A stretch of DNA of 64,000 nucleotides from Auanema rhodensis (lineage: Eukaryota > Animalia > Nematoda): contig OZ059898.1 of the NCBI GenBank assembly GCA_964057225.1, positions 9,796,001 through 9,860,000 of the forward strand. The letters run 5' to 3'. Within the stretch, counting starts at the first letter, position 1. Each line of letters starts with the position of its first letter. This document shows, piece by piece, positions 1-64,000 of the stretch. The notes beneath the pieces are model-generated. The model did not search any database. It was not told the origin of the DNA and was given only the letters and a program-made list of their open reading frames with translations. Both the position numbers and the translations under genes were made by a program.

Positions 1-538
1 AGAAAGAGACGAAAAAAGTTGAACGATTTGAAGAGAATTGTAAGTTTTAGAAAAGAATTAAAGTTTAGCTTTGTCTACTATTTAATGATTATCGGCTGAA
101 ATATGGTGACAGTTTTTTTTTAAAAGTTTCCATGATTAAGATTAATCAAAGAAAAAAAAATCAAAGAGAAACACTTCTTGTTTACTAATTTGATTATAAC
201 ACTTGAAATTCCAACAAAAGTAAAGTAAAACTGTTAAAGCGAGTAAAACTGTTGAACAATTTGAAGACAATTGTAAGTTGAAGAATAAAATTAAAGTTTA
301 GCTCTCTCTACTATTAACTGAATGTCGGCTAAAATATGGTAACAGTTTTTATTAAAAGTTTCCATGATTAAGATTAAACAAAGAAAAAAAATCAAAGAGA
401 AACACTCCTTGTTTACTAATTTGATTATAACACTTGAAATTCCAACAAAAGTAAAATAAAACTGTGAAAGCGGGTAAAACTGTTGAACTAAAACAGTCTT
501 TATAAAATATAAATGATATTTTTTTATAAAAGTGAAGT

Positions 539-609
539 TGCATCGGCCGGGAATCGAACCCGGGTTGCCCGCGTGGCAGGCGAGCATTCTACCACTGAAC
601 CACCGATGC
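539..609 (-). tRNA. tRNA-Gly(GCC), variable-loop variant (GGGCAACCC)
   Basis: 71-nt cloverleaf GCATCGGTGGTTCAGTGGTAGAATGCTCGCCTGCCACGCGGGCAACCCGGGTTCGATTCCCGGCCGATGCA with A/B boxes, followed by TTTT. Confidence 0.93.
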
Positions 610-1631
610 TTCGAAAATGTTAGATTGTTTCCGAAAAATTATGAAAAGTCAAGTTCTACTGATTTGAAGAAAATTGTAAGTTTTAGAAAATAATTAAAAA
701 TAAGTTCTCTCTACTATTAACTGATTGTCGGCTAAAATATGGTAACAGTTTTTATAAAAAGTTTCCATGATTAGGATTAAACAAAAAAAAGAATTAAAGA
801 GAAACACTTTTTGTTTACTTATTTGATTATAATACTTGAAATTCCAAAAACAGTAGAATAAAATTGAGAAATCGACAAAAACAGTTGAACGATTTGAAGA
901 GAATTGTAAGTTTTAGAAAAGAATTAAAGTTCAGCTATCTCTACTATTAACTGACTATCGGCTAGAATAAGGTAACAGTTTTTATTGAAAGTTTCCATGA
1001 TTAAGATTAAACAAAAAAAAAATCAGAGAGAAACACTTCTTGTTTACTTAATTGATTATAATACTTGAAATTCCAAAAACAGTAAAATAAAATTGAGAAA
1101 GCGACAAAAACAGTTGAACGATTTGAAGACAATTGTAAGTTTAAGAAAAGAATTAAAGTTTAGCTTTGTCTACTATTAACTGATTATCGGCTGAAATATG
1201 GTGACAGTTTTTTTTTAAAAGTTTTCATGATTAGGATTAAACAAAAAAAAGAATCAAAAAGAAACACTTCTTGTTTACTTATTTGATTATAACACTTGAA
1301 ATTCCAACAAAAGTAAAGTAAAACTGTTAAAGCGAGTAAAACTGTTGAACGATTTGAAGACAATTGTAAGTTGAAGAAAAAAATTAAAGTTTAGCTCTCT
1401 CTACTATTAACTGAATGTCGGCTAAAATATGGTAACAGTTTTTATTAAAAGTTTCCATGATTAAGATTAAACAAAGAAAAAAAATCAAAGAGAAACACTC
1501 CTTGTTTACTAATTTGATTATAACACTTGAAATTCCAACAAAAGTAAAATAAAACTGTGAAAGCGGGTAAAACTGTTGAACTAAAACAGTCTTTATAAAA
1601 TATAAATGATATTTTTTTATAAAAGTGAAGT

Positions 1632-1702
1632 TGCATCGGCCGGGAATCGAACCCGGGTCGCCCGCGTGGCAGGCGAGCATTCTACCACTGAACCACCGAT
1701 GC
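1632..1702 (-). tRNA. tRNA-Gly(GCC)
   Basis: Full 71-nt cloverleaf, anticodon GCC, downstream T run. Confidence 0.96.
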
Positions 1703-2741
1703 TTCGAAAATGTTAGATTGTTTCCGAAAAATTATGAAAAGTCAAGTTCTACTGATTTGAAGAGAATTGTAAGTTTTAGAAAAGAATTAAAGTTCAGCTA
1801 TCTCTACTATTAACTGATTATCGGCTAAAATAAGGTAACAGTTTTTATTGAAAGTTTCCATGATTAAGATTAAACAAAGAAAAAGAATCAAAGAGAAACA
1901 CTTCTTGTTTACTTATTTGATTATAATACTTGAAATTCCAAAAACAGTAGAATAAAATAGAGAAAGCGACGAAAAAAGTTGAACAATTTGAAGAGAATTG
2001 TAAGTTTTAGAGAAGAATTAAAGTTCAGCTATCTCTACTATTAACTGATTGTCGGCTAAAATAAGGTAACAGTTTTTATTGAAAGTTTCCATGATTAAGA
2101 TTAAACAAAGAAAAAAATCAAAGAGAAACACTTCTTGTTTACTTACTTGATTATAATACTTGAAATTCCAAAAACAGTAAAATAAAATTGAAAAAGCGAC
2201 AAAAACAGTTGAACGATTTGAAGACAATTGTAAGTTGAAGAATAAAATTAAAGTTTAGCTCTCTCTACTATTAACTGAATGTCGGCTAAAATATGGTAAC
2301 AGTTTTTATTAAAAGTTTCCATGATTAAGATTAAACAAAGAAAAAAAATCAAAGAGAAACACTTCTTGTTTACTTATTTGATTATAATACTTGAAATTCC
2401 AAAAACAGTAGAATAAAATAGAGAAAGAGACGAAAAAAGTTGAACGATTTGAAGAGAATTGTAAGTTTTAGAAAAGAATTAAAGTTTAGCTTTGTCTACT
2501 ATTTAATGATTATCGGCTGAAATATGGTGACAGTTTTTATTGAAAGTTCCATGATTAAGATTAAACAAAAAAAAAATCAGAGAGAAACACTTCTTGTTTA
2601 TTTATTTGATTATAATACTTGAAATTCCAAGAACAGTAGAATAAAATAGAGAAAGCGACGAAAAAAGTTGAACGATTTGAAGAGAATTGTAAGTTTTAGA
2701 AAAGAATTACAGTTCAGCTATCTCTACTATTAACTGATTAT

Positions 2742-2869
2742 CAGCTAAAATAAGGTAACAGTTTTTATTAAAGCGAGTAAAACTGTTGAACGATTTGAAG
2801 ACAATCGGCTAAAATAAGGTAACAGTTTTTATTAAAGCGAGTAAAACTGTTGAACGATTTGAAGAAAAT
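2742..2869. repeat. Tandem duplication of an internally deleted ~64-bp satellite monomer
   Basis: C(A/G)GCTAAAATAAGGTAACAGTTTTTATTAAAGCGAGTAAAACTGTTGAACGATTTGAAGA appears twice in direct succession. Confidence 0.85.
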
Positions 2870-3369
2870 TGTAAGTTCTAGAAAATAATTAAAAATAAGT
2901 TCTCTCTACTATTAACTGATTGTCGGCTAAATTATGGTAACAGTTTTTATGAAAAGTTTCCATGATTAGGATTAAACAAAGAAAAAAGAATCAAAGAGAA
3001 ACACTTCTTGTTTACTTATTTGATTATAATACTTGAAATTCCGAAAACAGTAGAATAAAATGAAGAAAGCGACAAAAACAGTTGAACGATTTGAAGACAA
3101 TTGTAAGTTGAAGAAAAAAATTAAAGTTTAGCTCTCTCTACTATTTAATGATTGTCGGCTAGAATATGGTAACAGTTTTTATTAAAAGTTTCCATGTTTA
3201 AGATTGAACAAAAAAAAAAAAATCCAAGAGAAACACTTCTTGTTTACTAATTTGATTATAACACTTGAAAATCCAACAAAAGTAAAATAAAACTGTAAAA
3301 GCGAGTAAAACTGTTGAAATAAAACAGTTTTTATTAAATATAAATGATATTTTTTTATAAAAATGAAGT

Positions 3370-3440
3370 TGCATCGGCCGGGAATCGAACCCGGGTCGCC
3401 CGCGTGGCAGGCGAGCATTCTACCACTGATCCACCGATGC
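3370..3440 (-). tRNA. tRNA-Gly(GCC), D-stem variant (GGATCAG)
   Basis: Same cloverleaf with a T12A change that breaks one D-stem pair. Confidence 0.88.
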
Positions 3441-4697
3441 TTCGAAAATGTTAGATTGTTTCCGAAAAATTATGAAAAGTCAAGTTCTACTGATTTGAAG
3501 AGAATTGTAAGTTTTAGAAAAGAATTAAAGTTCAGCTATCTCTACTATTAACTGATTATCGGCTAAAATAAGGTAACAGTTTTTATTGAAAGTTTCCATG
3601 ATTAAGATTAAACAAAGAAAAAGAATCAAAGAGAAACACTTCTTGTTTACTTATTTGATTATAATACTTGAAATTCCAAAAACAGTAGAATAAAATAGAG
3701 AAAGCGACGAAAAAAGTTGAACGATTTGAAGAGAATTGTAAGTTTTAGAGAAGAATTAAAGTTCAGCTATCTCTACTATTAACTGATTGTCGGCTAAAAT
3801 AAGGTAACAGTTTTTATTGAAAGTTTCCATGATTAAGATTAAACAAAGAAAAAAATCAAAGAGAAACACTTCTTGTTTACTTACTTGATTATAATACTTG
3901 AAATTCCAAAAACAGTAAAATAAAATTGAAAAAGCGACAAAAACAGTTGAACGATTTGAAGACAATTGTAAGTTGAAGAATAAAATTAAAGTTTAGCTCT
4001 CTCTACTATTAACTGAATGTCGGCTAAAATATGGTAACAGTTTTTATTAAAAGTTTCCATGATTAAGATTAAACAAAGAAAAAAAATCAAAGAGAAACAC
4101 TTCTTGTTTACTTATTTGATTATAATACTTGAAATTCCAAAAACAGTAGAATAAAATAGAGAAAGAGACGAAAAAAGTTGAACGATTTGAAGAGAATTGT
4201 AAGTTTTAGAAAAGAATTAAAGTTTAGCTTTGTCTACTATTTAATGATTATCGGCTGAAATATGGTGACAGTTTTTTTTTAAAAGTTTCCATGATTAAGA
4301 TTAATCAAAGAAAAAAAAATCAAAGAGAAACACTTCTTGTTTACTAATTTGATTATAACACTTGAAATTCCAACAAAAGTAAAGTAAAACTGTTAAAGCG
4401 AGTAAAACTGTTGAACAATTTGAAGACAATTGTAAGTTGAAGAATAAAATTAAAGTTTAGCTCTCTCTACTATTAACTGAATGTCGGCTAAAATATGGTA
4501 ACAGTTTTTATTAAAAGTTTCCATGATTAAGATTAAACAAAGAAAAAAAATCAAAGAGAAACACTCCTTGTTTACTAATTTGATTATAACACTTGAAATT
4601 CCAACAAAAGTAAAATAAAACTGTGAAAGCGGGTAAAACTGTTGAACTAAAACAGTCTTTATAAAATATAAATGATATTTTTTTATAAAAGTGAAGT

Positions 4698-4768
4698 TGC
4701 ATCGGCCGGGAATCGAACCCGGGTTGCCCGCGTGGCAGGCGAGCATTCTACCACTGAACCACCGATGC
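4698..4768 (-). tRNA. tRNA-Gly(GCC), variable-loop variant (GGGCAACCC)
   Basis: Identical to the copy at 539-609. Confidence 0.93.
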
Positions 4769-5791
4769 TTCGAAAATGTTAGATTGTTTCCGAAAAATTA
4801 TGAAAAGTCAAGTTCTACTGATTTGAAGAAAATTGTAAGTTTTAGAAAATAATTAAAAATAAGTTCTCTCTACTATTAACTGATTGTCGGCTAAAATATG
4901 GTAACAGTTTTTATAAAAAGTTTCCATGATTAGGATCAAACAAAAAAAAGAATTAAAGAGAAACACTTTTTGTTTACTTATTTGATTATAATACTTGAAA
5001 TTCCAAAAACAGTAGAATAAAATTGAGAAATCGACAAAAACAGTTGAACGATTTGAAGAGAATTGTAAGTTTTAGAAAAGAATTAAAGTTCAGCTATCTC
5101 TACTATTAACTGACTATCGGCTAGAATAAGGTAACAGTTTTTATTGAAAGTTTCCATGATTAAGATTAAACAAAAAAAAAATCAGAGAGAAACACTTCTT
5201 GTTTACTTACTTGATTATAATACTTGAAATTCCAAAAACAGTAAAATAAAATTGAGAAAGCGACAAAAACAGTTGAACGATTTGAAGACAATTGTAAGTT
5301 TAAGAAAAGAATTAAAGTTTAGCTTTGTCTACTATTAACTGATTATCGGCTGAAATATGGTGACAGTTTTTTTTTTAAAGTTTTCATGATTAGGATTAAA
5401 CAAAAAAAAGAATCAAAAAGAAACACTTCTTGTTTACTTATTTGATTATAACACTTGAAATTCCAACAAAAGTAAAGTAAAACTGTTAAAGCGAGTAAAA
5501 CTGTTGAACGATTTGAAGACAATTGTAAGTTGAAGAAAAAAATTAAAGTTTAGCTCTCTCTACTATTTAATGATTGTCGGCTAGAATATGGTAACAGTTT
5601 TTATTAAAAGTTTCCATGTTTAAGATTGAACAAAGAAAAAAAAATCCAAGAGAAACACTTCTTGTTTACTAATTTGATTATAACACTTGAAAATCCAACA
5701 AAAGTAAAATAAAACTGTAAAAGCGAGTAAAACTGTTGAAATAAAACAGTTTTTATTAAATATAAATGATATTTTTTTATAAAAATGAAGT

Positions 5792-5862
5792 TGCATCGGC
5801 CGGGAATCGAACCCGGGTCGCCCGCGTGGCAGGCGAGCATTCTACCACTGAACCACCGATGC
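5792..5862 (-). tRNA. tRNA-Gly(GCC)
   Basis: Full 71-nt cloverleaf. Confidence 0.96.
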
Positions 5863-7113
5863 TTCGAAAATGTTAGATTGTTTCCGAAAAATTATGAAAA
5901 GTCAAGTTCTACTGATTTGAAGAGAATTGTAAGTTTTAGAAAAGAATTAAAGTTCAGCTATCTCTACTATTAACTGATTATCGGCTAAAATAAGGTAACA
6001 GTTTTTATTGAAAGTTTCCATGATTAAGATTAAACAAAGAAAAAGAATCAAAGAGAAACACTTCTTGTTTACTTATTTGATTATAATACTTGAAATTCCA
6101 AAAACAGTAGAATAAAATAGAGAAAGCGACGAAAAAAGTTGAACGATTTGAAGAGAATTGTAAGTTTTAGAGAAGAATTAAAGTTCAGCTATCTCTACTA
6201 TTAACTGATTGTCGGCTAAAATAAGGTAACAGTTTTTATTGAAAGTTTCCATGATTAAGATTAAACAAAGAAAAAAATCAAAGAGAAACACTTCTTGTTT
6301 ACTTACTTGATTATAATACTTGAAATTCCAAAAACAGTAAAATAAAATTGAAAAAGCGACAAAAACAGTTGAACGATTTGAAGACAATTGTAAGTTGAAG
6401 AATAAAATTAAAGTTTAGCTCTCTCTACTATTAACTGAATGTCGGCTAAAATATGGTAACAGTTTTTATTAAAAGTTTCCATGATTAAGATTAAACAAAG
6501 AAAAAAAATCAAAGAGAAACACTTCTTGTTTACTTATTTGATTATAATACTTGAAATTCCAAAAACAGTAGAATAAAATAGAGAAAGAGACGAAAAAAGT
6601 TGAACGATTTGAAGAGAATTGTAAGTTTTAGAAAAGAATTAAAGTTTAGCTTTGTCTACTATTTAATGATTATCGGCTGAAATATGGTGACAGTTTTTAT
6701 TGAAAGTTCCATGATTAAGATTAAACAAAAAAAAATCAGAGAGAAACACTTCTTGTTTACTTACTTGATTATAATACTTGAAATTCCAAAAACAGTAAAA
6801 TAAAATTGAGAAAGCGACAAAAACAGTTGAACGATTTGAAGACAATTGTAAGTTGAAGAATAAAATTAAAGTTTAGCTCTCTCTACTATTAACTGAATGT
6901 CGGCTAAAATATGGTAACAGTTTTTATTAAAAGTTTCCATGATTAAGATTAAACAAAGAAAAAAAATCAAAGAGAAACACTTCTTGTTTACTAATTTGAT
7001 TATAACACTTGAAATTCCAACAAAAGTAAAATAAAACTGTGAAAGCGGGTAAAACTGTTGAACTAAAACAGTCTTTATAAAATATAAATGATATTTTTTT
7101 ATAAAAGTGAAGT

Positions 7114-7184
7114 TGCATCGGCCGGGAATCGAACCCGGGTCGCCCGCGTGGCAGGCGAGCATTCTACCACTGAACCACCGATGC
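7114..7184 (-). tRNA. tRNA-Gly(GCC)
   Basis: Full 71-nt cloverleaf. Confidence 0.96.
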
Positions 7185-7979
7185 TTCGAAAATGTTAGAT
7201 TGTTTCCGAAAAATTATGAAAAGTCAAGTTCTACTGATTTGAAGAAAATTGTAAGTTTTAGAAAATAATTAAAAATAAGTTCTCTCTACTATTAACTGAT
7301 TATCGGCTGAAATATGGTGACAGTTTTTTTTTAAAAGTTTCCATGATTAAGATTAAACAAAGAAAAAAAATCAAAGAGAAACACTTCTTGTTTACTTATT
7401 TGATTATAATACTTGAAATTCCAAAAACAGTAGAATAAAATTGAGAAATCGACAAAAACAGTTGAACGATTTGAAGAGTATTGTAAGTTTTAGAAAAGAA
7501 TTAATGTTCAGCTATCTCTACTATTAACTGACTATCGGCTAGAATAAGGTAACAGTTTTTATTAAAAGTTTCCATGATTAAGATTAAACAAAGAAAAAAA
7601 ATCAAAGAGAAACACTTCTTGTTTACTTACTTGATTATAATACTTGAAATTCCAAAAACAGTAAAATAAAATTGAGAAAGCGACAAAAACAGTTGAACGA
7701 TTTGAAGACAATTGTAAGTTTAAGAAAAGAATTAAAGTTTAGCTTTGTCTACTATTAACTGATTATCGGCTGAAATATGGTGACAGTTTTTTTTTAAAAG
7801 TTTTCATGATTAGGATTAAACAAAAAAAAGAATCAAAAAGAAACACTTCTTGTTTACTTATTTGATTATAACACTTGAAATTCCAACAAAAGTAAAATAA
7901 AACTGTGAAAGCGGGTAAAACTGTTGAACTAAAACAGTCTTTATAAAATATAAATGATATTTTTTTATAAAAGTGAAGT

Positions 7980-8050
7980 TGCATCGGCCGGGAATCGAAC
8001 CCGGGTCGCCCGCGTGGCAGGCGAGCATTCTACCACTGAACCACCGATGC
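7980..8050 (-). tRNA. tRNA-Gly(GCC)
   Basis: Full 71-nt cloverleaf; its 5' end is 62 bp from the BEL insertion point. Confidence 0.96.
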
Positions 8051-8112
8051 TTCGAAAATGTTAGATTGTTTCCGAAAAATTATGAAAAGTCAAGTTCTAC
8101 TGATTTGAAGAG

Positions 8113-8959
8113 TGTCGCGATAAGCGAGTGAGTTTGTATAAATTTTATCTTCAACAATTGTTTTATTTGTCTCTCCTGTTACCCGTCGCTGAGGAAGTAT
8201 ACGAAGTCTATACTTGTGATAGTTGGTCCACCCAAACCGTATTTAATATAGAAACAACATTACTCTTTCAAGTTCAAGTTTCTTTTATCCAACTCAGTTA
8301 CATAACACATAACCTTTTGTACAGGCTCTAAAATTTATTGTATCTGTAACAAGATAACCTAAACACACCATTGTACAATAAACTAATAGATGTTAATCAG
8401 CGTTTAAAGTCCAGATGTGAACATGTATATAAGGATGCAGCTCATGTTTCTCCTATATTCCATGAAAATGGAAGATATTGTCTCGAATATAATTGAGAAT
8501 GCTTCCTTTGAGGAAGAGCTCAAAAAATATTCCCATCTACCTAACACTGCTGCCAATCTGAGGCAACTAATTGTGCTTGAAAAGAGGCTCTACGAGCACC
8601 TAGCTAGCGCGGTGAACCATCTATCCGAACGACTGGACAATATTCAACATTCGTTAAATCTGAAACTAGACAATTTGACCATTCAGACTGCTCCTAAAGC
8701 TTCATGTGTATTCTGCAATAAACCGACAGCTGATGGGCACCGTACTGCGGCCTGTCCGATTTATCCTTCCTCACCGGAACGCACTCTCCGTCTTCATGAA
8801 CTGGGGTTATGCATCAGATGTTTGAATCAAAAACATCCAGCGATTTGCGAGGTATCCTGCTATAGATGTAAGGCGGATACGCATCATGGAGTGGTTTGTG
8901 GTGATATAAAACGTAAAAGACCTTTGTAGGCCTTCTTCTCATTCCCGCATTGCCGGGAG
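8113..8959 (+). mobile_element. BEL unit 0: doubly deleted remnant (68 bp of LTR + ~85 bp env fragment + 3' region)
   Basis: 8113-8180 equals the LTR start; 8181-8265 matches env ~16409-16495; ~8274 onward matches ~17629 onward. Confidence 0.9.
8417..8929 (+). CDS. BEL 3' accessory ORF: coiled-coil plus three Cys/His zinc knuckles (copy in unit 0)
   Basis: CVFC-x7-H-x4-C, CIRC-x4-H-x3-C, CYRC-x4-HH-x3-C and C-terminal KRKR. The track start is GTG, so the real start is probably a downstream ATG. Confidence 0.8.
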   Translation: MNMYIRMQLMFLLYSMKMEDIVSNIIENASFEEELKKYSHLPNTAANLRQLIVLEKRLYEHLASAVNHLSERLDNIQHSLNLKLDNLTIQTAPKASCVFCNKPTADGHRTAACPIYPSSPERTLRLHELGLCIRCLNQKHPAICEVSCYRCKADTHHGVVCGDIKRKRPL

Positions 8960-9310
8960 TGTCGCGATAAGCGAGTGAGTTTGTATAAATTTTATCTTCA
9001 ACAATTGTTTTATTTGTCTCTCCTGTTTTCTCCCTCTCTCTCTCTCTCTCTCTCTCCCCTTTCTTCTTTCTTGTAACTTCCTAAGTAATTTTTATCCATA
9101 CCACATGTTGTGTTATACATGTGGCATGACTAACTCTTTGTTTCAGGCTGACGACCGCCCACGAGAAGAGATCAGTCTTACATTTTCAACGTTCGCAGTC
9201 AGTGATTTTATTCCGTGCTTGTCTTGTTAATTCATCAATAAACCCTTTTCTACATATTCGCTTTGTGTTTTACTTCCAACCATACTATACACTTGTGGTA
9301 TATCGCCACA
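8960..9310 (+). repeat. BEL LTR (351 bp), shared between units 0 and 1
   Basis: TGTCGCGATA...TATCGCCACA imperfect terminal inverted repeats; preceded by GCCGGGAG; contains (CT)n and AATAAA at 9237-9242. Confidence 0.96.
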
Positions 9311-9313
9311 AAT

Positions 9314-9382
9314 TGGTGCATCGGCTAGTTTAGATCTTAGCCGCTTTAAGTCCCGCGTGGCAGGTGAGATACAAGTCGAACC
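9314..9382 (+). promoter_or_regulatory. Primer binding site for tRNA-Gly(GCC) plus two further tRNA-complementary boxes
   Basis: TGGTGCATCGGC (9314-9325) pairs with ...GCCGAUGCA-CCA; CCCGCGTGGCAGGTGAG (9352-9368) pairs with the anticodon arm; AGTCGAACC (9374-9382) pairs with the T loop. Confidence 0.92.
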
Positions 9383-9598
9383 AAGCGTGTTTGTGCAAAA
9401 AACATACTTAATAAAAATCGTGGCGATCATAAGTCCACGTCAAGTCACACCAAACAGACTTGAACAATAAGCAAACTCTGAAATTAGAAACAGAGGTTTC
9501 AATTTCCTTACGTTCACATATACTGTGATCACCAAACAAACAAAGAAAAAAGAAAACAAAAAAGGAATATAAGCATTATTCCTACATCTACAACAAAA

Positions 9599-12500
9599 AT
9601 GTCACTCCTTTTTGTCAATCATATCAAACAATCTAACCAGTTTCTTGGAGAACTGCTTACACGATACGAGATGGAAGTGAAGGACCTTCCTGGTATTCTG
9701 GTAGATTGCGACTTCCACACTGAGGAAGAAGAGGAAACCCTCTCTTGCCTTATCATTCGCTGGACAAAAGTCCAACACCAATTCAAAGAATCGTTGAAAA
9801 ATCATCAAGATAACGAGAAAAAATTCCAAAAATTTTACGAAGCATCAGACAAAACGCTTCGTAAAGCATTAGACGAACAGTACATCGCCTTCACATCCGA
9901 TGAAGACTTTGAACCCAACATTAAAAAGGTTCAAAACGCCATTATTGAGCTTGACGAACACATCATGAAAGCCGAACGCATACTTAGAAAGCTGAGAAAA
10001 ACGCTTCATAAGAATGAATCTGAGCACAACAGCAATTGCTCAACAGAAAACAATGAAACAGAAAACAAATCGAATGATCAATTTCTGGAAATTATCAAGT
10101 CATTCCTACACATCCAACAAACTAGCATCCAAAAACCAGCGATGTCGCTACCTACATTTGATGGCAAACCAGAGAACTTCAAATCATTCTGGGGCCGTTT
10201 TGATAGACTTGTTCATGATAATGAACAGTTTACAACCTTAGAAAAGGTAAACCTACTCTGTGAAAGCCTCAAAGGCGATTCACAAATAGCAATCAGAGGA
10301 ATAGAACCCTCTGCTCAAAATTATGAGCTCATGCGTGAAGCATTAGTTTCTGAATTTGGAGACTATTCGTCGGATATCAACTCTCTTTTAACACAACTAC
10401 GTAATTTGAGATTTGCAAGCAATAATGCAAAATCATGTAAAGAAACATTTGGGGAAACCAAGGCACTTATCAGGCAAATTGAAGCAGCCGGAGCTACAGT
10501 ATCCCGCGAAATGTGTACCGCGATGATTCTCAACAAATTCCCATACCACATCGTGGAAGACATTCTAATTTATCCAAACAACTACCATTCCACTAAAGAA
10601 ATGCTGACAGCTGTAGACCACAAAATCTATTCCTTTTTTCTAAAAGAACAAACAAGAAATAGTCATGAACAAAAGTTTCGAAATCCCAAAGAGAATGTCA
10701 CATCTGTAGCACATAAAGAAAACTCCGTAGAACAACGGAAAACCCAAACTTGGCCATGTGTTTTCTGCGACTCATCCAAACATCGCTTTTATCATTGCAC
10801 CACATTTGAAACACCAGAGAAAAGAAGACACCGCATCCGCGGAAAGGCCATCTGTTGGATTTGTTTTTCCGAGAAACACAAAAGTTCCGAATGCAGAAAA
10901 CAAAAATGTCGAAATTGCCAAGGAGACCATAATTCCTCCTTGTGCTCACAAGGAAGAAAAAACGTGCAAAATATCCAAAAAGATAAAGAAACTCCCACAA
11001 TTAAAAAAGATCAGGCTTTACTGATCACCACAGAAGAATTATTGAATAAAAAAACAACAGAATATAAACAAGAATCTGACACTAATAATCGAATCCCTAC
11101 TGAGGCACTTAATGCACCAGTATCGCTTAATCACATTGCCGACACACATAATATTGAAGAAAGTCAAGTAATATTACGAACAGCAATGGCGAACATATAC
11201 AACCACAATAGTAAAAAATATGAGCAAGTACGCATGCTCATAGATGAAGGATCCATGAGATCTTTTATATCCAAGGACTTATCCACTAAGTTAGGATTGC
11301 CCATCCTTGGTTCTCAAAAGAAAACCTTTTACGGTATCGGAGCATTGTCCGAAACGCACGAAGTTCAGGACGTAAAGGTAATTATTGGAACCTCAAGTGG
11401 ATCCCTTATCGTAACAAAACTATTCACCAAACCCATGTTAACCACACCCATACGTTGTCCAAAACTATCTAAAGAAGACTTGAAATTTATAAAGACAAGA
11501 AAAATAAAATTAACCAATCCACAAACAAACGGAGAATCATTTACTCCGGATATACTGATAGGTATGGATAGATACAAACTGTTCATGCATTTAAACGAAG
11601 AAACCGAACTCCCTTCACGTATGAGATTGAAAAATTCGGTATTCGGCCACATGATACATGGAGAAGCTCCTCTTCCCGATGATAATACACAACAAGAAGT
11701 AATATTATGCTCTACAGTAGAAGAAATAACAAAAGAAACCTCTCATAAAGAACTCCTCACTAATCTGTTTGAACTGGATTCTATCGGCATCAATACAGAA
11801 AATGCCAAAGCAGACCGCACTATTGATTACTATGAAGAATACTCAAAAGATATAAAAATTGAGAACAACCGCATTATTGCACCGTTCCCGTTAGAAAATA
11901 ACTTCAAAAATCTTAAAAACAACAAAATGCCCGCGTACCATAGATTCGTATCCCTATGGCGAAAGTTACTGCACAATCCAGAAATGCTCTCACACTATAC
12001 TACAACCATTGAAAGTTACCTCAAAGATAACATTGTCGAACAAATTCCCAACAATCACCAGGAGCCTTTAGAGTTTTATATGCCCCACCATGGGGTTTGG
12101 AAGCCCAGCAAGGCTAACCCTCTCAGAATCGTTTTTGACGCCTCCGCTAAACAGAAAGACAGCCCATCGTTGAATGAGATAATACACACAGGACGATCAT
12201 TTATCACATATATACACGACATCATGATCTCCTGCAGAACAAGACCAATATTAATAACATGCGATATCAAAGCCGCATTTTTACAAATACAACTGACAGA
12301 GAATCACAAAAATCTGTGCAAATTCTTTTGGATAAAAAACAAAGAATACCCAATATCTCACAATAATATCATAACCCTTCGATTCAACAGATTACCGTTC
12401 GGTATCACTGCATCCCCCAGCGTATTGAACATGGGCATAAAATGGTTCTTAGAATCAAAAGTAGACAACCCATTAGCTATGGAAATACTGAACAACTTAT

Positions 12501-13036
12501 ACGTTGACAATATCATTCTTACAGCAAATACAACAGCAGAAGCTATAAAGAAATGTAAAGAAACCCAAAAACTATTTACAGAAATAAACATGCATGTTCG
12601 CGAATTCTTGTCAAACGACGAACAAGTAATACAGAACCTTCCTGAAGAAGACAGATATCCGAACATGACAACCAAAATACTTGGCATATCTTTTAATAAA
12701 GAACACGACTCCTTCATTATCCCAATAAAAATAACAACGACTCACACAAGTTACACCAAGAGAATTCTACTCAGTCAGCTACACTCAATATTTGATCCCA
12801 TTGGATTAGCAGCACCATTACTGTTACCTCTCAAACTTATCTTGCGAGAAATCATAAACACAAAATTATCATGGGACCAACCCATTGAATCAGATAATAT
12901 CAAACAATGGGAACAACATATTAATCACATTAACAATCAGCAATTGACCATGAAAAGATATTTTAAATTCTCTGTTGTTCATATTTCCAAACAAACGAGC
13001 AGATTAGTTCTCTGCTCAACGGTAAATCCCGCATAG
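9599..13036 (+). CDS. BEL unit 1 Gag-protease-RT polyprotein, ending out of frame inside RNase H
   Basis: LPTFDG capsid motif, three Cys/His knuckles, protease LIDEGSMRSFI, RT motifs RIVFDAS, DIKAAFLQI, LPFG, YVDN, and TKR..LS....IFDPIG. Confidence 0.93.
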   Translation: MSLLFVNHIKQSNQFLGELLTRYEMEVKDLPGILVDCDFHTEEEEETLSCLIIRWTKVQHQFKESLKNHQDNEKKFQKFYEASDKTLRKALDEQYIAFTSDEDFEPNIKKVQNAIIELDEHIMKAERILRKLRKTLHKNESEHNSNCSTENNETENKSNDQFLEIIKSFLHIQQTSIQKPAMSLPTFDGKPENFKSFWGRFDRLVHDNEQFTTLEKVNLLCESLKGDSQIAIRGIEPSAQNYELMREALVSEFGDYSSDINSLLTQLRNLRFASNNAKSCKETFGETKALIRQIEAAGATVSREMCTAMILNKFPYHIVEDILIYPNNYHSTKEMLTAVDHKIYSFFLKEQTRNSHEQKFRNPKENVTSVAHKENSVEQRKTQTWPCVFCDSSKHRFYHCTTFETPEKRRHRIRGKAICWICFSEKHKSSECRKQKCRNCQGDHNSSLCSQGRKNVQNIQKDKETPTIKKDQALLITTEELLNKKTTEYKQESDTNNRIPTEALNAPVSLNHIADTHNIEESQVILRTAMANIYNHNSKKYEQVRMLIDEGSMRSFISKDLSTKLGLPILGSQKKTFYGIGALSETHEVQDVKVIIGTSSGSLIVTKLFTKPMLTTPIRCPKLSKEDLKFIKTRKIKLTNPQTNGESFTPDILIGMDRYKLFMHLNEETELPSRMRLKNSVFGHMIHGEAPLPDDNTQQEVILCSTVEEITKETSHKELLTNLFELDSIGINTENAKADRTIDYYEEYSKDIKIENNRIIAPFPLENNFKNLKNNKMPAYHRFVSLWRKLLHNPEMLSHYTTTIESYLKDNIVEQIPNNHQEPLEFYMPHHGVWKPSKANPLRIVFDASAKQKDSPSLNEIIHTGRSFITYIHDIMISCRTRPILITCDIKAAFLQIQLTENHKNLCKFFWIKNKEYPISHNNIITLRFNRLPFGITASPSVLNMGIKWFLESKVDNPLAMEILNNLYVDNIILTANTTAEAIKKCKETQKLFTEINMHVREFLSNDEQVIQNLPEEDRYPNMTTKILGISFNKEHDSFIIPIKITTTHTSYTKRILLSQLHSIFDPIGLAAPLLLPLKLILREIINTKLSWDQPIESDNIKQWEQHINHINNQQLTMKRYFKFSVVHISKQTSRLVLCSTVNPA

Positions 13037-13098
13037 CACCCAAAAATAAGACCACAATTCCTCGATTAGAATTATTAGCCATCCGCTTAGCAGTACGA

Positions 13099-16000
13099 AT
13101 GGCATTAGCTATTGTAACCATATGCCCGAAAGTGGCAAAAGTCAACATTGTAAGCGATAGCAACATCGCGCTATCATGGATTATTTCTCTAAAATCCCTC
13201 CCACTGTTCATTAAAAATCAAACAAACATTATAAATAAACAGCTACACCAAATCAAACAAGTATGTTGCAATGTAGAATTACATCATGTACAAACCTCGT
13301 ACAATACTGCAGACATCGGATCCCGAGGTGCAGACATCGAGAAACTACAAGATTCCGACTGGATAAAGGGTCCACATTGGTTAACTAAACTTTCCGCTCA
13401 TAACCCTCTGACATCATTCGGCTCGCCTAAGAACTCTAACAGGAATAACGCAGAATCAGAATCGGAGCATCACAATGTGGTCCACATAATTATAGACAAT
13501 CTTCCAACCAATGATATTTGGAACATTCGTGAAAACTATGATGATGTGATCAAAACAATGACAACCGTAGGAAAATTATTCAAAAAATGGTTTCTTAAAG
13601 TCCATCCTAACAACGCCAACAAGTTGCAAAAAATAAAACATCTCACATCAACAGACACGAATACTGTTGAAGACATCAACATAATTGAAAAAATTTTGAA
13701 GAGTAACAGCCAATCTAATATGAGCCTCGATGAGCTACAGCAAAGAAATATAAATTTAAAATTCTTCAAAGATACATGGGACATTTATCGCGTAAGAAGT
13801 CGTTTGCAAAATACTCTTCTTCCCGAAGAGACAAAAAACCCTATATTCCTTCTCAAAACAAACCCCATAGTTAAAAAACTGATCAACAAAATACACAAAG
13901 ATAATAATCATCAAGGCAAAAATTTCACGCTTATTCAACTCAGACAAAAGTTCTATATACCAAAAATAACCGGAGTCATTAAGCAAACATTGAAAAACTG
14001 TGTGACATGTAAAAGATTTCAATCACATCCTTATGAATTACCAGATATGCCATCGCTACCAAAAGACAGAGCAATTCTTACAAGAGCATTCTTTTCAACA
14101 GGGTGTGATCTTATGGGCCCCTTCACCCTTCGAAATGGGTCTAAAGTCCATATTTGTCTGTTTACATGCATGACAACTAGAGCGGTTCACTTAGAGGTAG
14201 TCACCAATCAATCCACAGTTGCCTTTATGAATGCATTTAATAGATTTATTTCACGCAGAGGTACTCCAGAAATTATGCGCAGTGACTGCGCAGGAAACTT
14301 TATTCTGAGCTCAAAAATATTAGAAACCCTTGAAAAAACCTCGGATTACAATGAAAGTAGCATACTAAACACATTAGCTCAAAGAAAAATTAAATGGATA
14401 TACAACACTCCGCTATCTCCTTGGAAAGGAGGTTGTTGGGAACGCTTAGTAGGTGTCACCAAATCATCCCTCAAAAAATGCTTCGTTCCTAGTCAAATGT
14501 CACTAGATGATTTACACACAGCTATTGTAAAAATAGAAGCCATAATTAATACACGCCCACTCACTCATCCACACCCAGATAATTTAGATGCCTTACCCAT
14601 AAGACCAATTGATTTTTTAACATCAGCAATAAAGTTTTCATTACCAGAAAACAATGATAACACTCATATATTCGATATTCACAGCGATATCCAAACGATT
14701 CAATCGACAGAACAAGCGCTAGAAGCTCTTCAGTTATCAGAAGACTCAGCGTCTAAATTCTGGACACGTTTCCAGGAGGAGTATCTAACTAGTTTAAAAG
14801 ACATTTTCAAACATAAAAACAAGAGAAAAAATCACACAAATCTCTTTCCTCACAAGGATGAAATAGTAATAATACAAAACGACATGTCGCCACGAGGAAC
14901 ATGGAAACTAGGTCGCATTATTGAAACAATTACTAGTTCAGATGGCAACATACGTTCAGCAAAAGTTGCAACAAGCAACGGAAACATAATTACTCGATCC
15001 ATCAATCAGCTCTATCCACTAGAGATAAGATGCAACACTAGCAACAACAAAATCATAGAAGACAACTCACACATAGTCCAAGAAAATAATAGCTCAACAG
15101 ATAGAATAGCACATACTGATACCGTATTAGACAACATACACTCCGATCATCATATAGAACATACAGATGAAACAATACATGAGAACAATAACATAAATGA
15201 TAGCAACCATAATTACGATATTGCATATGAATCAGACAACTCTCAACATGATAATACATACACTCCAGAAACAGAGAATAATGAGGATGCAACAAACGAT
15301 CGACCTCAAAATAAAACAAAACTATCATCAGTGAAAACAGCAAAATATACAGAACAAGATGAGGTCACTGAGAAGGAAAATATAAAAGCCTTCCCACTAA
15401 AAATGTCCTATGCCACACACCAAAGAAAAAATAAAATAAACCCAAAAATAGCAGCTGACATAATGAAAGCCCTTTCATTACCGATTATAATTACTTCGAC
15501 ATATGCCGAAGAAATCAATAGTTGCAAGGACTCTAACATGTTCACCACAAAACTTATAGCGAATCCTCATTGCTCCCCAGAAATGGCAACATGGACAGTG
15601 CTAATAACCATTATGGCAGTTACCCTCATAGTCTCTTGTCTATGCCGCATGGGCTACAGCCAATATAGATATAAGACATGGTCCAAAAACACTCAAACCA
15701 TGCTCAACATCATGAAATTAAAACATAAAACAATCTCCGAACAAGAAGATCATGAAACTGATCAAAAAATAACAGAAGACCACAATGATACGTTGCAATT
15801 AAAACAAACGAACACACAAGACGCTAATATTGTGGATCATGAAACCTTTCAAAAGCATATTTACCCTATTTTAAACCATACGAGAAAGCCACCAAAATTC
15901 TCTCTCTTTACTAGAGGGTCGCAAACATCTTTACCATCGTTACTGGCAATCATCTTGGCTTTATGTATTGGAAGCTGCAGTTCATGTTCCGATGTTCATG

Positions 16001-17475
16001 TTCAACACTTCGTTAACATACGATGCGATGACAACTTAGCTTGTTATCACGAATACAGTCAAGATATCATATTTTCTCCCGGAACAAAACAATTATGCAT
16101 TACCATAACGCATTCTAATCATGAAATTGGTCAATTTAAAATAACTAAACTATATACTGAACATGTCTGCCAAAAGAATACTAGATACTTCACTAGACAG
16201 ACAATCGTCAACATATTGAGCATATTACGATGCCGTCACCGGGGCTCGTGTGACGGAACATGTGAAACTAACTCGCTCCATAATAAAATCGAGGAACTAC
16301 AACCATATACGTTCCCTTCACAATCAGGTTGCTTCACATCGTCAGCGAGATTTTACACATGTCCTATGATTTGGACAGATCCTTGTCTTTTCTACAAAAT
16401 AGAGCATATACCCGTCACTGAGGAAGTATACGAAGTCTATACTTGTGATAGTTGGTCCACCCAAACCGTATTTAATATAGAAACAACATTACTCCAGCAA
16501 AAAAATAATTACAATATCACTCTACAACCTTACACGAAAAATCGTGAACAACTTTTCAATATAACAACGTTATCACAATCACAACCTCCTCCAGAAATGT
16601 ACACAAAATTATTTTTTTCCTCCAAAGAAAACACGTACATTACGGATATACACACAAAGGGAATAATTCAATGTGCAACAGAGGAAGCCGCATTAAAACA
16701 TTTTAATAACTGTACAGTATCCTCATTCTGCCCTTGCACATTCAATAGATTTGATGAAATAAAATGTAGGTGTGATACCCCTACTTTTGAAAAAATGTCC
16801 AATACATCAGACATAAAATCTCCTAACCAAAACTTTAAAACTAAAGATAACACGTTATCATTCTCTACGAATTTAGACGAAAATTTAGTTACGGTCGATT
16901 CATCCCTATTCTTAAACTCAGTGATTTTCTCCAACAATTTGCCTTGCGCACCTGCCCTGACAAAACTATCAGGTTGCTACTCCTGCGGGCAGGGTGCATT
17001 CGCAGAATTCCAATGCCTTACGGCAGAAGAAACATGGATTTCTATCGAATGTCAAAAAGAAGTATTCATGATAAAATGCTCTCCAAAAGTAGCAATCACA
17101 AAAGTAACAATGAAAAGAGAAAATTCTCAGATTGATGAATTATGCTATACCACATGCGACAATAAAAAAATTAAGATCATTATTAAAGGAATATTACATC
17201 ACATAGCAAGCATAGATGAAATAAACGAAAGTGACTCAAGTAAGGGTACAGAATCCAAATCCATTGACTTCGCTCCAATCTTCAAGTTAATTTTATCAAA
17301 GTTGGGAATCATATTGATAGGCGTTGCAATAACCGCCACCATAGGATATGTGGCATGTACACCCATCATGTACTGTGTAGTTTTGAATACAGTCTTAACC
17401 ACACAATGGATAGCTACCAGGATATTCACACTGTGGATAAAATCAAAAGCCTTATTTCGGGATCAAAGATTTTAA
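13099..17475 (+). CDS. BEL unit 1 RNase H C-part, integrase and phlebovirus Gc-like envelope
   Basis: NTADIGSRG, HHCC zinc finger, DDE (CDLMGP / SDCAGNF / WERLVG), hydrophobic segments, then Cys-rich Gc from ~15985 (RCRHRGSC, CLFY, GCYSCGQGA) and a C-terminal TM. The frame is open from 12967. Confidence 0.92.
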   Translation: MALAIVTICPKVAKVNIVSDSNIALSWIISLKSLPLFIKNQTNIINKQLHQIKQVCCNVELHHVQTSYNTADIGSRGADIEKLQDSDWIKGPHWLTKLSAHNPLTSFGSPKNSNRNNAESESEHHNVVHIIIDNLPTNDIWNIRENYDDVIKTMTTVGKLFKKWFLKVHPNNANKLQKIKHLTSTDTNTVEDINIIEKILKSNSQSNMSLDELQQRNINLKFFKDTWDIYRVRSRLQNTLLPEETKNPIFLLKTNPIVKKLINKIHKDNNHQGKNFTLIQLRQKFYIPKITGVIKQTLKNCVTCKRFQSHPYELPDMPSLPKDRAILTRAFFSTGCDLMGPFTLRNGSKVHICLFTCMTTRAVHLEVVTNQSTVAFMNAFNRFISRRGTPEIMRSDCAGNFILSSKILETLEKTSDYNESSILNTLAQRKIKWIYNTPLSPWKGGCWERLVGVTKSSLKKCFVPSQMSLDDLHTAIVKIEAIINTRPLTHPHPDNLDALPIRPIDFLTSAIKFSLPENNDNTHIFDIHSDIQTIQSTEQALEALQLSEDSASKFWTRFQEEYLTSLKDIFKHKNKRKNHTNLFPHKDEIVIIQNDMSPRGTWKLGRIIETITSSDGNIRSAKVATSNGNIITRSINQLYPLEIRCNTSNNKIIEDNSHIVQENNSSTDRIAHTDTVLDNIHSDHHIEHTDETIHENNNINDSNHNYDIAYESDNSQHDNTYTPETENNEDATNDRPQNKTKLSSVKTAKYTEQDEVTEKENIKAFPLKMSYATHQRKNKINPKIAADIMKALSLPIIITSTYAEEINSCKDSNMFTTKLIANPHCSPEMATWTVLITIMAVTLIVSCLCRMGYSQYRYKTWSKNTQTMLNIMKLKHKTISEQEDHETDQKITEDHNDTLQLKQTNTQDANIVDHETFQKHIYPILNHTRKPPKFSLFTRGSQTSLPSLLAIILALCIGSCSSCSDVHVQHFVNIRCDDNLACYHEYSQDIIFSPGTKQLCITITHSNHEIGQFKITKLYTEHVCQKNTRYFTRQTIVNILSILRCRHRGSCDGTCETNSLHNKIEELQPYTFPSQSGCFTSSARFYTCPMIWTDPCLFYKIEHIPVTEEVYEVYTCDSWSTQTVFNIETTLLQQKNNYNITLQPYTKNREQLFNITTLSQSQPPPEMYTKLFFSSKENTYITDIHTKGIIQCATEEAALKHFNNCTVSSFCPCTFNRFDEIKCRCDTPTFEKMSNTSDIKSPNQNFKTKDNTLSFSTNLDENLVTVDSSLFLNSVIFSNNLPCAPALTKLSGCYSCGQGAFAEFQCLTAEETWISIECQKEVFMIKCSPKVAITKVTMKRENSQIDELCYTTCDNKKIKIIIKGILHHIASIDEINESDSSKGTESKSIDFAPIFKLILSKLGIILIGVAITATIGYVACTPIMYCVVLNTVLTTQWIATRIFTLWIKSKALFRDQRF

Positions 17476-17771
17476 AAGCATAAGAGAAGAATTTCTTGTG
17501 GAGATTAAATTTAAAATTAAAAATTGAAATAATAATGAAACAAAAGAAAAAGAAAGCATTATGTACGAATATAACCATTGTAATAAAACAATATCATTGT
17601 TTTTCTTTCTTTTCAATTTATGGTAGTATCAAGTTTCTTTTATCCAACTCAGTTACATAACACATAACCTTTTGTACAGGCTCTAAAATTTATTGTATCT
17701 GTAACAAGATAACCTAAACACACCATTGTACAATAAACTAATAGATGTTAATCAGCGTTTAAAGTCCAGAT

Positions 17772-18284
17772 GTGAACATGTATATAAGGATGCAGCTCAT
17801 GTTTCTCCTATATTCCATGAAAATGGAAGATATTGTCTCGAATATAATTGAGAATGCTTCCTTTGAGGAAGAGCTCAAAAAATATTCCCATCTACCTAAC
17901 ACTGCTGCCAATCTGAGGCAACTAATTGTGCTTGAAAAGAGGCTCTACGAGCACCTAGCTAGCGCGGTGAACCATCTATCCGAACGACTGGACAATATTC
18001 AACATTCGTTAAATCTGAAACTAGACAATTTGACCATTCAGACTGCTCCTAAAGCTTCATGTGTATTCTGCAATAAACCGACAGCTGATGGGCACCGTAC
18101 TGCGGCCTGTCCGATTTATCCTTCCTCACCGGAACGCACTCTCCGTCTTCATGAACTGGGGTTATGCATCAGATGTTTGAATCAAAAACATCCAGCGATT
18201 TGCGAGGTATCCTGCTATAGATGTAAGGCGGATACGCATCATGGAGTGGTTTGTGGTGATATAAAACGTAAAAGACCTTTGTAG
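17772..18284 (+). CDS. BEL 3' accessory zinc-knuckle ORF (unit 1)
   Basis: Same protein as 8417-8929; lies between the env stop and the LTR. Confidence 0.8.
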   Translation: MNMYIRMQLMFLLYSMKMEDIVSNIIENASFEEELKKYSHLPNTAANLRQLIVLEKRLYEHLASAVNHLSERLDNIQHSLNLKLDNLTIQTAPKASCVFCNKPTADGHRTAACPIYPSSPERTLRLHELGLCIRCLNQKHPAICEVSCYRCKADTHHGVVCGDIKRKRPL

Positions 18285-18314
18285 GCCTTCTTCTCATTCC
18301 CGCATTGCCGGGAG

Positions 18315-18667
18315 TGTCGCGATAAGCGAGTGAGTTTGTATAAATTTTATCTTCAACAATTGTTTTATTTGTCTCTCCTGTTTTCTCCCTCTCTCTCTCT
18401 CTCTCTCTCTCTCCCCTTTCTTCTTTCTTGTAACTTCCTAAGTAATTTTTATCCATACCACATGTTGTGTTATACATGTGGCATGACTAACTCTTTGTTT
18501 CAGGCTGACGACCGCCCACGAGAAGAGATCAGTCTTACATTTTCAACGTTCGCAGTCAGTGATTTTATTCCGTGCTTGTCTTGTTAATTCATCAATAAAC
18601 CCTTTTCTACATATTCGCTTTGTGTTTTACTTCCAACCATACTATACACTTGTGGTATATCGCCACA
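18315..18667 (+). repeat. BEL LTR (353 bp), shared between units 1 and 2
   Basis: Same sequence as 8960-9310 with one extra CT unit; PBS TGGTGCATCGGC at 18671-18682. Confidence 0.96.
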
Positions 18668-18955
18668 AATTGGTGCATCGGCTAGTTTAGATCTTAGCCG
18701 CTTTAAGTCCCGCGTGGCAGGTGAGATACAAGTCGAACCAAGCGTGTTTGTGCAAAAAACATACTTAATAAAAATCGTGGCGATCATAAGTCCACGTCAA
18801 GTCACACCAAACAGACTTGAACAATAAGCAAACTCTGAAATTAGAAACAGAGGTTTCAATTTCCTTACGTTCACATATACTGTGATCACCAAACAAACAA
18901 AGAAAAAAGAAAACAAAAAAGGAATATAAGCATTATTCCTACATCTACAACAAAA

Positions 18956-21953
18956 ATGTCACTCCTTTTTGTCAATCATATCAAACAATCTAACCAGTTT
19001 CTTGGAGAACTGCTTACACGATACGAGATGGAAGTGAAGGACCTTCCTGGTATTCTGGTAGATTGCGACTTTCACACTGAGGAAGAAGAGGAAACCCTCT
19101 CTTGCCTTATCATTCGCTGGACAAAAGTCCAACACCAATTCAAAGAATCGTTGAAAAATCATCAAGATAACGAGAAAAAATTCCAAAAATTTTACGAAGC
19201 ATCAGACAAAACGCTCCGTAAAGCATTAGACGAACAGTACATCGCCTTCACATCCGATGAAGACTTTGAACCCAACATTAAAAAGGTTCAAAACGCCATT
19301 ATTGAGCTTGACGAACACATCATGAAAGCCGAACGCATACTTAGAAAGCTGAGAAAAACGCTTCATAAGAATGAATCTGAGCACAACAGCAATTGCTCAA
19401 CAGAAAACAATGAAACAGAAAACAAATCGAATGATCAATTTCTGGAAATTATCAAGTCATTCCTACACATCCAACAAACTAGCATCCAAAAACCAGCGAT
19501 GTCGCTACCTACATTTGATGGCAAACCAGAGAACTTCAAATCATTCTGGGGCCGTTTTGATAGACTTGTTCATGATAATGAACAGTTTACAACCTTAGAA
19601 AAGGTAAACCTACTCTGTGAAAGCCTCAAAGGCGATTCACAAATAGCAATCAGAGGAATAGAACCCTCTGCTCAAAATTATGAGCTCATGCGTGAAGCAT
19701 TAGTTTCTGAATTTGGAGACTATTCGTCGGATATCAACTCTCTTTTAACACAACTACGTAATTTGAGATTTGCAAGCAATAATGCAAAATCATGTAAAGA
19801 AACATTTGGGGAAACCAAGGCACTTATCAGGCAAATTGAAGCAGCCGGAGCTACAGTATCCCGCGAAATGTGTACCGCGATGATTCTCAACAAATTCCCA
19901 TACCACATCGTGGAAGACATTCTAATTTATCCAAACAACTACCATTCCACTAAAGAAATGCTGACAGCTGTAGACCACAAAATCTATTCCTTTTTTCTAA
20001 AAGAACAAACAAGAAATAGTCATGAACAAAAGTTTCGAAATCCCAAAGAGAATGTCACATCTGTAGCACATAAAGAAAACTCCGTAGAACAACGGAAAAC
20101 CCAAACTTGGCCATGTGTTTTCTGCGACTCATCCGAACATCGCTTTTATCATTGCACCACATTTGAAACACCAGAGAAAAGAAGACACCGCATCCGCGGA
20201 AAGGCCATCTGTTGGATTTGTTTTTCCGAGAAACACAAAAGTTCCGAATGCAGAAAACAAAAATGTCGAAATTGCCAAGGAGACCATAATTCCTCCTTGT
20301 GCTCACAAGGAAGAAAAAACGTGCAAAATATCCAAAAAGATAAAGAAACTCCCACAATTAAAAAAGATCAGGCTTTACTGATCACCACAGAAGAATTATT
20401 GAATGAAAAAACAACAGAATATAAACAAGAATCTGACACTAATAATCGAATCCCTACTGAGGCACTTAATGCACCAGTATCGCTTAATCACATTGCCGAC
20501 ACACATAATATTGAAGAAAGTCAAGTAATATTACGAACAGCAATGGCGAACATATACAACCACAATAGTAAAAAATATGAGCAAGTACGCATGCTCATAG
20601 ATGAAGGATCCATGAGATCTTTTATATCCAAGGACTTATCCACTAAGTTAGGATTGCCCATCCTTGGTTCTCAAAAGAAAACCTTTTACGGTATCGGAGC
20701 ATTGTCCGAAACGCACGAAGTTCAGGACGTAAAGGTAATTATTGGAACCTCAAGTGGATCCCTTATCGTAACAAAACTATTCACCAAACCCATGTTAACC
20801 ACACCCATACGTTGTCCAAAACTATCTAAAGAAGACTTGAAATTTATAAAGACAAGAAAAATAAAATTAGCCAATCCACAAACAAACGGAGAATCATTTA
20901 CTCCGGATATACTGATAGGTATGGATAGATACAAACTGTTCATGCATTTAAACGAAGAAACCGAACTCCCCTCACGTATGAGATTGAAAAATTTGGTATT
21001 CGGCCACATGATACATGGAGAAGCTCCTCTTCCCGATGATAATACACAACAAGAAGTAATATTATGCTCTACAGTAGAAGAAATAACAAAAGAAACCTCT
21101 CATAAAGAACTCCTCACTAATCTGTTTGAACTGGATTCTATCGGCATCAATACAGAAAATGCCAACGCAGACCGCACTATTGATTACTATGAAGAATACT
21201 CAAAAGATATAAAAATTGAGAACAACCGCATTATTGCACCGTTCCCGTTAAAAAATAACTTCAAAAATCTTAAAAACAACAAAATGCCCGCGTACCATAG
21301 ATTCGTATCCCTATGGCGAAAGTTACTGCACAATCCAGAAATGCTCTCACACTATACTACAACCATTGAAAGTTACCTCAAAGATAACATTGTCGAACAA
21401 ATTCCCAACAATCACCAGGAGCCTTTAGAGTTTTATATGCCCCACCATGGGGTTTGGAAGCCCAGCAAGGCTAACCCTCTCAGAATCGTTTTTGACGCCT
21501 CCGCTAAACAGAAAGACAGCCCATCGTTGAATGAGATAATACACACAGGACGATCATTTATCACATATATACACGACATCATGATCTCCTGCAGAACAAG
21601 ACCAATATTAATAACATGCGATATCAAAGCCGCATTTTTACAAATACAACTGACAGAGAATCACAAAAATCTATGCAAATTCTTTTGGATAAAAAACAAA
21701 GAATACCCAATATCTCACAATAATATCATAACCCTTCGATTCAACAGATTACCGTTCGGTATCACTGCATCCCCCAGCGTATTGAACATGGGCATAAAAT
21801 GGTTCTTAGAATCAAAAGTAGACAACCCATTAGCTATGGAAATACTGAACAACTTATACGTTGACAATATCATTCTTACAGCAAATACAACAGCAGAAGC
21901 TATAAAGAAATGTAAAGAAACCCAAAAACTATTTACAGAAATAAACATGCATG
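18956..21953 (+). pseudogene. BEL unit 2 gag-PR-RT, interrupted in RT by Gypsy element A
   Basis: Near-identical to unit 1 up to ...EINMH; the sequence resumes at 31336. Confidence 0.93.
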
Positions 21954-22352
21954 TGTAATATCCTTAAGTTGGATATTAATATTCCATGATTGACCCTTAG
22001 ATTGATGTGTTGTAAAAGAAACAATAAGATTTGAGGAAGAGAGAAAGATTTATTATAAATAAAAAACATTTAAACAATAAACAAATAAAGATAAAGATAA
22101 GTCCGCCAACTGAAGATTCAGTTGAATGGCAAGCTTATATAGCGAATGTTATCAGCATTTTCCACGAAAGGTTATAAGTTGTCAATGACAATTATAACTA
22201 TCTCGGAAAATGCTGAAGCTGCAAAATATAACTGATAACATAATACACTAAGACAAGAAACTAGAATTATAAAATATAAAATATAAAACACAGAATAAAG
22301 AAATACATAAAAATTATAGAAAGAATAAAGTACATAATTATAAAGTATAACA
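21954..22352 (-). repeat. Gypsy A 3' LTR
   Basis: Direct repeat of 30937-31335. Confidence 0.96.
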
Positions 22353-22409
22353 TGCTACCGCTCTTGAAGTCCTGTGTCCTCACAGGTATGCATAAGGTTT
22401 CCAAAATTT

Positions 22410-25400
22410 TCATAATGTTGCAGCAAGCTTTTTGATGAGATCCTTATGTACTTTTCTCATCTTTCCTTGACTCATTTCCAATTCCACATATGAGTTGTAT
22501 ACGCCTGTAATTTTGAACGGTCCATTATAAGTGGGTCGCAATTTGCCGTGAATCGTCATATCCTTCAATAGTACCATTTCACCTATTTCAAATATACGTG
22601 ATGCTATTCGGTTACTATTATTCAGCCGATTTTGTTGTTCAATTGATTTTAATTGAATTTTTTCTTGAATAGAATCCCAGGTATTTTTCCGGTTCTCATT
22701 TCTTTCCAATAATTCGTCATCTTCAGGAGAATTTAGATGAGGTTGTCCTGGTAATTGACGGTCCATAGGTAGGCGTGCGTCTCTTCCAAATAAAGCAATG
22801 TATGGGCTGATTCCGGTAGTTGTACTTGGGATTGTATTTAACGCGAATGTGATTTTAGGTAATTGTGAGGCCCATTGAGAGACACGGTTTTCAGCACAAG
22901 TGGATAAACATTCCTGGATGGTTCGATGTAGTCGTTCCACTTGACCGTTTGTATTTTTGTGATATGGCAGAGAGAAGGTTTGTACAATTCCAAATTCGTT
23001 GCACATTAACTTGAATTCTTTAGATATAAAATTTCCTCCATTGTCAGACACGATGCTCACTGGTGGTCCAAAAATGAAGACGAAATTCGTCAGGAACTTT
23101 CGGACTGTTTCTTCGGCATTCTGTGTGCGTAAAGGTATGCTCGTTATCCATTTCGAAAAAGCATCTTGAATAGAAAGAATATATTTAAATCCATTAGTGC
23201 TAGGGGAAAAAGGTCCTGTCACATCCATATAAATCCTATCAAATGGTTTTTGTGGGGTAACAAACTTTCCATATGGTTCTCTCGTTGTATCATGTTGATT
23301 TATTTTCCTTTTTGCGCATGTCAGGCATTGGCTGACGATCTCTTTCGCATCTTCCATCATATTTGTCCAATGGAATCTTCTTGATAATGCTGCATGTGTT
23401 CTTTTGATTCCTTGATGCGCTCCAATTCTTGCGTCTTCATGAAAAAGTTTCGCAAGTACTTGATTCAATGTCTTTTGTTTTGGAATCATAATCCTTGGAG
23501 AAAGATATTGTTTGTTAGGTCGAGCATGTAAAACTCCGTCGATAACAATATATCTATCGCTATTAATCTGTTTAGGTTGTTCCGTTAACATATCAGCAAT
23601 AGTTTCCTTAATCCATGGTGTTCCTTGTTGTAACTGAATTAGTTTGTCGGTATCCAGAGTTTCCACATTGGTTACATTTATGAGATAGTTGATGGTTTCT
23701 TGGATATCCGTTAAACTTGTTGTTGGCGTTGTCTTCTGTAGCTTCGGTTTAGGACCATCGTTAGCTTCGTTGCCTATGTATCTGGATAGTGCATCACATA
23801 CACTATTCATACGTCCTGGACGGTACATAATCACAATATCATATTCCTGGATCATTAACTGATATTTCGCTAGTCTTCCAATAAGATCTCTTCTACTCAT
23901 TAGACTGGTTAGTGGTCGATGATCCGTTATTAGCTTAGTTGACGTGCCTAAAACATATGTGCGAAATTGTTGTAATGCGTAGACGAGTGCCAAAGCTTCT
24001 AATTCGATAGGTGGGTATTTTCTTTCTGTAGGTGAGAGCTTCCTACTTGCGAACGCAACAGGGTGTAATCCATTTCCTGTATCTTGTAGTAAGACTGCTC
24101 CAATTGCAATAGTACTAGCGTCACTTTCAATAACAAAAGGTGCTCCATTTGTTGGTGGCTTCAGAACTGGTGCTGTGCATAGAGCTTTCTTGAGAGTCTC
24201 GAATGCTTTTTCACGTTCTTCCGTCCATTCGAAATCTTGATCCTTGTGTGTGAGTTGATACAACGGTTCGGCTATTTTGGCGTAGTCTCTGATGAATCGC
24301 CGAAAATAATTTGTCATTCCAAGGAATGAACGAATAGCGGTGACCGTTTTAGGAGTTGGAAATTTCATAACGGCTGTAATTTTTGATGGATCAGGTTGTA
24401 TTCCATCACGACCAATTATAAATCCAAGAAATTTAACTTGTGTAGCTGCAAATTTGCATTTACTTAGTTTTGCTTTCATTCCTAATCCTTGTAAAGCTTG
24501 TAACACTTCTTCTATATCCTCCAGATGTTGTTCAGCTGTGTTTGATATAATGAGTAGATCATCCAGATAAACAAAAAGTCGACATTTTACTTGATTTTGC
24601 AAATAGCGAACAGCTGATTGAAATGTATGTGGAGCTCCACAGAGACCCATCGGCATTCTGCAATATTGATAAACTCCTGATGAGGTCACAAATGCAGTGA
24701 GGTGACGGTCTTCTTCACGTAAAGGAATTTGAAAAAATCCCGATACGAGATCGATGTTTGTGAAGTATCGAGCTCCTGCAGTGCTGTCGATTATTTCTGG
24801 TATATGAGGAATAGAATAAGTCTGTTTCTGTGTGACACTATTGAGTGCACGGAAGTCCGTTACAAAGCGGAATGAGTTGTCTTTCTTCTTGACTAAGACG
24901 ACTGGACTTGTAAAACTTGATGTTGATGTTTCTATTACTCCTTGGTCCAGCATTTCTTTTACTTGACGTTCAACTTCATCCTGTTTACCCAAAGGAACTC
25001 GATATGATCGAGATTTGGGCAGGTCCATATCGGTTCTCAAAGTGATTGAATGTTGTATTGGTCCTTTGAATAATCCAATGTTCCGATCTTCGTTAAAAAA
25101 AGCATTTTTGAATCTTCTCAACATAGTTTTGAGATTTTGACGTTGATTTTTAGATAGATCCGTTGATTCGAATTTTAAGTTATCGAAAGGATTCTTCTCA
25201 AAAATAGGCAATTTATCTGACCAATCAGCTTCTGGTGGAATATAGTCCGGTATATGTGGGATTCCAATTTCTTCTGCTATTTTTCCTTTTCCAATAATGG
25301 TGTTTCCTGTTAACTTCACCTCATAATTTGCTGTATTGATGGCGAATATTGTGAGTGGTGAAGTCTTGATAGCAGTAGGTGTGAATTGAATAGGTCCATT

Positions 25401-28400
25401 TCCACATCGTATAAGAGCGTATTGTTTTGGTTGTAGTTCTTTTGCCAATTGTAGACGAATCATAGCTTTAGTTCGGGGTGGAATAATAGATTCTCTAATG
25501 TTTATAATTGAAACGGTGTCTGAACTGATGCGAAAGCTCTTCTGGTTAGCGGATAATAATGGTAGAAAATGGTTTCCAACTATTAATTGCTTGCGTAGAG
25601 CTTGTAGAGAAGTTGTTATTCCTTTTTCTTCTAATGCTTTCATGATGTCCAAACCAAGTAACATTTCAGTAGGACAATGTTTATCCTCAGAGATTAAAAA
25701 TGTGTGTGAAAGATGGTATCCAGCAATAACAATGTCCAACGTTATTGTACCCAGAAAGTTGAATATTGATCCATTTGCTGCGGTGGCAGAGATTTTAGTT
25801 GAGTTGAAATTCTCTTTTCCTAAATAGCGTACTGATGATTCCTTCAAATATGAAACAGATGCTCCGCTATCCCATAAAGCTACGAGTCCTCTGCCTTCTG
25901 CTTCGATTCTTATATATGGGAGTTCTCTTTTGTTTGTTGCACAGCATCCAACAAAAGGTATAATAATAGGAATAAAAGTGATGACAGTAGGAAAATATCT
26001 TCGAATAGTTTCATCGTCGGCTGGAACATCGATGTCAGCGTTGAGTAGTTCGTGTTGTTCAACTGCATTCACATTTAAGATAGGAACTTTCTCTTTGATA
26101 TAAGATACAACAATAATGTATAATGCTGATCCAAAGATTAATATAACTATCATAACACCTGCAGAGATAAACATTCTGTTGAGGGATCCAGCAAAGAAAT
26201 CAACTCCTCGTTCCCATAGTGATGATGCAATATTTTGAGTAGAACTAAAAAGTTCGTTACTTTTTGTAAACCATTCTGATAAGCCTGGCAAATTCGCTTG
26301 ATTCGTGATAACTCGTAGAAAATTTCTATGAGGATTGGTAGCGAAAATGTGTCCATATGTTAAGCTTATTGTTCTAACTAAGTTTTCATCGGTGATATTT
26401 TCATAAAGATTTCTTTGTGAAAATCGAATGGCTGCTAGATCGGGATACTGATCTGAACCAATGTTTAAAGCAGTTACGTTTGTAACTCCGTTGAGGGATT
26501 TCCATTCTCCATCCTCTTTCCATATATCATTTTCTACTGTTTCACATGGAATTTCAGTTCCATATGCTTCCAAATCTGCTGAATCTTGAGGTGCAAAGTA
26601 GAGGCGGTCATCATCCGTGATGACGGGTGTTTCTAAATAACACTTATCCTTGTATGTGTGGTTGCGATAAATGTGAATTGGTTCTATTGGCTGACAGGTT
26701 GAAACCCGAATAAGATTCCGTCCAATTATTCGAGCCACTACATCATCTCGTTGCATAATAGATCGGATAGCAATCGTAGGATTGATATTAAATATAGCTT
26801 GCCATGTCTTAATAAGTTCAAGTTGAGCATGACATATGCTGTGATGTTGATGATGAAATTCTTCGACCAGTATGGTTCTCATTCGTTCAAATCCATAGTT
26901 GAGTTTGTTGATGGTAGTTAATGCATCTCGATGTCGAAGTATAGTATTCTGGTGATCAGTTAAGTGAGTGCCGAATAATTCTTGAGCTTTCTCTATGCTT
27001 CCAATCATGGGTTGCATTGATGTCATCCCTTGAATAGTACTAATTGTTTGTTTTGTAGTAGATGATGTATTTACAACAGGTTTTGAGGTAGCACTAAGAA
27101 ATCGTGCAGTTGGCGTAGTTTTAGTGGTGATAGAGCGACTGAATACTCTTTTTGTAATCTCTTCAGGTGCTGGTTTTGAAAACCATGACATTAAATCAGT
27201 TAATTGTTTAGCGTCAATATTGATGTTACGGCTGTAGAGATCTTCTTTATTCGAAGGCATCGGTATTCCAAAATTGGTTTCTCGGTTTCTGAGTGTCCAG
27301 TTATCCAACAGCTTTAATTTCATTTCATATACTTGATCTTTCACTTGTCGTTGCATAAAATGACTATGAAAGAACAGTTTCATTCGATAATATTCTATCA
27401 GTTGAGGTTGAGAATACTGATAGCGTAGTTCACGAAGTAATTCTTTTGCTTTATATACCACAGAACGTGGATCTCCAAATGTGAAGTTGAGATGGTTTTG
27501 ATATACTGTGAATATCAAAAATTCGAGTGGTGGCACATATTCTGTTTCGGATAAGATTGCAGGTATTTGTATCAATTCCCATAATTTATCTCTTGCAACC
27601 GAAATTGTAGAATTGCCTGGTTTAACTATTCTTTTTATATAATTGATAGGAAGTCGGTGTGCTAGTTGACCGATGACAAAACTAGGCTCCATTTGTTCGA
27701 TCCACATTTTTGTAATCATCTTGCTTTCTTCTCCTCCTAGAGCATGTAGTAAGAGAATATTCGGATCGCGGAAGTCTTTTAAATTTGCCCAGTAATCTAT
27801 AGTATGATCAGTAATGTTCAAAATATGGACAGCTGACAGCAAAAATTGATGATATCGAGCAATAACAGTCAGGTTCTGATATTCGTTGCTAACTGATTGA
27901 TAGTGATACCAGTTATGAATATATCGTATGGTATTTCCGCCAGACGTGACAGTATATCTAGCAAACGGTAGATCCAATATTTGAATAGGAGTTAACTTAT
28001 ATTCCATTTCTGAGCGAAATGACGCAATTAAGGATGAATTTGTTGAACGTTTATAGCGTTGGCGTGAAGGATCCATTTGATTATCCAAATAACTTGTTAG
28101 ATCCAGTAGAGAATATGCATGCGGATAATCAATAAACGAGACAAGAGTCTCAGTAGTGGATTCAAAAATTGGTGAAGAAAAACAAGATTGAGTTGTAGTA
28201 GATGCTGAGGTGTTGGCTAAGACAAGTGCTGTTTCTAGACTTGATATTAGCAGTGTTTGATCTCCAAGTATTCCATACAGAGGTCCAATACGTGTGTATT
28301 GGCATGGTGCTCGGGGTGTGGGTGGTTTCCAAACTACTGAACCATCTCCAAATGTACAGCTTCCCATTTGAGCTTTACAGCCTTCGGCGTTGACAATTAA

Positions 28401-29936
28401 GTCAGATACAATAGTATTGTCCTTTAAATTTGTAATAACTCCTCGCTCCATCACAAATTGAGTTAAGTTGGCGCATTGAGTAAAACTGAAGAAACGTTCC
28501 GGTTCATATACTGGCTTAGGAGCTTCATATGTAAGTGGATTAGCGCTCAACAGTTTTTCATTTTTCCATTTCTTGTCTCGAGCAGCTATACGGCATTCTT
28601 CTACAGATACATATCCATTACCAATGATGGTGTCATTGCTTTCTCGGAACCAAAATTGATCCGTTACACATAATCGATAGATGCGTGTATAACATTTCCA
28701 CGCTTCCCATGTTACGACGGTTTGTTTAGGAATGAACAATTCAACGTTAACTTGATGAGCTTGTTGAATTGCTTTCCGTTGGCATCCTGTTATCTTTGGT
28801 GGTGTCATCAGAATTCCTCCTTTATGAGCTAAACATAGTTGATATGAAGCATTCACAGTGGGAAGCAGAAATGTGCAGATTATTGTTGTGAGCAGGAATG
28901 GTAATGCAATAGTATTTATATTGAATCGAGGTTTCCATCGTCGTTGATTGCCTTGATTCTCTCTTGGATAATTGTCGCGATTATTCCTGGCAAAGTTGTC
29001 TCGGTTTTCTCTTTGATAATTGTTGCGAGGTTCTCTCGAATGGTGATTACTCTCCATTGAGTAGTTGTTTCCATAATTTTGTCGAGGGCCAGAGTTCCTG
29101 CTGAATTTATTTTTGAAATTCTTCCAAGGGTTTCTTGAATTGTTGCCATTGTTCCGTTCGAAATCTCGTGGCTGCTGATGGTTCCTTTGGTTCCTATTTT
29201 CCTTCATGGTGATCTTCTGAACTGCAGAGATCAACTCTTGCATAGTTGAGTTTTCTTCATGCTGTTTTTTATAGTTAGCACGAATTGCTTCTTCAAAACG
29301 TGCTGTCCTTTTTGCTTCCTCATAAGTCTTCGGATCTTTTCCTTGAACAATTATGCCTAAATCAGCGTTCAATCCATTTAAGAAAGCTGATCTTAATATG
29401 AGCTCTCTTTCTCGATCAGTTGGGCTCATAATACTGGAAGCCATTTCTTCCAAGTATGAGGCAAACTGAGTAACAGTTTTCTCTCCTTGCGTCGAGCGTA
29501 GCAACTTCGCGATCGTGAAATTCCTTTCCGTGGCAGGGCAAAGTAACTCTGCCAATTGTGAAACAAGGTCTTTCCAAGGTCCTCGTTCACGAATTTCGGA
29601 AGGAATCGAGTTATATGCAGAGATCGCAGAATCATTCTGCTGAAGCAGCAGAGGAAGAAGAAAAATTCTTTCAATTACAGAAAGTCCCGCAGCATTCGCG
29701 AATCGGTTAAATATATCGATGTACGATCGAAAGCTTCGGCTACCATCGTATTTGGGGCAGTGTGGACTGCCTAGAACTTTTGTTAAGTTTTTGGTCAACT
29801 CTGGAGATGCCATTAAATTAGGCGTTTCCAGAGTTGAATCTCTGTTTGATTGCTCATGTGGTCTCATGTTGAGTAGGAGCTTCAGAGGTAGTTTTTCGCG
29901 CTGGGGAGTTTTTTCTTTTTTCGGTGTTACAGCCAA
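22410..29936 (-). CDS. Gypsy A single polyprotein: Gag - gB-like glycoprotein - PR - RT - RNase H - IN
   Basis: PKYDG...FLNGL capsid; signal peptide ~28910-28848; RQRYKR; TM ~26174-26098; LWDSGAS; YLDD; SDAS/TDH/DALSR; HQG..CLTC, DDE, GPF. The frame is open from 30113 and the first ATG is at 29867. Confidence 0.95.
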   Translation of the reverse strand: MAVTPKKEKTPQREKLPLKLLLNMRPHEQSNRDSTLETPNLMASPELTKNLTKVLGSPHCPKYDGSRSFRSYIDIFNRFANAAGLSVIERIFLLPLLLQQNDSAISAYNSIPSEIRERGPWKDLVSQLAELLCPATERNFTIAKLLRSTQGEKTVTQFASYLEEMASSIMSPTDRERELILRSAFLNGLNADLGIIVQGKDPKTYEEAKRTARFEEAIRANYKKQHEENSTMQELISAVQKITMKENRNQRNHQQPRDFERNNGNNSRNPWKNFKNKFSRNSGPRQNYGNNYSMESNHHSREPRNNYQRENRDNFARNNRDNYPRENQGNQRRWKPRFNINTIALPFLLTTIICTFLLPTVNASYQLCLAHKGGILMTPPKITGCQRKAIQQAHQVNVELFIPKQTVVTWEAWKCYTRIYRLCVTDQFWFRESNDTIIGNGYVSVEECRIAARDKKWKNEKLLSANPLTYEAPKPVYEPERFFSFTQCANLTQFVMERGVITNLKDNTIVSDLIVNAEGCKAQMGSCTFGDGSVVWKPPTPRAPCQYTRIGPLYGILGDQTLLISSLETALVLANTSASTTTQSCFSSPIFESTTETLVSFIDYPHAYSLLDLTSYLDNQMDPSRQRYKRSTNSSLIASFRSEMEYKLTPIQILDLPFARYTVTSGGNTIRYIHNWYHYQSVSNEYQNLTVIARYHQFLLSAVHILNITDHTIDYWANLKDFRDPNILLLHALGGEESKMITKMWIEQMEPSFVIGQLAHRLPINYIKRIVKPGNSTISVARDKLWELIQIPAILSETEYVPPLEFLIFTVYQNHLNFTFGDPRSVVYKAKELLRELRYQYSQPQLIEYYRMKLFFHSHFMQRQVKDQVYEMKLKLLDNWTLRNRETNFGIPMPSNKEDLYSRNINIDAKQLTDLMSWFSKPAPEEITKRVFSRSITTKTTPTARFLSATSKPVVNTSSTTKQTISTIQGMTSMQPMIGSIEKAQELFGTHLTDHQNTILRHRDALTTINKLNYGFERMRTILVEEFHHQHHSICHAQLELIKTWQAIFNINPTIAIRSIMQRDDVVARIIGRNLIRVSTCQPIEPIHIYRNHTYKDKCYLETPVITDDDRLYFAPQDSADLEAYGTEIPCETVENDIWKEDGEWKSLNGVTNVTALNIGSDQYPDLAAIRFSQRNLYENITDENLVRTISLTYGHIFATNPHRNFLRVITNQANLPGLSEWFTKSNELFSSTQNIASSLWERGVDFFAGSLNRMFISAGVMIVILIFGSALYIIVVSYIKEKVPILNVNAVEQHELLNADIDVPADDETIRRYFPTVITFIPIIIPFVGCCATNKRELPYIRIEAEGRGLVALWDSGASVSYLKESSVRYLGKENFNSTKISATAANGSIFNFLGTITLDIVIAGYHLSHTFLISEDKHCPTEMLLGLDIMKALEEKGITTSLQALRKQLIVGNHFLPLLSANQKSFRISSDTVSIINIRESIIPPRTKAMIRLQLAKELQPKQYALIRCGNGPIQFTPTAIKTSPLTIFAINTANYEVKLTGNTIIGKGKIAEEIGIPHIPDYIPPEADWSDKLPIFEKNPFDNLKFESTDLSKNQRQNLKTMLRRFKNAFFNEDRNIGLFKGPIQHSITLRTDMDLPKSRSYRVPLGKQDEVERQVKEMLDQGVIETSTSSFTSPVVLVKKKDNSFRFVTDFRALNSVTQKQTYSIPHIPEIIDSTAGARYFTNIDLVSGFFQIPLREEDRHLTAFVTSSGVYQYCRMPMGLCGAPHTFQSAVRYLQNQVKCRLFVYLDDLLIISNTAEQHLEDIEEVLQALQGLGMKAKLSKCKFAATQVKFLGFIIGRDGIQPDPSKITAVMKFPTPKTVTAIRSFLGMTNYFRRFIRDYAKIAEPLYQLTHKDQDFEWTEEREKAFETLKKALCTAPVLKPPTNGAPFVIESDASTIAIGAVLLQDTGNGLHPVAFASRKLSPTERKYPPIELEALALVYALQQFRTYVLGTSTKLITDHRPLTSLMSRRDLIGRLAKYQLMIQEYDIVIMYRPGRMNSVCDALSRYIGNEANDGPKPKLQKTTPTTSLTDIQETINYLINVTNVETLDTDKLIQLQQGTPWIKETIADMLTEQPKQINSDRYIVIDGVLHARPNKQYLSPRIMIPKQKTLNQVLAKLFHEDARIGAHQGIKRTHAALSRRFHWTNMMEDAKEIVSQCLTCAKRKINQHDTTREPYGKFVTPQKPFDRIYMDVTGPFSPSTNGFKYILSIQDAFSKWITSIPLRTQNAEETVRKFLTNFVFIFGPPVSIVSDNGGNFISKEFKLMCNEFGIVQTFSLPYHKNTNGQVERLHRTIQECLSTCAENRVSQWASQLPKITFALNTIPSTTTGISPYIALFGRDARLPMDRQLPGQPHLNSPEDDELLERNENRKNTWDSIQEKIQLKSIEQQNRLNNSNRIASRIFEIGEMVLLKDMTIHGKLRPTYNGPFKITGVYNSYVELEMSQGKMRKVHKDLIKKLAATL

Positions 29937-30923
29937 GTGTGTTGGCGTTTTTTCGTCGTCCGATGGACTTAAATCGTTGTCAAACGAGTCGTCACTATCG
30001 GGAAAAGGAAATCGAGAAATACGATTTCTCTTGTCTCTTAATCTTTGAGAGGTACGGAAAGGCGTATCCGTATAATTATTCTTGGAGGTTGCCGTTTTGG
30101 AAAAGGAGGAAAGTCAGAACAATCTACAATGTAAAATAGTGGAATAAGTTAGTAAACAAGATAAGAATATGAATAGTTAATAGTGAATAAATTAGTGAAT
30201 AACGTGAAAAAAAAAATCAAAGAAAAAAAAGATATATAATAATATGGGTTGAAGATTAATTAATTAATGAACTCATACAAAAACAAACTATAGAGAGGAA
30301 AAAAAAAAAGATGTGAATATAATTAATTGTTAAGATGATGATAGGATATGATTATGTGACAATGTGATTCATAAATTAGAGAAGTGAGTATGGCGGACAA
30401 ATCAAAATCTCAATTGTTACTGAATAACAATGAATTACCAAACAAGGCATCTTTCAAATTCCAAAGTCTTTGTTTCAACTTGAATCAACAATCAAAAAAT
30501 TATGAGAGGAAGGTTTAAATTCAAATATGACAAATGATACAGCGGATGTTATTTTCTTACAGTGGCCATTCTGTTAGTACAAACTTGTAATCTTTATCAA
30601 AAATATCGCAAATTGACTTTATTAAGGTCCAATTTTGCTTATATCAAACAGCTTTTCCATTTCCAAAAAATATATATTTTTCGCCACAATGAAAAATCAA
30701 AAGTACAACTGCGCAGAAACAAAAAGAAATCGAAAAGTTGGCCAATTCAGTATCTCACCCTTGCGCAAAATATCAACCCTGTTTATTAAAAAAATGAGTG
30801 AGACCCTTCGTACTGAATTGGAAAGAGAGGTGGTAGCCCAGGGAAATAGCTCAAAAAAATTCTCTTTAACTGAATGATAATTCATAATTTAATCGAGTTC
30901 GAAAAATCGTAAAAAGATTCTAA

Positions 30924-30936
30924 GGTGGAACCTCCA
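30924..30936 (-). promoter_or_regulatory. Gypsy A PBS, complementary to the tRNA-Gln 3' end
   Basis: TGGAGGTTCCACC directly follows the 5' LTR; metazoan tRNA-Gln ends ...GGUGGAACCU-CCA. Confidence 0.85.
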
Positions 30937-31335
30937 TGTAATATCCTTAAGTTGGATATTAATATTCCATGATTGACCCTTAGATTGATGTGTTGTAAAA
31001 GAAACAATAAGATTTGAGGAAGAGAGAAAGATTTATTATAAATAAAAAACATTTAAACAATAAACAAATAAAGATAAAGATAAGTCCGCCAACTGAAGAT
31101 TCAGTTGAATGGCAAGCTTATATAGCGAATGTTATCAGCATTTTCCACGAAAGGTTATAAGTTGTCAATGACAATTATAACTATCTCGGAAAATGCTGAA
31201 GCTGCAAAATATAACTGATAACATAATACACTAAGACAAGAAACTAGAATTATAAAATATAAAATACAAAACACAGAATAAAGAAATACATAAAAATTAT
31301 AGAAAGAATAAAGTACATAATTATAAAGTATAACA
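30937..31335 (-). repeat. Gypsy A 5' LTR
   Basis: Direct repeat of 21954-22352, adjacent to the PBS. Confidence 0.96.
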
Positions 31336-31779
31336 CATGTTCGCGAATTCTTGTCAAACGACGAACAAGTAATACAGAACCTTCCTGAAGAAGACAGATA
31401 TCCGAACATGACAACCAAAATACTTGGCATATCTTTTAATAAAGAACACGACTCCTTCATTATCCCAATAAAAATAACAACGACTCACACAAGTTACACC
31501 AAGAGAATTCTACTCAGTCAGCTACACTCAATATTTGATCCCATTGGATTAGCAGCACCATTACTGTTACCTCTCAAACTTATCTTGCGAGAAATCATAA
31601 ACACAAAATTATCATGGGACCAACCCATTGAATCAGATAATATCAAACAATGGGAACAACATATTAATCACATTAACAATCAGCAATTGACCATGAAAAG
31701 ATATTTTAAATTCTCTGTTGTTCATATTTCCAAACAAACGAGCAGATTAGTTCTCTGCTCAACGGTAAATCCCGCATAG
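31336..31779 (+). pseudogene. BEL unit 2 remainder of RT/RNase H after the Gypsy A insertion
   Basis: Continues ...HVREFLSNDEQ as in unit 1. Confidence 0.92.
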
Positions 31780-31841
31780 CACCCAAAAATAAGACCACAA
31801 TTCCTCGATTAGAATTATTAGCCATCCGCTTAGCAGTACGA

Positions 31842-34800
31842 ATGGCATTAGCTATTGTAACCATATGCCCGAAAGTGGCAAAAGTCAACATTGTAAGCGA
31901 TAGCAACATCGCGCTATCATGGATTATTTCTCTAAAATCCCTCCCACTGTTCATTAAAAATCAAACAAACATTATAAATAAACAGCTACACCAAATCAAA
32001 CAAGTATGTTGCAATGTAGAATTACATCATGTACAAACCTCGTACAATACTGCAGACATCGGATCCCGAGGTGCAGACATCGAGAAACTACAAGATTCCG
32101 ACTGGATAAAGGGTCCACATTGGTTAACTAAACTTTCCGCTCATAACCCTCTGACATCATTCGGCTCGCCTAAGAACTCTAACAGGAATAACGCAGAATC
32201 AGAATCGGAGCATCACAATGTGGTCCACATAATTATAGACAATCTTCCAACCAATGATATTTGGAACATTCGTGAAAACTATGATGATGTGATCAAAACA
32301 ATGACAACCGTAGGAAAATTATTCAAAAAATGGTTTCTTAAAGTCCATCCTAACAACGCCAACAAGTTGCAAAAAATAAAACATCTCACATCAACAGACA
32401 CGAATACTGTTGAAGACATCAACATAATTGAAAAAATTTTGAAGAGTAACAGCCAATCTAATATGAGCCTCGATGAGCTACAGCAAAGAAATATAAATTT
32501 AAAATTCTTCAAAGATACATGGGACATTTATCGCGTAAGAAGTCGTTTGCAAAATACTCTTCTTCCCGAAGAGACAAAAAACCCTATATTCCTTCTCAAA
32601 ACAAACCCCATAGTTAAAAAACTGATCAACAAAATACACAAAGATAATAATCATCAAGGCAAAAATTTCACGCTTATTCAACTCAGACAAAAGTTCTATA
32701 TACCAAAAATAACCGGAGTCATTAAGCAAACATTGAAAAACTGTGTGACATGTAAAAGATTTCAATCACATCCTTATGAATTACCAGATATGCCATCGCT
32801 ACCAAAAGACAGAGCAATTCTTACAAGAGCATTCTTTTCAACAGGGTGTGATCTTATGGGCCCCTTCACCCTTCGAAATGGGTCTAAAGTCCATATTTGT
32901 CTGTTTACATGCATGACAACTAGAGCGGTTCACTTAGAGGTAGTCACCAATCAATCCACAGTTGCCTTTATGAATGCATTTAATAGATTTATTTCACGCA
33001 GAGGTACTCCAGAAATTATGCGCAGTGACTGCGCAGGAAACTTTATTCTGAGCTCAAAAATATTAGAAACCCTTGAAAAAACCTCGGATTACAATGAAAG
33101 TAGCATACTAAACACATTAGCTCAAAGAAAAATTAAATGGATATACAACACTCCGCTATCTCCTTGGAAAGGAGGTTGTTGGGAACGCTTAGTAGGTGTC
33201 ACCAAATCATCCCTCAAAAAATGCTTCGTTCCTAGTCAAATGTCACTAGATGATTTACACACAGCTATTGTAAAAATAGAAGCCATAATTAATACACGCC
33301 CACTCACTCATCCACACCCAGATAATTTAGATGCCTTACCCATAAGACCAATTGATTTTTTAACATCAGCAATAAAGTTTTCATTACCAGAAAACAATGA
33401 TAACACTCATATATTCGATATTCACAGCGATATCCAAACGATTCAATCGACAGAACAAGCGCTAGAAGCTCTTCAGTTATCAGAAGACTCAGCGTCTAAA
33501 TTCTGGACACGTTTCCAGGAGGAGTATCTAACTAGTTTAAAAGACATTTTCAAACATAAAAACAAGAGAAAAAATCACACAAATCTCTTTCCTCACAAGG
33601 ATGAAATAGTAATAATACAAAACGACATGTCGCCACGAGGAACATGGAAACTAGGTCGCATTATTGAAACAATTACTAGTTCAGATGGCAACATACGTTC
33701 AGCAAAAGTTGCAACAAGCAACGGAAACATAATTACTCGATCCATCAATCAGCTCTATCCACTAGAGATAAGATGCAACACTAGCAACAACAAAATCATA
33801 GAAGACAACTCACACATAGTCCAAGAAAATAATAGCTCAACAGATAGAATAGCACATACTGATACCGTATTAGACAACATACACTCCGATCATCATATAG
33901 AACATACAGATGAAACAATACATGAGAACAATAACATAAATGATAGCAACCATAATTACGATATTGCATATGAATCAGACAACTCTCAACATGATAATAC
34001 ATACACTCCAGAAACAGAGAATAATGAGGATGCAACAAACGATCGACCTCAAAATAAAACAAAACTATCATCAGTGAAAACAGCAAAATATACAGAACAA
34101 GATGAGGTCACTGAGAAGGAAAATATAAAAGCCTTCCCACTAAAAATGTCCTATGCCACACACCAAAGAAAAAATAAAATAAACCCAAAAATAGCAGCTG
34201 ACATAATGAAAGCCCTTTCATTACCGATTATAATTACTTCGACATATGCCGAAGAAATCAATAGTTGCAAGGACTCTAACATGTTCACCACAAAACTTAT
34301 AGCGAATCCTCATTGCTCCCCAGAAATGGCAACATGGACAGTGCTAATAACCATTATGGCAGTTACCCTCATAGTCTCTTGTCTATGCCGCATGGGCTAC
34401 AGCCAATATAGATATAAGACATGGTCCAAAAACACTCAAACCATGCTCAACATCATGAAATTAAAACATAAAACAATCTCCGAACAAGAAGATCATGAAA
34501 CTGATCAAAAAATAACAGAAGACCACAATGATACGTTGCAATTAAAACAAACGAACACACAAGACGCTAATATTGTGGATCATGAAACCTTTCAAAAGCA
34601 TATTTACCCTATTTTAAACCATACGAGAAAGCCACCAAAATTCTCTCTCTTTACTAGAGGGTCGCAAACATCTTTACCATCGTTACTGGCAATCATCTTG
34701 GCTTTATGTATTGGAAGCTGCAGTTCATGTTCCGATGTTCATGTTCAACACTTCGTTAACATACGATGCGATGACAACTTAGCTTGTTATCACGAATACA

Positions 34801-36218
34801 GTCAAGATATCATATTTTCTCCCGGAACAAAACAATTATGCATTACCATAACGCATTCTAATCATGAAATTGGTCAATTTAAAATAACTAAACTATATAC
34901 TGAACATGTCTGCCAAAAGAATACTAGATACTTCACTAGACAGACAATCGTCAACATATTGAGCATATTACGATGCCGTCACCGGGGCTCGTGTGACGGA
35001 ACATGTGAAACTAACTCGCTCCATAATAAAATCGAGGAACTACAACCATATACGTTCCCTTCACAATCAGGTTGCTTCACATCGTCAGCGAGATTTTACA
35101 CATGTCCTATGATTTGGACAGATCCTTGTCTTTTCTACAAAATAGAGCATATACCCGTCACTGAGGAAGTATACGAAGTCTATACTTGTGATAGTTGGTC
35201 CACCCAAACCGTATTTAATATAGAAACAACATTACTCCAGCAAAAAAATAATTACAATATCACTCTACAACCTTACACGAAAAATCGTGAACAACTTTTC
35301 AATATAACAACGTTATCACAATCACAACCTCCTCCAGAAATGTACACAAAATTATTTTTTTCCTCCAAAGAAAACACGTACATTACGGATATACACACAA
35401 AGGGAATAATTCAATGTGCAACAGAGGAAGCCGCATTAAAACATTTTAATAACTGTACAGTATCCTCATTCTGCCCTTGCACATTCAATAGATTTGATGA
35501 AATAAAATGTAGGTGTGATACCCCTACTTTTGAAAAAATGTCCAATACATCAGACATAAAATCTCCTAACCAAAACTTTAAAACTAAAGATAACACGTTA
35601 TCATTCTCTACGAATTTAGACGAAAATTTAGTTACGGTCGATTCATCCCTATTCTTAAACTCAGTGATTTTCTCCAACAATTTGCCTTGCGCACCTGCCC
35701 TGACAAAACTATCAGGTTGCTACTCCTGCGGGCAGGGTGCATTCGCAGAATTCCAATGCCTTACGGCAGAAGAAACATGGATTTCTATCGAATGTCAAAA
35801 AGAAGTATTCATGATAAAATGCTCTCCAAAAGTAGCAATCACAAAAGTAACAATGAAAAGAGAAAATTCTCAGATTGATGAATTATGCTATACCACATGC
35901 GACAATAAAAAAATTAAGATCATTATTAAAGGAATATTACATCACATAGCAAGCATAGATGAAATAAACGAAAGTGACTCAAGTAAGGGTACAGAATCCA
36001 AATCCATTGACTTCGCTCCAATCTTCAAGTTAATTTTATCAAAGTTGGGAATCATATTGATAGGCGTTGCAATAACCGCCACCATAGGATATGTGGCATG
36101 TACACCCATCATGTACTGTGTAGTTTTGAATACAGTCTTAACCACACAATGGATAGCTACCAGGATATTCACACTGTGGATAAAATCAAAAGCCTTATTT
36201 CGGGATCAAAGATTTTAA
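31842..36218 (+). CDS. BEL unit 2 RNase H C-part, integrase and Gc-like envelope
   Basis: Translation matches 13099-17475. Confidence 0.92.
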   Translation: MALAIVTICPKVAKVNIVSDSNIALSWIISLKSLPLFIKNQTNIINKQLHQIKQVCCNVELHHVQTSYNTADIGSRGADIEKLQDSDWIKGPHWLTKLSAHNPLTSFGSPKNSNRNNAESESEHHNVVHIIIDNLPTNDIWNIRENYDDVIKTMTTVGKLFKKWFLKVHPNNANKLQKIKHLTSTDTNTVEDINIIEKILKSNSQSNMSLDELQQRNINLKFFKDTWDIYRVRSRLQNTLLPEETKNPIFLLKTNPIVKKLINKIHKDNNHQGKNFTLIQLRQKFYIPKITGVIKQTLKNCVTCKRFQSHPYELPDMPSLPKDRAILTRAFFSTGCDLMGPFTLRNGSKVHICLFTCMTTRAVHLEVVTNQSTVAFMNAFNRFISRRGTPEIMRSDCAGNFILSSKILETLEKTSDYNESSILNTLAQRKIKWIYNTPLSPWKGGCWERLVGVTKSSLKKCFVPSQMSLDDLHTAIVKIEAIINTRPLTHPHPDNLDALPIRPIDFLTSAIKFSLPENNDNTHIFDIHSDIQTIQSTEQALEALQLSEDSASKFWTRFQEEYLTSLKDIFKHKNKRKNHTNLFPHKDEIVIIQNDMSPRGTWKLGRIIETITSSDGNIRSAKVATSNGNIITRSINQLYPLEIRCNTSNNKIIEDNSHIVQENNSSTDRIAHTDTVLDNIHSDHHIEHTDETIHENNNINDSNHNYDIAYESDNSQHDNTYTPETENNEDATNDRPQNKTKLSSVKTAKYTEQDEVTEKENIKAFPLKMSYATHQRKNKINPKIAADIMKALSLPIIITSTYAEEINSCKDSNMFTTKLIANPHCSPEMATWTVLITIMAVTLIVSCLCRMGYSQYRYKTWSKNTQTMLNIMKLKHKTISEQEDHETDQKITEDHNDTLQLKQTNTQDANIVDHETFQKHIYPILNHTRKPPKFSLFTRGSQTSLPSLLAIILALCIGSCSSCSDVHVQHFVNIRCDDNLACYHEYSQDIIFSPGTKQLCITITHSNHEIGQFKITKLYTEHVCQKNTRYFTRQTIVNILSILRCRHRGSCDGTCETNSLHNKIEELQPYTFPSQSGCFTSSARFYTCPMIWTDPCLFYKIEHIPVTEEVYEVYTCDSWSTQTVFNIETTLLQQKNNYNITLQPYTKNREQLFNITTLSQSQPPPEMYTKLFFSSKENTYITDIHTKGIIQCATEEAALKHFNNCTVSSFCPCTFNRFDEIKCRCDTPTFEKMSNTSDIKSPNQNFKTKDNTLSFSTNLDENLVTVDSSLFLNSVIFSNNLPCAPALTKLSGCYSCGQGAFAEFQCLTAEETWISIECQKEVFMIKCSPKVAITKVTMKRENSQIDELCYTTCDNKKIKIIIKGILHHIASIDEINESDSSKGTESKSIDFAPIFKLILSKLGIILIGVAITATIGYVACTPIMYCVVLNTVLTTQWIATRIFTLWIKSKALFRDQRF

Positions 36219-36514
36219 AAGCATAAGAGAAGAATTTCTTGTGGAGATTAAATTTAAAATTAAAAATTGAAATAATAATGAAACAAAAGAAAAAGAAAGC
36301 ATTATGTACGAATATAACCATTGTAATAAAACAATATCATTGTTTTTCTTTCTTTTCAATTTATGGTAGTATCAAGTTTCTTTTATCCAACTCAGTTACA
36401 TAACACATAACCTTTTGTACAGGCTCTAAAATTTATTGTATCTGTAACAAGATAACCTAAACACACCATTGTACAATAAACTAATAGATGTTAATCAGCG
36501 TTTAAAGTCCAGAT

Positions 36515-37027
36515 GTGAACATGTATATAAGGATGCAGCTCATGTTTCTCCTATATTCCATGAAAATGGAAGATATTGTCTCGAATATAATTGAGAATGC
36601 TTCCTTTGAGGAAGAGCTCAAAAAATATTCCCATCTACCTAACACTGCTGCCAATCTGAGGCAACTAATTGTGCTTGAAAAGAGGCTCTACGAGCACCTA
36701 GCTAGCGCGGTGAACCATCTATCCGAACGACTGGACAATATTCAACATTCGTTAAATCTGAAACTAGACAATTTGACCATTCAGACTGCTCCTAAAGCTT
36801 CATGTGTATTCTGCAATAAACCGACAGCTGATGGGCACCGTACTGCGGCCTGTCCGATTTATCCTTCCTCACCGGAACGCACTCTCCGTCTTCATGAACT
36901 GGGGTTATGCATCAGATGTTTGAATCAAAAACATCCAGCGATTTGCGAGGTATCCTGCTATAGATGTAAGGCGGATACGCATCATGGAGTGGTTTGTGGT
37001 GATATAAAACGTAAAAGACCTTTGTAG
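36515..37027 (+). CDS. BEL 3' accessory zinc-knuckle ORF (unit 2)
   Basis: Same 170-aa translation as the other two copies. Confidence 0.8.
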   Translation: MNMYIRMQLMFLLYSMKMEDIVSNIIENASFEEELKKYSHLPNTAANLRQLIVLEKRLYEHLASAVNHLSERLDNIQHSLNLKLDNLTIQTAPKASCVFCNKPTADGHRTAACPIYPSSPERTLRLHELGLCIRCLNQKHPAICEVSCYRCKADTHHGVVCGDIKRKRPL

Positions 37028-37057
37028 GCCTTCTTCTCATTCCCGCATTGCCGGGAG

Positions 37058-37408
37058 TGTCGCGATAAGCGAGTGAGTTTGTATAAATTTTATCTTCAAC
37101 AATTGTTTTATTTGTCTCTCCTGTTTTCTCCCTCTCTCTCTCTCTCTCTCTCTCCCCTTTCTTCTTTCTTGTAACTTCCTAAGTAATTTTTATCCATACC
37201 ACATGTTGTGTTATACATGTGGCATGACTAACTCTTTGTTTCAGGCTGACGACCGCCCACGAGAAGAGATCAGTCTTACATTTTCAACGTTCGCAGTCAG
37301 TGATTTTATTCCGTGCTTGTCTTGTTAATTCATCAATAAACCCTTTTCTACATATTCGCTTTGTGTTTTACTTCCAACCATACTATACACTTGTGGTATA
37401 TCGCTACA
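37058..37408 (+). repeat. BEL LTR (351 bp), shared between units 2 and 3
   Basis: TGTCGCGATA...TATCGCTACA; PBS at 37412-37423. Confidence 0.96.
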
Positions 37409-37696
37409 AATTGGTGCATCGGCTAGTTTAGATCTTAGCCGCTTTAAGTCCCGCGTGGCAGGTGAGATACAAGTCGAACCAAGCGTGTTTGTGCAAAAAA
37501 CATACTTAATAAAAATCGTGGCGATCATAAGTCCACGTCAAGTCACACCAAACAGACTTGAACAATAAGCAAACTCTGAAATTAGAAACAGAGGTTTCAA
37601 TTTCCTTACGTTCACATATACTGTGATCACCAAACAAACAAAGAAAAAAGAAAACAAAAAAGGAATATAAGCATTATTCCTACATCTACAACAAAA

Positions 37697-40600
37697 ATGT
37701 CACTCCTTTTTGTCAATCATATCAAACAATCTAACCAGTTTCTTGGAGAACTGCTTACACGATACGAGATGGAAGTGAAGGACCTTCCTGGTATTCTGGT
37801 AGATTGCGACTTTCACACTGAGGAAGAAGAGGAAACCCTCTCTTGCCTTATCATTCGCTGGACAAAAGTCCAACACCAATTCAAAGAATCGTTGAAAAAT
37901 CATCAAGATAACGAGAAAAAATTCCAAAAATTTTACGAAGCATCAGACAAAACGCTTCGTAAAGCATTAGACGAACAGTACATCGCCTTCACATCCGATG
38001 AAGACTTTGAACCCAACATTAAAAAGGTTCAAAACGCCATTATTGAGCTTGACGAACACATCATGAAAGCCGAACGCATACTTAGAAAGCTGAGAAAAAC
38101 GCTTCATAAGAATGAATCTGAGCACAACAGCAATTGCTCAACAGAAAACAATGAAACAGAAAACAAATCGAATGATCAATTTCTGGAAATTATCAAGTCA
38201 TTCCTACACATCCAACAAACTAGCATCCAAAAACCAGCGATGTCGCTACCTACATTTGATGGCAAACCAGAGAACTTCAAATCATTCTGGGGCCGTTTTG
38301 ATAGACTTGTTCATGATAATGAACAGTTTACAACCTTAGAAAAGGTAAACCTACTCTGTGAAAGCCTCAAAGGCGATTCACAAATAGCAATCAGAGGAAT
38401 AGAACCCTCTGCTCAAAATTATGAGCTCATGCGTGAAGCATTAGTTTCTGAATTTGGAGACTATTCGTCGGATATCAACTCTCTTTTAACACAACTACGT
38501 AATTTGAGATTTGCAAGCAATAATGCAAAATCATGTAAAGAAACATTTGGGGAAACCAAGGCACTTATCAGGCAAATTGAAGCAGCCGGAGCTACAGTAT
38601 CCCGCGAAATGTGTACCGCGATGATTCTCAACAAATTCCCATACCACATCGTGGAAGACATTCTAATTTATCCAAACAACTACCATTCCACTAAAGAAAT
38701 GCTGACAGCTGTAGACCACAAAATCTATTCCTTTTTTCTAAAAGAACAAACAAGAAATAGTCATGAACAAAAGTTTCGAAATCCCAAAGAGAATGTCACA
38801 TCTGTAGCACATAAAGAAAACTCCGTAGAACAACGGAAAACCCAAACTTGGCCATGTGTTTTCTGCGACTCATCCGAACATCGCTTTTATCATTGCACCA
38901 CATTTGAAACACCAGAGAAAAGAAGACACCGCATCCGCGGAAAGGCCATCTGTTGGATTTGTTTTTCCGAGAAACACAAAAGTTCCGAATGCAGAAAACA
39001 AAAATGTCGAAATTGCCAAGGAGACCATAATTCCTCCTTGTGCTCACAAGGAAGAAAAAACGTGCAAAATATCCAAAAAGATAAAGAAACTCCCACAATT
39101 AAAAAAGATCAGGCTTTACTGATCACCACAGAAGAATTATTGAATGAAAAAACAACAGAATATAAACAAGAATCTGACACTAATAATCGAATCCCTACTG
39201 AGGCACTTAATGCACCAGTATCGCTTAATCACATTGCCGACACACATAATATTGAAGAAAGTCAAGTAATATTACGAACAGCAATGGCGAACATATACAA
39301 CCACAATAGTAAAAAATATGAGCAAGTACGCATGCTCATAGATGAAGGATCCATGAGATCTTTTATATCCAAGGACTTATCCACTAAGTTAGGATTGCCC
39401 ATCCTTGGTTCTCAAAAGAAAACCTTTTACGGTATCGGAGCATTGTCCGAAACGCACGAAGTTCAGGACGTAAAGGTAATTATTGGAACCTCAAGTGGAT
39501 CCCTTATCGTAACAAAACTATTCACCAAACCCATGTTAACCACACCCATACGTTGTCCAAAACTATCTAAAGAAGACTTGAAATTTATAAAGACAAGAAA
39601 AATAAAATTAGCCAATCCACAAACAAACGGAGAATCATTTACTCCGGATATACTGATAGGTATGGATAGATACAAACTGTTCATGCATTTAAACGAAGAA
39701 ACCGAACTCCCCTCACGTATGAGATTGAAAAATTTGGTATTCGGCCACATGATACATGGAGAAGCTCCTCTTCCCGATGATAATACACAACAAGAAGTAA
39801 TATTATGCTCTACAGTAGAAGAAATAACAAAAGAAACCTCTCATAAAGAACTCCTCACTAATCTGTTTGAACTGGATTCTATCGGCATCAATACAGAAAA
39901 TGCCAACGCAGACCGCACTATTGATTACTATGAAGAATACTCAAAAGATATAAAAATTGAGAACAACCGCATTATTGCACCGTTCCCGTTAAAAAATAAC
40001 TTCAAAAATCTTAAAAACAACAAAATGCCCGCGTACCATAGATTCGTATCCCTATGGCGAAAGTTACTGCACAATCCAGAAATGCTCTCACACTATACTA
40101 CAACCATTGAAAGTTACCTCAAAGATAACATTGTCGAACAAATTCCCAACAATCACCAGGAGCCTTTAGAGTTTTATATGCCCCACCATGGGGTTTGGAA
40201 GCCCAGCAAGGCTAACCCTCTCAGAATCGTTTTTGACGCCTCCGCTAAACAGAAAGACAGCCCATCGTTGAATGAGATAATACACACAGGACGATCATTT
40301 ATCACATATATACACGACATCATGATCTCCTGCAGAACAAGACCAATATTAATAACATGCGATATCAAAGCCGCATTTTTACAAATACAACTGACAGAGA
40401 ATCACAAAAATCTATGCAAATTCTTTTGGATAAAAAACAAAGAATACCCAATATCTCACAATAATATCATAACCCTTCGATTCAACAGATTACCGTTCGG
40501 TATCACTGCATCCCCCAGCGTATTGAACATGGGCATAAAATGGTTCTTAGAATCAAAAGTAGACAACCCATTAGCTATGGAAATACTGAACAACTTATAC

Positions 40601-41110
40601 GTTGACAATATCATTCTTACAGCAAATACAACAGCAGAAGCTATAAAGAAATGTAAAGAAACCCAAAAACTATTTACAGAAATAAACATGCATGTTCGCG
40701 AATTCTTGTCAAACGACGAACAAGTAATACAGAACCTTCCTGAAGAAGACAGATATCCGAACATGACAACCAAAATACTTGGCATATCTTTTAATAAAGA
40801 ACACGACTCCTTCATTATCCCAATAAAAATAACAACGACTCACACAAGTTACACCAAGAGAATTCTACTCAGTCAGCTACACTCAATATTTGATCCCATT
40901 GGATTAGCAGCACCATTACTGTTACCTCTCAAACTTATCTTGCGAGAAATCATAAACACAAAATTATCATGGGACCAACCCATTGAATCAGATAATATCA
41001 AACAATGGGAACAACATATTAATCACATTAACAATCAGCAATTGACCATGAAAAGATATTTTAAATTCTCTGTTGTTCATATTTCCAAACAAACAGCCAA
41101 TCTAATATGA
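37697..41110 (+). CDS. BEL unit 3 Gag-PR-RT, with an additional 711-bp deletion at 41094/41095
   Basis: Matches unit 2 variants; the junction joins unit-1 coordinates 12996 and 13708 over an AAC microhomology. Confidence 0.9.
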   Translation: MSLLFVNHIKQSNQFLGELLTRYEMEVKDLPGILVDCDFHTEEEEETLSCLIIRWTKVQHQFKESLKNHQDNEKKFQKFYEASDKTLRKALDEQYIAFTSDEDFEPNIKKVQNAIIELDEHIMKAERILRKLRKTLHKNESEHNSNCSTENNETENKSNDQFLEIIKSFLHIQQTSIQKPAMSLPTFDGKPENFKSFWGRFDRLVHDNEQFTTLEKVNLLCESLKGDSQIAIRGIEPSAQNYELMREALVSEFGDYSSDINSLLTQLRNLRFASNNAKSCKETFGETKALIRQIEAAGATVSREMCTAMILNKFPYHIVEDILIYPNNYHSTKEMLTAVDHKIYSFFLKEQTRNSHEQKFRNPKENVTSVAHKENSVEQRKTQTWPCVFCDSSEHRFYHCTTFETPEKRRHRIRGKAICWICFSEKHKSSECRKQKCRNCQGDHNSSLCSQGRKNVQNIQKDKETPTIKKDQALLITTEELLNEKTTEYKQESDTNNRIPTEALNAPVSLNHIADTHNIEESQVILRTAMANIYNHNSKKYEQVRMLIDEGSMRSFISKDLSTKLGLPILGSQKKTFYGIGALSETHEVQDVKVIIGTSSGSLIVTKLFTKPMLTTPIRCPKLSKEDLKFIKTRKIKLANPQTNGESFTPDILIGMDRYKLFMHLNEETELPSRMRLKNLVFGHMIHGEAPLPDDNTQQEVILCSTVEEITKETSHKELLTNLFELDSIGINTENANADRTIDYYEEYSKDIKIENNRIIAPFPLKNNFKNLKNNKMPAYHRFVSLWRKLLHNPEMLSHYTTTIESYLKDNIVEQIPNNHQEPLEFYMPHHGVWKPSKANPLRIVFDASAKQKDSPSLNEIIHTGRSFITYIHDIMISCRTRPILITCDIKAAFLQIQLTENHKNLCKFFWIKNKEYPISHNNIITLRFNRLPFGITASPSVLNMGIKWFLESKVDNPLAMEILNNLYVDNIILTANTTAEAIKKCKETQKLFTEINMHVREFLSNDEQVIQNLPEEDRYPNMTTKILGISFNKEHDSFIIPIKITTTHTSYTKRILLSQLHSIFDPIGLAAPLLLPLKLILREIINTKLSWDQPIESDNIKQWEQHINHINNQQLTMKRYFKFSVVHISKQTANLI

Positions 41111-41786
41111 GCCTCGATGAGCTACAGCAAAGAAATATAAATTTAAAATTCTTCAAAGATACATGGGACATTTATCGCGTAAGAAGTCGTTTGCAAAATA
41201 CTCTTCTTCCCGAAGAGACAAAAAACCCTATATTCCTTCTCAAAACAAACCCCATAGTTAAAAAACTGATCAACAAAATACACAAAGATAATAATCATCA
41301 AGGCAAAAATTTCACGCTTATTCAACTCAGACAAAAGTTCTATATACCAAAAATAACCGGAGTCATTAAGCAAACATTGAAAAACTGTGTGACATGTAAA
41401 AGATTTCAATCACATCCTTATGAATTACCAGATATGCCATCGCTACCAAAAGACAGAGCAATTCTTACAAGAGCATTCTTTTCAACAGGGTGTGATCTTA
41501 TGGGCCCCTTCACCCTTCGAAATGGGTCTAAAGTCCATATTTGTCTGTTTACATGCATGACAACTAGAGCGGTTCACTTAGAGGTAGTCACCAATCAATC
41601 CACAGTTGCCTTTATGAATGCATTTAATAGATTTATTTCACGCAGAGGTACTCCAGAAATTATGCGCAGTGACTGCGCAGGAAACTTTATTCTGAGCTCA
41701 AAAATATTAGAAACCCTTGAAAAAACCTCGGATTACAATGAAAGTAGCATACTAAACACATTAGCTCAAAGAAAAATTAAATGGAT
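41107..41786 (+). pseudogene. BEL unit 3 integrase N-terminal part, interrupted by Gypsy element B
   Basis: HHCC and the first two catalytic Asp; breaks at ...KIKWI and resumes at 53435. Confidence 0.92.
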
Positions 41787-42144
41787 CGTTCCGTTATGCT
41801 CCCGCGTCGATCTTACAGACCAATGGAGTCTACAAGATGAGCGTGGTAGTATTCCAGATGTAGCGGTTAAACATGGAGCATAAGGATAAACATAAGACTC
41901 GAGAAAGATTGGTTTATTATATCTACGTGATTACAATAAGATACATATAACTAAGTAAAGGTTAAACTAATAGAGAACAGAGAGAGAACGACCAACCATC
42001 CATGATCGTCCCTGAGGCAAAGCTGAAGTGTTGTAATATGGAAAAGGGCGGGTCGTCTTCTCTCAGTCTCGCATTCTCTGACTCTAACCCGCCTGCTACA
42101 GCTTCGTCATATGAATGTAATGCATTGATCATCCGAATGGAACG
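41787..42144 (-). repeat. Gypsy B 3' LTR
   Basis: Direct repeat of 53077-53434; minus-strand PPT at 42145-42154. Confidence 0.96.
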
Positions 42145-42837
42145 TGCCCTTTTTCGAGTTTATGTCGCGTCCTCGCGACAATCAAAAGTTTTGACTTGAT
42201 TAACTGTAGCAGAAGGGTTAATGTGTGTATTAAAGTACATGTTACAATACAATATTTTACGTAAAATTCTTATAATATGAACATAATACAATATAAAACA
42301 TCAGTATCTGAAAAGAATTAAAAAAAATTTTTTTTAACCAAATTATGAAAGTTTTAACCCTCTTTAACGAATACTAGACTATGTTTTATTGGCGAACGTG
42401 CTTATAAAATAATAAAAAAAAAGTTTTTAAGCATAACGCTCCAACAAGTGTAGATAAAAAGTTAACTATTTTTTTGCTAGAGCTCGGTTGTTTGTTTCAA
42501 TTTGTGTGAGTTTAGAAAAAAAAGAAAAGTTTTGCGTAATACCAAATAACTTCCAAATTGAGTCATTGATTACTCAAGTGAAGACTGTTGCTCAGATATT
42601 GTTGCAAACTATGTCTTTCATTTTTCATCTCATCTAGTATGGGGAAGTTAGTTGAAATTAGGAAGGTTCGAACTATATGATAAAGAATTATCTTCTCACA
42701 TTTCCCGTGTTCATTATGCTCTAGTTTACTTTTTGACTTAAGAGTGACTTGTTTTAGAGGACTCGTTACAAAATTTGTGTTCTAGTATTACTTTAAAGAA
42801 AGTTATTACAAAACAATTTACAATAAAATCTCATGAG

Positions 42838-45800
42838 TTAATGGTTTTTTCTTGATGGTAGCCAATTTGTATCCGAAAGGTCTTCTGGTTCGTCATAAGA
42901 GTCTTCATCGTTGTTGTTTCCGTTGATAACCTCTATGATTTCAATATCGCTGTCATCGTCTGAGCTGTCTGTACGTGTACTGGGCTTATGTGCGATTCCG
43001 TCATCTGTTTCTCGATTAAATAATTTGAGATTGTCCTTGTGAACGTCTTGAATCTTTCCGAAAAGGTTTTTGATTTGAACCATGTTTCCCTTCACATTTA
43101 TAACTTCAAATGGTCCATCATAAGCTTTCCGAAGCTTTTGTCCTGGCTTGTGCATTTTCACAGCTAACATAACGCAGTCTCCTTCTTGTATATCTCTTTC
43201 GTGAGTGCGTAATCGAGCATCATGTTTCTTTTTTGCTAATTCTTGATGCTTTTCCAAATTTTCTTGAATGATTGTTTTCTGTTTGCTTCGGATTTTCTCA
43301 ATATTTTCAATCTCCTTTGAAATTTCCTTTGGTTCAGTTGTTTCGGGGTATAAATCTTTATCCAATCTCAAACGGCTTTCTTTCCCGAATAGTACAACGT
43401 ATGGTGATATTCCTGTGGTTGCATGCGTTGTGGTGTTCAATGCAAAGGTAATTTTTGGCAAAAACATGTCCCAATCAGTGACATCTTCGTTGAGATAATG
43501 TGTGAGTCCTTCTTCTAACGTTCTATGAAGTCTTTCTACTTGTCCATTGGAATTCTTCTGATGTGGGAGTGTTGATTCATGTTTGATACCGAGTTTTTCG
43601 CACATGTCTTCAAATTTCCTTGATAGGAAGTTGGAACCGCGGTCTGTTATTAAGCGGTTCGGTGGTCCATAGACATATACAAAGTTTCTGAGGAATCTAT
43701 CAATGACAACTTCACTAACAATTGTTGGTATGGCGATAGTTGTAGCCCATTTGGAGAAAGAGTCTTGTATTGTGAGGACATAGCTGTTGTTCCTTTTTGA
43801 TGTTGGGAATGGTCCCATGATATCCATATGTATTCTCTCAAATGGTTTTGATGGTATGTTAAATTGACCCATCGGTTGTACGGTCATAGCATGAGGATCT
43901 TTCTTTCGTTGTGCACATTTGATGCACTGTTTTACGTATTTTGCTATGTCGTTCTGCATGTTAGTCCAGGAAAATCTTCGTAATATGGCTTCTTTTGTTT
44001 TGTTGATTCCTTGATGCGCCCCGATTGTTGGGTCTTCATGAAATTCTTCAATGATTTTGTTAATTATATCACTATCCGATGGCAATATTAACGCTGGATG
44101 AGGTCTTTTGACGCTTGGTTTTGTGTAGAGTAAGTTGTTTATAACACAATAACGATCATTTTGAATCATATTTTTCTTCGTTCTGTATTCAATCTCAGCT
44201 ATTGTTCTCTTGATCCAAGGAGTATTTTGTTGGATTGAGCTGAATTCTGGTAACTTCACAACATTTACTTGTTGTGTCTCAATTTTCTCTTTCGAATTCG
44301 TCTTTTGTTTCTTGTTCGACGTCTTTGGATCGTTAGCTTCATCTCCAATGTATCTAGAGAGTGCGTCACAGACTTTGTTTAATCTGCCTTCTCGATATTT
44401 GATCTCAATATCGTATTCCTGTATGACCAATTGGAACTTTGCTAGTCTTCCAAATAGGTCTCTTCTAGTTAGTAAGCTTGTCAATGGGCGATGATCGGTG
44501 ATGCAAATTGAATGTGATCCAAGTATGTATGTTCGAAACTGTGCTAGAGCGTAAACTAAGCCTAAGGCTTCTATCTCTATGGGAGCATAGTTACGTTCTG
44601 CTTTTACTAATTTCCTACTTGCGAAAGCAATTGAATGTAAGTTCTTGAATGGTTCGTTTGGATCTTCGGGCTGCAGTAATACTGCGCCTATGGCGATGTT
44701 GCTGCCATCACTTTCAATGATGAAAGTTCGGTCTGATCGTGGTGGTTTCAGTACCGGTGCTTCGATTAGTCGTTCCTTTAGCTTATCTAGTGAACGTTGA
44801 CATTCGCTAGTCCAATTGAAGTCTGCGTCTAGCTTAGTAAGGTCATACAGCGGACTTGCTATATGTGCAAAATCTTTAATAAATTTTCTAAAGAATCCGA
44901 CCATTCCTAAGAATGCTCTTACTCCTGTGGGTGTTTGAGGAGCAGGGTAATCGCGGATGGCGGAAACTTTCTGTTGATCGGGCTTAACTCCGTCTCTTCC
45001 GACAATGAGTCCGAGAAATTTCACTTCTGGTCTTGCAAATGAACATTTCTTGAGTTTAATCTTAAATCCTAGTCTTTCTACAGCGAGTAATACTTCTTTG
45101 ATGTCTTCGAGGTGTTGTTCTGCGCTGTCTGATATGACTAGTAAATCGTCCAAATAGACAAATAGTCGGCATTTACATTTACTTTGGAGATATCTCACGG
45201 CTGTTTGAAAGGTATGTGGCGCACCACATAATCCCATAGGCATTCTCCTGTATTGATAAGTCCCACTATTGGTGGTAAAGGATGTGAGTGGTCTATCCTT
45301 CTTCAATAATGGTATTTGGAAAAAGCCAGAAACAAGATCAAAATTAGAAAAGTATTGTGATCCAGCCGCTAAGTCAATGATATCAGAGATGTTAGGAATC
45401 ACATATGTTTGTTTTCTTGTAACGTTATTTAAGGCTCGGAAATCCGTAACGAAACGGAATGTTTCGTCTTTTTTCTTAACGAGAACGACAGGGCTGTTGA
45501 ACAAAGATGTCGATCGTTCTATTATCCCTTGCTCGAGCATTTCTTGGACTTGTCTTTCTACCTCTTCTTGTTTCCCGAGAGGTATACGTGAAATTTGTGG
45601 CTTTGGCATATCCATATCCGTTCGTAGTGGTATCTTGTGTTCTACTGGTCCTTTGAACAATCCTATCTTTTTATCTTCATTGAGGAATGCCTTCTTACGC
45701 TGACGAATGATGTTTCGTAGTTCGTCTTTTTGTCGTTGCGTAAGATCAGCCTCTTTTAGGTCAAGTTCTTTCATGAAATCACCAGGGAAGTGAGGTAATT

Positions 45801-48800
45801 TGCCTTCCCAGTCTGCTTCTGGTGGAATATAGTCGTACTGTTGTTCTGTTGAGAAGATTTCATAGTCCGGTATAGATCCTATTTCGGCTTCTGCAATCAC
45901 AGTGCCGGCCGGTATTTCTATGAATTCTTTAGAATTGTTCCGGAATTGGATATTGATGGAGTTAACATCGCGAAATGCTGTGTCGTATCGAGGTGAGAGA
46001 GGAGTATTGTCGTTTGGTTTAATCATAGCGATTAAGTCTTCTCCGATTGGGTTCTCTAATTGGACTTGGAAATTAAAAACTTGTCGAGGAAGTAGACTCC
46101 GCGGCTCCAAGGTTATCAAATTAACAGTTTTTGATATCCTGTTAATATCCCCGTTAATTCCGCTAGCCAAAGGTACTACATGATTTCCAATTTCCAGTGT
46201 TCTTTTGTATGGTCTTAGTTTCATGCCAATGTTTTGACAGTCAAGTGTTTTCATGAAATCTAATCCAATCAACGCTGGCGATGGACAGTCTTTGTCGTCT
46301 GATATGAAGAATGTATGGTCGATTTCGTAACCGGCTATTTCGACGGTTAAGTCGATAGTACCAATGAATACAAATTCTGATCCGTTCGCTGTTGTTGCTC
46401 TTAATGTATTCTTCTTAACAAAGTCATTCAAAGCTAAGTAGTGTAGTGTCGATATTCTTATGTAACTGACGGACGAACCTGAGTCCCATAAAGTTAGGAT
46501 CAGTCTATCATTAACAGTCATCCATAGAAGTGGTAGTGCTTGATCTTTCTTTTTGGAAATCGAGCAAACTAATGGTAGTGCGATTGGTATGAATGTGAGC
46601 ATTGATGGATAGTATTGTTTCATTATGTGTCTTGGAATCGGTTGATCCGGATGACTAACTAATTCCAAAGTTTCTTCGTATGTTGGTAGATCACTGTCGT
46701 GAACTTTGAGTGCAATATGCATAACTGGTATGCCTACTGGTTTGAAGAAATAGATCTTTACAATGAAACCTATCACAAAGAGTATGATGGTAAATAATGT
46801 AATTGCACCGATCGTTATTAGTGTTCGCTCAATCGTTCCTGCAATTGTATCGATGAATGACTTCCATGTGCTCTTGGTGAATTCTTGAGCTTTCGATATG
46901 TAGTCGCTACTTTTCTTTAGTACACTGAATGTAGCTGATATCTTTGGATCATTGTGAATTGTGTGAAGAACGTGATTCTGACGAATCGATGCTAAACTCG
47001 CACCGTAAGCTATGGCTGTGGTCATTGAGTATACACGAGACGATAAATTAGTGTATAAGTGAGCTCCGGTGAATTTTAATGGTGTTATTTTTTCGTGATG
47101 AAGTCCGTCCCACATTGATACAAGATTGACGTCTGCAGTCCCATTAATTCCTTTCCATTCACCTTCGCTAGACCAGATATCTGTTGGTACGTGATCACAG
47201 CTTATTTCTTTACCATGAGGTAAAAGATCCTTGGATCCGGGTGCTGCAAACAGTAACTGTCCGTCTTGTGTCCAGACTGGGGTTTCGAGATAGCATGTGC
47301 CATTTACGGTGTGATTGTGATAAATGGTTTTCTCTAGCACTGTAGGGCATACATGTATATGCAAAATTTCATTGCCTACAAACCGTGCGGCTATATCTTC
47401 TCTTCCCAGTATTGTTCGCATTGCGATTGTTGGTTCAATTTGTAGAATTGATTTCCATAATTCCAGATACCGATTTTGTATCTCGCAAATCGATTCGTAT
47501 GATTCTTCAAAATGTTTCTGCAATTCCTCTTGGATCATTGTAGTAGCATACTGTAAATGATCTTGGGCTATTTTGTTCGATATATTTTGACGAAACTCTT
47601 GTACCGAGTCAATTTTCGTTGCTATGTATCTCGCATTTGCTTCCACTAAATTTGAGGTTTCTACTGATGGTGTTGAGGAAGCTCGGTTTTTTCGAATCAA
47701 TGTTGGAGAGGCTTCGGTTGTCTCTTGTATTTTTGGAATCTGTGCGTCTTTGTATATGGCATAGCTTCTTGTTGTTGTTGGCGAACGAGCGGTTGATGTT
47801 GTTGTGCGTGCTGTTGTCGCAGCGGTCGTGTGAGGCGCCGTTGTTGATGGCTGTTGCCTCCATGATCGTGCTCTTGTGGTGGTTGTTGCATTTGTGTGAG
47901 GATTGTTCGTTATATGCGGCTGTATTGTGGTAACTGATTGGATTGTTCCCTTCTGTTCGATCAAAGGTTGGACTGGTGTCACAACCGCGCCGCTAGCCGC
48001 GCCGCCTGCAGCGACGCTAGCCGCGCCGCCTGCCGCGACGCTGGATGTCCGCGTTGCGATTTGCCGAAAATTTGTTTCATTTTTCTCTGCCATTAAGATT
48101 TGAAGTTGTTCTTGTGTTATCCTACTCGATGTATAAGGTGTTTTTACATTATTGAGCAGGGGTAAAAATATTTCCAATAATAATTTCTTTGAAAGATTGC
48201 TGGGCTTGATCAGCTTAGGGTGTGGACCGATCGGTATTCCATAATTATTCTTCCTGTCATAAAATAGTTTATCTGTATTTGGCATGAATTGTCGTGATGC
48301 TGGCAATTTTATAAATTTTCTGTCATCAATAAATGCTGCAGTTTTATTCCATCGTACTGTTGTGAGGGTTTTTAGTTCTCTTAGTAAATTGATCGTTGCC
48401 TTAATGAATTCGCTTTTCTTCTCTTCCTCGTCAGTTAGTATACCTTTTCTTATTGGTGGCATTTGTATGAACGTTTGTAGGACTTCTTGTCGTGATGGAA
48501 CTGTCAGTCCTTCTTCAATTATAACTGGTGTATTGGTTAAATTGAGAGCTATGCTTTCAATTCGTTCGCGATATGAACCTTCTTTCTTCCTTATGATTTC
48601 ATCGAATTCGATTACTGTCAAACGATCTGATATTTGTTCGAGAAGCTGTTCAGATGTTAAGTATGATATTGCTGCCTTTGTAGTAATGGCTAATTCTCTT
48701 TGTGCTATATAATATAGCAGAGCTTCTTCTTTATCACTGAAATCGTATTGCTTGAGAAAATGTCGAACAGAATGTTCATTTATTTGAATTCTGAAGAAAA

Positions 48801-51567
48801 ATTCGAATTTTTCTTTATGTGATGTTATCCATGCCTTTAGAGAGTATGTTGGATCTACTAAACGTCTTCCTTTGATTATAGGAATAATTGAAGTAATACC
48901 GGGATTACTCATTAATGGTCTTAGGAAAGTATATGGACAGACGTGAAGCAATACTGTTTCATAATCTTCAACTTCGTTGATCCGATCTTGATCCAGTGGG
49001 AAAGAACATCCTTCGGTGACTGCACGTTTTGGTCTTTTAAACGGCAGCTTTTTGAACTCTCTTTCAATAAGGGTGGTTATATTGTTGTCGTTTGGAAATT
49101 TAGGAAGAATGATATAATTTCCTGATGTCGTATGGAACGCTGGCTGCCTGAAGCAAGAAGAAATAGGTTTCGGAGTTGGTTTGCTCGAAAGAATAAGTGC
49201 CGATTGTGTACTAGGGATTAAAATAGTATCTTGACTAATGATAGCGTCATATGTATGCATATCGATGTAATTACAACGTGAAGCAGTGGTTTGTGGGTCC
49301 CATATTATTATTGATGTACTTGATTCACAATTACCATGATGTGCATTGCATCCTTCCGTGTTTAATATTAAGTTTGACAATATTGTATCGTCAGGCATAC
49401 GGGTCATGACTCCGCGCTCTAATATTAGACGTGACCGCTCCTCGCACGCGTCGCGGTTGAACGCGCGCGCTGGGTCATAGGAGGGCTCCGGAGTTGCTTG
49501 GGTGATACTATCAATGCGTTGCAGTTCTATGTTATTCCACTTGCGATCGCGGATCGCCTGTCTGCATTCGCGCTCTCCTATAGGCTGTATTCTATTTATT
49601 GTTCTGTTCGTATCGCGGAGGAATAGCAGGTCTCGTACGCATAACTTGTGTACTTCCTCTGAACAACGCCACGCATCCCATTCGTGTGCTGTGTGATTTC
49701 TTGTGTACAGATGAATTTCTGTACGTAGCACATGGTTTTTCTCTGTTAATCTGCATTTTCTGATTGTTGGTGGCATAAGTAATGCGCCTCCTGTTGCTCT
49801 TGTACAGATTTGATATGTAGATGCACAGGGCAAGAATATTGCTGCTGTTATTGCCATGATAACTGTGAGCGTCAAAGGCGAAAGGGTGACAGAGTTTATT
49901 CTTGTTGAGCTTCTATCTCTTCCTCTTGAGTTGTCTCTTGGATTTTTGAATTGAACTCTTCTTTGTCCGTTGTTGTTATTGAATCTACCTCGTTGGTTGT
50001 TATGACGAAAATTATAATTTCTTTGATGCCAATCAGAACTCGATTGCCTATTATCTTGTTCGTTATAATTTGTACGGCGATTATTATTAGCGAAAGAACC
50101 GTAACGGTTTCGATTATTATTGAAATTAGAAAAGTTTTTATTTTTTTGATAATTTTGATAATTTTGATTATTTTGATAATTTTGATTATTTCTTATCATT
50201 TGGTTATCGCGTTGATAATTGCGATTAAATGTTTGGCTATCTCGTCTCTCATCATTACGCGCAAAGGGTGCTAGTGCTTTGTTCACAGCGTTGACCAACA
50301 TCGATTGCGTGTCTGTTGTTTGGTTCACTATCGATTCCTCCCAGCGAGCTGCTTCAATCGCTTCTGTGAAGGATTTTGGCTTTGCTCGGATCACAGCTGG
50401 TTTTAGAGAATTTTTAAGTCCTCTGAGGAATGTTGATCTCAGTATTTGATCTTTATGTGGGTCATCAGATGCAAATGCACTCAATGCCATTGTTCTTAAT
50501 GCTTGGGCGTATGCATCAATTGTCAATTCCCCTTGCGTGGTGTTTTGAAGGTTAATAAGTGCAGGGTCTTGGTTATATTCAGGGCAGAGCTTCGATGTTA
50601 GTGCTCTAATCAGATCATTCCACGAACCAGTTGTTTTAAGTTGTTCAGGAACTTGTCTGTAAGTTTCTTCTGCTGCTTCATTTTTGAGAAGCAAAGGAAG
50701 AAGTGCTAACCTTTCAGGGATAACAAGGCCAATGGCATTAGCAAACAAGTTGAATTCACCCGTAAAATCACGGAAGTTACGACTGCCGTCGTAAGTTGGA
50801 CAGTAAGGCGAAAGTAAGGCTTGCGCGATTGTTGTTTTCCCTGCCCCAGGTAGTGAGGAAACAGCTTCCGTCATGATGTTATTCGTACGGGTAGATGGTA
50901 TTTTGATCGTTCTACCTGTTATTGGTGGGGTCTCCAAAATAGGGGTTGTTTGCGTGGATGGAATAGGTCTATTGGGTGCCTTAGGAAGTGAGTCTGTTGT
51001 TGTTAAGATGGGAGTAGAAGTTTGATGAATACTGGTATTTGGTGCAGGTGGTTGAATTGGTGAGATATTAATGTTAGGGACTGATGAATATCTGCTTTTG
51101 CGCTTGGTGTTGAAAGTTTTATCTTTAGGCGAAAGGTTAAAAAGATCAGTAACAATGTTTCTAAGAGAACTAAGCCCACCCGCGCTAGAAGTTTTTGAAA
51201 GTAAAGGGGAATCGGTTGGTTCAGTTAGTGAGAGAGAGAGAGAAGCGTCGCTGATGTTTTGATTTTTCTTATTTTTATTAGAATTAGAGGAGCGTACCTT
51301 TTTAGGAGTGATCGGTGTTTGTTCCTCCACAATGATTGATAGTTCTTCTTCTATAGTAGGTACGTAGTCCGGGTCGCCTAGTTGTTCAGTAGGTGAGACA
51401 GAATCAGTAGTAGGAATAAGGAAATTATCCGGCTTCTTGTCGACTTTCTGCTCCTCTTCTAATATAGCGACGTCTTGAGCTCGAGCTCGACTTCTGGTAA
51501 AGGGAGCTGAGTCTTGGGAATCGAAATGCGTACTTATAGGTACGGCTGAATGGAATCTCTTAGCCAC
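42838..51567 (-). CDS. Gypsy B single polyprotein: Gag - gB-like glycoprotein - PR - RT - RNase H - IN
   Basis: PTYDG...FLRGL; signal peptide ~49890-49820; KRPKR; TM ~46825-46760; LWDSGSS; YLDD; SDGS/TDH/DALSR; HQG..CIKC, DDE, GPF. The start codon is uncertain (frame open from 51630, first ATG at 50874). Confidence 0.95.
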   Translation of the reverse strand: MAKRFHSAVPISTHFDSQDSAPFTRSRARAQDVAILEEEQKVDKKPDNFLIPTTDSVSPTEQLGDPDYVPTIEEELSIIVEEQTPITPKKVRSSNSNKNKKNQNISDASLSLSLTEPTDSPLLSKTSSAGGLSSLRNIVTDLFNLSPKDKTFNTKRKSRYSSVPNINISPIQPPAPNTSIHQTSTPILTTTDSLPKAPNRPIPSTQTTPILETPPITGRTIKIPSTRTNNIMTEAVSSLPGAGKTTIAQALLSPYCPTYDGSRNFRDFTGEFNLFANAIGLVIPERLALLPLLLKNEAAEETYRQVPEQLKTTGSWNDLIRALTSKLCPEYNQDPALINLQNTTQGELTIDAYAQALRTMALSAFASDDPHKDQILRSTFLRGLKNSLKPAVIRAKPKSFTEAIEAARWEESIVNQTTDTQSMLVNAVNKALAPFARNDERRDSQTFNRNYQRDNQMIRNNQNYQNNQNYQNYQKNKNFSNFNNNRNRYGSFANNNRRTNYNEQDNRQSSSDWHQRNYNFRHNNQRGRFNNNNGQRRVQFKNPRDNSRGRDRSSTRINSVTLSPLTLTVIMAITAAIFLPCASTYQICTRATGGALLMPPTIRKCRLTEKNHVLRTEIHLYTRNHTAHEWDAWRCSEEVHKLCVRDLLFLRDTNRTINRIQPIGERECRQAIRDRKWNNIELQRIDSITQATPEPSYDPARAFNRDACEERSRLILERGVMTRMPDDTILSNLILNTEGCNAHHGNCESSTSIIIWDPQTTASRCNYIDMHTYDAIISQDTILIPSTQSALILSSKPTPKPISSCFRQPAFHTTSGNYIILPKFPNDNNITTLIEREFKKLPFKRPKRAVTEGCSFPLDQDRINEVEDYETVLLHVCPYTFLRPLMSNPGITSIIPIIKGRRLVDPTYSLKAWITSHKEKFEFFFRIQINEHSVRHFLKQYDFSDKEEALLYYIAQRELAITTKAAISYLTSEQLLEQISDRLTVIEFDEIIRKKEGSYRERIESIALNLTNTPVIIEEGLTVPSRQEVLQTFIQMPPIRKGILTDEEEKKSEFIKATINLLRELKTLTTVRWNKTAAFIDDRKFIKLPASRQFMPNTDKLFYDRKNNYGIPIGPHPKLIKPSNLSKKLLLEIFLPLLNNVKTPYTSSRITQEQLQILMAEKNETNFRQIATRTSSVAAGGAASVAAGGAASGAVVTPVQPLIEQKGTIQSVTTIQPHITNNPHTNATTTTRARSWRQQPSTTAPHTTAATTARTTTSTARSPTTTRSYAIYKDAQIPKIQETTEASPTLIRKNRASSTPSVETSNLVEANARYIATKIDSVQEFRQNISNKIAQDHLQYATTMIQEELQKHFEESYESICEIQNRYLELWKSILQIEPTIAMRTILGREDIAARFVGNEILHIHVCPTVLEKTIYHNHTVNGTCYLETPVWTQDGQLLFAAPGSKDLLPHGKEISCDHVPTDIWSSEGEWKGINGTADVNLVSMWDGLHHEKITPLKFTGAHLYTNLSSRVYSMTTAIAYGASLASIRQNHVLHTIHNDPKISATFSVLKKSSDYISKAQEFTKSTWKSFIDTIAGTIERTLITIGAITLFTIILFVIGFIVKIYFFKPVGIPVMHIALKVHDSDLPTYEETLELVSHPDQPIPRHIMKQYYPSMLTFIPIALPLVCSISKKKDQALPLLWMTVNDRLILTLWDSGSSVSYIRISTLHYLALNDFVKKNTLRATTANGSEFVFIGTIDLTVEIAGYEIDHTFFISDDKDCPSPALIGLDFMKTLDCQNIGMKLRPYKRTLEIGNHVVPLASGINGDINRISKTVNLITLEPRSLLPRQVFNFQVQLENPIGEDLIAMIKPNDNTPLSPRYDTAFRDVNSINIQFRNNSKEFIEIPAGTVIAEAEIGSIPDYEIFSTEQQYDYIPPEADWEGKLPHFPGDFMKELDLKEADLTQRQKDELRNIIRQRKKAFLNEDKKIGLFKGPVEHKIPLRTDMDMPKPQISRIPLGKQEEVERQVQEMLEQGIIERSTSLFNSPVVLVKKKDETFRFVTDFRALNNVTRKQTYVIPNISDIIDLAAGSQYFSNFDLVSGFFQIPLLKKDRPLTSFTTNSGTYQYRRMPMGLCGAPHTFQTAVRYLQSKCKCRLFVYLDDLLVISDSAEQHLEDIKEVLLAVERLGFKIKLKKCSFARPEVKFLGLIVGRDGVKPDQQKVSAIRDYPAPQTPTGVRAFLGMVGFFRKFIKDFAHIASPLYDLTKLDADFNWTSECQRSLDKLKERLIEAPVLKPPRSDRTFIIESDGSNIAIGAVLLQPEDPNEPFKNLHSIAFASRKLVKAERNYAPIEIEALGLVYALAQFRTYILGSHSICITDHRPLTSLLTRRDLFGRLAKFQLVIQEYDIEIKYREGRLNKVCDALSRYIGDEANDPKTSNKKQKTNSKEKIETQQVNVVKLPEFSSIQQNTPWIKRTIAEIEYRTKKNMIQNDRYCVINNLLYTKPSVKRPHPALILPSDSDIINKIIEEFHEDPTIGAHQGINKTKEAILRRFSWTNMQNDIAKYVKQCIKCAQRKKDPHAMTVQPMGQFNIPSKPFERIHMDIMGPFPTSKRNNSYVLTIQDSFSKWATTIAIPTIVSEVVIDRFLRNFVYVYGPPNRLITDRGSNFLSRKFEDMCEKLGIKHESTLPHQKNSNGQVERLHRTLEEGLTHYLNEDVTDWDMFLPKITFALNTTTHATTGISPYVVLFGKESRLRLDKDLYPETTEPKEISKEIENIEKIRSKQKTIIQENLEKHQELAKKKHDARLRTHERDIQEGDCVMLAVKMHKPGQKLRKAYDGPFEVINVKGNMVQIKNLFGKIQDVHKDNLKLFNRETDDGIAHKPSTRTDSSDDDSDIEIIEVINGNNNDEDSYDEPEDLSDTNWLPSRKNH
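47991..48042. repeat. 24-bp in-frame tandem duplication (SVAAGGAA x2) in the Gypsy B glycoprotein
   Basis: CGCTAGCCGCGCCGCCTGC(A/C)GCGA occurs twice. Confidence 0.85.
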
Positions 51568-53063
51568 CTTGCTAGAACTCTTGGTTTGAAAAAACCTTGA
51601 GTGCTTGGTAACGTGTGGGATGTTGAGACGTTAAAGAATGCGGTGAATAAGGATGAGGATGTAGGCAAAATGAGAAAGGCTTTGGAGAGCGACCGGTGTC
51701 GTATCGACAACTTGTGAGAATGAGGTCGATGCCTTGGCCAATGGCGATGGATCCGCCTTCTACTGTGTGATATCGGGACTCTGGTGCTCTCCGTATTTTC
51801 TCTGTAGTTGAAAATCTGATTCACAAAACATCTGGGGTGACCAAGCTGTTATTTTACAAAACGTTTAGTGTAATTCGTAATATTCGTTCAATTACAGCAC
51901 ATTTTACTGATTTGTATGCAACCATTTTCCTCATGCTGACTAAACTTATGTTTTGTTACACTAGTTTCTCGGCCATGTGGTGTGTCATCTTGCAACAAAA
52001 CTTATGGTGTAATTCGTAACATGCTTTTGATAAAAGAGCAGTTTAACAATAAATGTGCACCAATTTCTCTTTTGTCGCCAAAAATAATTTTTGTTTCTTT
52101 ACAATCTGGTTTTCAAATACATTTGGTGTAGCTCGCATGTTTCGTTGTAACAAAAGTCATGGGATTCGTAATATTAGTTTTACAAAAGAGCGTTTCGCAA
52201 TGATGAATGTAGGTATTTCGTGATCAGAAATCGAATTTTGAAATAAAAGCAGAATTAAATGGCTAAATATTACAAGAACTAGTATTAAAGTTGGAATAAG
52301 GTTCAATGCGTGAGTCTTATGCTTCTGAACAACAATAACGGTATGAGGAAGGTGACATTCAGTAAGGGGAGAAAATCCAAAGCGATATGCTTTAGCCAAC
52401 ACGACCTGTGTTAATCATGATTCAAATTCGAGATAACATTTTTCAACAGGATTTTTCGGACTATAGCGATCTATAAATTAACAATCCTCCCTTTTTGGTG
52501 AGGTTTCCCGTGTAATTTTTTTTCATGCGTACTGATTATAAATTTAGGATGTTAGAAGCAAAATTTGTCTGAACGAAATCGTAACGCAAAATAAAATAGT
52601 CCTGATCGCAAAACAAACTTCATCCACGAAATATAAAGATATAACCGAAGTTATTCTTTCCTTGAAGCCAAAATTAATCCTTAAAAAGGAGAAAGCGTGG
52701 GAAATACGAAATAACAATTACTTTAGGTGAATTTGTTCACTAATTCAGCCTAAAGCCCTCATCAAGCTTCAAGGTTGGGTAACAGAGCATTTCAGATGTT
52801 ATAAGCAAGGATACGAAATTTAAAGGTTCAGACGAAAGAATTTTTGTGAACAAACGGGAAAATAATAATCTCGAAACGTATAATCCTTCTTTAAAAAAAA
52901 AAAGGATTCCTTGCCTCTGTTCCCATTTAACGTTGTTGGCCCCTCCGTATTGTGTTAAGACATAGAGTAGATGGTATGAGAAAAAGAGAGATGAAAGAAA
53001 TTTGAAAATGAATTAACAACACAAACATTAAAGAGAAGGAAAAAAAAATTGTGATAAGTTCGA

Positions 53064-53076
53064 GGTGGAACCTCCA
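53064..53076 (-). promoter_or_regulatory. Gypsy B PBS, complementary to the tRNA-Gln 3' end
   Basis: TGGAGGTTCCACC directly after the 5' LTR end GGAACG; same PBS as element A. Confidence 0.85.
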
Positions 53077-53434
53077 CGTTCCGTTATGCTCCCGCGTCGA
53101 TCTTACAGACCAATGGAGTCTACAAGATGAGCGTGGTAGTATTCCAGATGTAGCGGTTAAACATGGAGCATAAGGATAAACATAAGACTCGAGAAAGATT
53201 GGTTTATTATATCTACGTGATCACAATAAGATACATATAACTAAGTAAAGGTTAAACTAATAGAGAACAGAGAGAGAACGACCAACCATCCATGATCGTC
53301 CCTGAGGCAAAGCTGAAGTGTTGTAATATGGAAAAGGGCGGGTCGTCTTCTCTCAGTCTCGCATTCTCTGACTCTAACCCGCCTGCTACAGCTTCGTCAT
53401 ATGAATGTAATGCATTGATCATCCGAATGGAACG
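53077..53434 (-). repeat. Gypsy B 5' LTR
   Basis: Direct repeat of 41787-42144. Confidence 0.96.
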
Positions 53435-54950
53435 GGATATACAACACTCCGCTATCTCCTTGGAAAGGAGGTTGTTGGGAACGCTTAGTAGGTGTCACCA
53501 AATCATCCCTCAAAAAATGCTTCGTTCCTAGTCAAATGTCACTAGATGATTTACACACAGCTATTGTAAAAATAGAAGCCATAATTAATACACGCCCACT
53601 CACTCATCCACACCCAGATAATTTAGATGCCTTACCCATAAGACCAATTGATTTTTTAACATCAGCAATAAAGTTTTCATTACCAGAAAACAATGATAAC
53701 ACTCATATATTCGATATTCACAGCGATATCCAAACGATTCAATCGACAGAACAAGCGCTAGAAGCTCTTCAGTTATCAGAAGACTCAGCGTCTAAATTCT
53801 GGACACGTTTCCAGGAGGAGTATCTAACTAGTTTAAAAGACATTTTCAAACATAAAAACAAGAGAAAAAATCACACAAATCTCTTTCCTCACAAGGATGA
53901 AATAGTAATAATACAAAACGACATGTCGCCACGAGGAACATGGAAACTAGGTCGCATTATTGAAACAATTACTAGTTCAGATGGCAACATACGTTCAGCA
54001 AAAGTTGCAACAAGCAACGGAAACATAATTACTCGATCCATCAATCAGCTCTATCCACTAGAGATAAGATGCAACACTAGCAACAACAAAATCATAGAAG
54101 ACAACTCACACATAGTCCAAGAAAATAATAGCTCAACAGATAGAATAGCACATACTGATACCGTATTAGACAACATACACTCCGATCATCATATAGAACA
54201 TACAGATGAAACAATACATGAGAACAATAACATAAATGATAGCAACCATAATTACGATATTGCATATGAATCAGACAACTCTCAACATGATAATACATAC
54301 ACTCCAGAAACAGAGAATAATGAGGATGCAACAAACGATCGACCTCAAAATAAAACAAAACTATCATCAGTGAAAACAGCAAAATATACAGAACAAGATG
54401 AGGTCACTGAGAAGGAAAATATAAAAGCCTTCCCACTAAAAATGTCCTATGCCACACACCAAAGAAAAAATAAAATAAACCCAAAAATAGCAGCTGACAT
54501 AATGAAAGCCCTTTCATTACCGATTATAATTACTTCGACATATGCCGAAGAAATCAATAGTTGCAAGGACTCTAACATGTTCACCACAAAACTTATAGCG
54601 AATCCTCATTGCTCCCCAGAAATGGCAACATGGACAGTGCTAATAACCATTATGGCAGTTACCCTCATAGTCTCTTGTCTATGCCGCATGGGCTACAGCC
54701 AATATAGATATAAGACATGGTCCAAAAACACTCAAACCATGCTCAACATCATGAAATTAAAACATAAAACAATCTCCGAACAAGAAGATCATGAAACTGA
54801 TCAAAAAATAACAGAAGACCACAATGATACGTTGCAATTAAAACAAACGAACACACAAGACGCTAATATTGTGGATCATGAAACCTTTCAAAAGCATATT
54901 TACCCTATTTTAAACCATACGAGAAAGCCACCAAAATTCTTTCTCTTTAC
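53435..54950 (+). pseudogene. BEL unit 3 integrase C-part and linker, truncated just before the Gc signal peptide
   Basis: Matches unit 1 ~14396-15911, then breaks. Confidence 0.92.
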
Positions 54951-55157
54951 AGTAACAGCCAATCTAATATGAGCCTCGATGAGCTACAGCAAAGAAATAT
55001 AAATTTAAAATTCTTCAAAGATACATGGGACATTTATCGCGTAAGAAGTCGTTTGCAAAATACTCTTCTTCCCGAAGAGACAAAAAACCCTATATTCCTT
55101 CTCAAAACAAACCCCATAGTTAAAAAACTGATCAACAAAATACACAAAGATAATAAT
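54951..55157 (+). pseudogene. BEL integrase fragment (duplicate of unit-1 13702-~13908) at the right breakpoint
   Basis: AGTAACAGCCAATCTAATATGAGC... runs to ...CACAAAGATAATAAT, then an (AAT)n run and satellite. Confidence 0.88.
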
Positions 55158-55166
55158 AATAATAAT

Positions 55167-57554
55167 TTTTCAATTTTATTTTACTGTTTTTGGAATTTCA
55201 AGTATTATAATCAAGTAAGTAAACAAGAAGTGTTTCTCTTTGATTTTTTTCTTTGTTTAATCTTAATCATGGAAACTTTCAATAAAAACTGTTACCTTAT
55301 TTTAGCCGATAATCAGTTAATAGTAGAGATAGCTGAACTTTAATTCTTTTCTAAAACTTACAATTCTCTTCAAATCGTTCAACTTTTTTCGTCGCTTTCT
55401 CTATTTTATTTTACTGTTTTTGGAATTTCAAGTATTATAATCAAGTAAGTAAACAAGAAGTGTTTCTCTTTGATTTTTTTTTCTTTGTTCAATCTTAATC
55501 ATGGAAACTTTTAATAAAAACTGTTACCATATTTTAGCCGACAATCATTAAATAGTAGAGAGAGCTAAACTTTAATTTTTTTCTTCAACTTACAATTGTC
55601 CTCAAATCGTTCAACAGTTTTACTCGCTTTAACAGTTTTATTTTACTGTTTTTGGAATTTCAAGTATTATAATCAAGTAAGTAAACAAGAAGTGTTTCTC
55701 TTTGATTTTTTTTTCTTTGTTTAATCTTAATCATGGAAACTTTTAATAAAAAACTGTCACCATATTTCAGCCGATAATCAGTTAATAGTAGACAAAGCTA
55801 AACTTTAAATCTTTTCTTAAACTTACAATTCTCTTCAAATCGTTCAACTGTTTATGTTGCTTTCTCAATTGTTTTTTACTTTTTTTCGAATTTCAAGTAG
55901 TATAATCAAGTAAGTAAACAAGAAGTGTTTCTTTTTAATTCTTTTTTTTGTTTAATCCTAATCATGGAAACTTTTTATAAAAACTGTTACCATATTTTAG
56001 CCGACAATCAGTTAATAGTAGAGAGAACTTATTTTTAATTATTTTCTAAAACTAACAATTCTCTTCAAATCAGTAGAACTTGACTTTTCATAATTTTTCG
56101 GAAACAATCTAACATTTTCGAAGCATCGGTGGTTCAGTGGTAGAATGCTCGCCTGCCACGCGGGCGACCCGGGTTCGATTCCCGGCCGATGCAACTTCAC
56201 TTTTATAAAAAAATATCATTTATATTTTATAAAGACTGTTTTAGTTCAACAGTTTTACCCGCTTCCACAGTTTTTTTTTACTTTTGTTGGAATTTCAAGT
56301 GTTATAATCAAATTAGTAAACAAGAAGTGTTTCTCTTTGATTTTTTTTCTTTGTTTAATCTTAATCATGGAAACTTCTAATAAAAACTGTTATCATATTT
56401 TAGCCGACATTCAGTTAATAGTAGAGAGAGCTAAACTTTAATTCTTTTCTTAAACTTACAATTGTCTTCAAATCGTTCAACTGTTTTTGTCGCTTTCTCA
56501 ATTTTATTTTACTGTTTTTGGAATTTCAAGTATTATAATCAAGTAAGTAAACAAGAAGTGTTTCTCTCTAATTTTTTTTTCTTTGATTAATCTTAATCAT
56601 GGAAACTTTTAAAAAAAACTGTCACCATATTTCAGCCGATAATCAGTTAATAGTAGACAAAGCTAAACTTTAATTCTTTTCTAAAACTCACAATTCTCTT
56701 CAAATCGTTCAACTTTTTTCGTCTCTTTCTCTATTTTATTCTACTGTTTTTGGAATTTCAAGTATTATAATCAAATAAGTAAACAAGAAGTGTTTCTCTT
56801 TGATTTTTTTTCTTTGTTTAATCTTAATCATGGAAACTTTTAATAAAAACTGTTACCTTATTCTAGCCGATAGTCAGTTAATAGTAGAGATAGCTGAACT
56901 TTAATTCTTTTCTAAAACTTACAATACTCTTCAAATCGTTCAACTGTTTTTGTCGATTTCTCAATTTTATTCTACTGTTTTTGGAATTTCAAGTATTATA
57001 ATCAAATAAGTAAACAAGAAGTGTTTCTCTTTGATTTTTTTTCTTTGTTTAATCTTAATCATGGAAACTTTTAAAAAAAAACTGTCACCATATTTCAGCC
57101 GATAATCAGTTAATAGTAGACAAAGCTAAACTTTAATTCTTTTCTTAAACTTACAATTGTCTTCAAATTGTTCAACAGTTTTACTCGCTTTAACAGTTTT
57201 ACTTTACTTTTGTTGGAATTTCAAGTGTTATAATCAAATTAGTAAACAAGAAGTGTTTCTCTTTGATTTTTTTTTCTTTGTTTAATCTTAATCATGGAAA
57301 CTTTTAAAAAAAAACTGTCACCATATTTCAGCCGATAATCAGTTAATAGTAGACAAAGCTAAACTTTAATTCTTTTCTTAAACTTACAATTGTCTTCAAA
57401 TCGTTCAACTGTTTTTGTCGCTTTCTCAATTTTATTTTACTGTTTTTGGAATTTCAAGTATTATAATCAAGTAAGTAAACAAGAAGTGTTTCTCTCTAAT
57501 TTTTTTTTGTTCAATCTTAATCATGGAAACTTTCAATAAAAACTGTCACCATAT
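55167..57554. repeat. 231-bp satellite/tRNA array in inverted orientation
   Basis: Reverse complement of the monomer; its tRNA is on the + strand. Confidence 0.95.
56123..56193 (+). tRNA. tRNA-Gly(GCC)
   Basis: Full 71-nt cloverleaf on the + strand followed by TTTT. Confidence 0.96.
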
Positions 57555-57563
57555 GAACTGCAT

Positions 57564-57654
57564 CATTTTCGAAGCATCGGTGGTTCAGTGGTAGAATGCT
57601 CGCCCGCGTGGCAGGCGAGCATTCTACCACTGAACCACCGATGCTTCGAAAATG
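57564..57654. pseudogene. Fold-back palindrome of two tRNA-Gly 5' halves (41-bp perfect arms, 9-nt loop)
   Basis: CATTTTCGAAGCATCGGTGGTTCAGTGGTAGAATGCTCGCC-cgcgtggca-GGCGAGCATTCTACCACTGAACCACCGATGCTTCGAAAATG; no T arm or B box. Confidence 0.93.
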
Positions 57655-59131
57655 TTAGATTGTTTCCGAAAAATTATGAAAAGTCAAGTTCTACTGATTT
57701 GAAGAGAATTGTTAGTTTTAAAAAATAATTAAAAATAAGTTCTCTCTACTATTAACTGATTGTCGGCTAAAATAAGGTAACAGTTTTTATTAAAAGTTTT
57801 CATGATTAGGATTAAAAAAAAAAGAATCAAAAAGAAACACTTCTTGTTTACTTATTTGATTATAATACTTGAAATTCCAAAAACAGTAGAATAAAATTGA
57901 GAAATCGACAAAAACAGTTGAACGATTTGAAGAGAATTGTAAGTTTAAGAAAAGAATTAAAGTTTAGCTTTGTCTACTATTAACTGATTATCGGCTGAAA
58001 TATGGTGACAGTTTTTTTTAAAAGTTTCCATGATTAAGATTAAACAAAGAAAAAAAAATCAAAGAGAAACACTTCTTGTTTACTAATTTGATTATAACAC
58101 TTGAAATTCCAACAAAAGTAAAGTAAAACTGTTAAAGCGAGTAAAACTGTTGAACAATTTGAAGACAATTGTAAGTTTAAGAAAAGAATTAAAGTTTAGC
58201 TTTGTCTACTATTAACTGATTATCGGCTGAAATATGGTGACAGTTTTTTTTTAAAAGTTTCCATGATTAAGATTAAACAAAGAAAAAAAATCAAAGAGAA
58301 ACACTTCTTGTTTACTTATTTGATTATAATACTTGAAATTCCAAAAACAGTAGAATAAAATTGAGAAATCGACAAAAACAGTTGAACGATTTGAAGAGTA
58401 TTGTAAGTTTTAGAAAAGAATTAAAGTTCAGCTATCTCTACTATTAACTGACTATCGGCTAGAATAAGGTAACAGTTTTTATTAAAAGTTTCCATGATTA
58501 AGATTAAACAAAGAAAAAAAATCAAAGAGAAACACTTCTTGTTTACTTATTTGATTATAATACTTGAAATTCCAAAAACAGTAGAATAAAATAGAGAAAG
58601 AGACGAAAAAAGTTGAACGATTTGAAGAGAATTGTGAGTTTTAGAAAAGAATTAAAGTTTAGCTTTGTCTACTATTAACTGATTATCGGCTGAAATATGG
58701 TGACAGTTTTTTTTAAAAGTTTCCATGATTAAGATTAATCAAAGAAAAAAAAATTAGAGAGAAACACTTCTTGTTTACTTACTTGATTATAATACTTGAA
58801 ATTCCAAAAACAGTAAAATAAAATTGAGAAAGCGACAAAAACAGTTGAACGATTTGAAGACAATTGTAAGTTTAAGAAAAGAATTAAAGTTTAGCTCTCT
58901 CTACTATTAACTGAATGTCGGCCAAAATATGATAACAGTTTTTATTAGAAGTTTCCATGATTAAGATTAAACAAAGAAAAAAAATCAAAGAGAAACACTT
59001 CTTGTTTACTAATTTGATTATAACACTTGAAATTCCAACAAAAGTAAAAAAAAACTGTGGAAGCGGGTAAAACTGTTGAACTAAAACAGTCTTTATAAAA
59101 TATAAATGATATTTTTTTATAAAAGTGAAGT

Positions 59132-59202
59132 TGCATCGGCCGGGAATCGAACCCGGGTCGCCCGCGTGGCAGGCGAGCATTCTACCACTGAACCACCGAT
59201 GC
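59132..59202 (-). tRNA. tRNA-Gly(GCC)
   Basis: Full cloverleaf; mirror copy of 56123-56193 including flank variants. Confidence 0.96.
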
Positions 59203-59996
59203 TTCGAAAATGTTAGATTGTTTCCGAAAAATTATGAAAAGTCAAGTTCTACTGATTTGAAGAGAATTGTTAGTTTTAGAAAATAATTAAAAATAAGTTC
59301 TCTCTACTATTAACTGATTGTCGGCTAAAATATGGTAACAGTTTTTATAAAAAGTTTCCATGATTAGGATTAAACAAAAAAAAGAATTAAAAAGAAACAC
59401 TTCTTGTTTACTTACTTGATTATACTACTTGAAATTCGAAAAAAAGTAAAAAACAATTGAGAAAGCAACATAAACAGTTGAACGATTTGAAGAGAATTGT
59501 AAGTTTAAGAAAAGATTTAAAGTTTAGCTTTGTCTACTATTAACTGATTATCGGCTGAAATATGGTGACAGTTTTTTATTAAAAGTTTCCATGATTAAGA
59601 TTAAACAAAGAAAAAAAAATCAAAGAGAAACACTACTTGTTTACTTATTTGATTATAACACTTGAAATTCCAACAAAAGTAAAGTAAAACTGTTAAAGCG
59701 AGTAAAACTGTTGAACGATTTGAAGACAATTGTAAGTTTAAGAAAAGAATTAATGTTTAGCTTTGTCTACTATTAACTGAAAGTCGGCTGAAATAAGGTA
59801 ACAGTTTTTATTAAAAGTTTCCATGATTTAGATTAAACAAAAAAAAAAATCAAAGAGAAACACTTCTTGTTTACTAATTTGATTATAACACTTGAAAATC
59901 CAACAAAAGTAAAATAAAACTGTGAAAGCGGGTAAAACTGTTGAACTAAAACAGTCTTTATAAAATATAAATGATATATTTTTATAAAAGTGAAGT

Positions 59997-60067
59997 TGCA
60001 TCGGCCGGGAATCGAACCCGGGTCGCCCGCGTGGCAGGCGAGCACTCTACCACTGAACCACCGATGC
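59997..60067 (-). tRNA. tRNA-Gly(GCC), D-stem variant (GTAGAGTGC)
   Basis: Cloverleaf with A23G, giving a U-G pair in the D stem. Confidence 0.9.
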
Positions 60068-60165
60068 TTCGAAAATGTTAGATTGTTTCCGAAAAATTAT
60101 GAAAAGTCAAGTTCTACTGATTTGAAGAGAATTGTAAGTTTTAGAAAAGAATTAAAGTTCAGCTA

Positions 60166-60510
60166 CGTTCCGTTACGCTCCTGCGTCGATAATATAAACC
60201 ATTGTAGTTTATACTATGACGCGCATAGTATTCCTTGGTGTAGCGGTAAGGAATAAAGAGCATAAGGTCAACCATAAGATAAAAGAGAGAAAGATTTATT
60301 GGCATGAAACTACAACAATAATATACAAAGATAAAGATACAATACAATAAGATAAATATAAGTATAAAGACTAAACTACAAGCCGTCCATGAGCTTGCTA
60401 AGAGGCGAACTCCCGACCAAGGGAACGAGGGAAGGCGGAGCCATTCCTCGGTCCTCTGGTCGTCTGGCTCTAACCCTTCAGCTACATATATGGGGAGTCC
60501 GAATGGAACG
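60166..60510 (-). repeat. Gypsy C 3' LTR (345 bp, CG...CG termini)
   Basis: Ends match the B LTR (CGTTCCGTTA... / ...TCCGAATGGAACG); the interior is diverged. The partner LTR is outside the window. Confidence 0.88.
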
Positions 60511-61220
60511 TGCCCTTTTTCAAAGATTTTTCGCGTCCGCGCGATATAAAGAGTTTTTAGTGTATATGTAGCTGAGTTTTAGAGTCTAGGAGTTTACAAA
60601 TAAAATTAAAAGTTTTAAAATCTACATGTAGAAAGATATATAAATAATTTTAATAGGTTTCTTTATGGTATTAAGATAGAATTTGAATACAATAATAGGT
60701 TTTATGTTATTTTGTAACGGAGGATTAGAAAATAAATTTAGTCATTGTAGTACTGTAATAAAAAAAATTTTTTTTTTTTTTTTTTTTTTTGTTTCATGAA
60801 TGTGTGATTTATGTGAGATAATAAGGAATTATTAAACATTTCTGGTACATGGTTACTCGTATCCTAATGATGATGGGGATAATTTTATTTAATAATTTAC
60901 TCGTCTCCATATGTCTCTCTGAATGAATCCTTGAGTACTAATGGAGGCTACCACTCAGATGGGGTGTGGCTTAGGCGCCTGCCAATGTTCGTCTCTTCTT
61001 GGAGATACATATGGAGCTCAGTTTAGCGCAAAATATTATCTCTATCGGTCGTATAGGATTACGGTAGCCATTTATTTCTATTATATTTTTGCTTATTCCT
61101 TATTTTTGGTTGTTTACTCACTTAATCTCTCATCAAAAACTTTTCTAATTCACCGTTACTTTCATTTTACAATTTACAGAAAAGAAAAGAATGTATATAA
61201 AGTTATTTCTTGTCGTCTCT

Positions 61221-63956
61221 TCATGCTTTCTCTTTTTGATTTTTCATCCGTGGTAACCATAATTCGTCTCCATCTTCGTTCTCTGATTCCGGTTCGCTAT
61301 CGGTGTTATCTTGCTCGTTTCTTTTGATCACTCTTAGTATCTCTATATCGCTGTCCTCTTCTTCTTCTTCGTGATTGTTGCGTGTATTAGAGCGGGTATT
61401 GTGAGTGATATTTTGAGTCGCGTTTGAGAAGAGTTTGAGATTATCCTTGTGGATATCTTGTATCTTTCCTGATGAATTCCTTATCTGCACCTTGGATCCT
61501 TGTACGTTAATAACTTCGTAAGGTCCGTCATAGCTTTTCCTCAGTTTCTGACCAATTTTATGTGACTTTATTGTTGTCATCACCATGTCGCCGGGTTGAA
61601 TGTTCCTTTCGTGCGTCCTTTGTGTTCTATCCTTCTTCTTTCTGGCGTTTTCTTGGTTTTGGGCGATACGTTCACGTATTATTTGGTCTATTTTCATCAT
61701 TTGAGGTCTTCTCGTGAGTAATTCTTCCGAAATCTCTTTGATTTTTGTTATGGTTCCCGGTAATTCGGCATCAATTTTCATTCTGCATTCTTTTCCAAAA
61801 AGTGCTACGTATGGGGCTATGCCTGTTGTAGCATGCTGAATGTTATTGATAGCGAATGTAATTTTCGGCAATACGCTATCCCAGTCACTTAGATCTTCCT
61901 TCAAGTAGTGTGTTAATCCTTCCTCAAGAGTTCTGTGTAGTCTTTCGACTTGTCCGTTTGAGTTCTTTTGGTGAGGAAGGGTGGGTTCATGTTGAATTCC
62001 CAGTTTTGTACACATTTCTTCAAACTTTTGAGATACAAAATTAGATCCTCTATCGGTGATCAGTCGATGAGGCGGTCCGTATATGTATACAAAGTTGCGT
62101 AGAAATCTGTCAATTGTTATTTCTGTCGTAATTTGCGGTACTGCTATCGTTGTTGACCATTTAGTAAAAGCATCCTGGATGGTAATAACGTAAGTACAAT
62201 TCCTTTTTGACGGGGGAAAAGGTCCCATTACATCCATATGAACTCGTTCAAAAGGCTTGGTCGGTATTTCAAATTGACCTATTGGCTGTACTGTCATAGA
62301 ATGTGGGTCCTTCTTCCTTTGTGCGCATTTAATGCAGTTTTTGATATATATCATGATATCATTTTGCATGTTGGTCCAATAAAATCTCCGTAGGATAGCT
62401 TCTTTAGTTTTATTAATTCCTTGATGCGCTGCGATTGTAGGATCTTCGTGAAATAATTCTATTATCTCGTCCTTGATTGGATGATCTTGTGGCACAACGA
62501 TTGCAGGATGTGGTTTCTTGTCTGTTGGTTTTGTGTAGAGTAATCCATTTATAACGCAATATCTATCGTTAGAGACCATTTTCTTTTGCGTTCTATATTC
62601 GATGTCCGCGATTGTTTTCTTTATCCATAGAGTATTTTGTTGAATTTCTTTTATAGCAGGTGTATCAATAGTATTTATTCTGATCGATTCTGCGTTTTTC
62701 TTTTTCTTCTTTTCCGGCTTTGCATCATTTGCTTCATCGCCTATATAACGTGACAATGCATCACATACTTTATTGAGCTGGCCCTCTCTGTACCTTATCT
62801 CAATGTCGTATTCTTGTATTACTAACTGAAATTTAGCAAGACGACCAAATAGGTCTCTGCGAGTTAGTAAACTTGTGAGAGGGCGATGGTCAGTGATACA
62901 TATAGTATGCGTTCCCAGTATGTATGTGCGAAATTGATTCAGTGCGTATACTAACCCTAAGGCTTCAATTTCGATTGGTGCGTAATTGCGTTCCGCTTTT
63001 ACCAGTTTTCTGCTGGCAAATGCGATAGGATGAAGATGCTTCAATGGTTGCGTGGGATCTTCTGGTTGCAATAATACTGCGCCCACTGCTATGTTGCTGC
63101 CGTCACTCTCGATAATGAATAATCGATCAGATTTTGGTGGACTTAATACAGGCGCTTGGGTGAGACTTCTTTTTAATCGATCTACAGCTTCCTGATGTTG
63201 CTTTTCCCAAGCGAATTCGGTATCCGTCTTTGTCAAATCGTACAATGGGCTTGCGATACTTGCAAAATCTTTAATGAATTTGCGAAAAAATCCAACCATT
63301 CCTAAGAATGCGCGAACGCCTGTTGCGTTCTTTGGTGCCGGATATTCTTGTATCGCAGCCACTTTTTGAGGGTCCGGTTTTATTCCTTCTCTTCCAATTA
63401 TTAATCCGAGAAATTTTACTTCTGGTTGAGCAAAGGCGCATTTCTTTAACTTAATTTTCATTCCCAAACTTTCGACCGCATGTAATAATTCGTCGATATC
63501 TTCAAGGTGTTGCTTTCTTGTATCAGAGATTATCAGCAGATCGTCCAAGTATACAAATAATTTGCAAGAGCATTTACTTTGCAAATATCTTACTGCTGTT
63601 TGAAAAGTATGAGGGGCTCCGCAGAGACCCATAGGCATTTTTTTATATTGATACGTGCCTGATGTTGTTGTAAATGCTGTTAAATGACGATCAGATTTAC
63701 GTAGTGATATTTGAAAAAATCCTGATACTAAATCGAAGTTTGAGAAGAATTGAGCTCCAGCTGCCATGTCAACTATATCCGATATACTTGGTATAACGTA
63801 TGTTTGTTTACGCGTGACACTATTGAGGGCTCGAAAATCTGTCACGAACCTATATGTCTCATCCTTCTTCTTCACTAGCACAGCAGGGCTATTGAAGAGG
63901 GATGTAGAGGGTTCGATTATGCCTTGCTCTAGCATTTCTTTTACTTGCTTTTCCAC
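61221..63956 (-). CDS. Gypsy C RT-RNase H-integrase (5'-partial)
   Basis: SPAVLVKKKD, YLDD, SDGS, TDH, DALSR, HQG..CIKC, DDE, YDGPY; the frame continues to the window edge. Confidence 0.94.
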   Translation of the reverse strand: MEKQVKEMLEQGIIEPSTSLFNSPAVLVKKKDETYRFVTDFRALNSVTRKQTYVIPSISDIVDMAAGAQFFSNFDLVSGFFQISLRKSDRHLTAFTTTSGTYQYKKMPMGLCGAPHTFQTAVRYLQSKCSCKLFVYLDDLLIISDTRKQHLEDIDELLHAVESLGMKIKLKKCAFAQPEVKFLGLIIGREGIKPDPQKVAAIQEYPAPKNATGVRAFLGMVGFFRKFIKDFASIASPLYDLTKTDTEFAWEKQHQEAVDRLKRSLTQAPVLSPPKSDRLFIIESDGSNIAVGAVLLQPEDPTQPLKHLHPIAFASRKLVKAERNYAPIEIEALGLVYALNQFRTYILGTHTICITDHRPLTSLLTRRDLFGRLAKFQLVIQEYDIEIRYREGQLNKVCDALSRYIGDEANDAKPEKKKKKNAESIRINTIDTPAIKEIQQNTLWIKKTIADIEYRTQKKMVSNDRYCVINGLLYTKPTDKKPHPAIVVPQDHPIKDEIIELFHEDPTIAAHQGINKTKEAILRRFYWTNMQNDIMIYIKNCIKCAQRKKDPHSMTVQPIGQFEIPTKPFERVHMDVMGPFPPSKRNCTYVITIQDAFTKWSTTIAVPQITTEITIDRFLRNFVYIYGPPHRLITDRGSNFVSQKFEEMCTKLGIQHEPTLPHQKNSNGQVERLHRTLEEGLTHYLKEDLSDWDSVLPKITFAINNIQHATTGIAPYVALFGKECRMKIDAELPGTITKIKEISEELLTRRPQMMKIDQIIRERIAQNQENARKKKDRTQRTHERNIQPGDMVMTTIKSHKIGQKLRKSYDGPYEVINVQGSKVQIRNSSGKIQDIHKDNLKLFSNATQNITHNTRSNTRNNHEEEEEDSDIEILRVIKRNEQDNTDSEPESENEDGDELWLPRMKNQKEKA

Positions 63957-64000
63957 TTCTTCCTGTTTACCAAGTGGAATCCTCGTTATTCTTGACCTTG

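What the first reader, a model, noticed from the sequence alone, without database searches (positions are those of the whole stretch)
9314..9382. Tripartite primer-binding site: the BEL leader is complementary to the 3' end, the entire anticodon arm and the T loop of tRNA-Gly(GCC)
Seen: box 1 (9314-9325) pairs 12 nt with the CCA end. Box 2, CCCGCGTGGCAGGTGAG (9352-9368), pairs with tRNA nt 26-42, exactly the 17-nt anticodon stem-loop (16 Watson-Crick + 1 G:U). Box 3, AGTCGAACC (9374-9382), pairs with nt 50-58 (one G:U). A CGGCTA/TAGCCG hairpin overlaps box 1. All boxes recur at 18671+ and 37412+. Established: Ty1 and Ty3 use extended or bipartite primer contacts, and copia/Ty5 prime from anticodon-cleaved tRNA halves. 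Inference: a short PBS is compensated by unfolding the whole tRNA, or box 2 is an alternative site for 5' tRNA halves.
Basis: partly seen in the sequence, partly recalled or inferred. Interest (0 to 1): 0.78.

Follow-up and report, generated by a model that had tools for sequence, protein, structure and literature searches.

The report
Split tRNA-Gly primer site, nematode retrovirus
The leader of this worm endogenous retrovirus holds, besides its short primer-binding site, a real 17-base complement of the whole anticodon arm of its primer tRNA-Gly. Related worm elements carry comparable second tRNA-matching boxes elsewhere, so a two-part primer site is plausible, but the claimed third (T-loop) box does not hold up.

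Summary
**Observation.** Boxes 1 and 2, the hairpin and the three copies are confirmed.
- Box 1 is a 12-nt PBS at 9314-9325.
- Box 2 (9352-9368) pairs 16 Watson-Crick plus 1 G:U with tRNA-Gly(GCC) nt 26-42.
- Box 3 is not beyond chance (P 0.04-0.17) and varies among about 46 genomic copies. It reads at least as well as a decayed D-arm complement colinear with box 2.

**What the element is.** It is a Cer13/Atlas-like belpaovirus (gag-pol plus phlebovirus-G2 env).

**Comparison with relatives.**
- Box 2 is absent from at least 10 other tRNA-Gly-primed LTR families in this genome.
- A distant C. brenneri element has the same layout: PBS, spacer, anticodon-arm box, D-arm box.
- Four other BEL lineages here (F6, F7, F9/F10, L075 type) have a 16-22 nt D-arm complement inside R/U5, upstream of a 9-13 nt PBS. 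In the F9/F10 group, and between two F7 subtypes, that box stays unchanged while its flanks diverge.
- F1's nearest kin, F7, has the U5 box intact. F1 keeps only a remnant there.

**Reading.** This is a lineage-specific second primer contact. It was probably seeded by reverse transcription running on into the primer: other families carry PBS-anchored tRNA tails with an m1A58 misincorporation mark.

**Status.** Function is inferred, not shown. It is a new variant of a known kind (Ty1, Ty3, Gypsy, HIV-1 extended primer contacts).

The parts
8960..9310 (+). 5' LTR of the first tandem copy (TGT...ACA). AATAAA lies at 9237-9242 and the likely R/U5 border at about 9250-9254.
   Evidence: LTR start matches the truncated LTR piece at 8113. 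Contigs from runs guessed to be RNA end at 9250/9254.
9248..9253 (+). TTCTAC, a remnant of the R/U5 D-arm box. Sister family F7 has this box intact as AGCATTCTACCACTGA at the homologous place just after AATAAA.
   Evidence: The F1/F7 R-U5 alignment is significant (0 of 1000 shuffles reach its score). F7 box.
9314..9325 (+). Box 1: 12-nt primer-binding site, complementary to tRNA-Gly(GCC) nt 63-71 plus CCA. It starts 3 nt after the LTR.
   Evidence: There are 88 exact sites in the genome against 0 in the reversed control.
9322..9343 (+). Hairpin (arms CGGCTA/TAGCCG) overlapping the PBS. Its 10-nt loop holds the palindrome AGATCT (9332-9337). It is part of the 26-nt non-tRNA spacer that stands where the T-arm complement would be.
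   Evidence: The stems are invariant among 33 haplotypes. The spacer has no similarity to the T-arm complement (P 0.95).
9352..9368 (+). Box 2: 17-nt complement of the whole anticodon stem-loop (tRNA nt 26-42), 16 Watson-Crick pairs plus 1 G:U.
   Evidence: Duplex energy -38.2 kcal/mol. Present in about 46 genomic copies.
9370..9383 (+). TACAAGTCGAACCA. It is better read as a decayed complement of the tRNA D arm (nt 8-20), colinear with box 2. It is variable within the family.
   Evidence: The C. brenneri layout is the parallel case.
18671..18740 (+). Same PBS, spacer, box 2, D-like block in the second tandem copy.
37412..37481 (+). Same block in the third tandem copy.
7980..8050 (-). Nearest tRNA-Gly(GCC) gene, the primer species. 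It is one of 10 in the window and about 550 in the genome.
9599..17475 (+). Coding region of the element. ORF 9599-13036 carries DUF1759, RT and Pao peptidase A17. ORF 13099-17475 carries integrase, DUF5641 and phlebovirus G2 env. The two are in different frames here, whereas other genomic copies have one open frame of about 2680 aa.

Best explanation
**What is there.** Positions 9314-9383 are an interrupted, colinear antisense image of the primer tRNA-Gly(GCC). In order:
- a 12-nt PBS (tRNA nt 63-74);
- a 26-nt non-tRNA hairpin in place of the T arm;
- a 17-nt complement of the whole anticodon arm (nt 26-42);
- a decayed D-arm complement (about nt 8-20).

**How it most likely works (inferred).** It acts as a two-part primer site. 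The tRNA 3' end anneals to the PBS and primes minus-strand DNA. The opened anticodon arm anneals to box 2 and holds the primer on the genomic RNA. The T arm is left folded and unpaired; it carries m1A58, which cannot pair and which stops plus-strand synthesis.

**Place among relatives.** This is the F1 lineage's own version of a second tRNA contact. Other nematode BEL/Pao families carry theirs as a D-arm box in R/U5. F1's nearest relative has that U5 box intact, while F1 keeps only a remnant.

**Origin (inferred).** The sequence probably came from reverse transcriptase reading on into the primer tRNA, with that cDNA fixed in the leader.
For: **Shown: the match is not chance.**
- The 17-nt match is far beyond chance.
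- Leader plus tRNA cofold at -80.9 kcal/mol against -60.0 apart. The fold uses the PBS, box 2 and the D-arm-like stretch.

**Shown: the layout recurs.**
- A C. brenneri gag-pol-env element has a 10-nt PBS, a 36-nt spacer, 13 nt exact to tRNA nt 29-41, then 11/13 to the D arm. Both D-arm changes are A-to-G, which keep G:U pairs.
- On the RT/RNase H tree that element lies far from F1.

**Shown: other lineages have a second box too.**
- F7 (16/16), F6, F9 (19/22) and L075 have D-arm/5'-acceptor complements upstream of a 9-13 nt PBS. None of 400 shuffles reaches their scores.
- The pattern gives 44 genomic hits against 0 in the control.
- Across four F9/F10-group subfamilies the box (13/13) and the PBS are the invariant islands; only about 10 of 45 spacer columns are invariant. 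The box is also unchanged between two F7 subtypes.
- The F1 and F7 R/U5 regions are homologous, but F1 has only TTCTAC left of the box.
- In F1 the PBS-proximal 63 nt vary at about 13% of sites, against 32-58% further down the leader.

**Evidence on origin.**
- Eight PBS-anchored tRNA-Gly antisense tails occur in other LTR families.
- Three of them have A opposite A58. That variant is seen in at most 1 of about 550 tRNA-Gly genes. It matches the dATP misincorporation reported for m1A followed by U (PMC4787781).
- One F1 copy (L028) has the spacer replaced by the exact T-arm complement.

**Precedents.** The Gypsy second site pairs with parts of the anticodon and T stems (PMC1635307). HIV-1 has extended contacts (PMC7793103).
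Against: - There is no experiment.
- The tRNA does not vary, so true covariation cannot be scored.
- Within F1, box 2 (2/17 variable sites) is no quieter than the non-tRNA spacer (4/26). The family is young: its subfamilies are 88-89% identical over the LTR end plus leader. Conservation is therefore weak evidence.
- Some degenerate copies have GTAAG, which gives an A.C mismatch.
- Families F2-F5, Cylicocyclus, C. nigoni, A. caninum and H. contortus elements use the same primer with no detectable second box within 200 nt. A second contact is therefore not obligatory.
- Simple read-through predicts a tail contiguous with the PBS. The 26-nt spacer is not explained.
- L028 sits 78 bp from a tRNA-Gly(GCC) gene in the same orientation, so local templated repair rivals read-through for that copy.
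Confidence: 0.5

Rival explanations
1. Neutral fossil. Box 2 and the D-like stretch are leftovers of a primer-tRNA cDNA (read-through during plus-strand strong-stop synthesis) that hitch-hiked in a young, successful family. They do nothing now.
For: - Read-through tails are frequent in this genome and carry an m1A58 mark.
- Box 2 is F1-specific within the genome.
- It is no more conserved than the neighbouring spacer.
- The D-like part and the 3' end of box 2 decay in some copies.
- F2-F5 replicate with a 12-nt PBS alone.
Against: - The decay is uneven. There is no trace of the T arm, yet the anticodon arm is 16/17 intact.
- The same odd layout, with the T arm replaced by a spacer, occurs in a distant C. 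brenneri element.
- Selected-looking D-arm boxes occur in other lineages.
- F1 lost the U5 box that its sister family keeps.
Confidence: 0.3
2. Alternative primer site. Box 2 is used by 5' fragments of tRNA-Gly(GCC) cut in or after the anticodon loop, as copia and Ty5 use internal tRNA regions.
For: - The 3' part of box 2 (GGCAGGTGAG) would pair with the 3' end of a 5' half ending at nt 34/35.
- The colinear D-arm-like stretch after box 2 is what a copy of such a primer would leave.
- Three independent tails end at nt 30-34 (33, 34 and 30), in or next to the anticodon loop.
Against: - A canonical PBS abuts the LTR and is invariant.
- Box 2 extends to nt 42, beyond a loop-cut half.
- Every related family primes from the 3' end.
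- Nothing here marks initiation at box 2.
Confidence: 0.07
3. Landing pad or target. Either box 2 serves as a homology site that rescues plus-strand DNA which has run on into the tRNA, or it is a target for tRNA-Gly-derived small RNAs of the host.
For: - L028 looks like a product of exactly such a rescue: the T-arm fill-in crosses back to element sequence inside box 2 and keeps the family's T at 9365.
- PMC8599865 argues that read-through products fail for lack of complementarity.
Against: - There is only one such copy among about 46, and it lies next to a tRNA-Gly gene.
- A silencing target would be selected against in the element.
Confidence: 0.08

Closest known systems
Ty1 PBS with boxes 0, 1 and 2.1 (yeast; from my own knowledge of Friant et al.)
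   Same: A short PBS (10 nt) is followed downstream by further template boxes that pair with other arms of the primer tRNA. The topology is the same as in F1 and the C. brenneri element.
   Different: The Ty1 boxes are short (6-7 nt) and pair with the T and D arms of initiator tRNA-Met. Here a single 17-nt box covers the whole anticodon arm and the T arm is skipped. Function is shown for Ty1, not here.
Ty3 and Drosophila Gypsy bipartite primer sites (PMC5371799, PMC1635307)
   Same: A short 5' PBS (8-11 nt) is combined with a second site complementary to internal tRNA regions. In Gypsy these are parts of the anticodon and T stems.
   Different: Their second site lies at the 3' end of the genome. 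In Gypsy it was dispensable for cDNA synthesis. The F1 box is 26 nt downstream of the PBS. The R/U5 D-arm boxes of F7 and F9 are closer to that arrangement.
HIV-1 / tRNA-Lys3 extended contacts (A-rich loop with anticodon; PAS with T arm) (PMC7793103, PMC3185550, PMC11181671)
   Same: Contacts beyond the PBS include the anticodon region. Elements upstream in U5 pair with the tRNA, as the D-arm boxes of F6, F7 and F9 would.
   Different: HIV has a full 18-nt PBS and short, partly contested contacts. Here the PBS is 9-12 nt and the second helix is 13-22 nt.
Read-through of the primer tRNA past m1A58 (PMC8599865; m1A signature in PMC4787781)
   Same: PBS-anchored antisense tRNA tails carry A opposite A58, and one F1 copy has a T-arm fill-in.
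   Different: The literature describes read-through as a dead end seen in vitro or in mutant cells. Here the products are fixed in a germline genome, and in F1 the tRNA-derived part is separated from the PBS by a spacer.
Cer13 (C. elegans) and Atlas virus (A. ceylanicum), Belpaoviridae (PMC9094657)
   Same: A gag-pol-env polyprotein with phlebovirus G2-like env, LTRs, and a nematode host.
   Different: At most 38% amino-acid identity to the best database relative over the integrase part. The Atlas paper does not mention a primer site.

Membership tests
BEL/Pao (Belpaoviridae), Cer13/Atlas-like | Pao-type RT/peptidase A17, DUF1759 gag region, integrase with DUF5641, LTRs | tested here: met
   Pfam hits; LTR; groups with BEL families on the tree.
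BEL/Pao (Belpaoviridae), Cer13/Atlas-like | Phlebovirus G2 (Gc)-like envelope at the C-terminus | tested here: met
   PF07245 E 3e-42 and PF19019.
Extended or bipartite tRNA primer site (Ty1, Ty3, Gypsy, HIV-1 kind) | PBS next to the 5' LTR, complementary to the tRNA 3' end including CCA | tested here: met
   12 nt at 9314-9325, 3 nt after the LTR.
Extended or bipartite tRNA primer site (Ty1, Ty3, Gypsy, HIV-1 kind) | A further template segment complementary to another part of the same tRNA, beyond chance | tested here: met
   Box 2 is 17 nt, with about 0.01 matches expected by chance. Box 3 as a T-loop contact is not beyond chance.
Extended or bipartite tRNA primer site (Ty1, Ty3, Gypsy, HIV-1 kind) | The second segment is conserved among related elements while its flanks diverge | tested here: inconclusive
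   Box 2 at this position occurs only in F1 and, independently, in a C. brenneri element. The D-arm boxes in the F9/F10 group and F7 do show the pattern. Within F1, box 2 is no quieter than the spacer.
Extended or bipartite tRNA primer site (Ty1, Ty3, Gypsy, HIV-1 kind) | The second contact forms physically and affects initiation or transposition | not testable with these tools
   Only the thermodynamic prediction is available.
copia/Ty5-type priming from a cleaved tRNA | The only primer site abuts the LTR and is complementary to an internal (anticodon-stem) region, not to the CCA end | tested here: not met
   A canonical CCA-end PBS abuts the LTR. Box 2 lies 41 nt beyond the LTR end.
Primer-tRNA read-through product | Antisense tRNA sequence contiguous with the PBS | tested here: not met
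   In F1 a 26-nt spacer unrelated to the T arm intervenes. The feature is met only in copy L028 and in tails of other families.
Primer-tRNA read-through product | Marks of a modified mature tRNA template (CCA complement; misincorporation at m1A58) | tested here: inconclusive
   Met for tails L067, L072 and L076 of other families. In F1 the position opposite A58 is not present.

The most novel reading that the evidence does not exclude
Nematode belpaoviruses primed by tRNA-Gly(GCC) generally depend on a two-part primer site: a 9-12 nt PBS plus a long box against the D or anticodon arm. The second box can move: it sits in R/U5 in F6, F7 and F9/F10, and downstream in F1 and a C. brenneri element. 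In F1 it was re-created from cDNA of the primer itself after the U5 box was lost. A by-product of reverse transcription would then supply new cis-acting replication signals.
Probability: 0.3. Interest if true: 0.72.

Novelty: new variant of a known kind. Interest (0 to 1): 0.6.

Why it matters
Extended primer-template contacts are established for only a few model elements (Ty1, Ty3, Gypsy, HIV-1, RSV), and their purpose is still debated. For BEL/Pao elements I found no description of any such contact in three full-text searches. The Atlas virus paper does not mention the primer site.

This genome offers a natural comparative series:
- about 15 BEL families share one primer;
- their PBS lengths run from 9 to 19 nt;
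- some have a second box upstream, some downstream, and some have none.

That makes testable the question of whether a short PBS needs a helper contact. The germline-fixed tRNA tails with an m1A58 mark are also a rare natural record of what the reverse transcriptase does at the primer's modified bases.

Tried and rejected
- **Chance.** Rejected for box 2. Not rejected for box 3.
- **Degenerate tRNA gene or capture of flanking tRNA DNA.** Rejected. The block starts with the CCA complement, which the genes lack. It lies inside the element, downstream of the 5' LTR. All dispersed copies have it.
- **tRNA-Gly isodecoders that would explain two variants.** The variants are L028's PBS (T to C) and the TGGTGCATCGAC PBS of F7. 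No such gene exists in the genome.
- **An older second antisense-tRNA remnant** at 9419-9450, or in the F7 leader motif GTGGCGA..TAAGTCCA. Not significant (P 0.28-0.35).
- **Spacer as a mutated T-arm complement.** No similarity (P 0.95).
- **Fold of the free leader.** The MFE pairs the PBS with the box 3 region, but the z-score is only -1.5 and the majority variant breaks the pairing.
- **Cross-species reads.** Organisms B and D hold near-identical copies with box 2 unchanged, which is uninformative. No run on record as RNA holds the stretch.
- **Protein search with ORF1.** It gave only 4 distant hits, because intact relatives are longer than the tool's length band. ORF2 worked.
- **Bulk fetch of whole elements.** LTRs were therefore read for only some families. 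The tRNA matching F15's different PBS (TGGCGACCACGGCAGGA) was not identified.
- **F14 (L131)** is 5'-truncated and gave no leader.
- **Literature searches** for BEL primer sites found nothing relevant.

Full report
**1. What is in the window**

The window is G000:C6:9796001-9860000 of a 181-Mb eukaryotic genome that looks like a nematode's. Its layout is as follows.
- tRNA-Gly(GCC) genes fill 1-8112 and 55165-60165.
- Between these lie three near-identical tandem units (9355 bp) of one LTR element.
- Two Ty3/Gypsy-type elements interrupt them, at 21954-31335 and 41787-53434.

Details of the element:
- Its LTR is 8960-9310 (TGT...ACA).
- AATAAA is at 9237-9242.
- Contigs from two runs guessed to be RNA end at 9250/9254, which places the R/U5 border there.
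- The ORFs carry DUF1759, RT, Pao peptidase A17, integrase, DUF5641 and a phlebovirus G2 envelope.

It is therefore a Cer13/Atlas-like belpaovirus (compare PMC9094657). I call the family F1.

**2. Check of the observation**

The window's own tRNA-Gly(GCC) (7980-8050, minus strand) gave these results.
- Box 1 (9314-9325) complements nt 63-71 plus CCA.
- Box 2 (9352-9368) complements nt 26-42, exactly the anticodon stem-loop, with 16 Watson-Crick pairs and one G:U.
- A 17-mer this close to the tRNA is expected 0.01 times in the window.
- The hairpin arms CGGCTA/TAGCCG are present. The loop holds the palindrome AGATCT.
- The block recurs at 18671 and 37412, identical over the finding's span. These are recent tandem copies, so they add no independent evidence.

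Box 3 is weaker.
- It pairs 9 nt with the T loop in this copy. That is reached by 17% of shuffles of the remaining leader, and by 4% of shuffles of the next 30 nt.
- Among 33 leader haplotypes from about 46 genomic copies, 9375 is C rather than G in 29. One subfamily reads GCTCAAACC.

Predicted duplex energies are -23.2 (box 1), -38.2 (box 2) and -11.1 (box 3) kcal/mol. Leader plus tRNA cofold at -80.9 against -60.0 apart. In that fold the stretch after box 2 pairs with the D arm, not the T loop.

**3. Colinearity with the tRNA**

Read against the antisense tRNA, the leader is colinear:
- PBS;
- a 26-nt spacer where the 20-nt T-arm and variable-loop complement would be, with no similarity to it (P 0.95);
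- box 2;
- TACAACTCGAACCA (majority variant) against TACCACT-GAACCA of the D-arm complement (P about 0.01). The T-loop reading gives P about 0.02, so the two cannot be separated on this sequence alone.

**4. Relatives inside the genome**

A Pfam PF05380 scan found at least 150 BEL copies in about 15 families. On an RT/RNase H tree, F1's nearest kin is F7 (52% amino-acid identity), followed by F6/F8, F12 and F15.

The exact 12-mer PBS occurs 88 times, against 0 in the control. About 46 of these sites are F1. The rest belong to several other LTR families. F6 and F7 use 10-nt versions.

None of these families has box 2 downstream of the PBS.

**5. The turn: second boxes elsewhere**

I scanned 200 nt on both sides of each PBS against the antisense tRNA. 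In four lineages this showed a strong second complementarity upstream, inside R/U5.

| Family | Sequence | Position relative to PBS | tRNA nt |
|---|---|---|---|
| F7 | AGCATTCTACCACTGA | -78 | 12-27 (16/16) |
| F6 | TTCTACCACTGTACCA | -189 | 8-23 |
| L075 type | TAGCACTGAACCATCATGC | -64 | 1-20 |
| F9 | TCTACCACTGAACCAACTATGC | -64 | 1-22 (19/22) |

None of 400 shuffles reached any of these scores.

Further points:
- For F9 the LTR ends ACA immediately before TGGTGCATC, which overlaps the gag ATG. The box is therefore in U5.
- The pattern CTACCACTG, then 35-65 nt, then TGGTGCATC has 44 genomic hits against 0 in the control.
- Across four F9/F10-group subfamilies the box (13/13) and the PBS are the only invariant islands. 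Only about 10 of about 45 spacer columns are invariant. The box is also unchanged between two F7 subtypes whose downstream U5 differs.
- The F1 and F7 R/U5 regions are homologous (0 of 1000 shuffles reach the score). Where F7 has the box, F1 has only TTCTAC at 9248-9253.
- Families F2-F5, Fx and Fy show no second box.

**6. Relatives in other nematodes**

ORF2 finds strongylid and Caenorhabditis BEL proteins at up to 38% identity. All six fetched loci have a tRNA-Gly(GCC)-type PBS.

The C. brenneri gag-pol-env element (L132) has, after AATAAA and a U5 of about 60 nt:
- TGGTGCATCGAC;
- a 36-nt spacer;
- CCGCGTGGCAGGC, exact to tRNA nt 29-41;
- 6 nt;
- TCTACCGCTGAGC, 11/13 to the D-arm complement, with both changes A-to-G, which keep G:U pairs.

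This is the F1 layout. Yet the element groups with F9-F11 (support 96/92), far from F1. The layout is therefore either very old and often lost, or it arose twice.

The Cylicocyclus, C. nigoni, A. caninum and H. contortus elements show nothing significant. Necator has only a 10-nt match (P 0.13).

**7. Where the sequence may come from**

Individual copies of other families carry tRNA-Gly antisense tails directly after the PBS.

| Copy | Extent of tail |
|---|---|
| L072, L076 | 8-11 nt |
| L093 | about 26 nt |
| L101/L102 | to tRNA nt 34 |
| L098 | to tRNA nt 33 |
| L067 | to tRNA nt 30 |
| L109 | to tRNA nt 2 |

- All tails begin with the CCA complement, which the genes lack.
- L067, L072 and L076 have A instead of T opposite A58. 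In the genome the T form occurs about 551 times and the A form 3 times. Two of those three are these tails.
- m1A followed by U is reported to cause dATP misincorporation (PMC4787781). tRNA-Gly has A58-U59. These tails are therefore cDNA of mature, modified primer.
- PMC8599865 describes read-through past m1A58/U54 as producing non-complementary dead-end DNA.

One F1 copy, L028, has the 26-nt spacer replaced by the exact 20-nt T-arm complement, yet keeps the family's T at 9365. This fits plus-strand DNA that ran on to the anticodon arm and then landed on box 2.

There is a caveat. L028 lies 78 bp from a tRNA-Gly(GCC) gene in the same orientation. Only about 3 of about 44 F1 copies have such a neighbour, so templated repair from that gene is a real rival for this copy.

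Simple read-through also does not explain the spacer in F1 and in the C. brenneri element.

**8. Reading**

- *Shown:* box 2 is a real, strong complementarity to the primer's anticodon arm. It is lineage-specific. A distant element has the same layout. Several families have a conserved second box against the D arm. Primer read-through cDNA does enter this germline.
- *Inferred:* box 2 is F1's second primer contact. It compensates for, or replaces, the lost U5 box. It leaves the modified T arm free. It derives from primer cDNA.
- *Against:* no experiment exists. The family is young, so within-family conservation is weak evidence (box 2 has 2/17 variable sites, the spacer 4/26). Families without any second box exist.

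I put about 0.5 on a functional second contact and 0.3 on a neutral fossil. The remainder goes to fragment priming, a landing pad or a silencing target.

**9. Comparison and novelty**

It works like the Ty1 boxes (downstream, same topology). The U5/R boxes work like Ty3/Gypsy or HIV-1 upstream contacts (PMC1635307, PMC5371799, PMC7793103).

It differs in four ways: the host element class (BEL/Pao), the length (13-22 nt), the targeting of the whole anticodon arm, and the skipping of the T arm.

I found no description for BEL/Pao in three full-text searches, and the Atlas paper does not mention a primer site. Verdict: a new variant of a known kind.

**10. Limits**

- Organism names were coded.
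- No RNA run on record holds the stretch.
- The C. brenneri tRNA-Gly sequence was not fetched. I assumed it matches this genome's in the D and anticodon arms, from my memory of the C. elegans gene.

Noticed in passing
Loci L001-L068 (G000, around F1 copies); in the window, 8050-8113: F1 copies sit next to tRNA genes of many kinds, not only tRNA-Gly. 26 of 39 F1 loci have tRNA genes within the fetched flanks, usually tandem arrays, and the nearest gene is mostly 16-125 bp from the 5' LTR. The kinds are Gln, Ala, Asp, Ser, His, Leu, Arg, Glu, Met, Thr, Gly, Pro and Val. Most often the gene faces away from the element. This looks like Pol III-gene-targeted integration by a belpaovirus.
   Followed up: partly
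G000:C6, about 9.61-9.86 Mb, including window 1-8112 and 55165-60165: There is a giant array of tRNA-Gly(GCC) genes. The 3' region of the gene has about 551 exact copies in the genome, most of them in this one region.
   Followed up: no
L067, L072, L076, L093, L098, L101/L102, L109 (other LTR families, G000): tRNA-Gly antisense tails of 8 to 70 nt are fixed in the germline directly after the PBS. Three have A opposite A58 (the m1A mark). Three independent tails end at or next to the anticodon loop (nt 30-34). After most tails the sequence is not the family's normal leader.
   Followed up: partly
L109 (G000:C6:14145780-14146317): The structure here is LTR, PBS, a nearly whole antisense tRNA-Gly (to nt 2), an A-run, an inverted copy of the leader, and then a second PBS and leader. 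It looks like a snap-back rearrangement of reverse transcription.
   Followed up: no
L101/L102 (G000:C6:856987-857697): An LTR, PBS and 29-nt tRNA tail unit is repeated in tandem with a 299-bp period, ahead of an otherwise normal element.
   Followed up: no
L138:218-240 (G000:C6:4771917...), family F9: The 9-nt PBS overlaps the gag start codon (ACA|TGGTGCATC, read as ATG GTG CAT C), so this family has no leader between the LTR and gag.
   Followed up: partly
window 22410-29936 (-) and 42838-51567 (-): Two nested Ty3/Gypsy elements carry a herpes gB / Monjiviricetes-type fusion glycoprotein domain between gag and protease in one long ORF. Both have the same PBS, TGGAGGTTCCACC, for a tRNA I did not identify.
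   Followed up: partly
window 13036-13099: The three window copies have gag-pol and pol-env in different frames (ORFs of 1145 and 1458 aa). Many genomic copies have a single open frame of about 2680 aa. This is described only.
   Followed up: no
window 8113-8180 and 54951-55157: The tandem array starts with a 67-bp LTR fragment followed by 3' internal sequence. It ends with a rearranged piece: 54951-55157 repeats 13702-13908. The ends of the array are therefore not simple LTR ends.
   Followed up: no
window 9147-9254, runs X12 and X14: Contigs from runs guessed to be RNA join the first 15 nt of the LTR directly to 9147. This points to an expressed relative with a shorter U3, or a spliced or deleted form.
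   Followed up: no
window 9419-9440 and L127 (F7 leader): F1 and F7 share the leader motif GTGGCGA..TAAGTCCA, 70-95 nt after the PBS, while the rest of the leader is unalignable. It may be a packaging or dimerisation signal.
   Followed up: no

Follow-up and report, generated by a model that had tools for sequence, protein, structure and literature searches.

The window analysed here is a 64,000-nucleotide stretch of Auanema rhodensis contig OZ059898.1, and all positions are counted within it. Between 8110 and 55160 lies a nested cluster in which tandem BEL/Pao copies (99.7-100% identical) are broken by two gypsy elements, A and B. The BEL/Pao element carries a YVDN reverse transcriptase motif, a coding region in two frames, and an env of the phlebovirus G2 type, class II (Pfam, E 3e-42), with class II and class III env-bearing elements nested within one another. 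The cluster sits in a 231-bp tandem array with 10 interspersed tRNA-Gly(GCC) genes (1-8100 and 55160-60260), which contains an inverted block at about 55200-57600. A third gypsy relative, element C (61221-63998, minus strand), shows only its Pol, 71% identical to the Pol of B, with the 5' part beyond the window.

Element A lies on the minus strand, bounded by a 5' LTR of 399 bp with TG...CA ends (30937..31335) and a 3' LTR identified by pairwise LTR comparison (21954..22352). The two LTRs are identical at 398 of 399 bases (99.75%), with one difference. A tRNA-Gln-type primer-binding site (30925..30936, minus strand) immediately adjoins the 5' LTR, and the element is flanked by a 4-bp target-site duplication, CATG, at 21950..21953 and 31336-31339, which carries no strand assignment. 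The empty site of A is visible in two uninterrupted copies of the host BEL/Pao element. Element B (41787..53434, minus strand) has 358-bp LTRs that are 99.7% identical, the same primer site as A, and an open reading frame (ORF) for gag-env-pro-pol at 42838-51630 (2,930 codons). Its LTRs start with CGTTCC and end with GGAACG instead of TG...CA; the 4-bp duplication is clean, and empty sites are present in two other BEL copies.

The coding region of A is a single ORF of 2,567 codons from stop to stop (22410..30113, minus strand), encoding in order Gag, a signal-like stretch, a class III fusogen, one transmembrane (TM) helix, protease (PR), reverse transcriptase (RT), RNase H (RH), and integrase (IN). 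The earliest ATG lies at 29865-29867. Since the long ORFs of both A and B lack an ATG near their start, the true Gag start may derive from an upstream exon. The leader of A (30114-30936) holds short intron-like segments, and in the long leader of B (51631-53076, minus strand), short open stretches rich in Cys and His may belong to a spliced accessory gene.

The Gag capsid-like region of A (aa 106-280; 29274..29798, minus strand) matches Pfam Retrotrans_gag weakly (E 0.013), the Gag of B passes the cut-off for the same family (E 8e-6), and a single blastp match between the two elements spans A aa 64-872 at 28% identity. It is followed by an Arg/Asn/Gln-rich, nucleocapsid-like region without a CCHC knuckle in sequence and motif scans (28920..29273, minus strand). 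Downstream of the fusogen are an aspartyl protease with a DSG motif (aa 1403-1492; 25635..25919, minus strand; Pfam E 1.2e-6) and RT (YLDD), RNase H, and integrase in Ty3/gypsy order (22794..24893, minus strand; Pfam E 1e-34, 3e-35, and 2e-17). The PR-RT-RH-IN order, gypsy-type domains, LTRs, primer site, and target duplication place A among Ty3/gypsy elements (Metaviridae). Belpaoviridae are defined by a BEL/Pao Pol and an env 3' of integrase, whereas A has a gypsy-type Pol and an env 5' of protease, and a Pfam search of its ORF matched neither Pao peptidase A17 nor DUF1759.

A first-pass annotation of this DNA had placed the fusogen in frame between Gag and protease, and every motif that it quoted was recovered in one stop-free frame: ALPFLL at aa 403 (nt 28907), RQRYKR at aa 684, ICHAQ at aa 1093, CYLETP at aa 1158, MFISAG at aa 1314 (nt 26174), and LWDSGAS at aa 1413, with the fusogen segment covering aa 402-1339. 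Its coordinates had been given without a strand; the feature is on the minus strand. Other details required adjustment. The TM helix and the LWDSGAS protease are both present but are not directly adjacent, a tail of about 55 residues (aa 1340-1395) separating them. The ectodomain described as Cys-rich does contain the cysteines, but split into two clusters (aa 427-644 and 1094-1190) that stand about 450 aa apart, with no cysteine in between. The N-glycosylation sequons attributed to the ectodomain are likewise present (13 in 894 aa); with 4 sequons in the 1,228 aa of Pol and 6 in the 319 aa of Gag, the ectodomain is enriched relative to Pol only.

The predicted ectodomain shows the arrangement of a class III fusion protein. 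Domains I-II (28134..28847, minus strand) align to herpesvirus gB, are modeled at pLDDT 86-98 per 10-residue block, and contain two aromatic-tipped hairpins that are candidate fusion loops. Aromatic residues are expected at the tips of the bipartite fusion loops of class III fusogens. A furin-type site, R-Y-K-R (aa 686-689; 28047..28058, minus strand), was located by motif scan, and a basic site in the gap between the N- and C-terminal parts of Env is found in 24 of 34 long or selected rows, including A and B. A Ser/Thr-rich linker (26994..27146, minus strand), disordered in the model and likely O-glycosylated judging from its composition, precedes the gB-type domain III long helix and domain IV crown (26394..26987, minus strand), which are recognized by Pfam PF24664, by profile comparison with HSV gB, and by pLDDT above 90. 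Pfam Monjiviricetes_fusion matches A aa 1051-1208 above its cut-off (E 1e-11), and Glycoprotein_B overlaps it at aa 1068-1148 below its cut-off (E 1.7e-4).

A family profile built from A, B, and 104 of 150 listed homologs (106 sequences, with 46 omitted, mainly long polyproteins and short fragments) matches HSV gB at E 7e-18 and rabies G at E 3.5e-7; phmmer with A alone gave no match among PDB sequences, and word-indexed homolog searches with the Env region found nothing. In the AlphaFold2 monomer model of the ectodomain (893 residues), 361 residues reach a pLDDT of at least 90 and 374 fall below 50. Domains I-II (model residues 1-260) and III-IV (about 630-790) are mostly above 90, and domain V and the membrane-proximal region are of low confidence. 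All listed Foldseek rows against the PDB are herpesvirus gB (best E 5e-10), with a TM-score of only 0.17 by query length and an rmsd of about 25 against postfusion gB, the low TM-scores and high rmsd arising because of the 374 residues below pLDDT 50. VIA alignment of the model with prefusion EBV gB gave a Z of 14.5 and an rmsd of 6.3 over 375 aligned residues. Among viral structures (BFVD), the G proteins of Beihai rhabdo-like virus 3 (E 1.5e-15) and Nyavirus (E 3.9e-13) match best; as these are glycoproteins of negative-strand RNA viruses, the term gB-like names a fold and not a herpesvirus donor. The model contains a beta-rich fusion domain with bipartite hydrophobic loops, a long central helix, and a crown domain. 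The gB-type identity claimed in the first-pass annotation, which had proposed a check by structure prediction and Foldseek against known fusogens, is borne out by profile search, AlphaFold model, Foldseek, and VIA comparison, with matches to both gB and negative-strand RNA virus glycoproteins. As judged from profile and predicted structure, Env of A is a class III gB-type fold.

Between the furin site and the linker lies a Cys-free, predicted helical insert of roughly 290 aa (27189..28046, minus strand), which aligns with element B and the homologs P0003, P0017, and P0079. In a 152-sequence search, A aligned to P0003 at E 9e-8 and to B at E 0.004, and a profile of these five members detected a shorter piece in P0014, P0052, and P0009 (E 1e-4 to 5e-3). 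In A the N- and C-terminal cores of Env are 401 aa apart and in B 506 aa; in the listed homologs the spacing varies from about 17 to 513 aa. Searches with the insert returned no Pfam family for the copy in A and isolated weak matches for other members, no match among PDB sequences, only P0017 (already a query member) in a word-indexed profile search, and scores all under 0.9 in the ESM Atlas. Its structure model is helical with a pLDDT of 46. The best VIA match among 48,161 chains (Z 6.1 over 43 residues) is a common small helical arrangement, and for this reason no fold is assigned.

The length variation behind the furin site bears on whether Env still works as a fusogen, as does the wording of the published nematode survey discussed below (PMC13524379), in which, in a passage on F-type ENV, intact structure only 'could suggest' intact function. 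Both would suit a protein retained as a membrane scaffold or a local aid to cell fusion, with the element spreading only within or between adjacent germline cells. We regard this as improbable: domains I-IV, the disulfide cysteines, the aromatic loop tips, the furin site, and the TM helix are kept at about 30% identity (31% between the Env regions of B and A), which argues for selection on a working fusogen.

Membrane topology was assigned by Kyte-Doolittle hydropathy. A predicted internal signal sequence (aa 402-422; 28848..28910, minus strand; hydropathy 2.14) is preceded by basic residues, the net charge upstream being +4 in A and +2 in B. The TM helix (aa 1314-1339; 26097..26174, minus strand) has a hydropathy of 2.75. 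The predicted cytosolic tail (25929..26096, minus strand) contains a candidate protease site at aa 1348-1354 by motif scan and a second hydrophobic stretch at aa 1374-1392. Across the family, a signal-like peak lies upstream of the ectodomain in 23 of 25 Gag-bearing homologs, and a TM helix lies upstream of protease in all 29 homologs carrying both Env and protease. The second hydrophobic stretch before protease occurs in A (2.08) and B and could cross the membrane; a peak over threshold within 30 aa of protease is found in 2 of 29 homologs, and a third TM helix ahead of protease was rejected as not conserved. The two-pass topology with a cytosolic Pol proposed in the first-pass annotation fits the hydropathy profiles across the family and is the arrangement we infer.

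An I/V-N-x-I/V motif occurs just upstream of the signal in A (aa 399-402) and in B, and again in the tail of A. Against shuffled sequences, the motif stands out from chance in B alone (4 of 500), A and C giving 63 of 500 and 87 of 500, respectively. A widened form, defined post hoc on sequences already seen, precedes the signal in 14 of 25 homologs (one of these matches probably lying inside the signal) compared with 7 of 100 ectodomain control windows, which are lumenal, and it occurs in 11 of 29 tails. These junction motifs are putative cleavage sites of the element's own protease. A Pro-rich hydrophobic motif just upstream of protease (25938-25994, minus strand) is shared by A and B, with traces in P0005, P0009, P0052, and P0106; it is possibly a membrane-proximal or cleavage element.

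On this topology, translation would bring the internal signal behind Gag into the ER membrane, with the Env ectodomain passing into the lumen to be glycosylated and disulfide-bonded. Signal peptidase would cut the N end of Env and furin would cut at RYKR, while the single TM helix would stop transfer, so that PR-RT-RH-IN would stay cytosolic, attached to the tail of Env. Gag would be held at the membrane through the signal anchor until the element's protease later freed Gag and Pol at I/V-N-x-I/V-type sites on either side of Env. Flaviviral capsid is similarly released from its membrane anchor. Gag, Env, and Pol would arise in equal amounts (1:1:1), and budding into the secretory pathway would yield particles with the fusogen aboard. 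A further, tentative proposal, which we put forward with more doubt than confidence, is that one sub-lineage gained the conserved helical domain of about 290 residues as a receptor-binding or shielding module, and that flavivirus-style threading ties Gag and Pol to Env, making enveloped budding obligatory.

A 1:1:1 protein ratio is unusual for retroelements, and the single ORF might therefore be the genomic form only, with spliced RNAs giving soluble Gag or Gag-Pol without Env and the full polyprotein a minor product. Such splicing has a parallel in Cer1 of Caenorhabditis elegans, described as yielding a spliced product in the portion of PMC10309623 consulted. Transcript evidence was sought in three sets of RNA-type contigs from one study ('RNA?', runs not recorded as RNA), which were compared with A and B; Env is uncovered there, and the sets are uninformative for it. 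In a contig of run X1 (depth 2.9), position 28995 is joined directly to 22741; the 6,253 nt left out include all of Env, PR, RT, and RNase H, and the contig lends weak support to splicing. The joint nevertheless occurs in this contig alone, which derives from a diverged copy, with 8 differences over 151 nt. It shows microhomology of 6 nt, does not keep the frame (6,253 not being a multiple of 3), and lacks canonical sense-strand GT-AG ends in the window sequence, whereas the two clear introns in the same runs are antisense. Scans for splice and frameshift signals found neither a sense-strand donor fitting the search pattern ahead of Env nor a slippery heptamer around the Gag/Env border. Expression mainly through Env-free spliced RNAs accordingly appears quite improbable, and production from the single ORF remains the preferred reading.

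The antisense RNA lies over integrase (22699-23150, plus strand) and contains GT-AG introns of 43 and 46 nt (runs X1 and X2, one study). Its frame is open for about 95 codons across both introns, a pattern found at 6 of 2,800 slid positions. Neither B nor C has acceptor 1 or donor 2, and B also lacks acceptor 2, so these introns are likely cryptic. The RNA is likely the result of cryptic splicing of read-through from the plus-strand BEL element, though it may represent an antisense gene.

Homologs of the ectodomain were collected by phmmer against 1.84 billion representatives, yielding 222 matches at E 0.001 or better, 150 of them listed. Probed with the domains of A and B, 40 of the 150 listed homologs encode Env ahead of Pol within a single polypeptide, and in 14 of these Gag was detected in front; the remainder comprise 20 with Gag-Env and no Pol, 3 with Env after integrase, and 87 with Env only. 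A homologous Gag lies 5' of Env in 34 of the 150. Pfam analysis of 17 long homologs identified P0069, P0077, and P0140, scored as Env only by the probes, as BEL elements with a 3' env; together with the 3 cases of Env after integrase, at least 6 of the 150 listed are therefore BEL-type. The survey of gag-env-pol order that had been suggested at the outset thus finds the layout to be common in the family of A. The RT tree (22 rows) joins A, B, and C as sister to P0009/P0052 (support 100/97), and the Env tree (27 rows) places A, B, and P0003 together with P0009, P0006, P0005, and P0004 (support 99/99). Near the tips, the two trees fit env and pol having been inherited together; they do not resolve the deep branches, several of which are long.

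An assembly chimera or a single capture of env from the adjacent BEL element, which might be suspected as A lies inside a tandemly repeated BEL/Pao element with an env of its own, has a negligible chance of explaining the layout, which recurs in element B and the 40 listed homologs, is framed by clean LTRs, a target duplication, and empty sites, and involves an Env unrelated to the phlebovirus G2-type env of the BEL element.

Considering these results together, element A is, with a probability of roughly 80%, an intact, recently inserted Ty3/gypsy element encoding Gag, a class III gB-type fusogen, and Pol in a single frame, whose polyprotein would be threaded through the ER membrane and which likely belongs to the published nematode gag-env-pol lineage. 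Such an element raises two mechanistic questions: how capsid, fusogen, and enzymes could come 1:1:1 from a polyprotein that crosses the membrane, and whether invertebrate gB-type Envs fuse membranes. Elements A and B are young and intact, their domain borders are clear, and they offer candidate cleavage sites as well as a furin-loop insert specific to the lineage; they make both questions addressable and bear on the route from retrotransposon to enveloped virus.

The topology may already be covered by Sacco and colleagues, who reportedly found a continuous gag-env-pro-pol ORF. By title and later citation, the non-canonical nematode ERVs of Sacco et al. 2022 (J Gen Virol 103:1739) resemble A in their flipped env/pol order and as a metavirus with an RNA-virus-like glycoprotein. 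Credit for the flipped order in nematodes is given to that study by Chary and Hayashi (eLife 2026, PMC13524379), in whose sections compared here the errantiviruses of nematodes, bryozoans, and platyhelminths carry only HSV/gB-type ENV in the order GAG-ENV-POL. Like these, A has uninterrupted GAG, ENV, and POL in that order, with a gB-type ectodomain between signal and TM helix. The table of PMC13524379 covers 36 nematode elements, and the 12-mer complementary to the primer site of A is listed exactly for 2 of the 36, Clat_errantivirus_4 and Ctro_errantivirus_1, as Gln_UUG_CUG. Clat_errantivirus_4 (Caenorhabditis latens, Nematoda_C1) shares with A the gene order, the gB-type class III Env, the Ty3/gypsy Pol, and the 12-nt primer site, as far as its published entry was compared. 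It is also the closest by eye among the 32 nematode domain I-II rows compared (15 C1 and 17 C2), with all 8 cysteines of domains I-II (A aa 474-644) appearing to match, along with several motifs. On this by-eye comparison and the shared primer site, A likely belongs to the published nematode GAG-ENV-POL lineage; the RT and Env trees presented here cover elements of the window and their listed homologs. A nematode host also fits the phlebovirus-type env and YVDN motif of the neighbouring BEL element, the 43-46 nt length of the introns, and the type of primer site.

A and B nonetheless differ from the published entries, as two 6-residue motifs taken from them occur 0 times in Supplementary file 2 of PMC13524379. 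The word 'polyprotein' occurs 0 times in its main text, and the sections compared do not discuss single-frame processing or a large insert behind the furin site. Given that these passages are silent on it, the insert may be the sole part of A without a published description. A literature search for a single polyprotein with a signal-peptidase mechanism found no paper, and a search for the layout found it described only in PMC13524379, with Sacco et al. 2022 known through its citation.

More distant systems share single features with A. Herpesvirus gB and mononegaviral G share the fold of its Env at 8-14% identity, but are free-standing proteins with their own N-terminal signal, outside any Gag-Pol polyprotein. 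Within Belpaoviridae, as described in the parts of PMC9094657 consulted, Atlas virus resembles A in its single stop-free polyprotein, but in the order Gag-Pol-Env, and Tas resembles it in its gB-like env; unlike A, both have a BEL/Pao Pol and a 3' env, that of Atlas being class II. Because env lies at the 3' end in Atlas and Tas, their Pol never follows a membrane crossing. The novelty of layout that the first-pass annotation had left open does not hold, since GAG-ENV-POL gB-type nematode elements are already described in PMC13524379, which credits Sacco et al. 2022: the gag-env-pol layout is published, and A and B are two further members of the published class.

Follow-up and report, generated by a model that had tools for sequence, protein, structure and literature searches.

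An intact gag-env-pol Ty3/gypsy element with a predicted class III envelope protein in a satellite locus of Auanema rhodensis

The window analyzed here, a stretch of 64,000 nucleotides of Auanema rhodensis DNA, contains Ty3/gypsy elements in which a glycoprotein resembling herpesvirus gB lies inside the reading frame, between gag and pol. This raises the question of what kind of element it is and what a viral fusogen could do for it in such a position. The locus is built on AT-rich satellite units of ~231 bp (1–8100 and 55100–60200; higher-order repeats of ~865, 1093 and 4159 bp), which are the host of all elements in the window. The satellite array is broken up by tandem BEL/Pao elements, in which Pfam detects a Pao peptidase, DUF1759 and a phlebovirus-type env (PF07245). 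Their copies at 8110–21953, 31336–41786 and 53435–55160 share LTRs and are >99.7% identical; they encode an env of the phlebovirus G2 type and, close to the 5′ LTR, a separate frame of 173 codons. One copy is uninterrupted and two are split by the Ty3/gypsy elements A and B. Both of these lie on the minus strand, nested in BEL/Pao, and a third element, C, is inserted directly into the satellite and runs past the window end. Two unrelated fusogen classes, class III in A and B and phlebovirus-type in BEL/Pao, thus share one locus.

21954–31335, minus strand: element A, a sister lineage with layout and primer site as in B, TG...CA ends and target duplication CATG
41787–53434, minus strand: element B, 358-bp LTRs with one difference, 4-bp target duplication GGAT
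60166–64000, minus strand: element C, closest to B and represented by its 3′ part alone (RT to LTR), with an LTR at 60166–60509 that has CG...CG ends

The sister BEL/Pao copies show the unoccupied targets, which fixes the boundaries of both complete elements and their 4-bp duplications (GGAT for B, CATG for A). The empty site of B is present in the two other BEL/Pao copies of the window, and its joint was found in 4/4 sequencing runs. An earlier note on this DNA had described dissimilar LTRs in A and B, with about one difference within each pair, and this is what we observe: 1/358 positions differ in B and 1/399 in A, and the LTRs of the two families cannot be aligned with each other (best local match of 38 columns; no blastn match at 1e-10). 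B is intact, and the single LTR difference, the target duplication and the empty sites mark it as a recent insertion; the recent mobility proposed in the same note is supported.

53077–53434, minus strand: 5′ LTR of B, 358 bp, termini CG...CG
53065–53076, minus strand: primer-binding site directly after the 5′ LTR, 12/12 match to the tRNA-Gln 3′ end
41787–42144, minus strand: 3′ LTR of B, with the GGAT target duplication outside both LTRs

The LTRs of B and C (41787–42144, 53077–53434 and 60166–60509) begin and end with CG and have a 6-bp terminal inverted repeat, while the LTR of A ends canonically with TG...CA. The empty site leaves CG ends as the sole reading for B; integrase specificity may differ in the B/C branch. 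CG...CG ends are not described in the searched passages of PMC13524379, and among the matches listed for literature on non-canonical LTR termini nothing concerned nematode CG ends. Such ends would extend the range of substrates known for Ty3/gypsy integrases.

Element B possesses one minus-strand frame at 42838–51630, 2930 codons from stop to stop, encoding gag, env, protease, RT, RNase H and integrase. The pol order, protease–RT–RNase H–integrase, is that of Ty3/gypsy, and Pfam found neither the Pao peptidase nor the DUF1759 of the flanking BEL/Pao element in B.

50875–51630, minus strand: ATG-less open stretch, 252 codons ahead of the first Met
49876–50874, minus strand: Gag, with a capsid domain at ~50311–50688 followed by an Asn/Arg/Gln-rich RNA-binding-like tail
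46249–46518, minus strand: aspartic protease (PF13975 and PF13650 above cut-off), active-site motif at 46491–46474
44413–45480, minus strand: reverse transcriptase and RNase H (PF00078, PF17919, PF17917)
43564–44073, minus strand: integrase zinc finger and core (PF17921, PF00665)

In Gag, PF03732 scores 26.4 bits, above its cut-off of 24.1, and PF19259 scores 20.1 bits, below its cut-off of 29.1. Element A likewise has 82 open codons without ATG before its first Met (29868–30113); a non-AUG start or a spliced leader is possible for this stretch in both elements.

The env interval, 46745–49890, covers residues 581–1628 of the frame, and the longest open frame in 1000 base shuffles of it was 181 codons, compared with the 1048 observed, which argues against chance. 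All motifs quoted in the earlier note are present in the order given there; the core helix motif starts at 47490 and CYLETPV lies at 47295–47275. Each of the 14 cysteines in the A ectodomain has an aligned counterpart in B, and B has two additional cysteines in a spacer discussed below.

49819–49875, minus strand: internal signal segment of env (residues 586–604, hydropathy 2.05), cleavage predicted, mature start at 49818
49096–49818, minus strand: N-terminal half of env with fusion and PH-like domains rich in beta structure; 10 of its cysteines also occur in A
49024–49038, minus strand: furin-type site KRPKR, the sole R-x-K/R-R in the polyprotein, with a counterpart at this position in A and in the Auanema protein P0004
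46831–47661, minus strand: env C-terminal half, with long central helix, beta crown and stem
46759–46821, minus strand: env transmembrane helix, hydropathy 2.66

Profile searches point to class III fusogens. The Monjiviricetes fusion glycoprotein family PF24664 scores 47.3 bits in B and 44 in A (gathering score 27), and the herpesvirus glycoprotein B family PF00606 scores 34.9 bits in B; as the latter is under its gathering score of 43, we call the env gB-like rather than a gB. Used alone, the B sequence matches herpes gB weakly (best E 0.0023), whereas a profile built from 50 relatives finds it at E 2.6e-13, along with a weak match to rhabdovirus-type G. The model of the ectodomain (996 residues, mean pLDDT 71.5) starts with a beta-rich N-half and a helical middle domain; after a disordered stretch come a helix of 75 residues, a beta crown and a stem. 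On structural re-alignment herpes gB occupied all of the best 50 rows (best Z 11.8, rmsd 24.6 over 356 residues), and since the pTM is 0.40 and the rmsd to gB is ~25 Å, domain packing in this monomer model is unreliable. For 8vym the agreement was Z 9.9 with an rmsd of 3.7 over 189 residues. The best matches in a viral fold library were rhabdo-like, nyamivirus, entomopoxvirus and herpes glycoproteins (E 1.1e-14 onward, nyamivirus fourth); whole-ectodomain Atlas matches were all <0.9 and serve as leads only. Taken at the level of sequence and predicted fold, the env domains are assigned to a class III fusogen of the herpes gB and nyamivirus/rhabdo-like G type.

Between the furin site and the core, B has ~480 additional residues, which the earlier note passed over. 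From the env N-half to the central helix, its spacer runs over 532 residues, the longest of the 63 measured among the listed relatives (median 83; 37 at ≤100 and 10 at ≥300), and contains two recognizable parts.

48304–48903, minus strand: helical insert domain, ~200 residues, pLDDT mostly 70–90
47662–48069, minus strand: Ser/Thr-rich linker, low confidence in the model, containing an 8-residue repeat of which three other runs have one unit fewer

The helical insert was detected only in A, B and, among the listed relatives, in Auanema proteins and weakly in two others. The 21 spacers of ≥150 residues comprise two or more further groups that are unrelated to it, which makes the spacer look like a place where each lineage inserts a domain of its own. 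Searches with the insert yielded nothing above cut-off in Pfam (best E 0.011), no match above 0.78 in the Atlas and none under E 0.25 in the viral fold library. Among 48,161 chains the best hit was a death domain at Z 4.2 (65 residues, rmsd 3.9); none of this establishes the fold as new. A word-index search of the insert alone against longer proteins gave no match, which is weak evidence. The searched main-text passages of PMC13524379 mention neither inserts nor mucin-like regions. We tentatively propose, as a somewhat doubtful reading, that the post-furin spacer is a slot for lineage-specific accessory domains in nematode gB-type envs, that the helical domain of A, B and Auanema, of undescribed fold, may be a built-in receptor-binding subunit making env a two-part machine resembling SU/TM, and that the integrase of the B/C branch acts on CG ends in place of CA. 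An insert that proved to be an attachment domain would show how a gB-type fusogen works without the partner proteins needed by herpesviruses.

Is the arrangement old, or did one element capture a glycoprotein by chance? A HMMER search gave 279 proteins at E ≤0.001, and the analyses took the 150 listed. Gag, env and then protease or RT follow one another in one chain in 26/150, 12 of them complete to integrase; in another 13/150 the integrase precedes the gB-like env, and the spacer there is 51–86 residues long. The nearest named proteins are from Auanema sp. and Caenorhabditis, which fits a rhabditid host, and the 20 relatives whose organisms were looked up include Auanema sp. (5), C. brenneri (2), C. 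japonica (2), C. nigoni (1), Acrobeloides nanus (1) and Aphelenchus avenae (1). Word-index protein searches found P0004 only. Five of the relatives (P0013, P0016, P0022, P0033 and P0118) have two or three tandem protease-like segments between env and RT.

The RT–RNase H tree, built on 19 rows, unites A, B and C (95/94), makes B and C sisters (100/100) and places a C. japonica element next to the three; together with this C. japonica protein (100/99) they fall within a group of C. brenneri, C. nigoni and A. nanus (93/92, drawn open). All rows of this tree are matches of the present analysis, with no env-less outgroup and none of the sequences of PMC13524379. The env N-half tree (87 rows, quick method) places A, B and the Auanema protein in one clade (95) inside a C. 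japonica and C. brenneri group (98). A and B group together on both trees; they are sister lineages that descend from one env-bearing ancestor and represent one inherited capture rather than two, so they do not count as independent evidence. The env was inherited together with pol, and the earlier view of an old arrangement rather than a one-off capture, shared as the layout is by Caenorhabditis, Acrobeloides and Aphelenchus, is supported. The proteins of A and B had also been called strongly diverged, which is true of env (27% identity overall) but not of pol (67% in RT–RNase H). B and C share 82% identity in RT–RNase H and an alignable LTR; from this kinship we predict that C carries an env beyond the window.

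Copies in other data bear on whether env is maintained. Eleven DNA runs of three studies contain more than half of B's words, and one of these runs may be the source of the window itself. In run X1 env lies on one contig of 3916 nt, with five differences and one in-frame 24-nt gap in the 8-residue repeat, and contigs of other runs bridge the gag–env and env–protease junctions. Two runs presumed to be RNA contained only scraps of B, with none covering env, and so speak neither for nor against expression. The listed differences among copies comprise 6 replacement and 3 silent changes in env and 4 and 9, respectively, in pol. These counts are small and leave out the clustered rows at 43801–43819, 45346–45355 and 50302–50305, likely from diverged relatives, as well as rows outside the frame. 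An in-frame internal deletion of 7041 nt (43473–50515) with TGAT microhomology has its joint in 6/6 DNA runs examined and represents a non-autonomous derivative of B without env and most of pol; a retrotransposed splice product is ruled out by the microhomology and the lack of GT-AG.

Between A and B the synonymous sites are saturated (pS 0.65–0.77), so a firm dN/dS is out of reach. The pN/pS ratio is 0.60 (0.52–0.73) and 0.63 (0.51–0.76) for the two env halves, 0.57 for the Gag capsid, 0.30 for RT–RNase H and 0.93 (0.80–1.09) for the insert. When B was aligned to codon-shuffled A as a control, the mean was 0.80 and the minimum 0.68; the env-half intervals overlap this control, and the insert is without signal of constraint. 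The saturation makes the constraint on the core a qualitative result, about equal to that on Gag, and in this qualitative sense long-term constraint on the env core is supported. The purifying selection on env asserted in the earlier note therefore stands in its long-term form (pN/pS ~0.6, like Gag, at saturation), while present-day selection is not evident from 6 replacement and 3 silent changes. Frequent stops among copies, the pattern named there as contrary to selection, were not found, as no stop was seen among the listed differences.

We consider it probable that B is a single-frame Ty3/gypsy gag-env-pol element of the published nematode GAG-ENV-POL errantivirus (NERV) kind, whose class III env likely passes enveloped particles from cell to cell. 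One polyprotein would be made at the ER, where the internal signal would thread env into the lumen and signal peptidase would free the env N-terminus. The env transmembrane helix would stop transfer, so that Pol would remain in the cytosol, tethered to the env tail, until cut free by the element's protease, which would also separate Gag from the signal, at an (I/V)N-x-(V/I) motif. Furin would cut env into two disulfide-linked halves, and trimers would fuse membranes; the insert, at the N-terminus of the anchored half, would likely be an attachment or shielding module.

The hydrophobic segments on either side of env fit a flavivirus-like topology, in which env would be luminal and both Gag and Pol cytosolic, the latter attached to the env tail. 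A signal-like hydrophobic segment precedes env in 37/41 of the listed relatives with gag followed by env, and a TM-like segment follows env in 45/46 of the listed chains with env followed by protease. A further hydrophobic segment, containing proline, is situated just before the protease at ~46555–46610; it is conserved between A, P0004 and B and reaches a hydropathy of 2.08 in A; because a second membrane crossing there would misplace Pol, it is likely a re-entrant anchor or a part of the protease. In A, B and P0004 the signal is immediately preceded by the motif (I/V)N-x-(V/I/L); B and C have this motif between RNase H and integrase, too. Among the listed relatives, [VIL]N-x-[VIL] precedes the signal in 17/41, versus 13% of background windows. 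Motifs of this type serve as protease sites in Ty3/gypsy elements, and the one here is likely the site of the element's own protease.

Drosophila gypsy and ZAM spread from soma to germline, and by analogy the most likely route for B would be from soma to germline within one animal; particle formation and fusion, too, are suggested by analogy. The term potentially infectious, applied to these elements in the earlier note, is a reading by analogy already in print for the nematode errantivirus group. Translated from a single frame, Gag, Env and Pol would be made in equal amounts; this is uncommon for particles and counts against the cell-to-cell reading.

The env could alternatively be a passenger, with B copying itself in germ cells, env kept open only to spare pol, and the signal and TM helix retained to keep Pol cytosolic. 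Its position in frame between gag and pol fits this idea: a stop in env would cut off the downstream pol, so an open env frame is weak evidence of env function. The env differences within the family, which are not depleted of replacements, fit it as well, as does the derivative without env found in all six runs, which is also without most of pol. However, A and B have retained the 14 cysteines, the furin site and the fold despite saturation at synonymous sites, the env core (0.60–0.63) is constrained like the Gag capsid (0.57), and the layout persists in several nematode genera, yet an in-frame deletion could remove env. We therefore regard the passenger reading as unlikely. That B is a horizontally transmitted virus, passing from animal to animal and re-entering the germline, we regard as very unlikely: its closest listed relatives come from related nematodes, the env and pol trees agree locally, PMC13524379 reports concordance of env, pol and host, and near-identical copies in 11 runs of three studies fit inheritance. 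This is so in spite of the intact frame, the near-identical LTRs, a fusogen with a large lineage-specific surface domain, and the presence in one locus of three related families beside a BEL/Pao element with phlebovirus env, all of which would suit such a virus.

That env is a fusogen domesticated by the host, or that the assembly joined a Gypsy element to an RNA-virus glycoprotein by mistake, has only the repeat-rich setting in its favor and is extremely improbable. Both ideas are refuted by the paired LTRs, target duplication and empty sites, by the contigs of other runs bridging both env junctions, and by the same layout in 26/150 listed relatives.

Herpesvirus gB and Monjiviricetes G resemble the B env in sequence and fold of both halves and in a furin site in the linker before the central helix; in herpes gB this site lies in the linker after the N-half. 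The structural identity is 9–16%, and unlike these glycoproteins the B env is the middle of a polyprotein and has a large insert. Elements of the Ascaris Tas type are BEL/Pao with a gB-like env, and Atlas virus has a class II env of the phlebovirus type; like B, these are nematode LTR elements with captured viral fusogens. In BEL/Pao elements with env, however, env follows integrase, whereas in B it lies between gag and pol, and the class II env of Atlas is like that of the BEL/Pao element that B entered, in contrast to the class III env of B. The NERV of Sacco and colleagues reportedly have one continuous gag-env-pro-pol frame, a nyamivirus-like env and accessory genes; no accessory gene was seen in B, whose sense strand has no ATG frame of ≥60 codons outside the main frame.

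The closest counterparts are the nematode GAG-ENV-POL errantiviruses, such as C. latens errantivirus 4, which agree with B in gene order, a gB-type env between signal and TM, a tRNA-Gln primer site and near-identical LTRs. According to PMC13524379 (Chary and Hayashi, eLife), nematode errantiviruses have gB-type env only and GAG-ENV-POL order, with Sacco et al. 2022 cited for nematode ERVs with flipped env/pol order. The identical 12-nt primer sequence is given there as tRNA-Gln for two Caenorhabditis GAG-ENV-POL elements, and tRNA-Gln appears in 8 of 30 nematode rows (of 36), 2 of them with the 12-mer of B. By eye only, the domain I–II row shown for C. latens errantivirus 4 has eight cysteines in the same order as B and several motifs in common. 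Relative to the elements seen in that paper, B is distinguished by the 532-residue spacer with its own helical domain and by CG...CG ends. Two Auanema assemblies were screened there, and the element list contains no Auanema element. The gag-env-pol layout is thus already published, and what B mainly contributes is an intact and young example from a group of nematodes that the published list lacks. Its locus is useful as material, offering empty next to filled sites, three related families, and fusogens of two classes.
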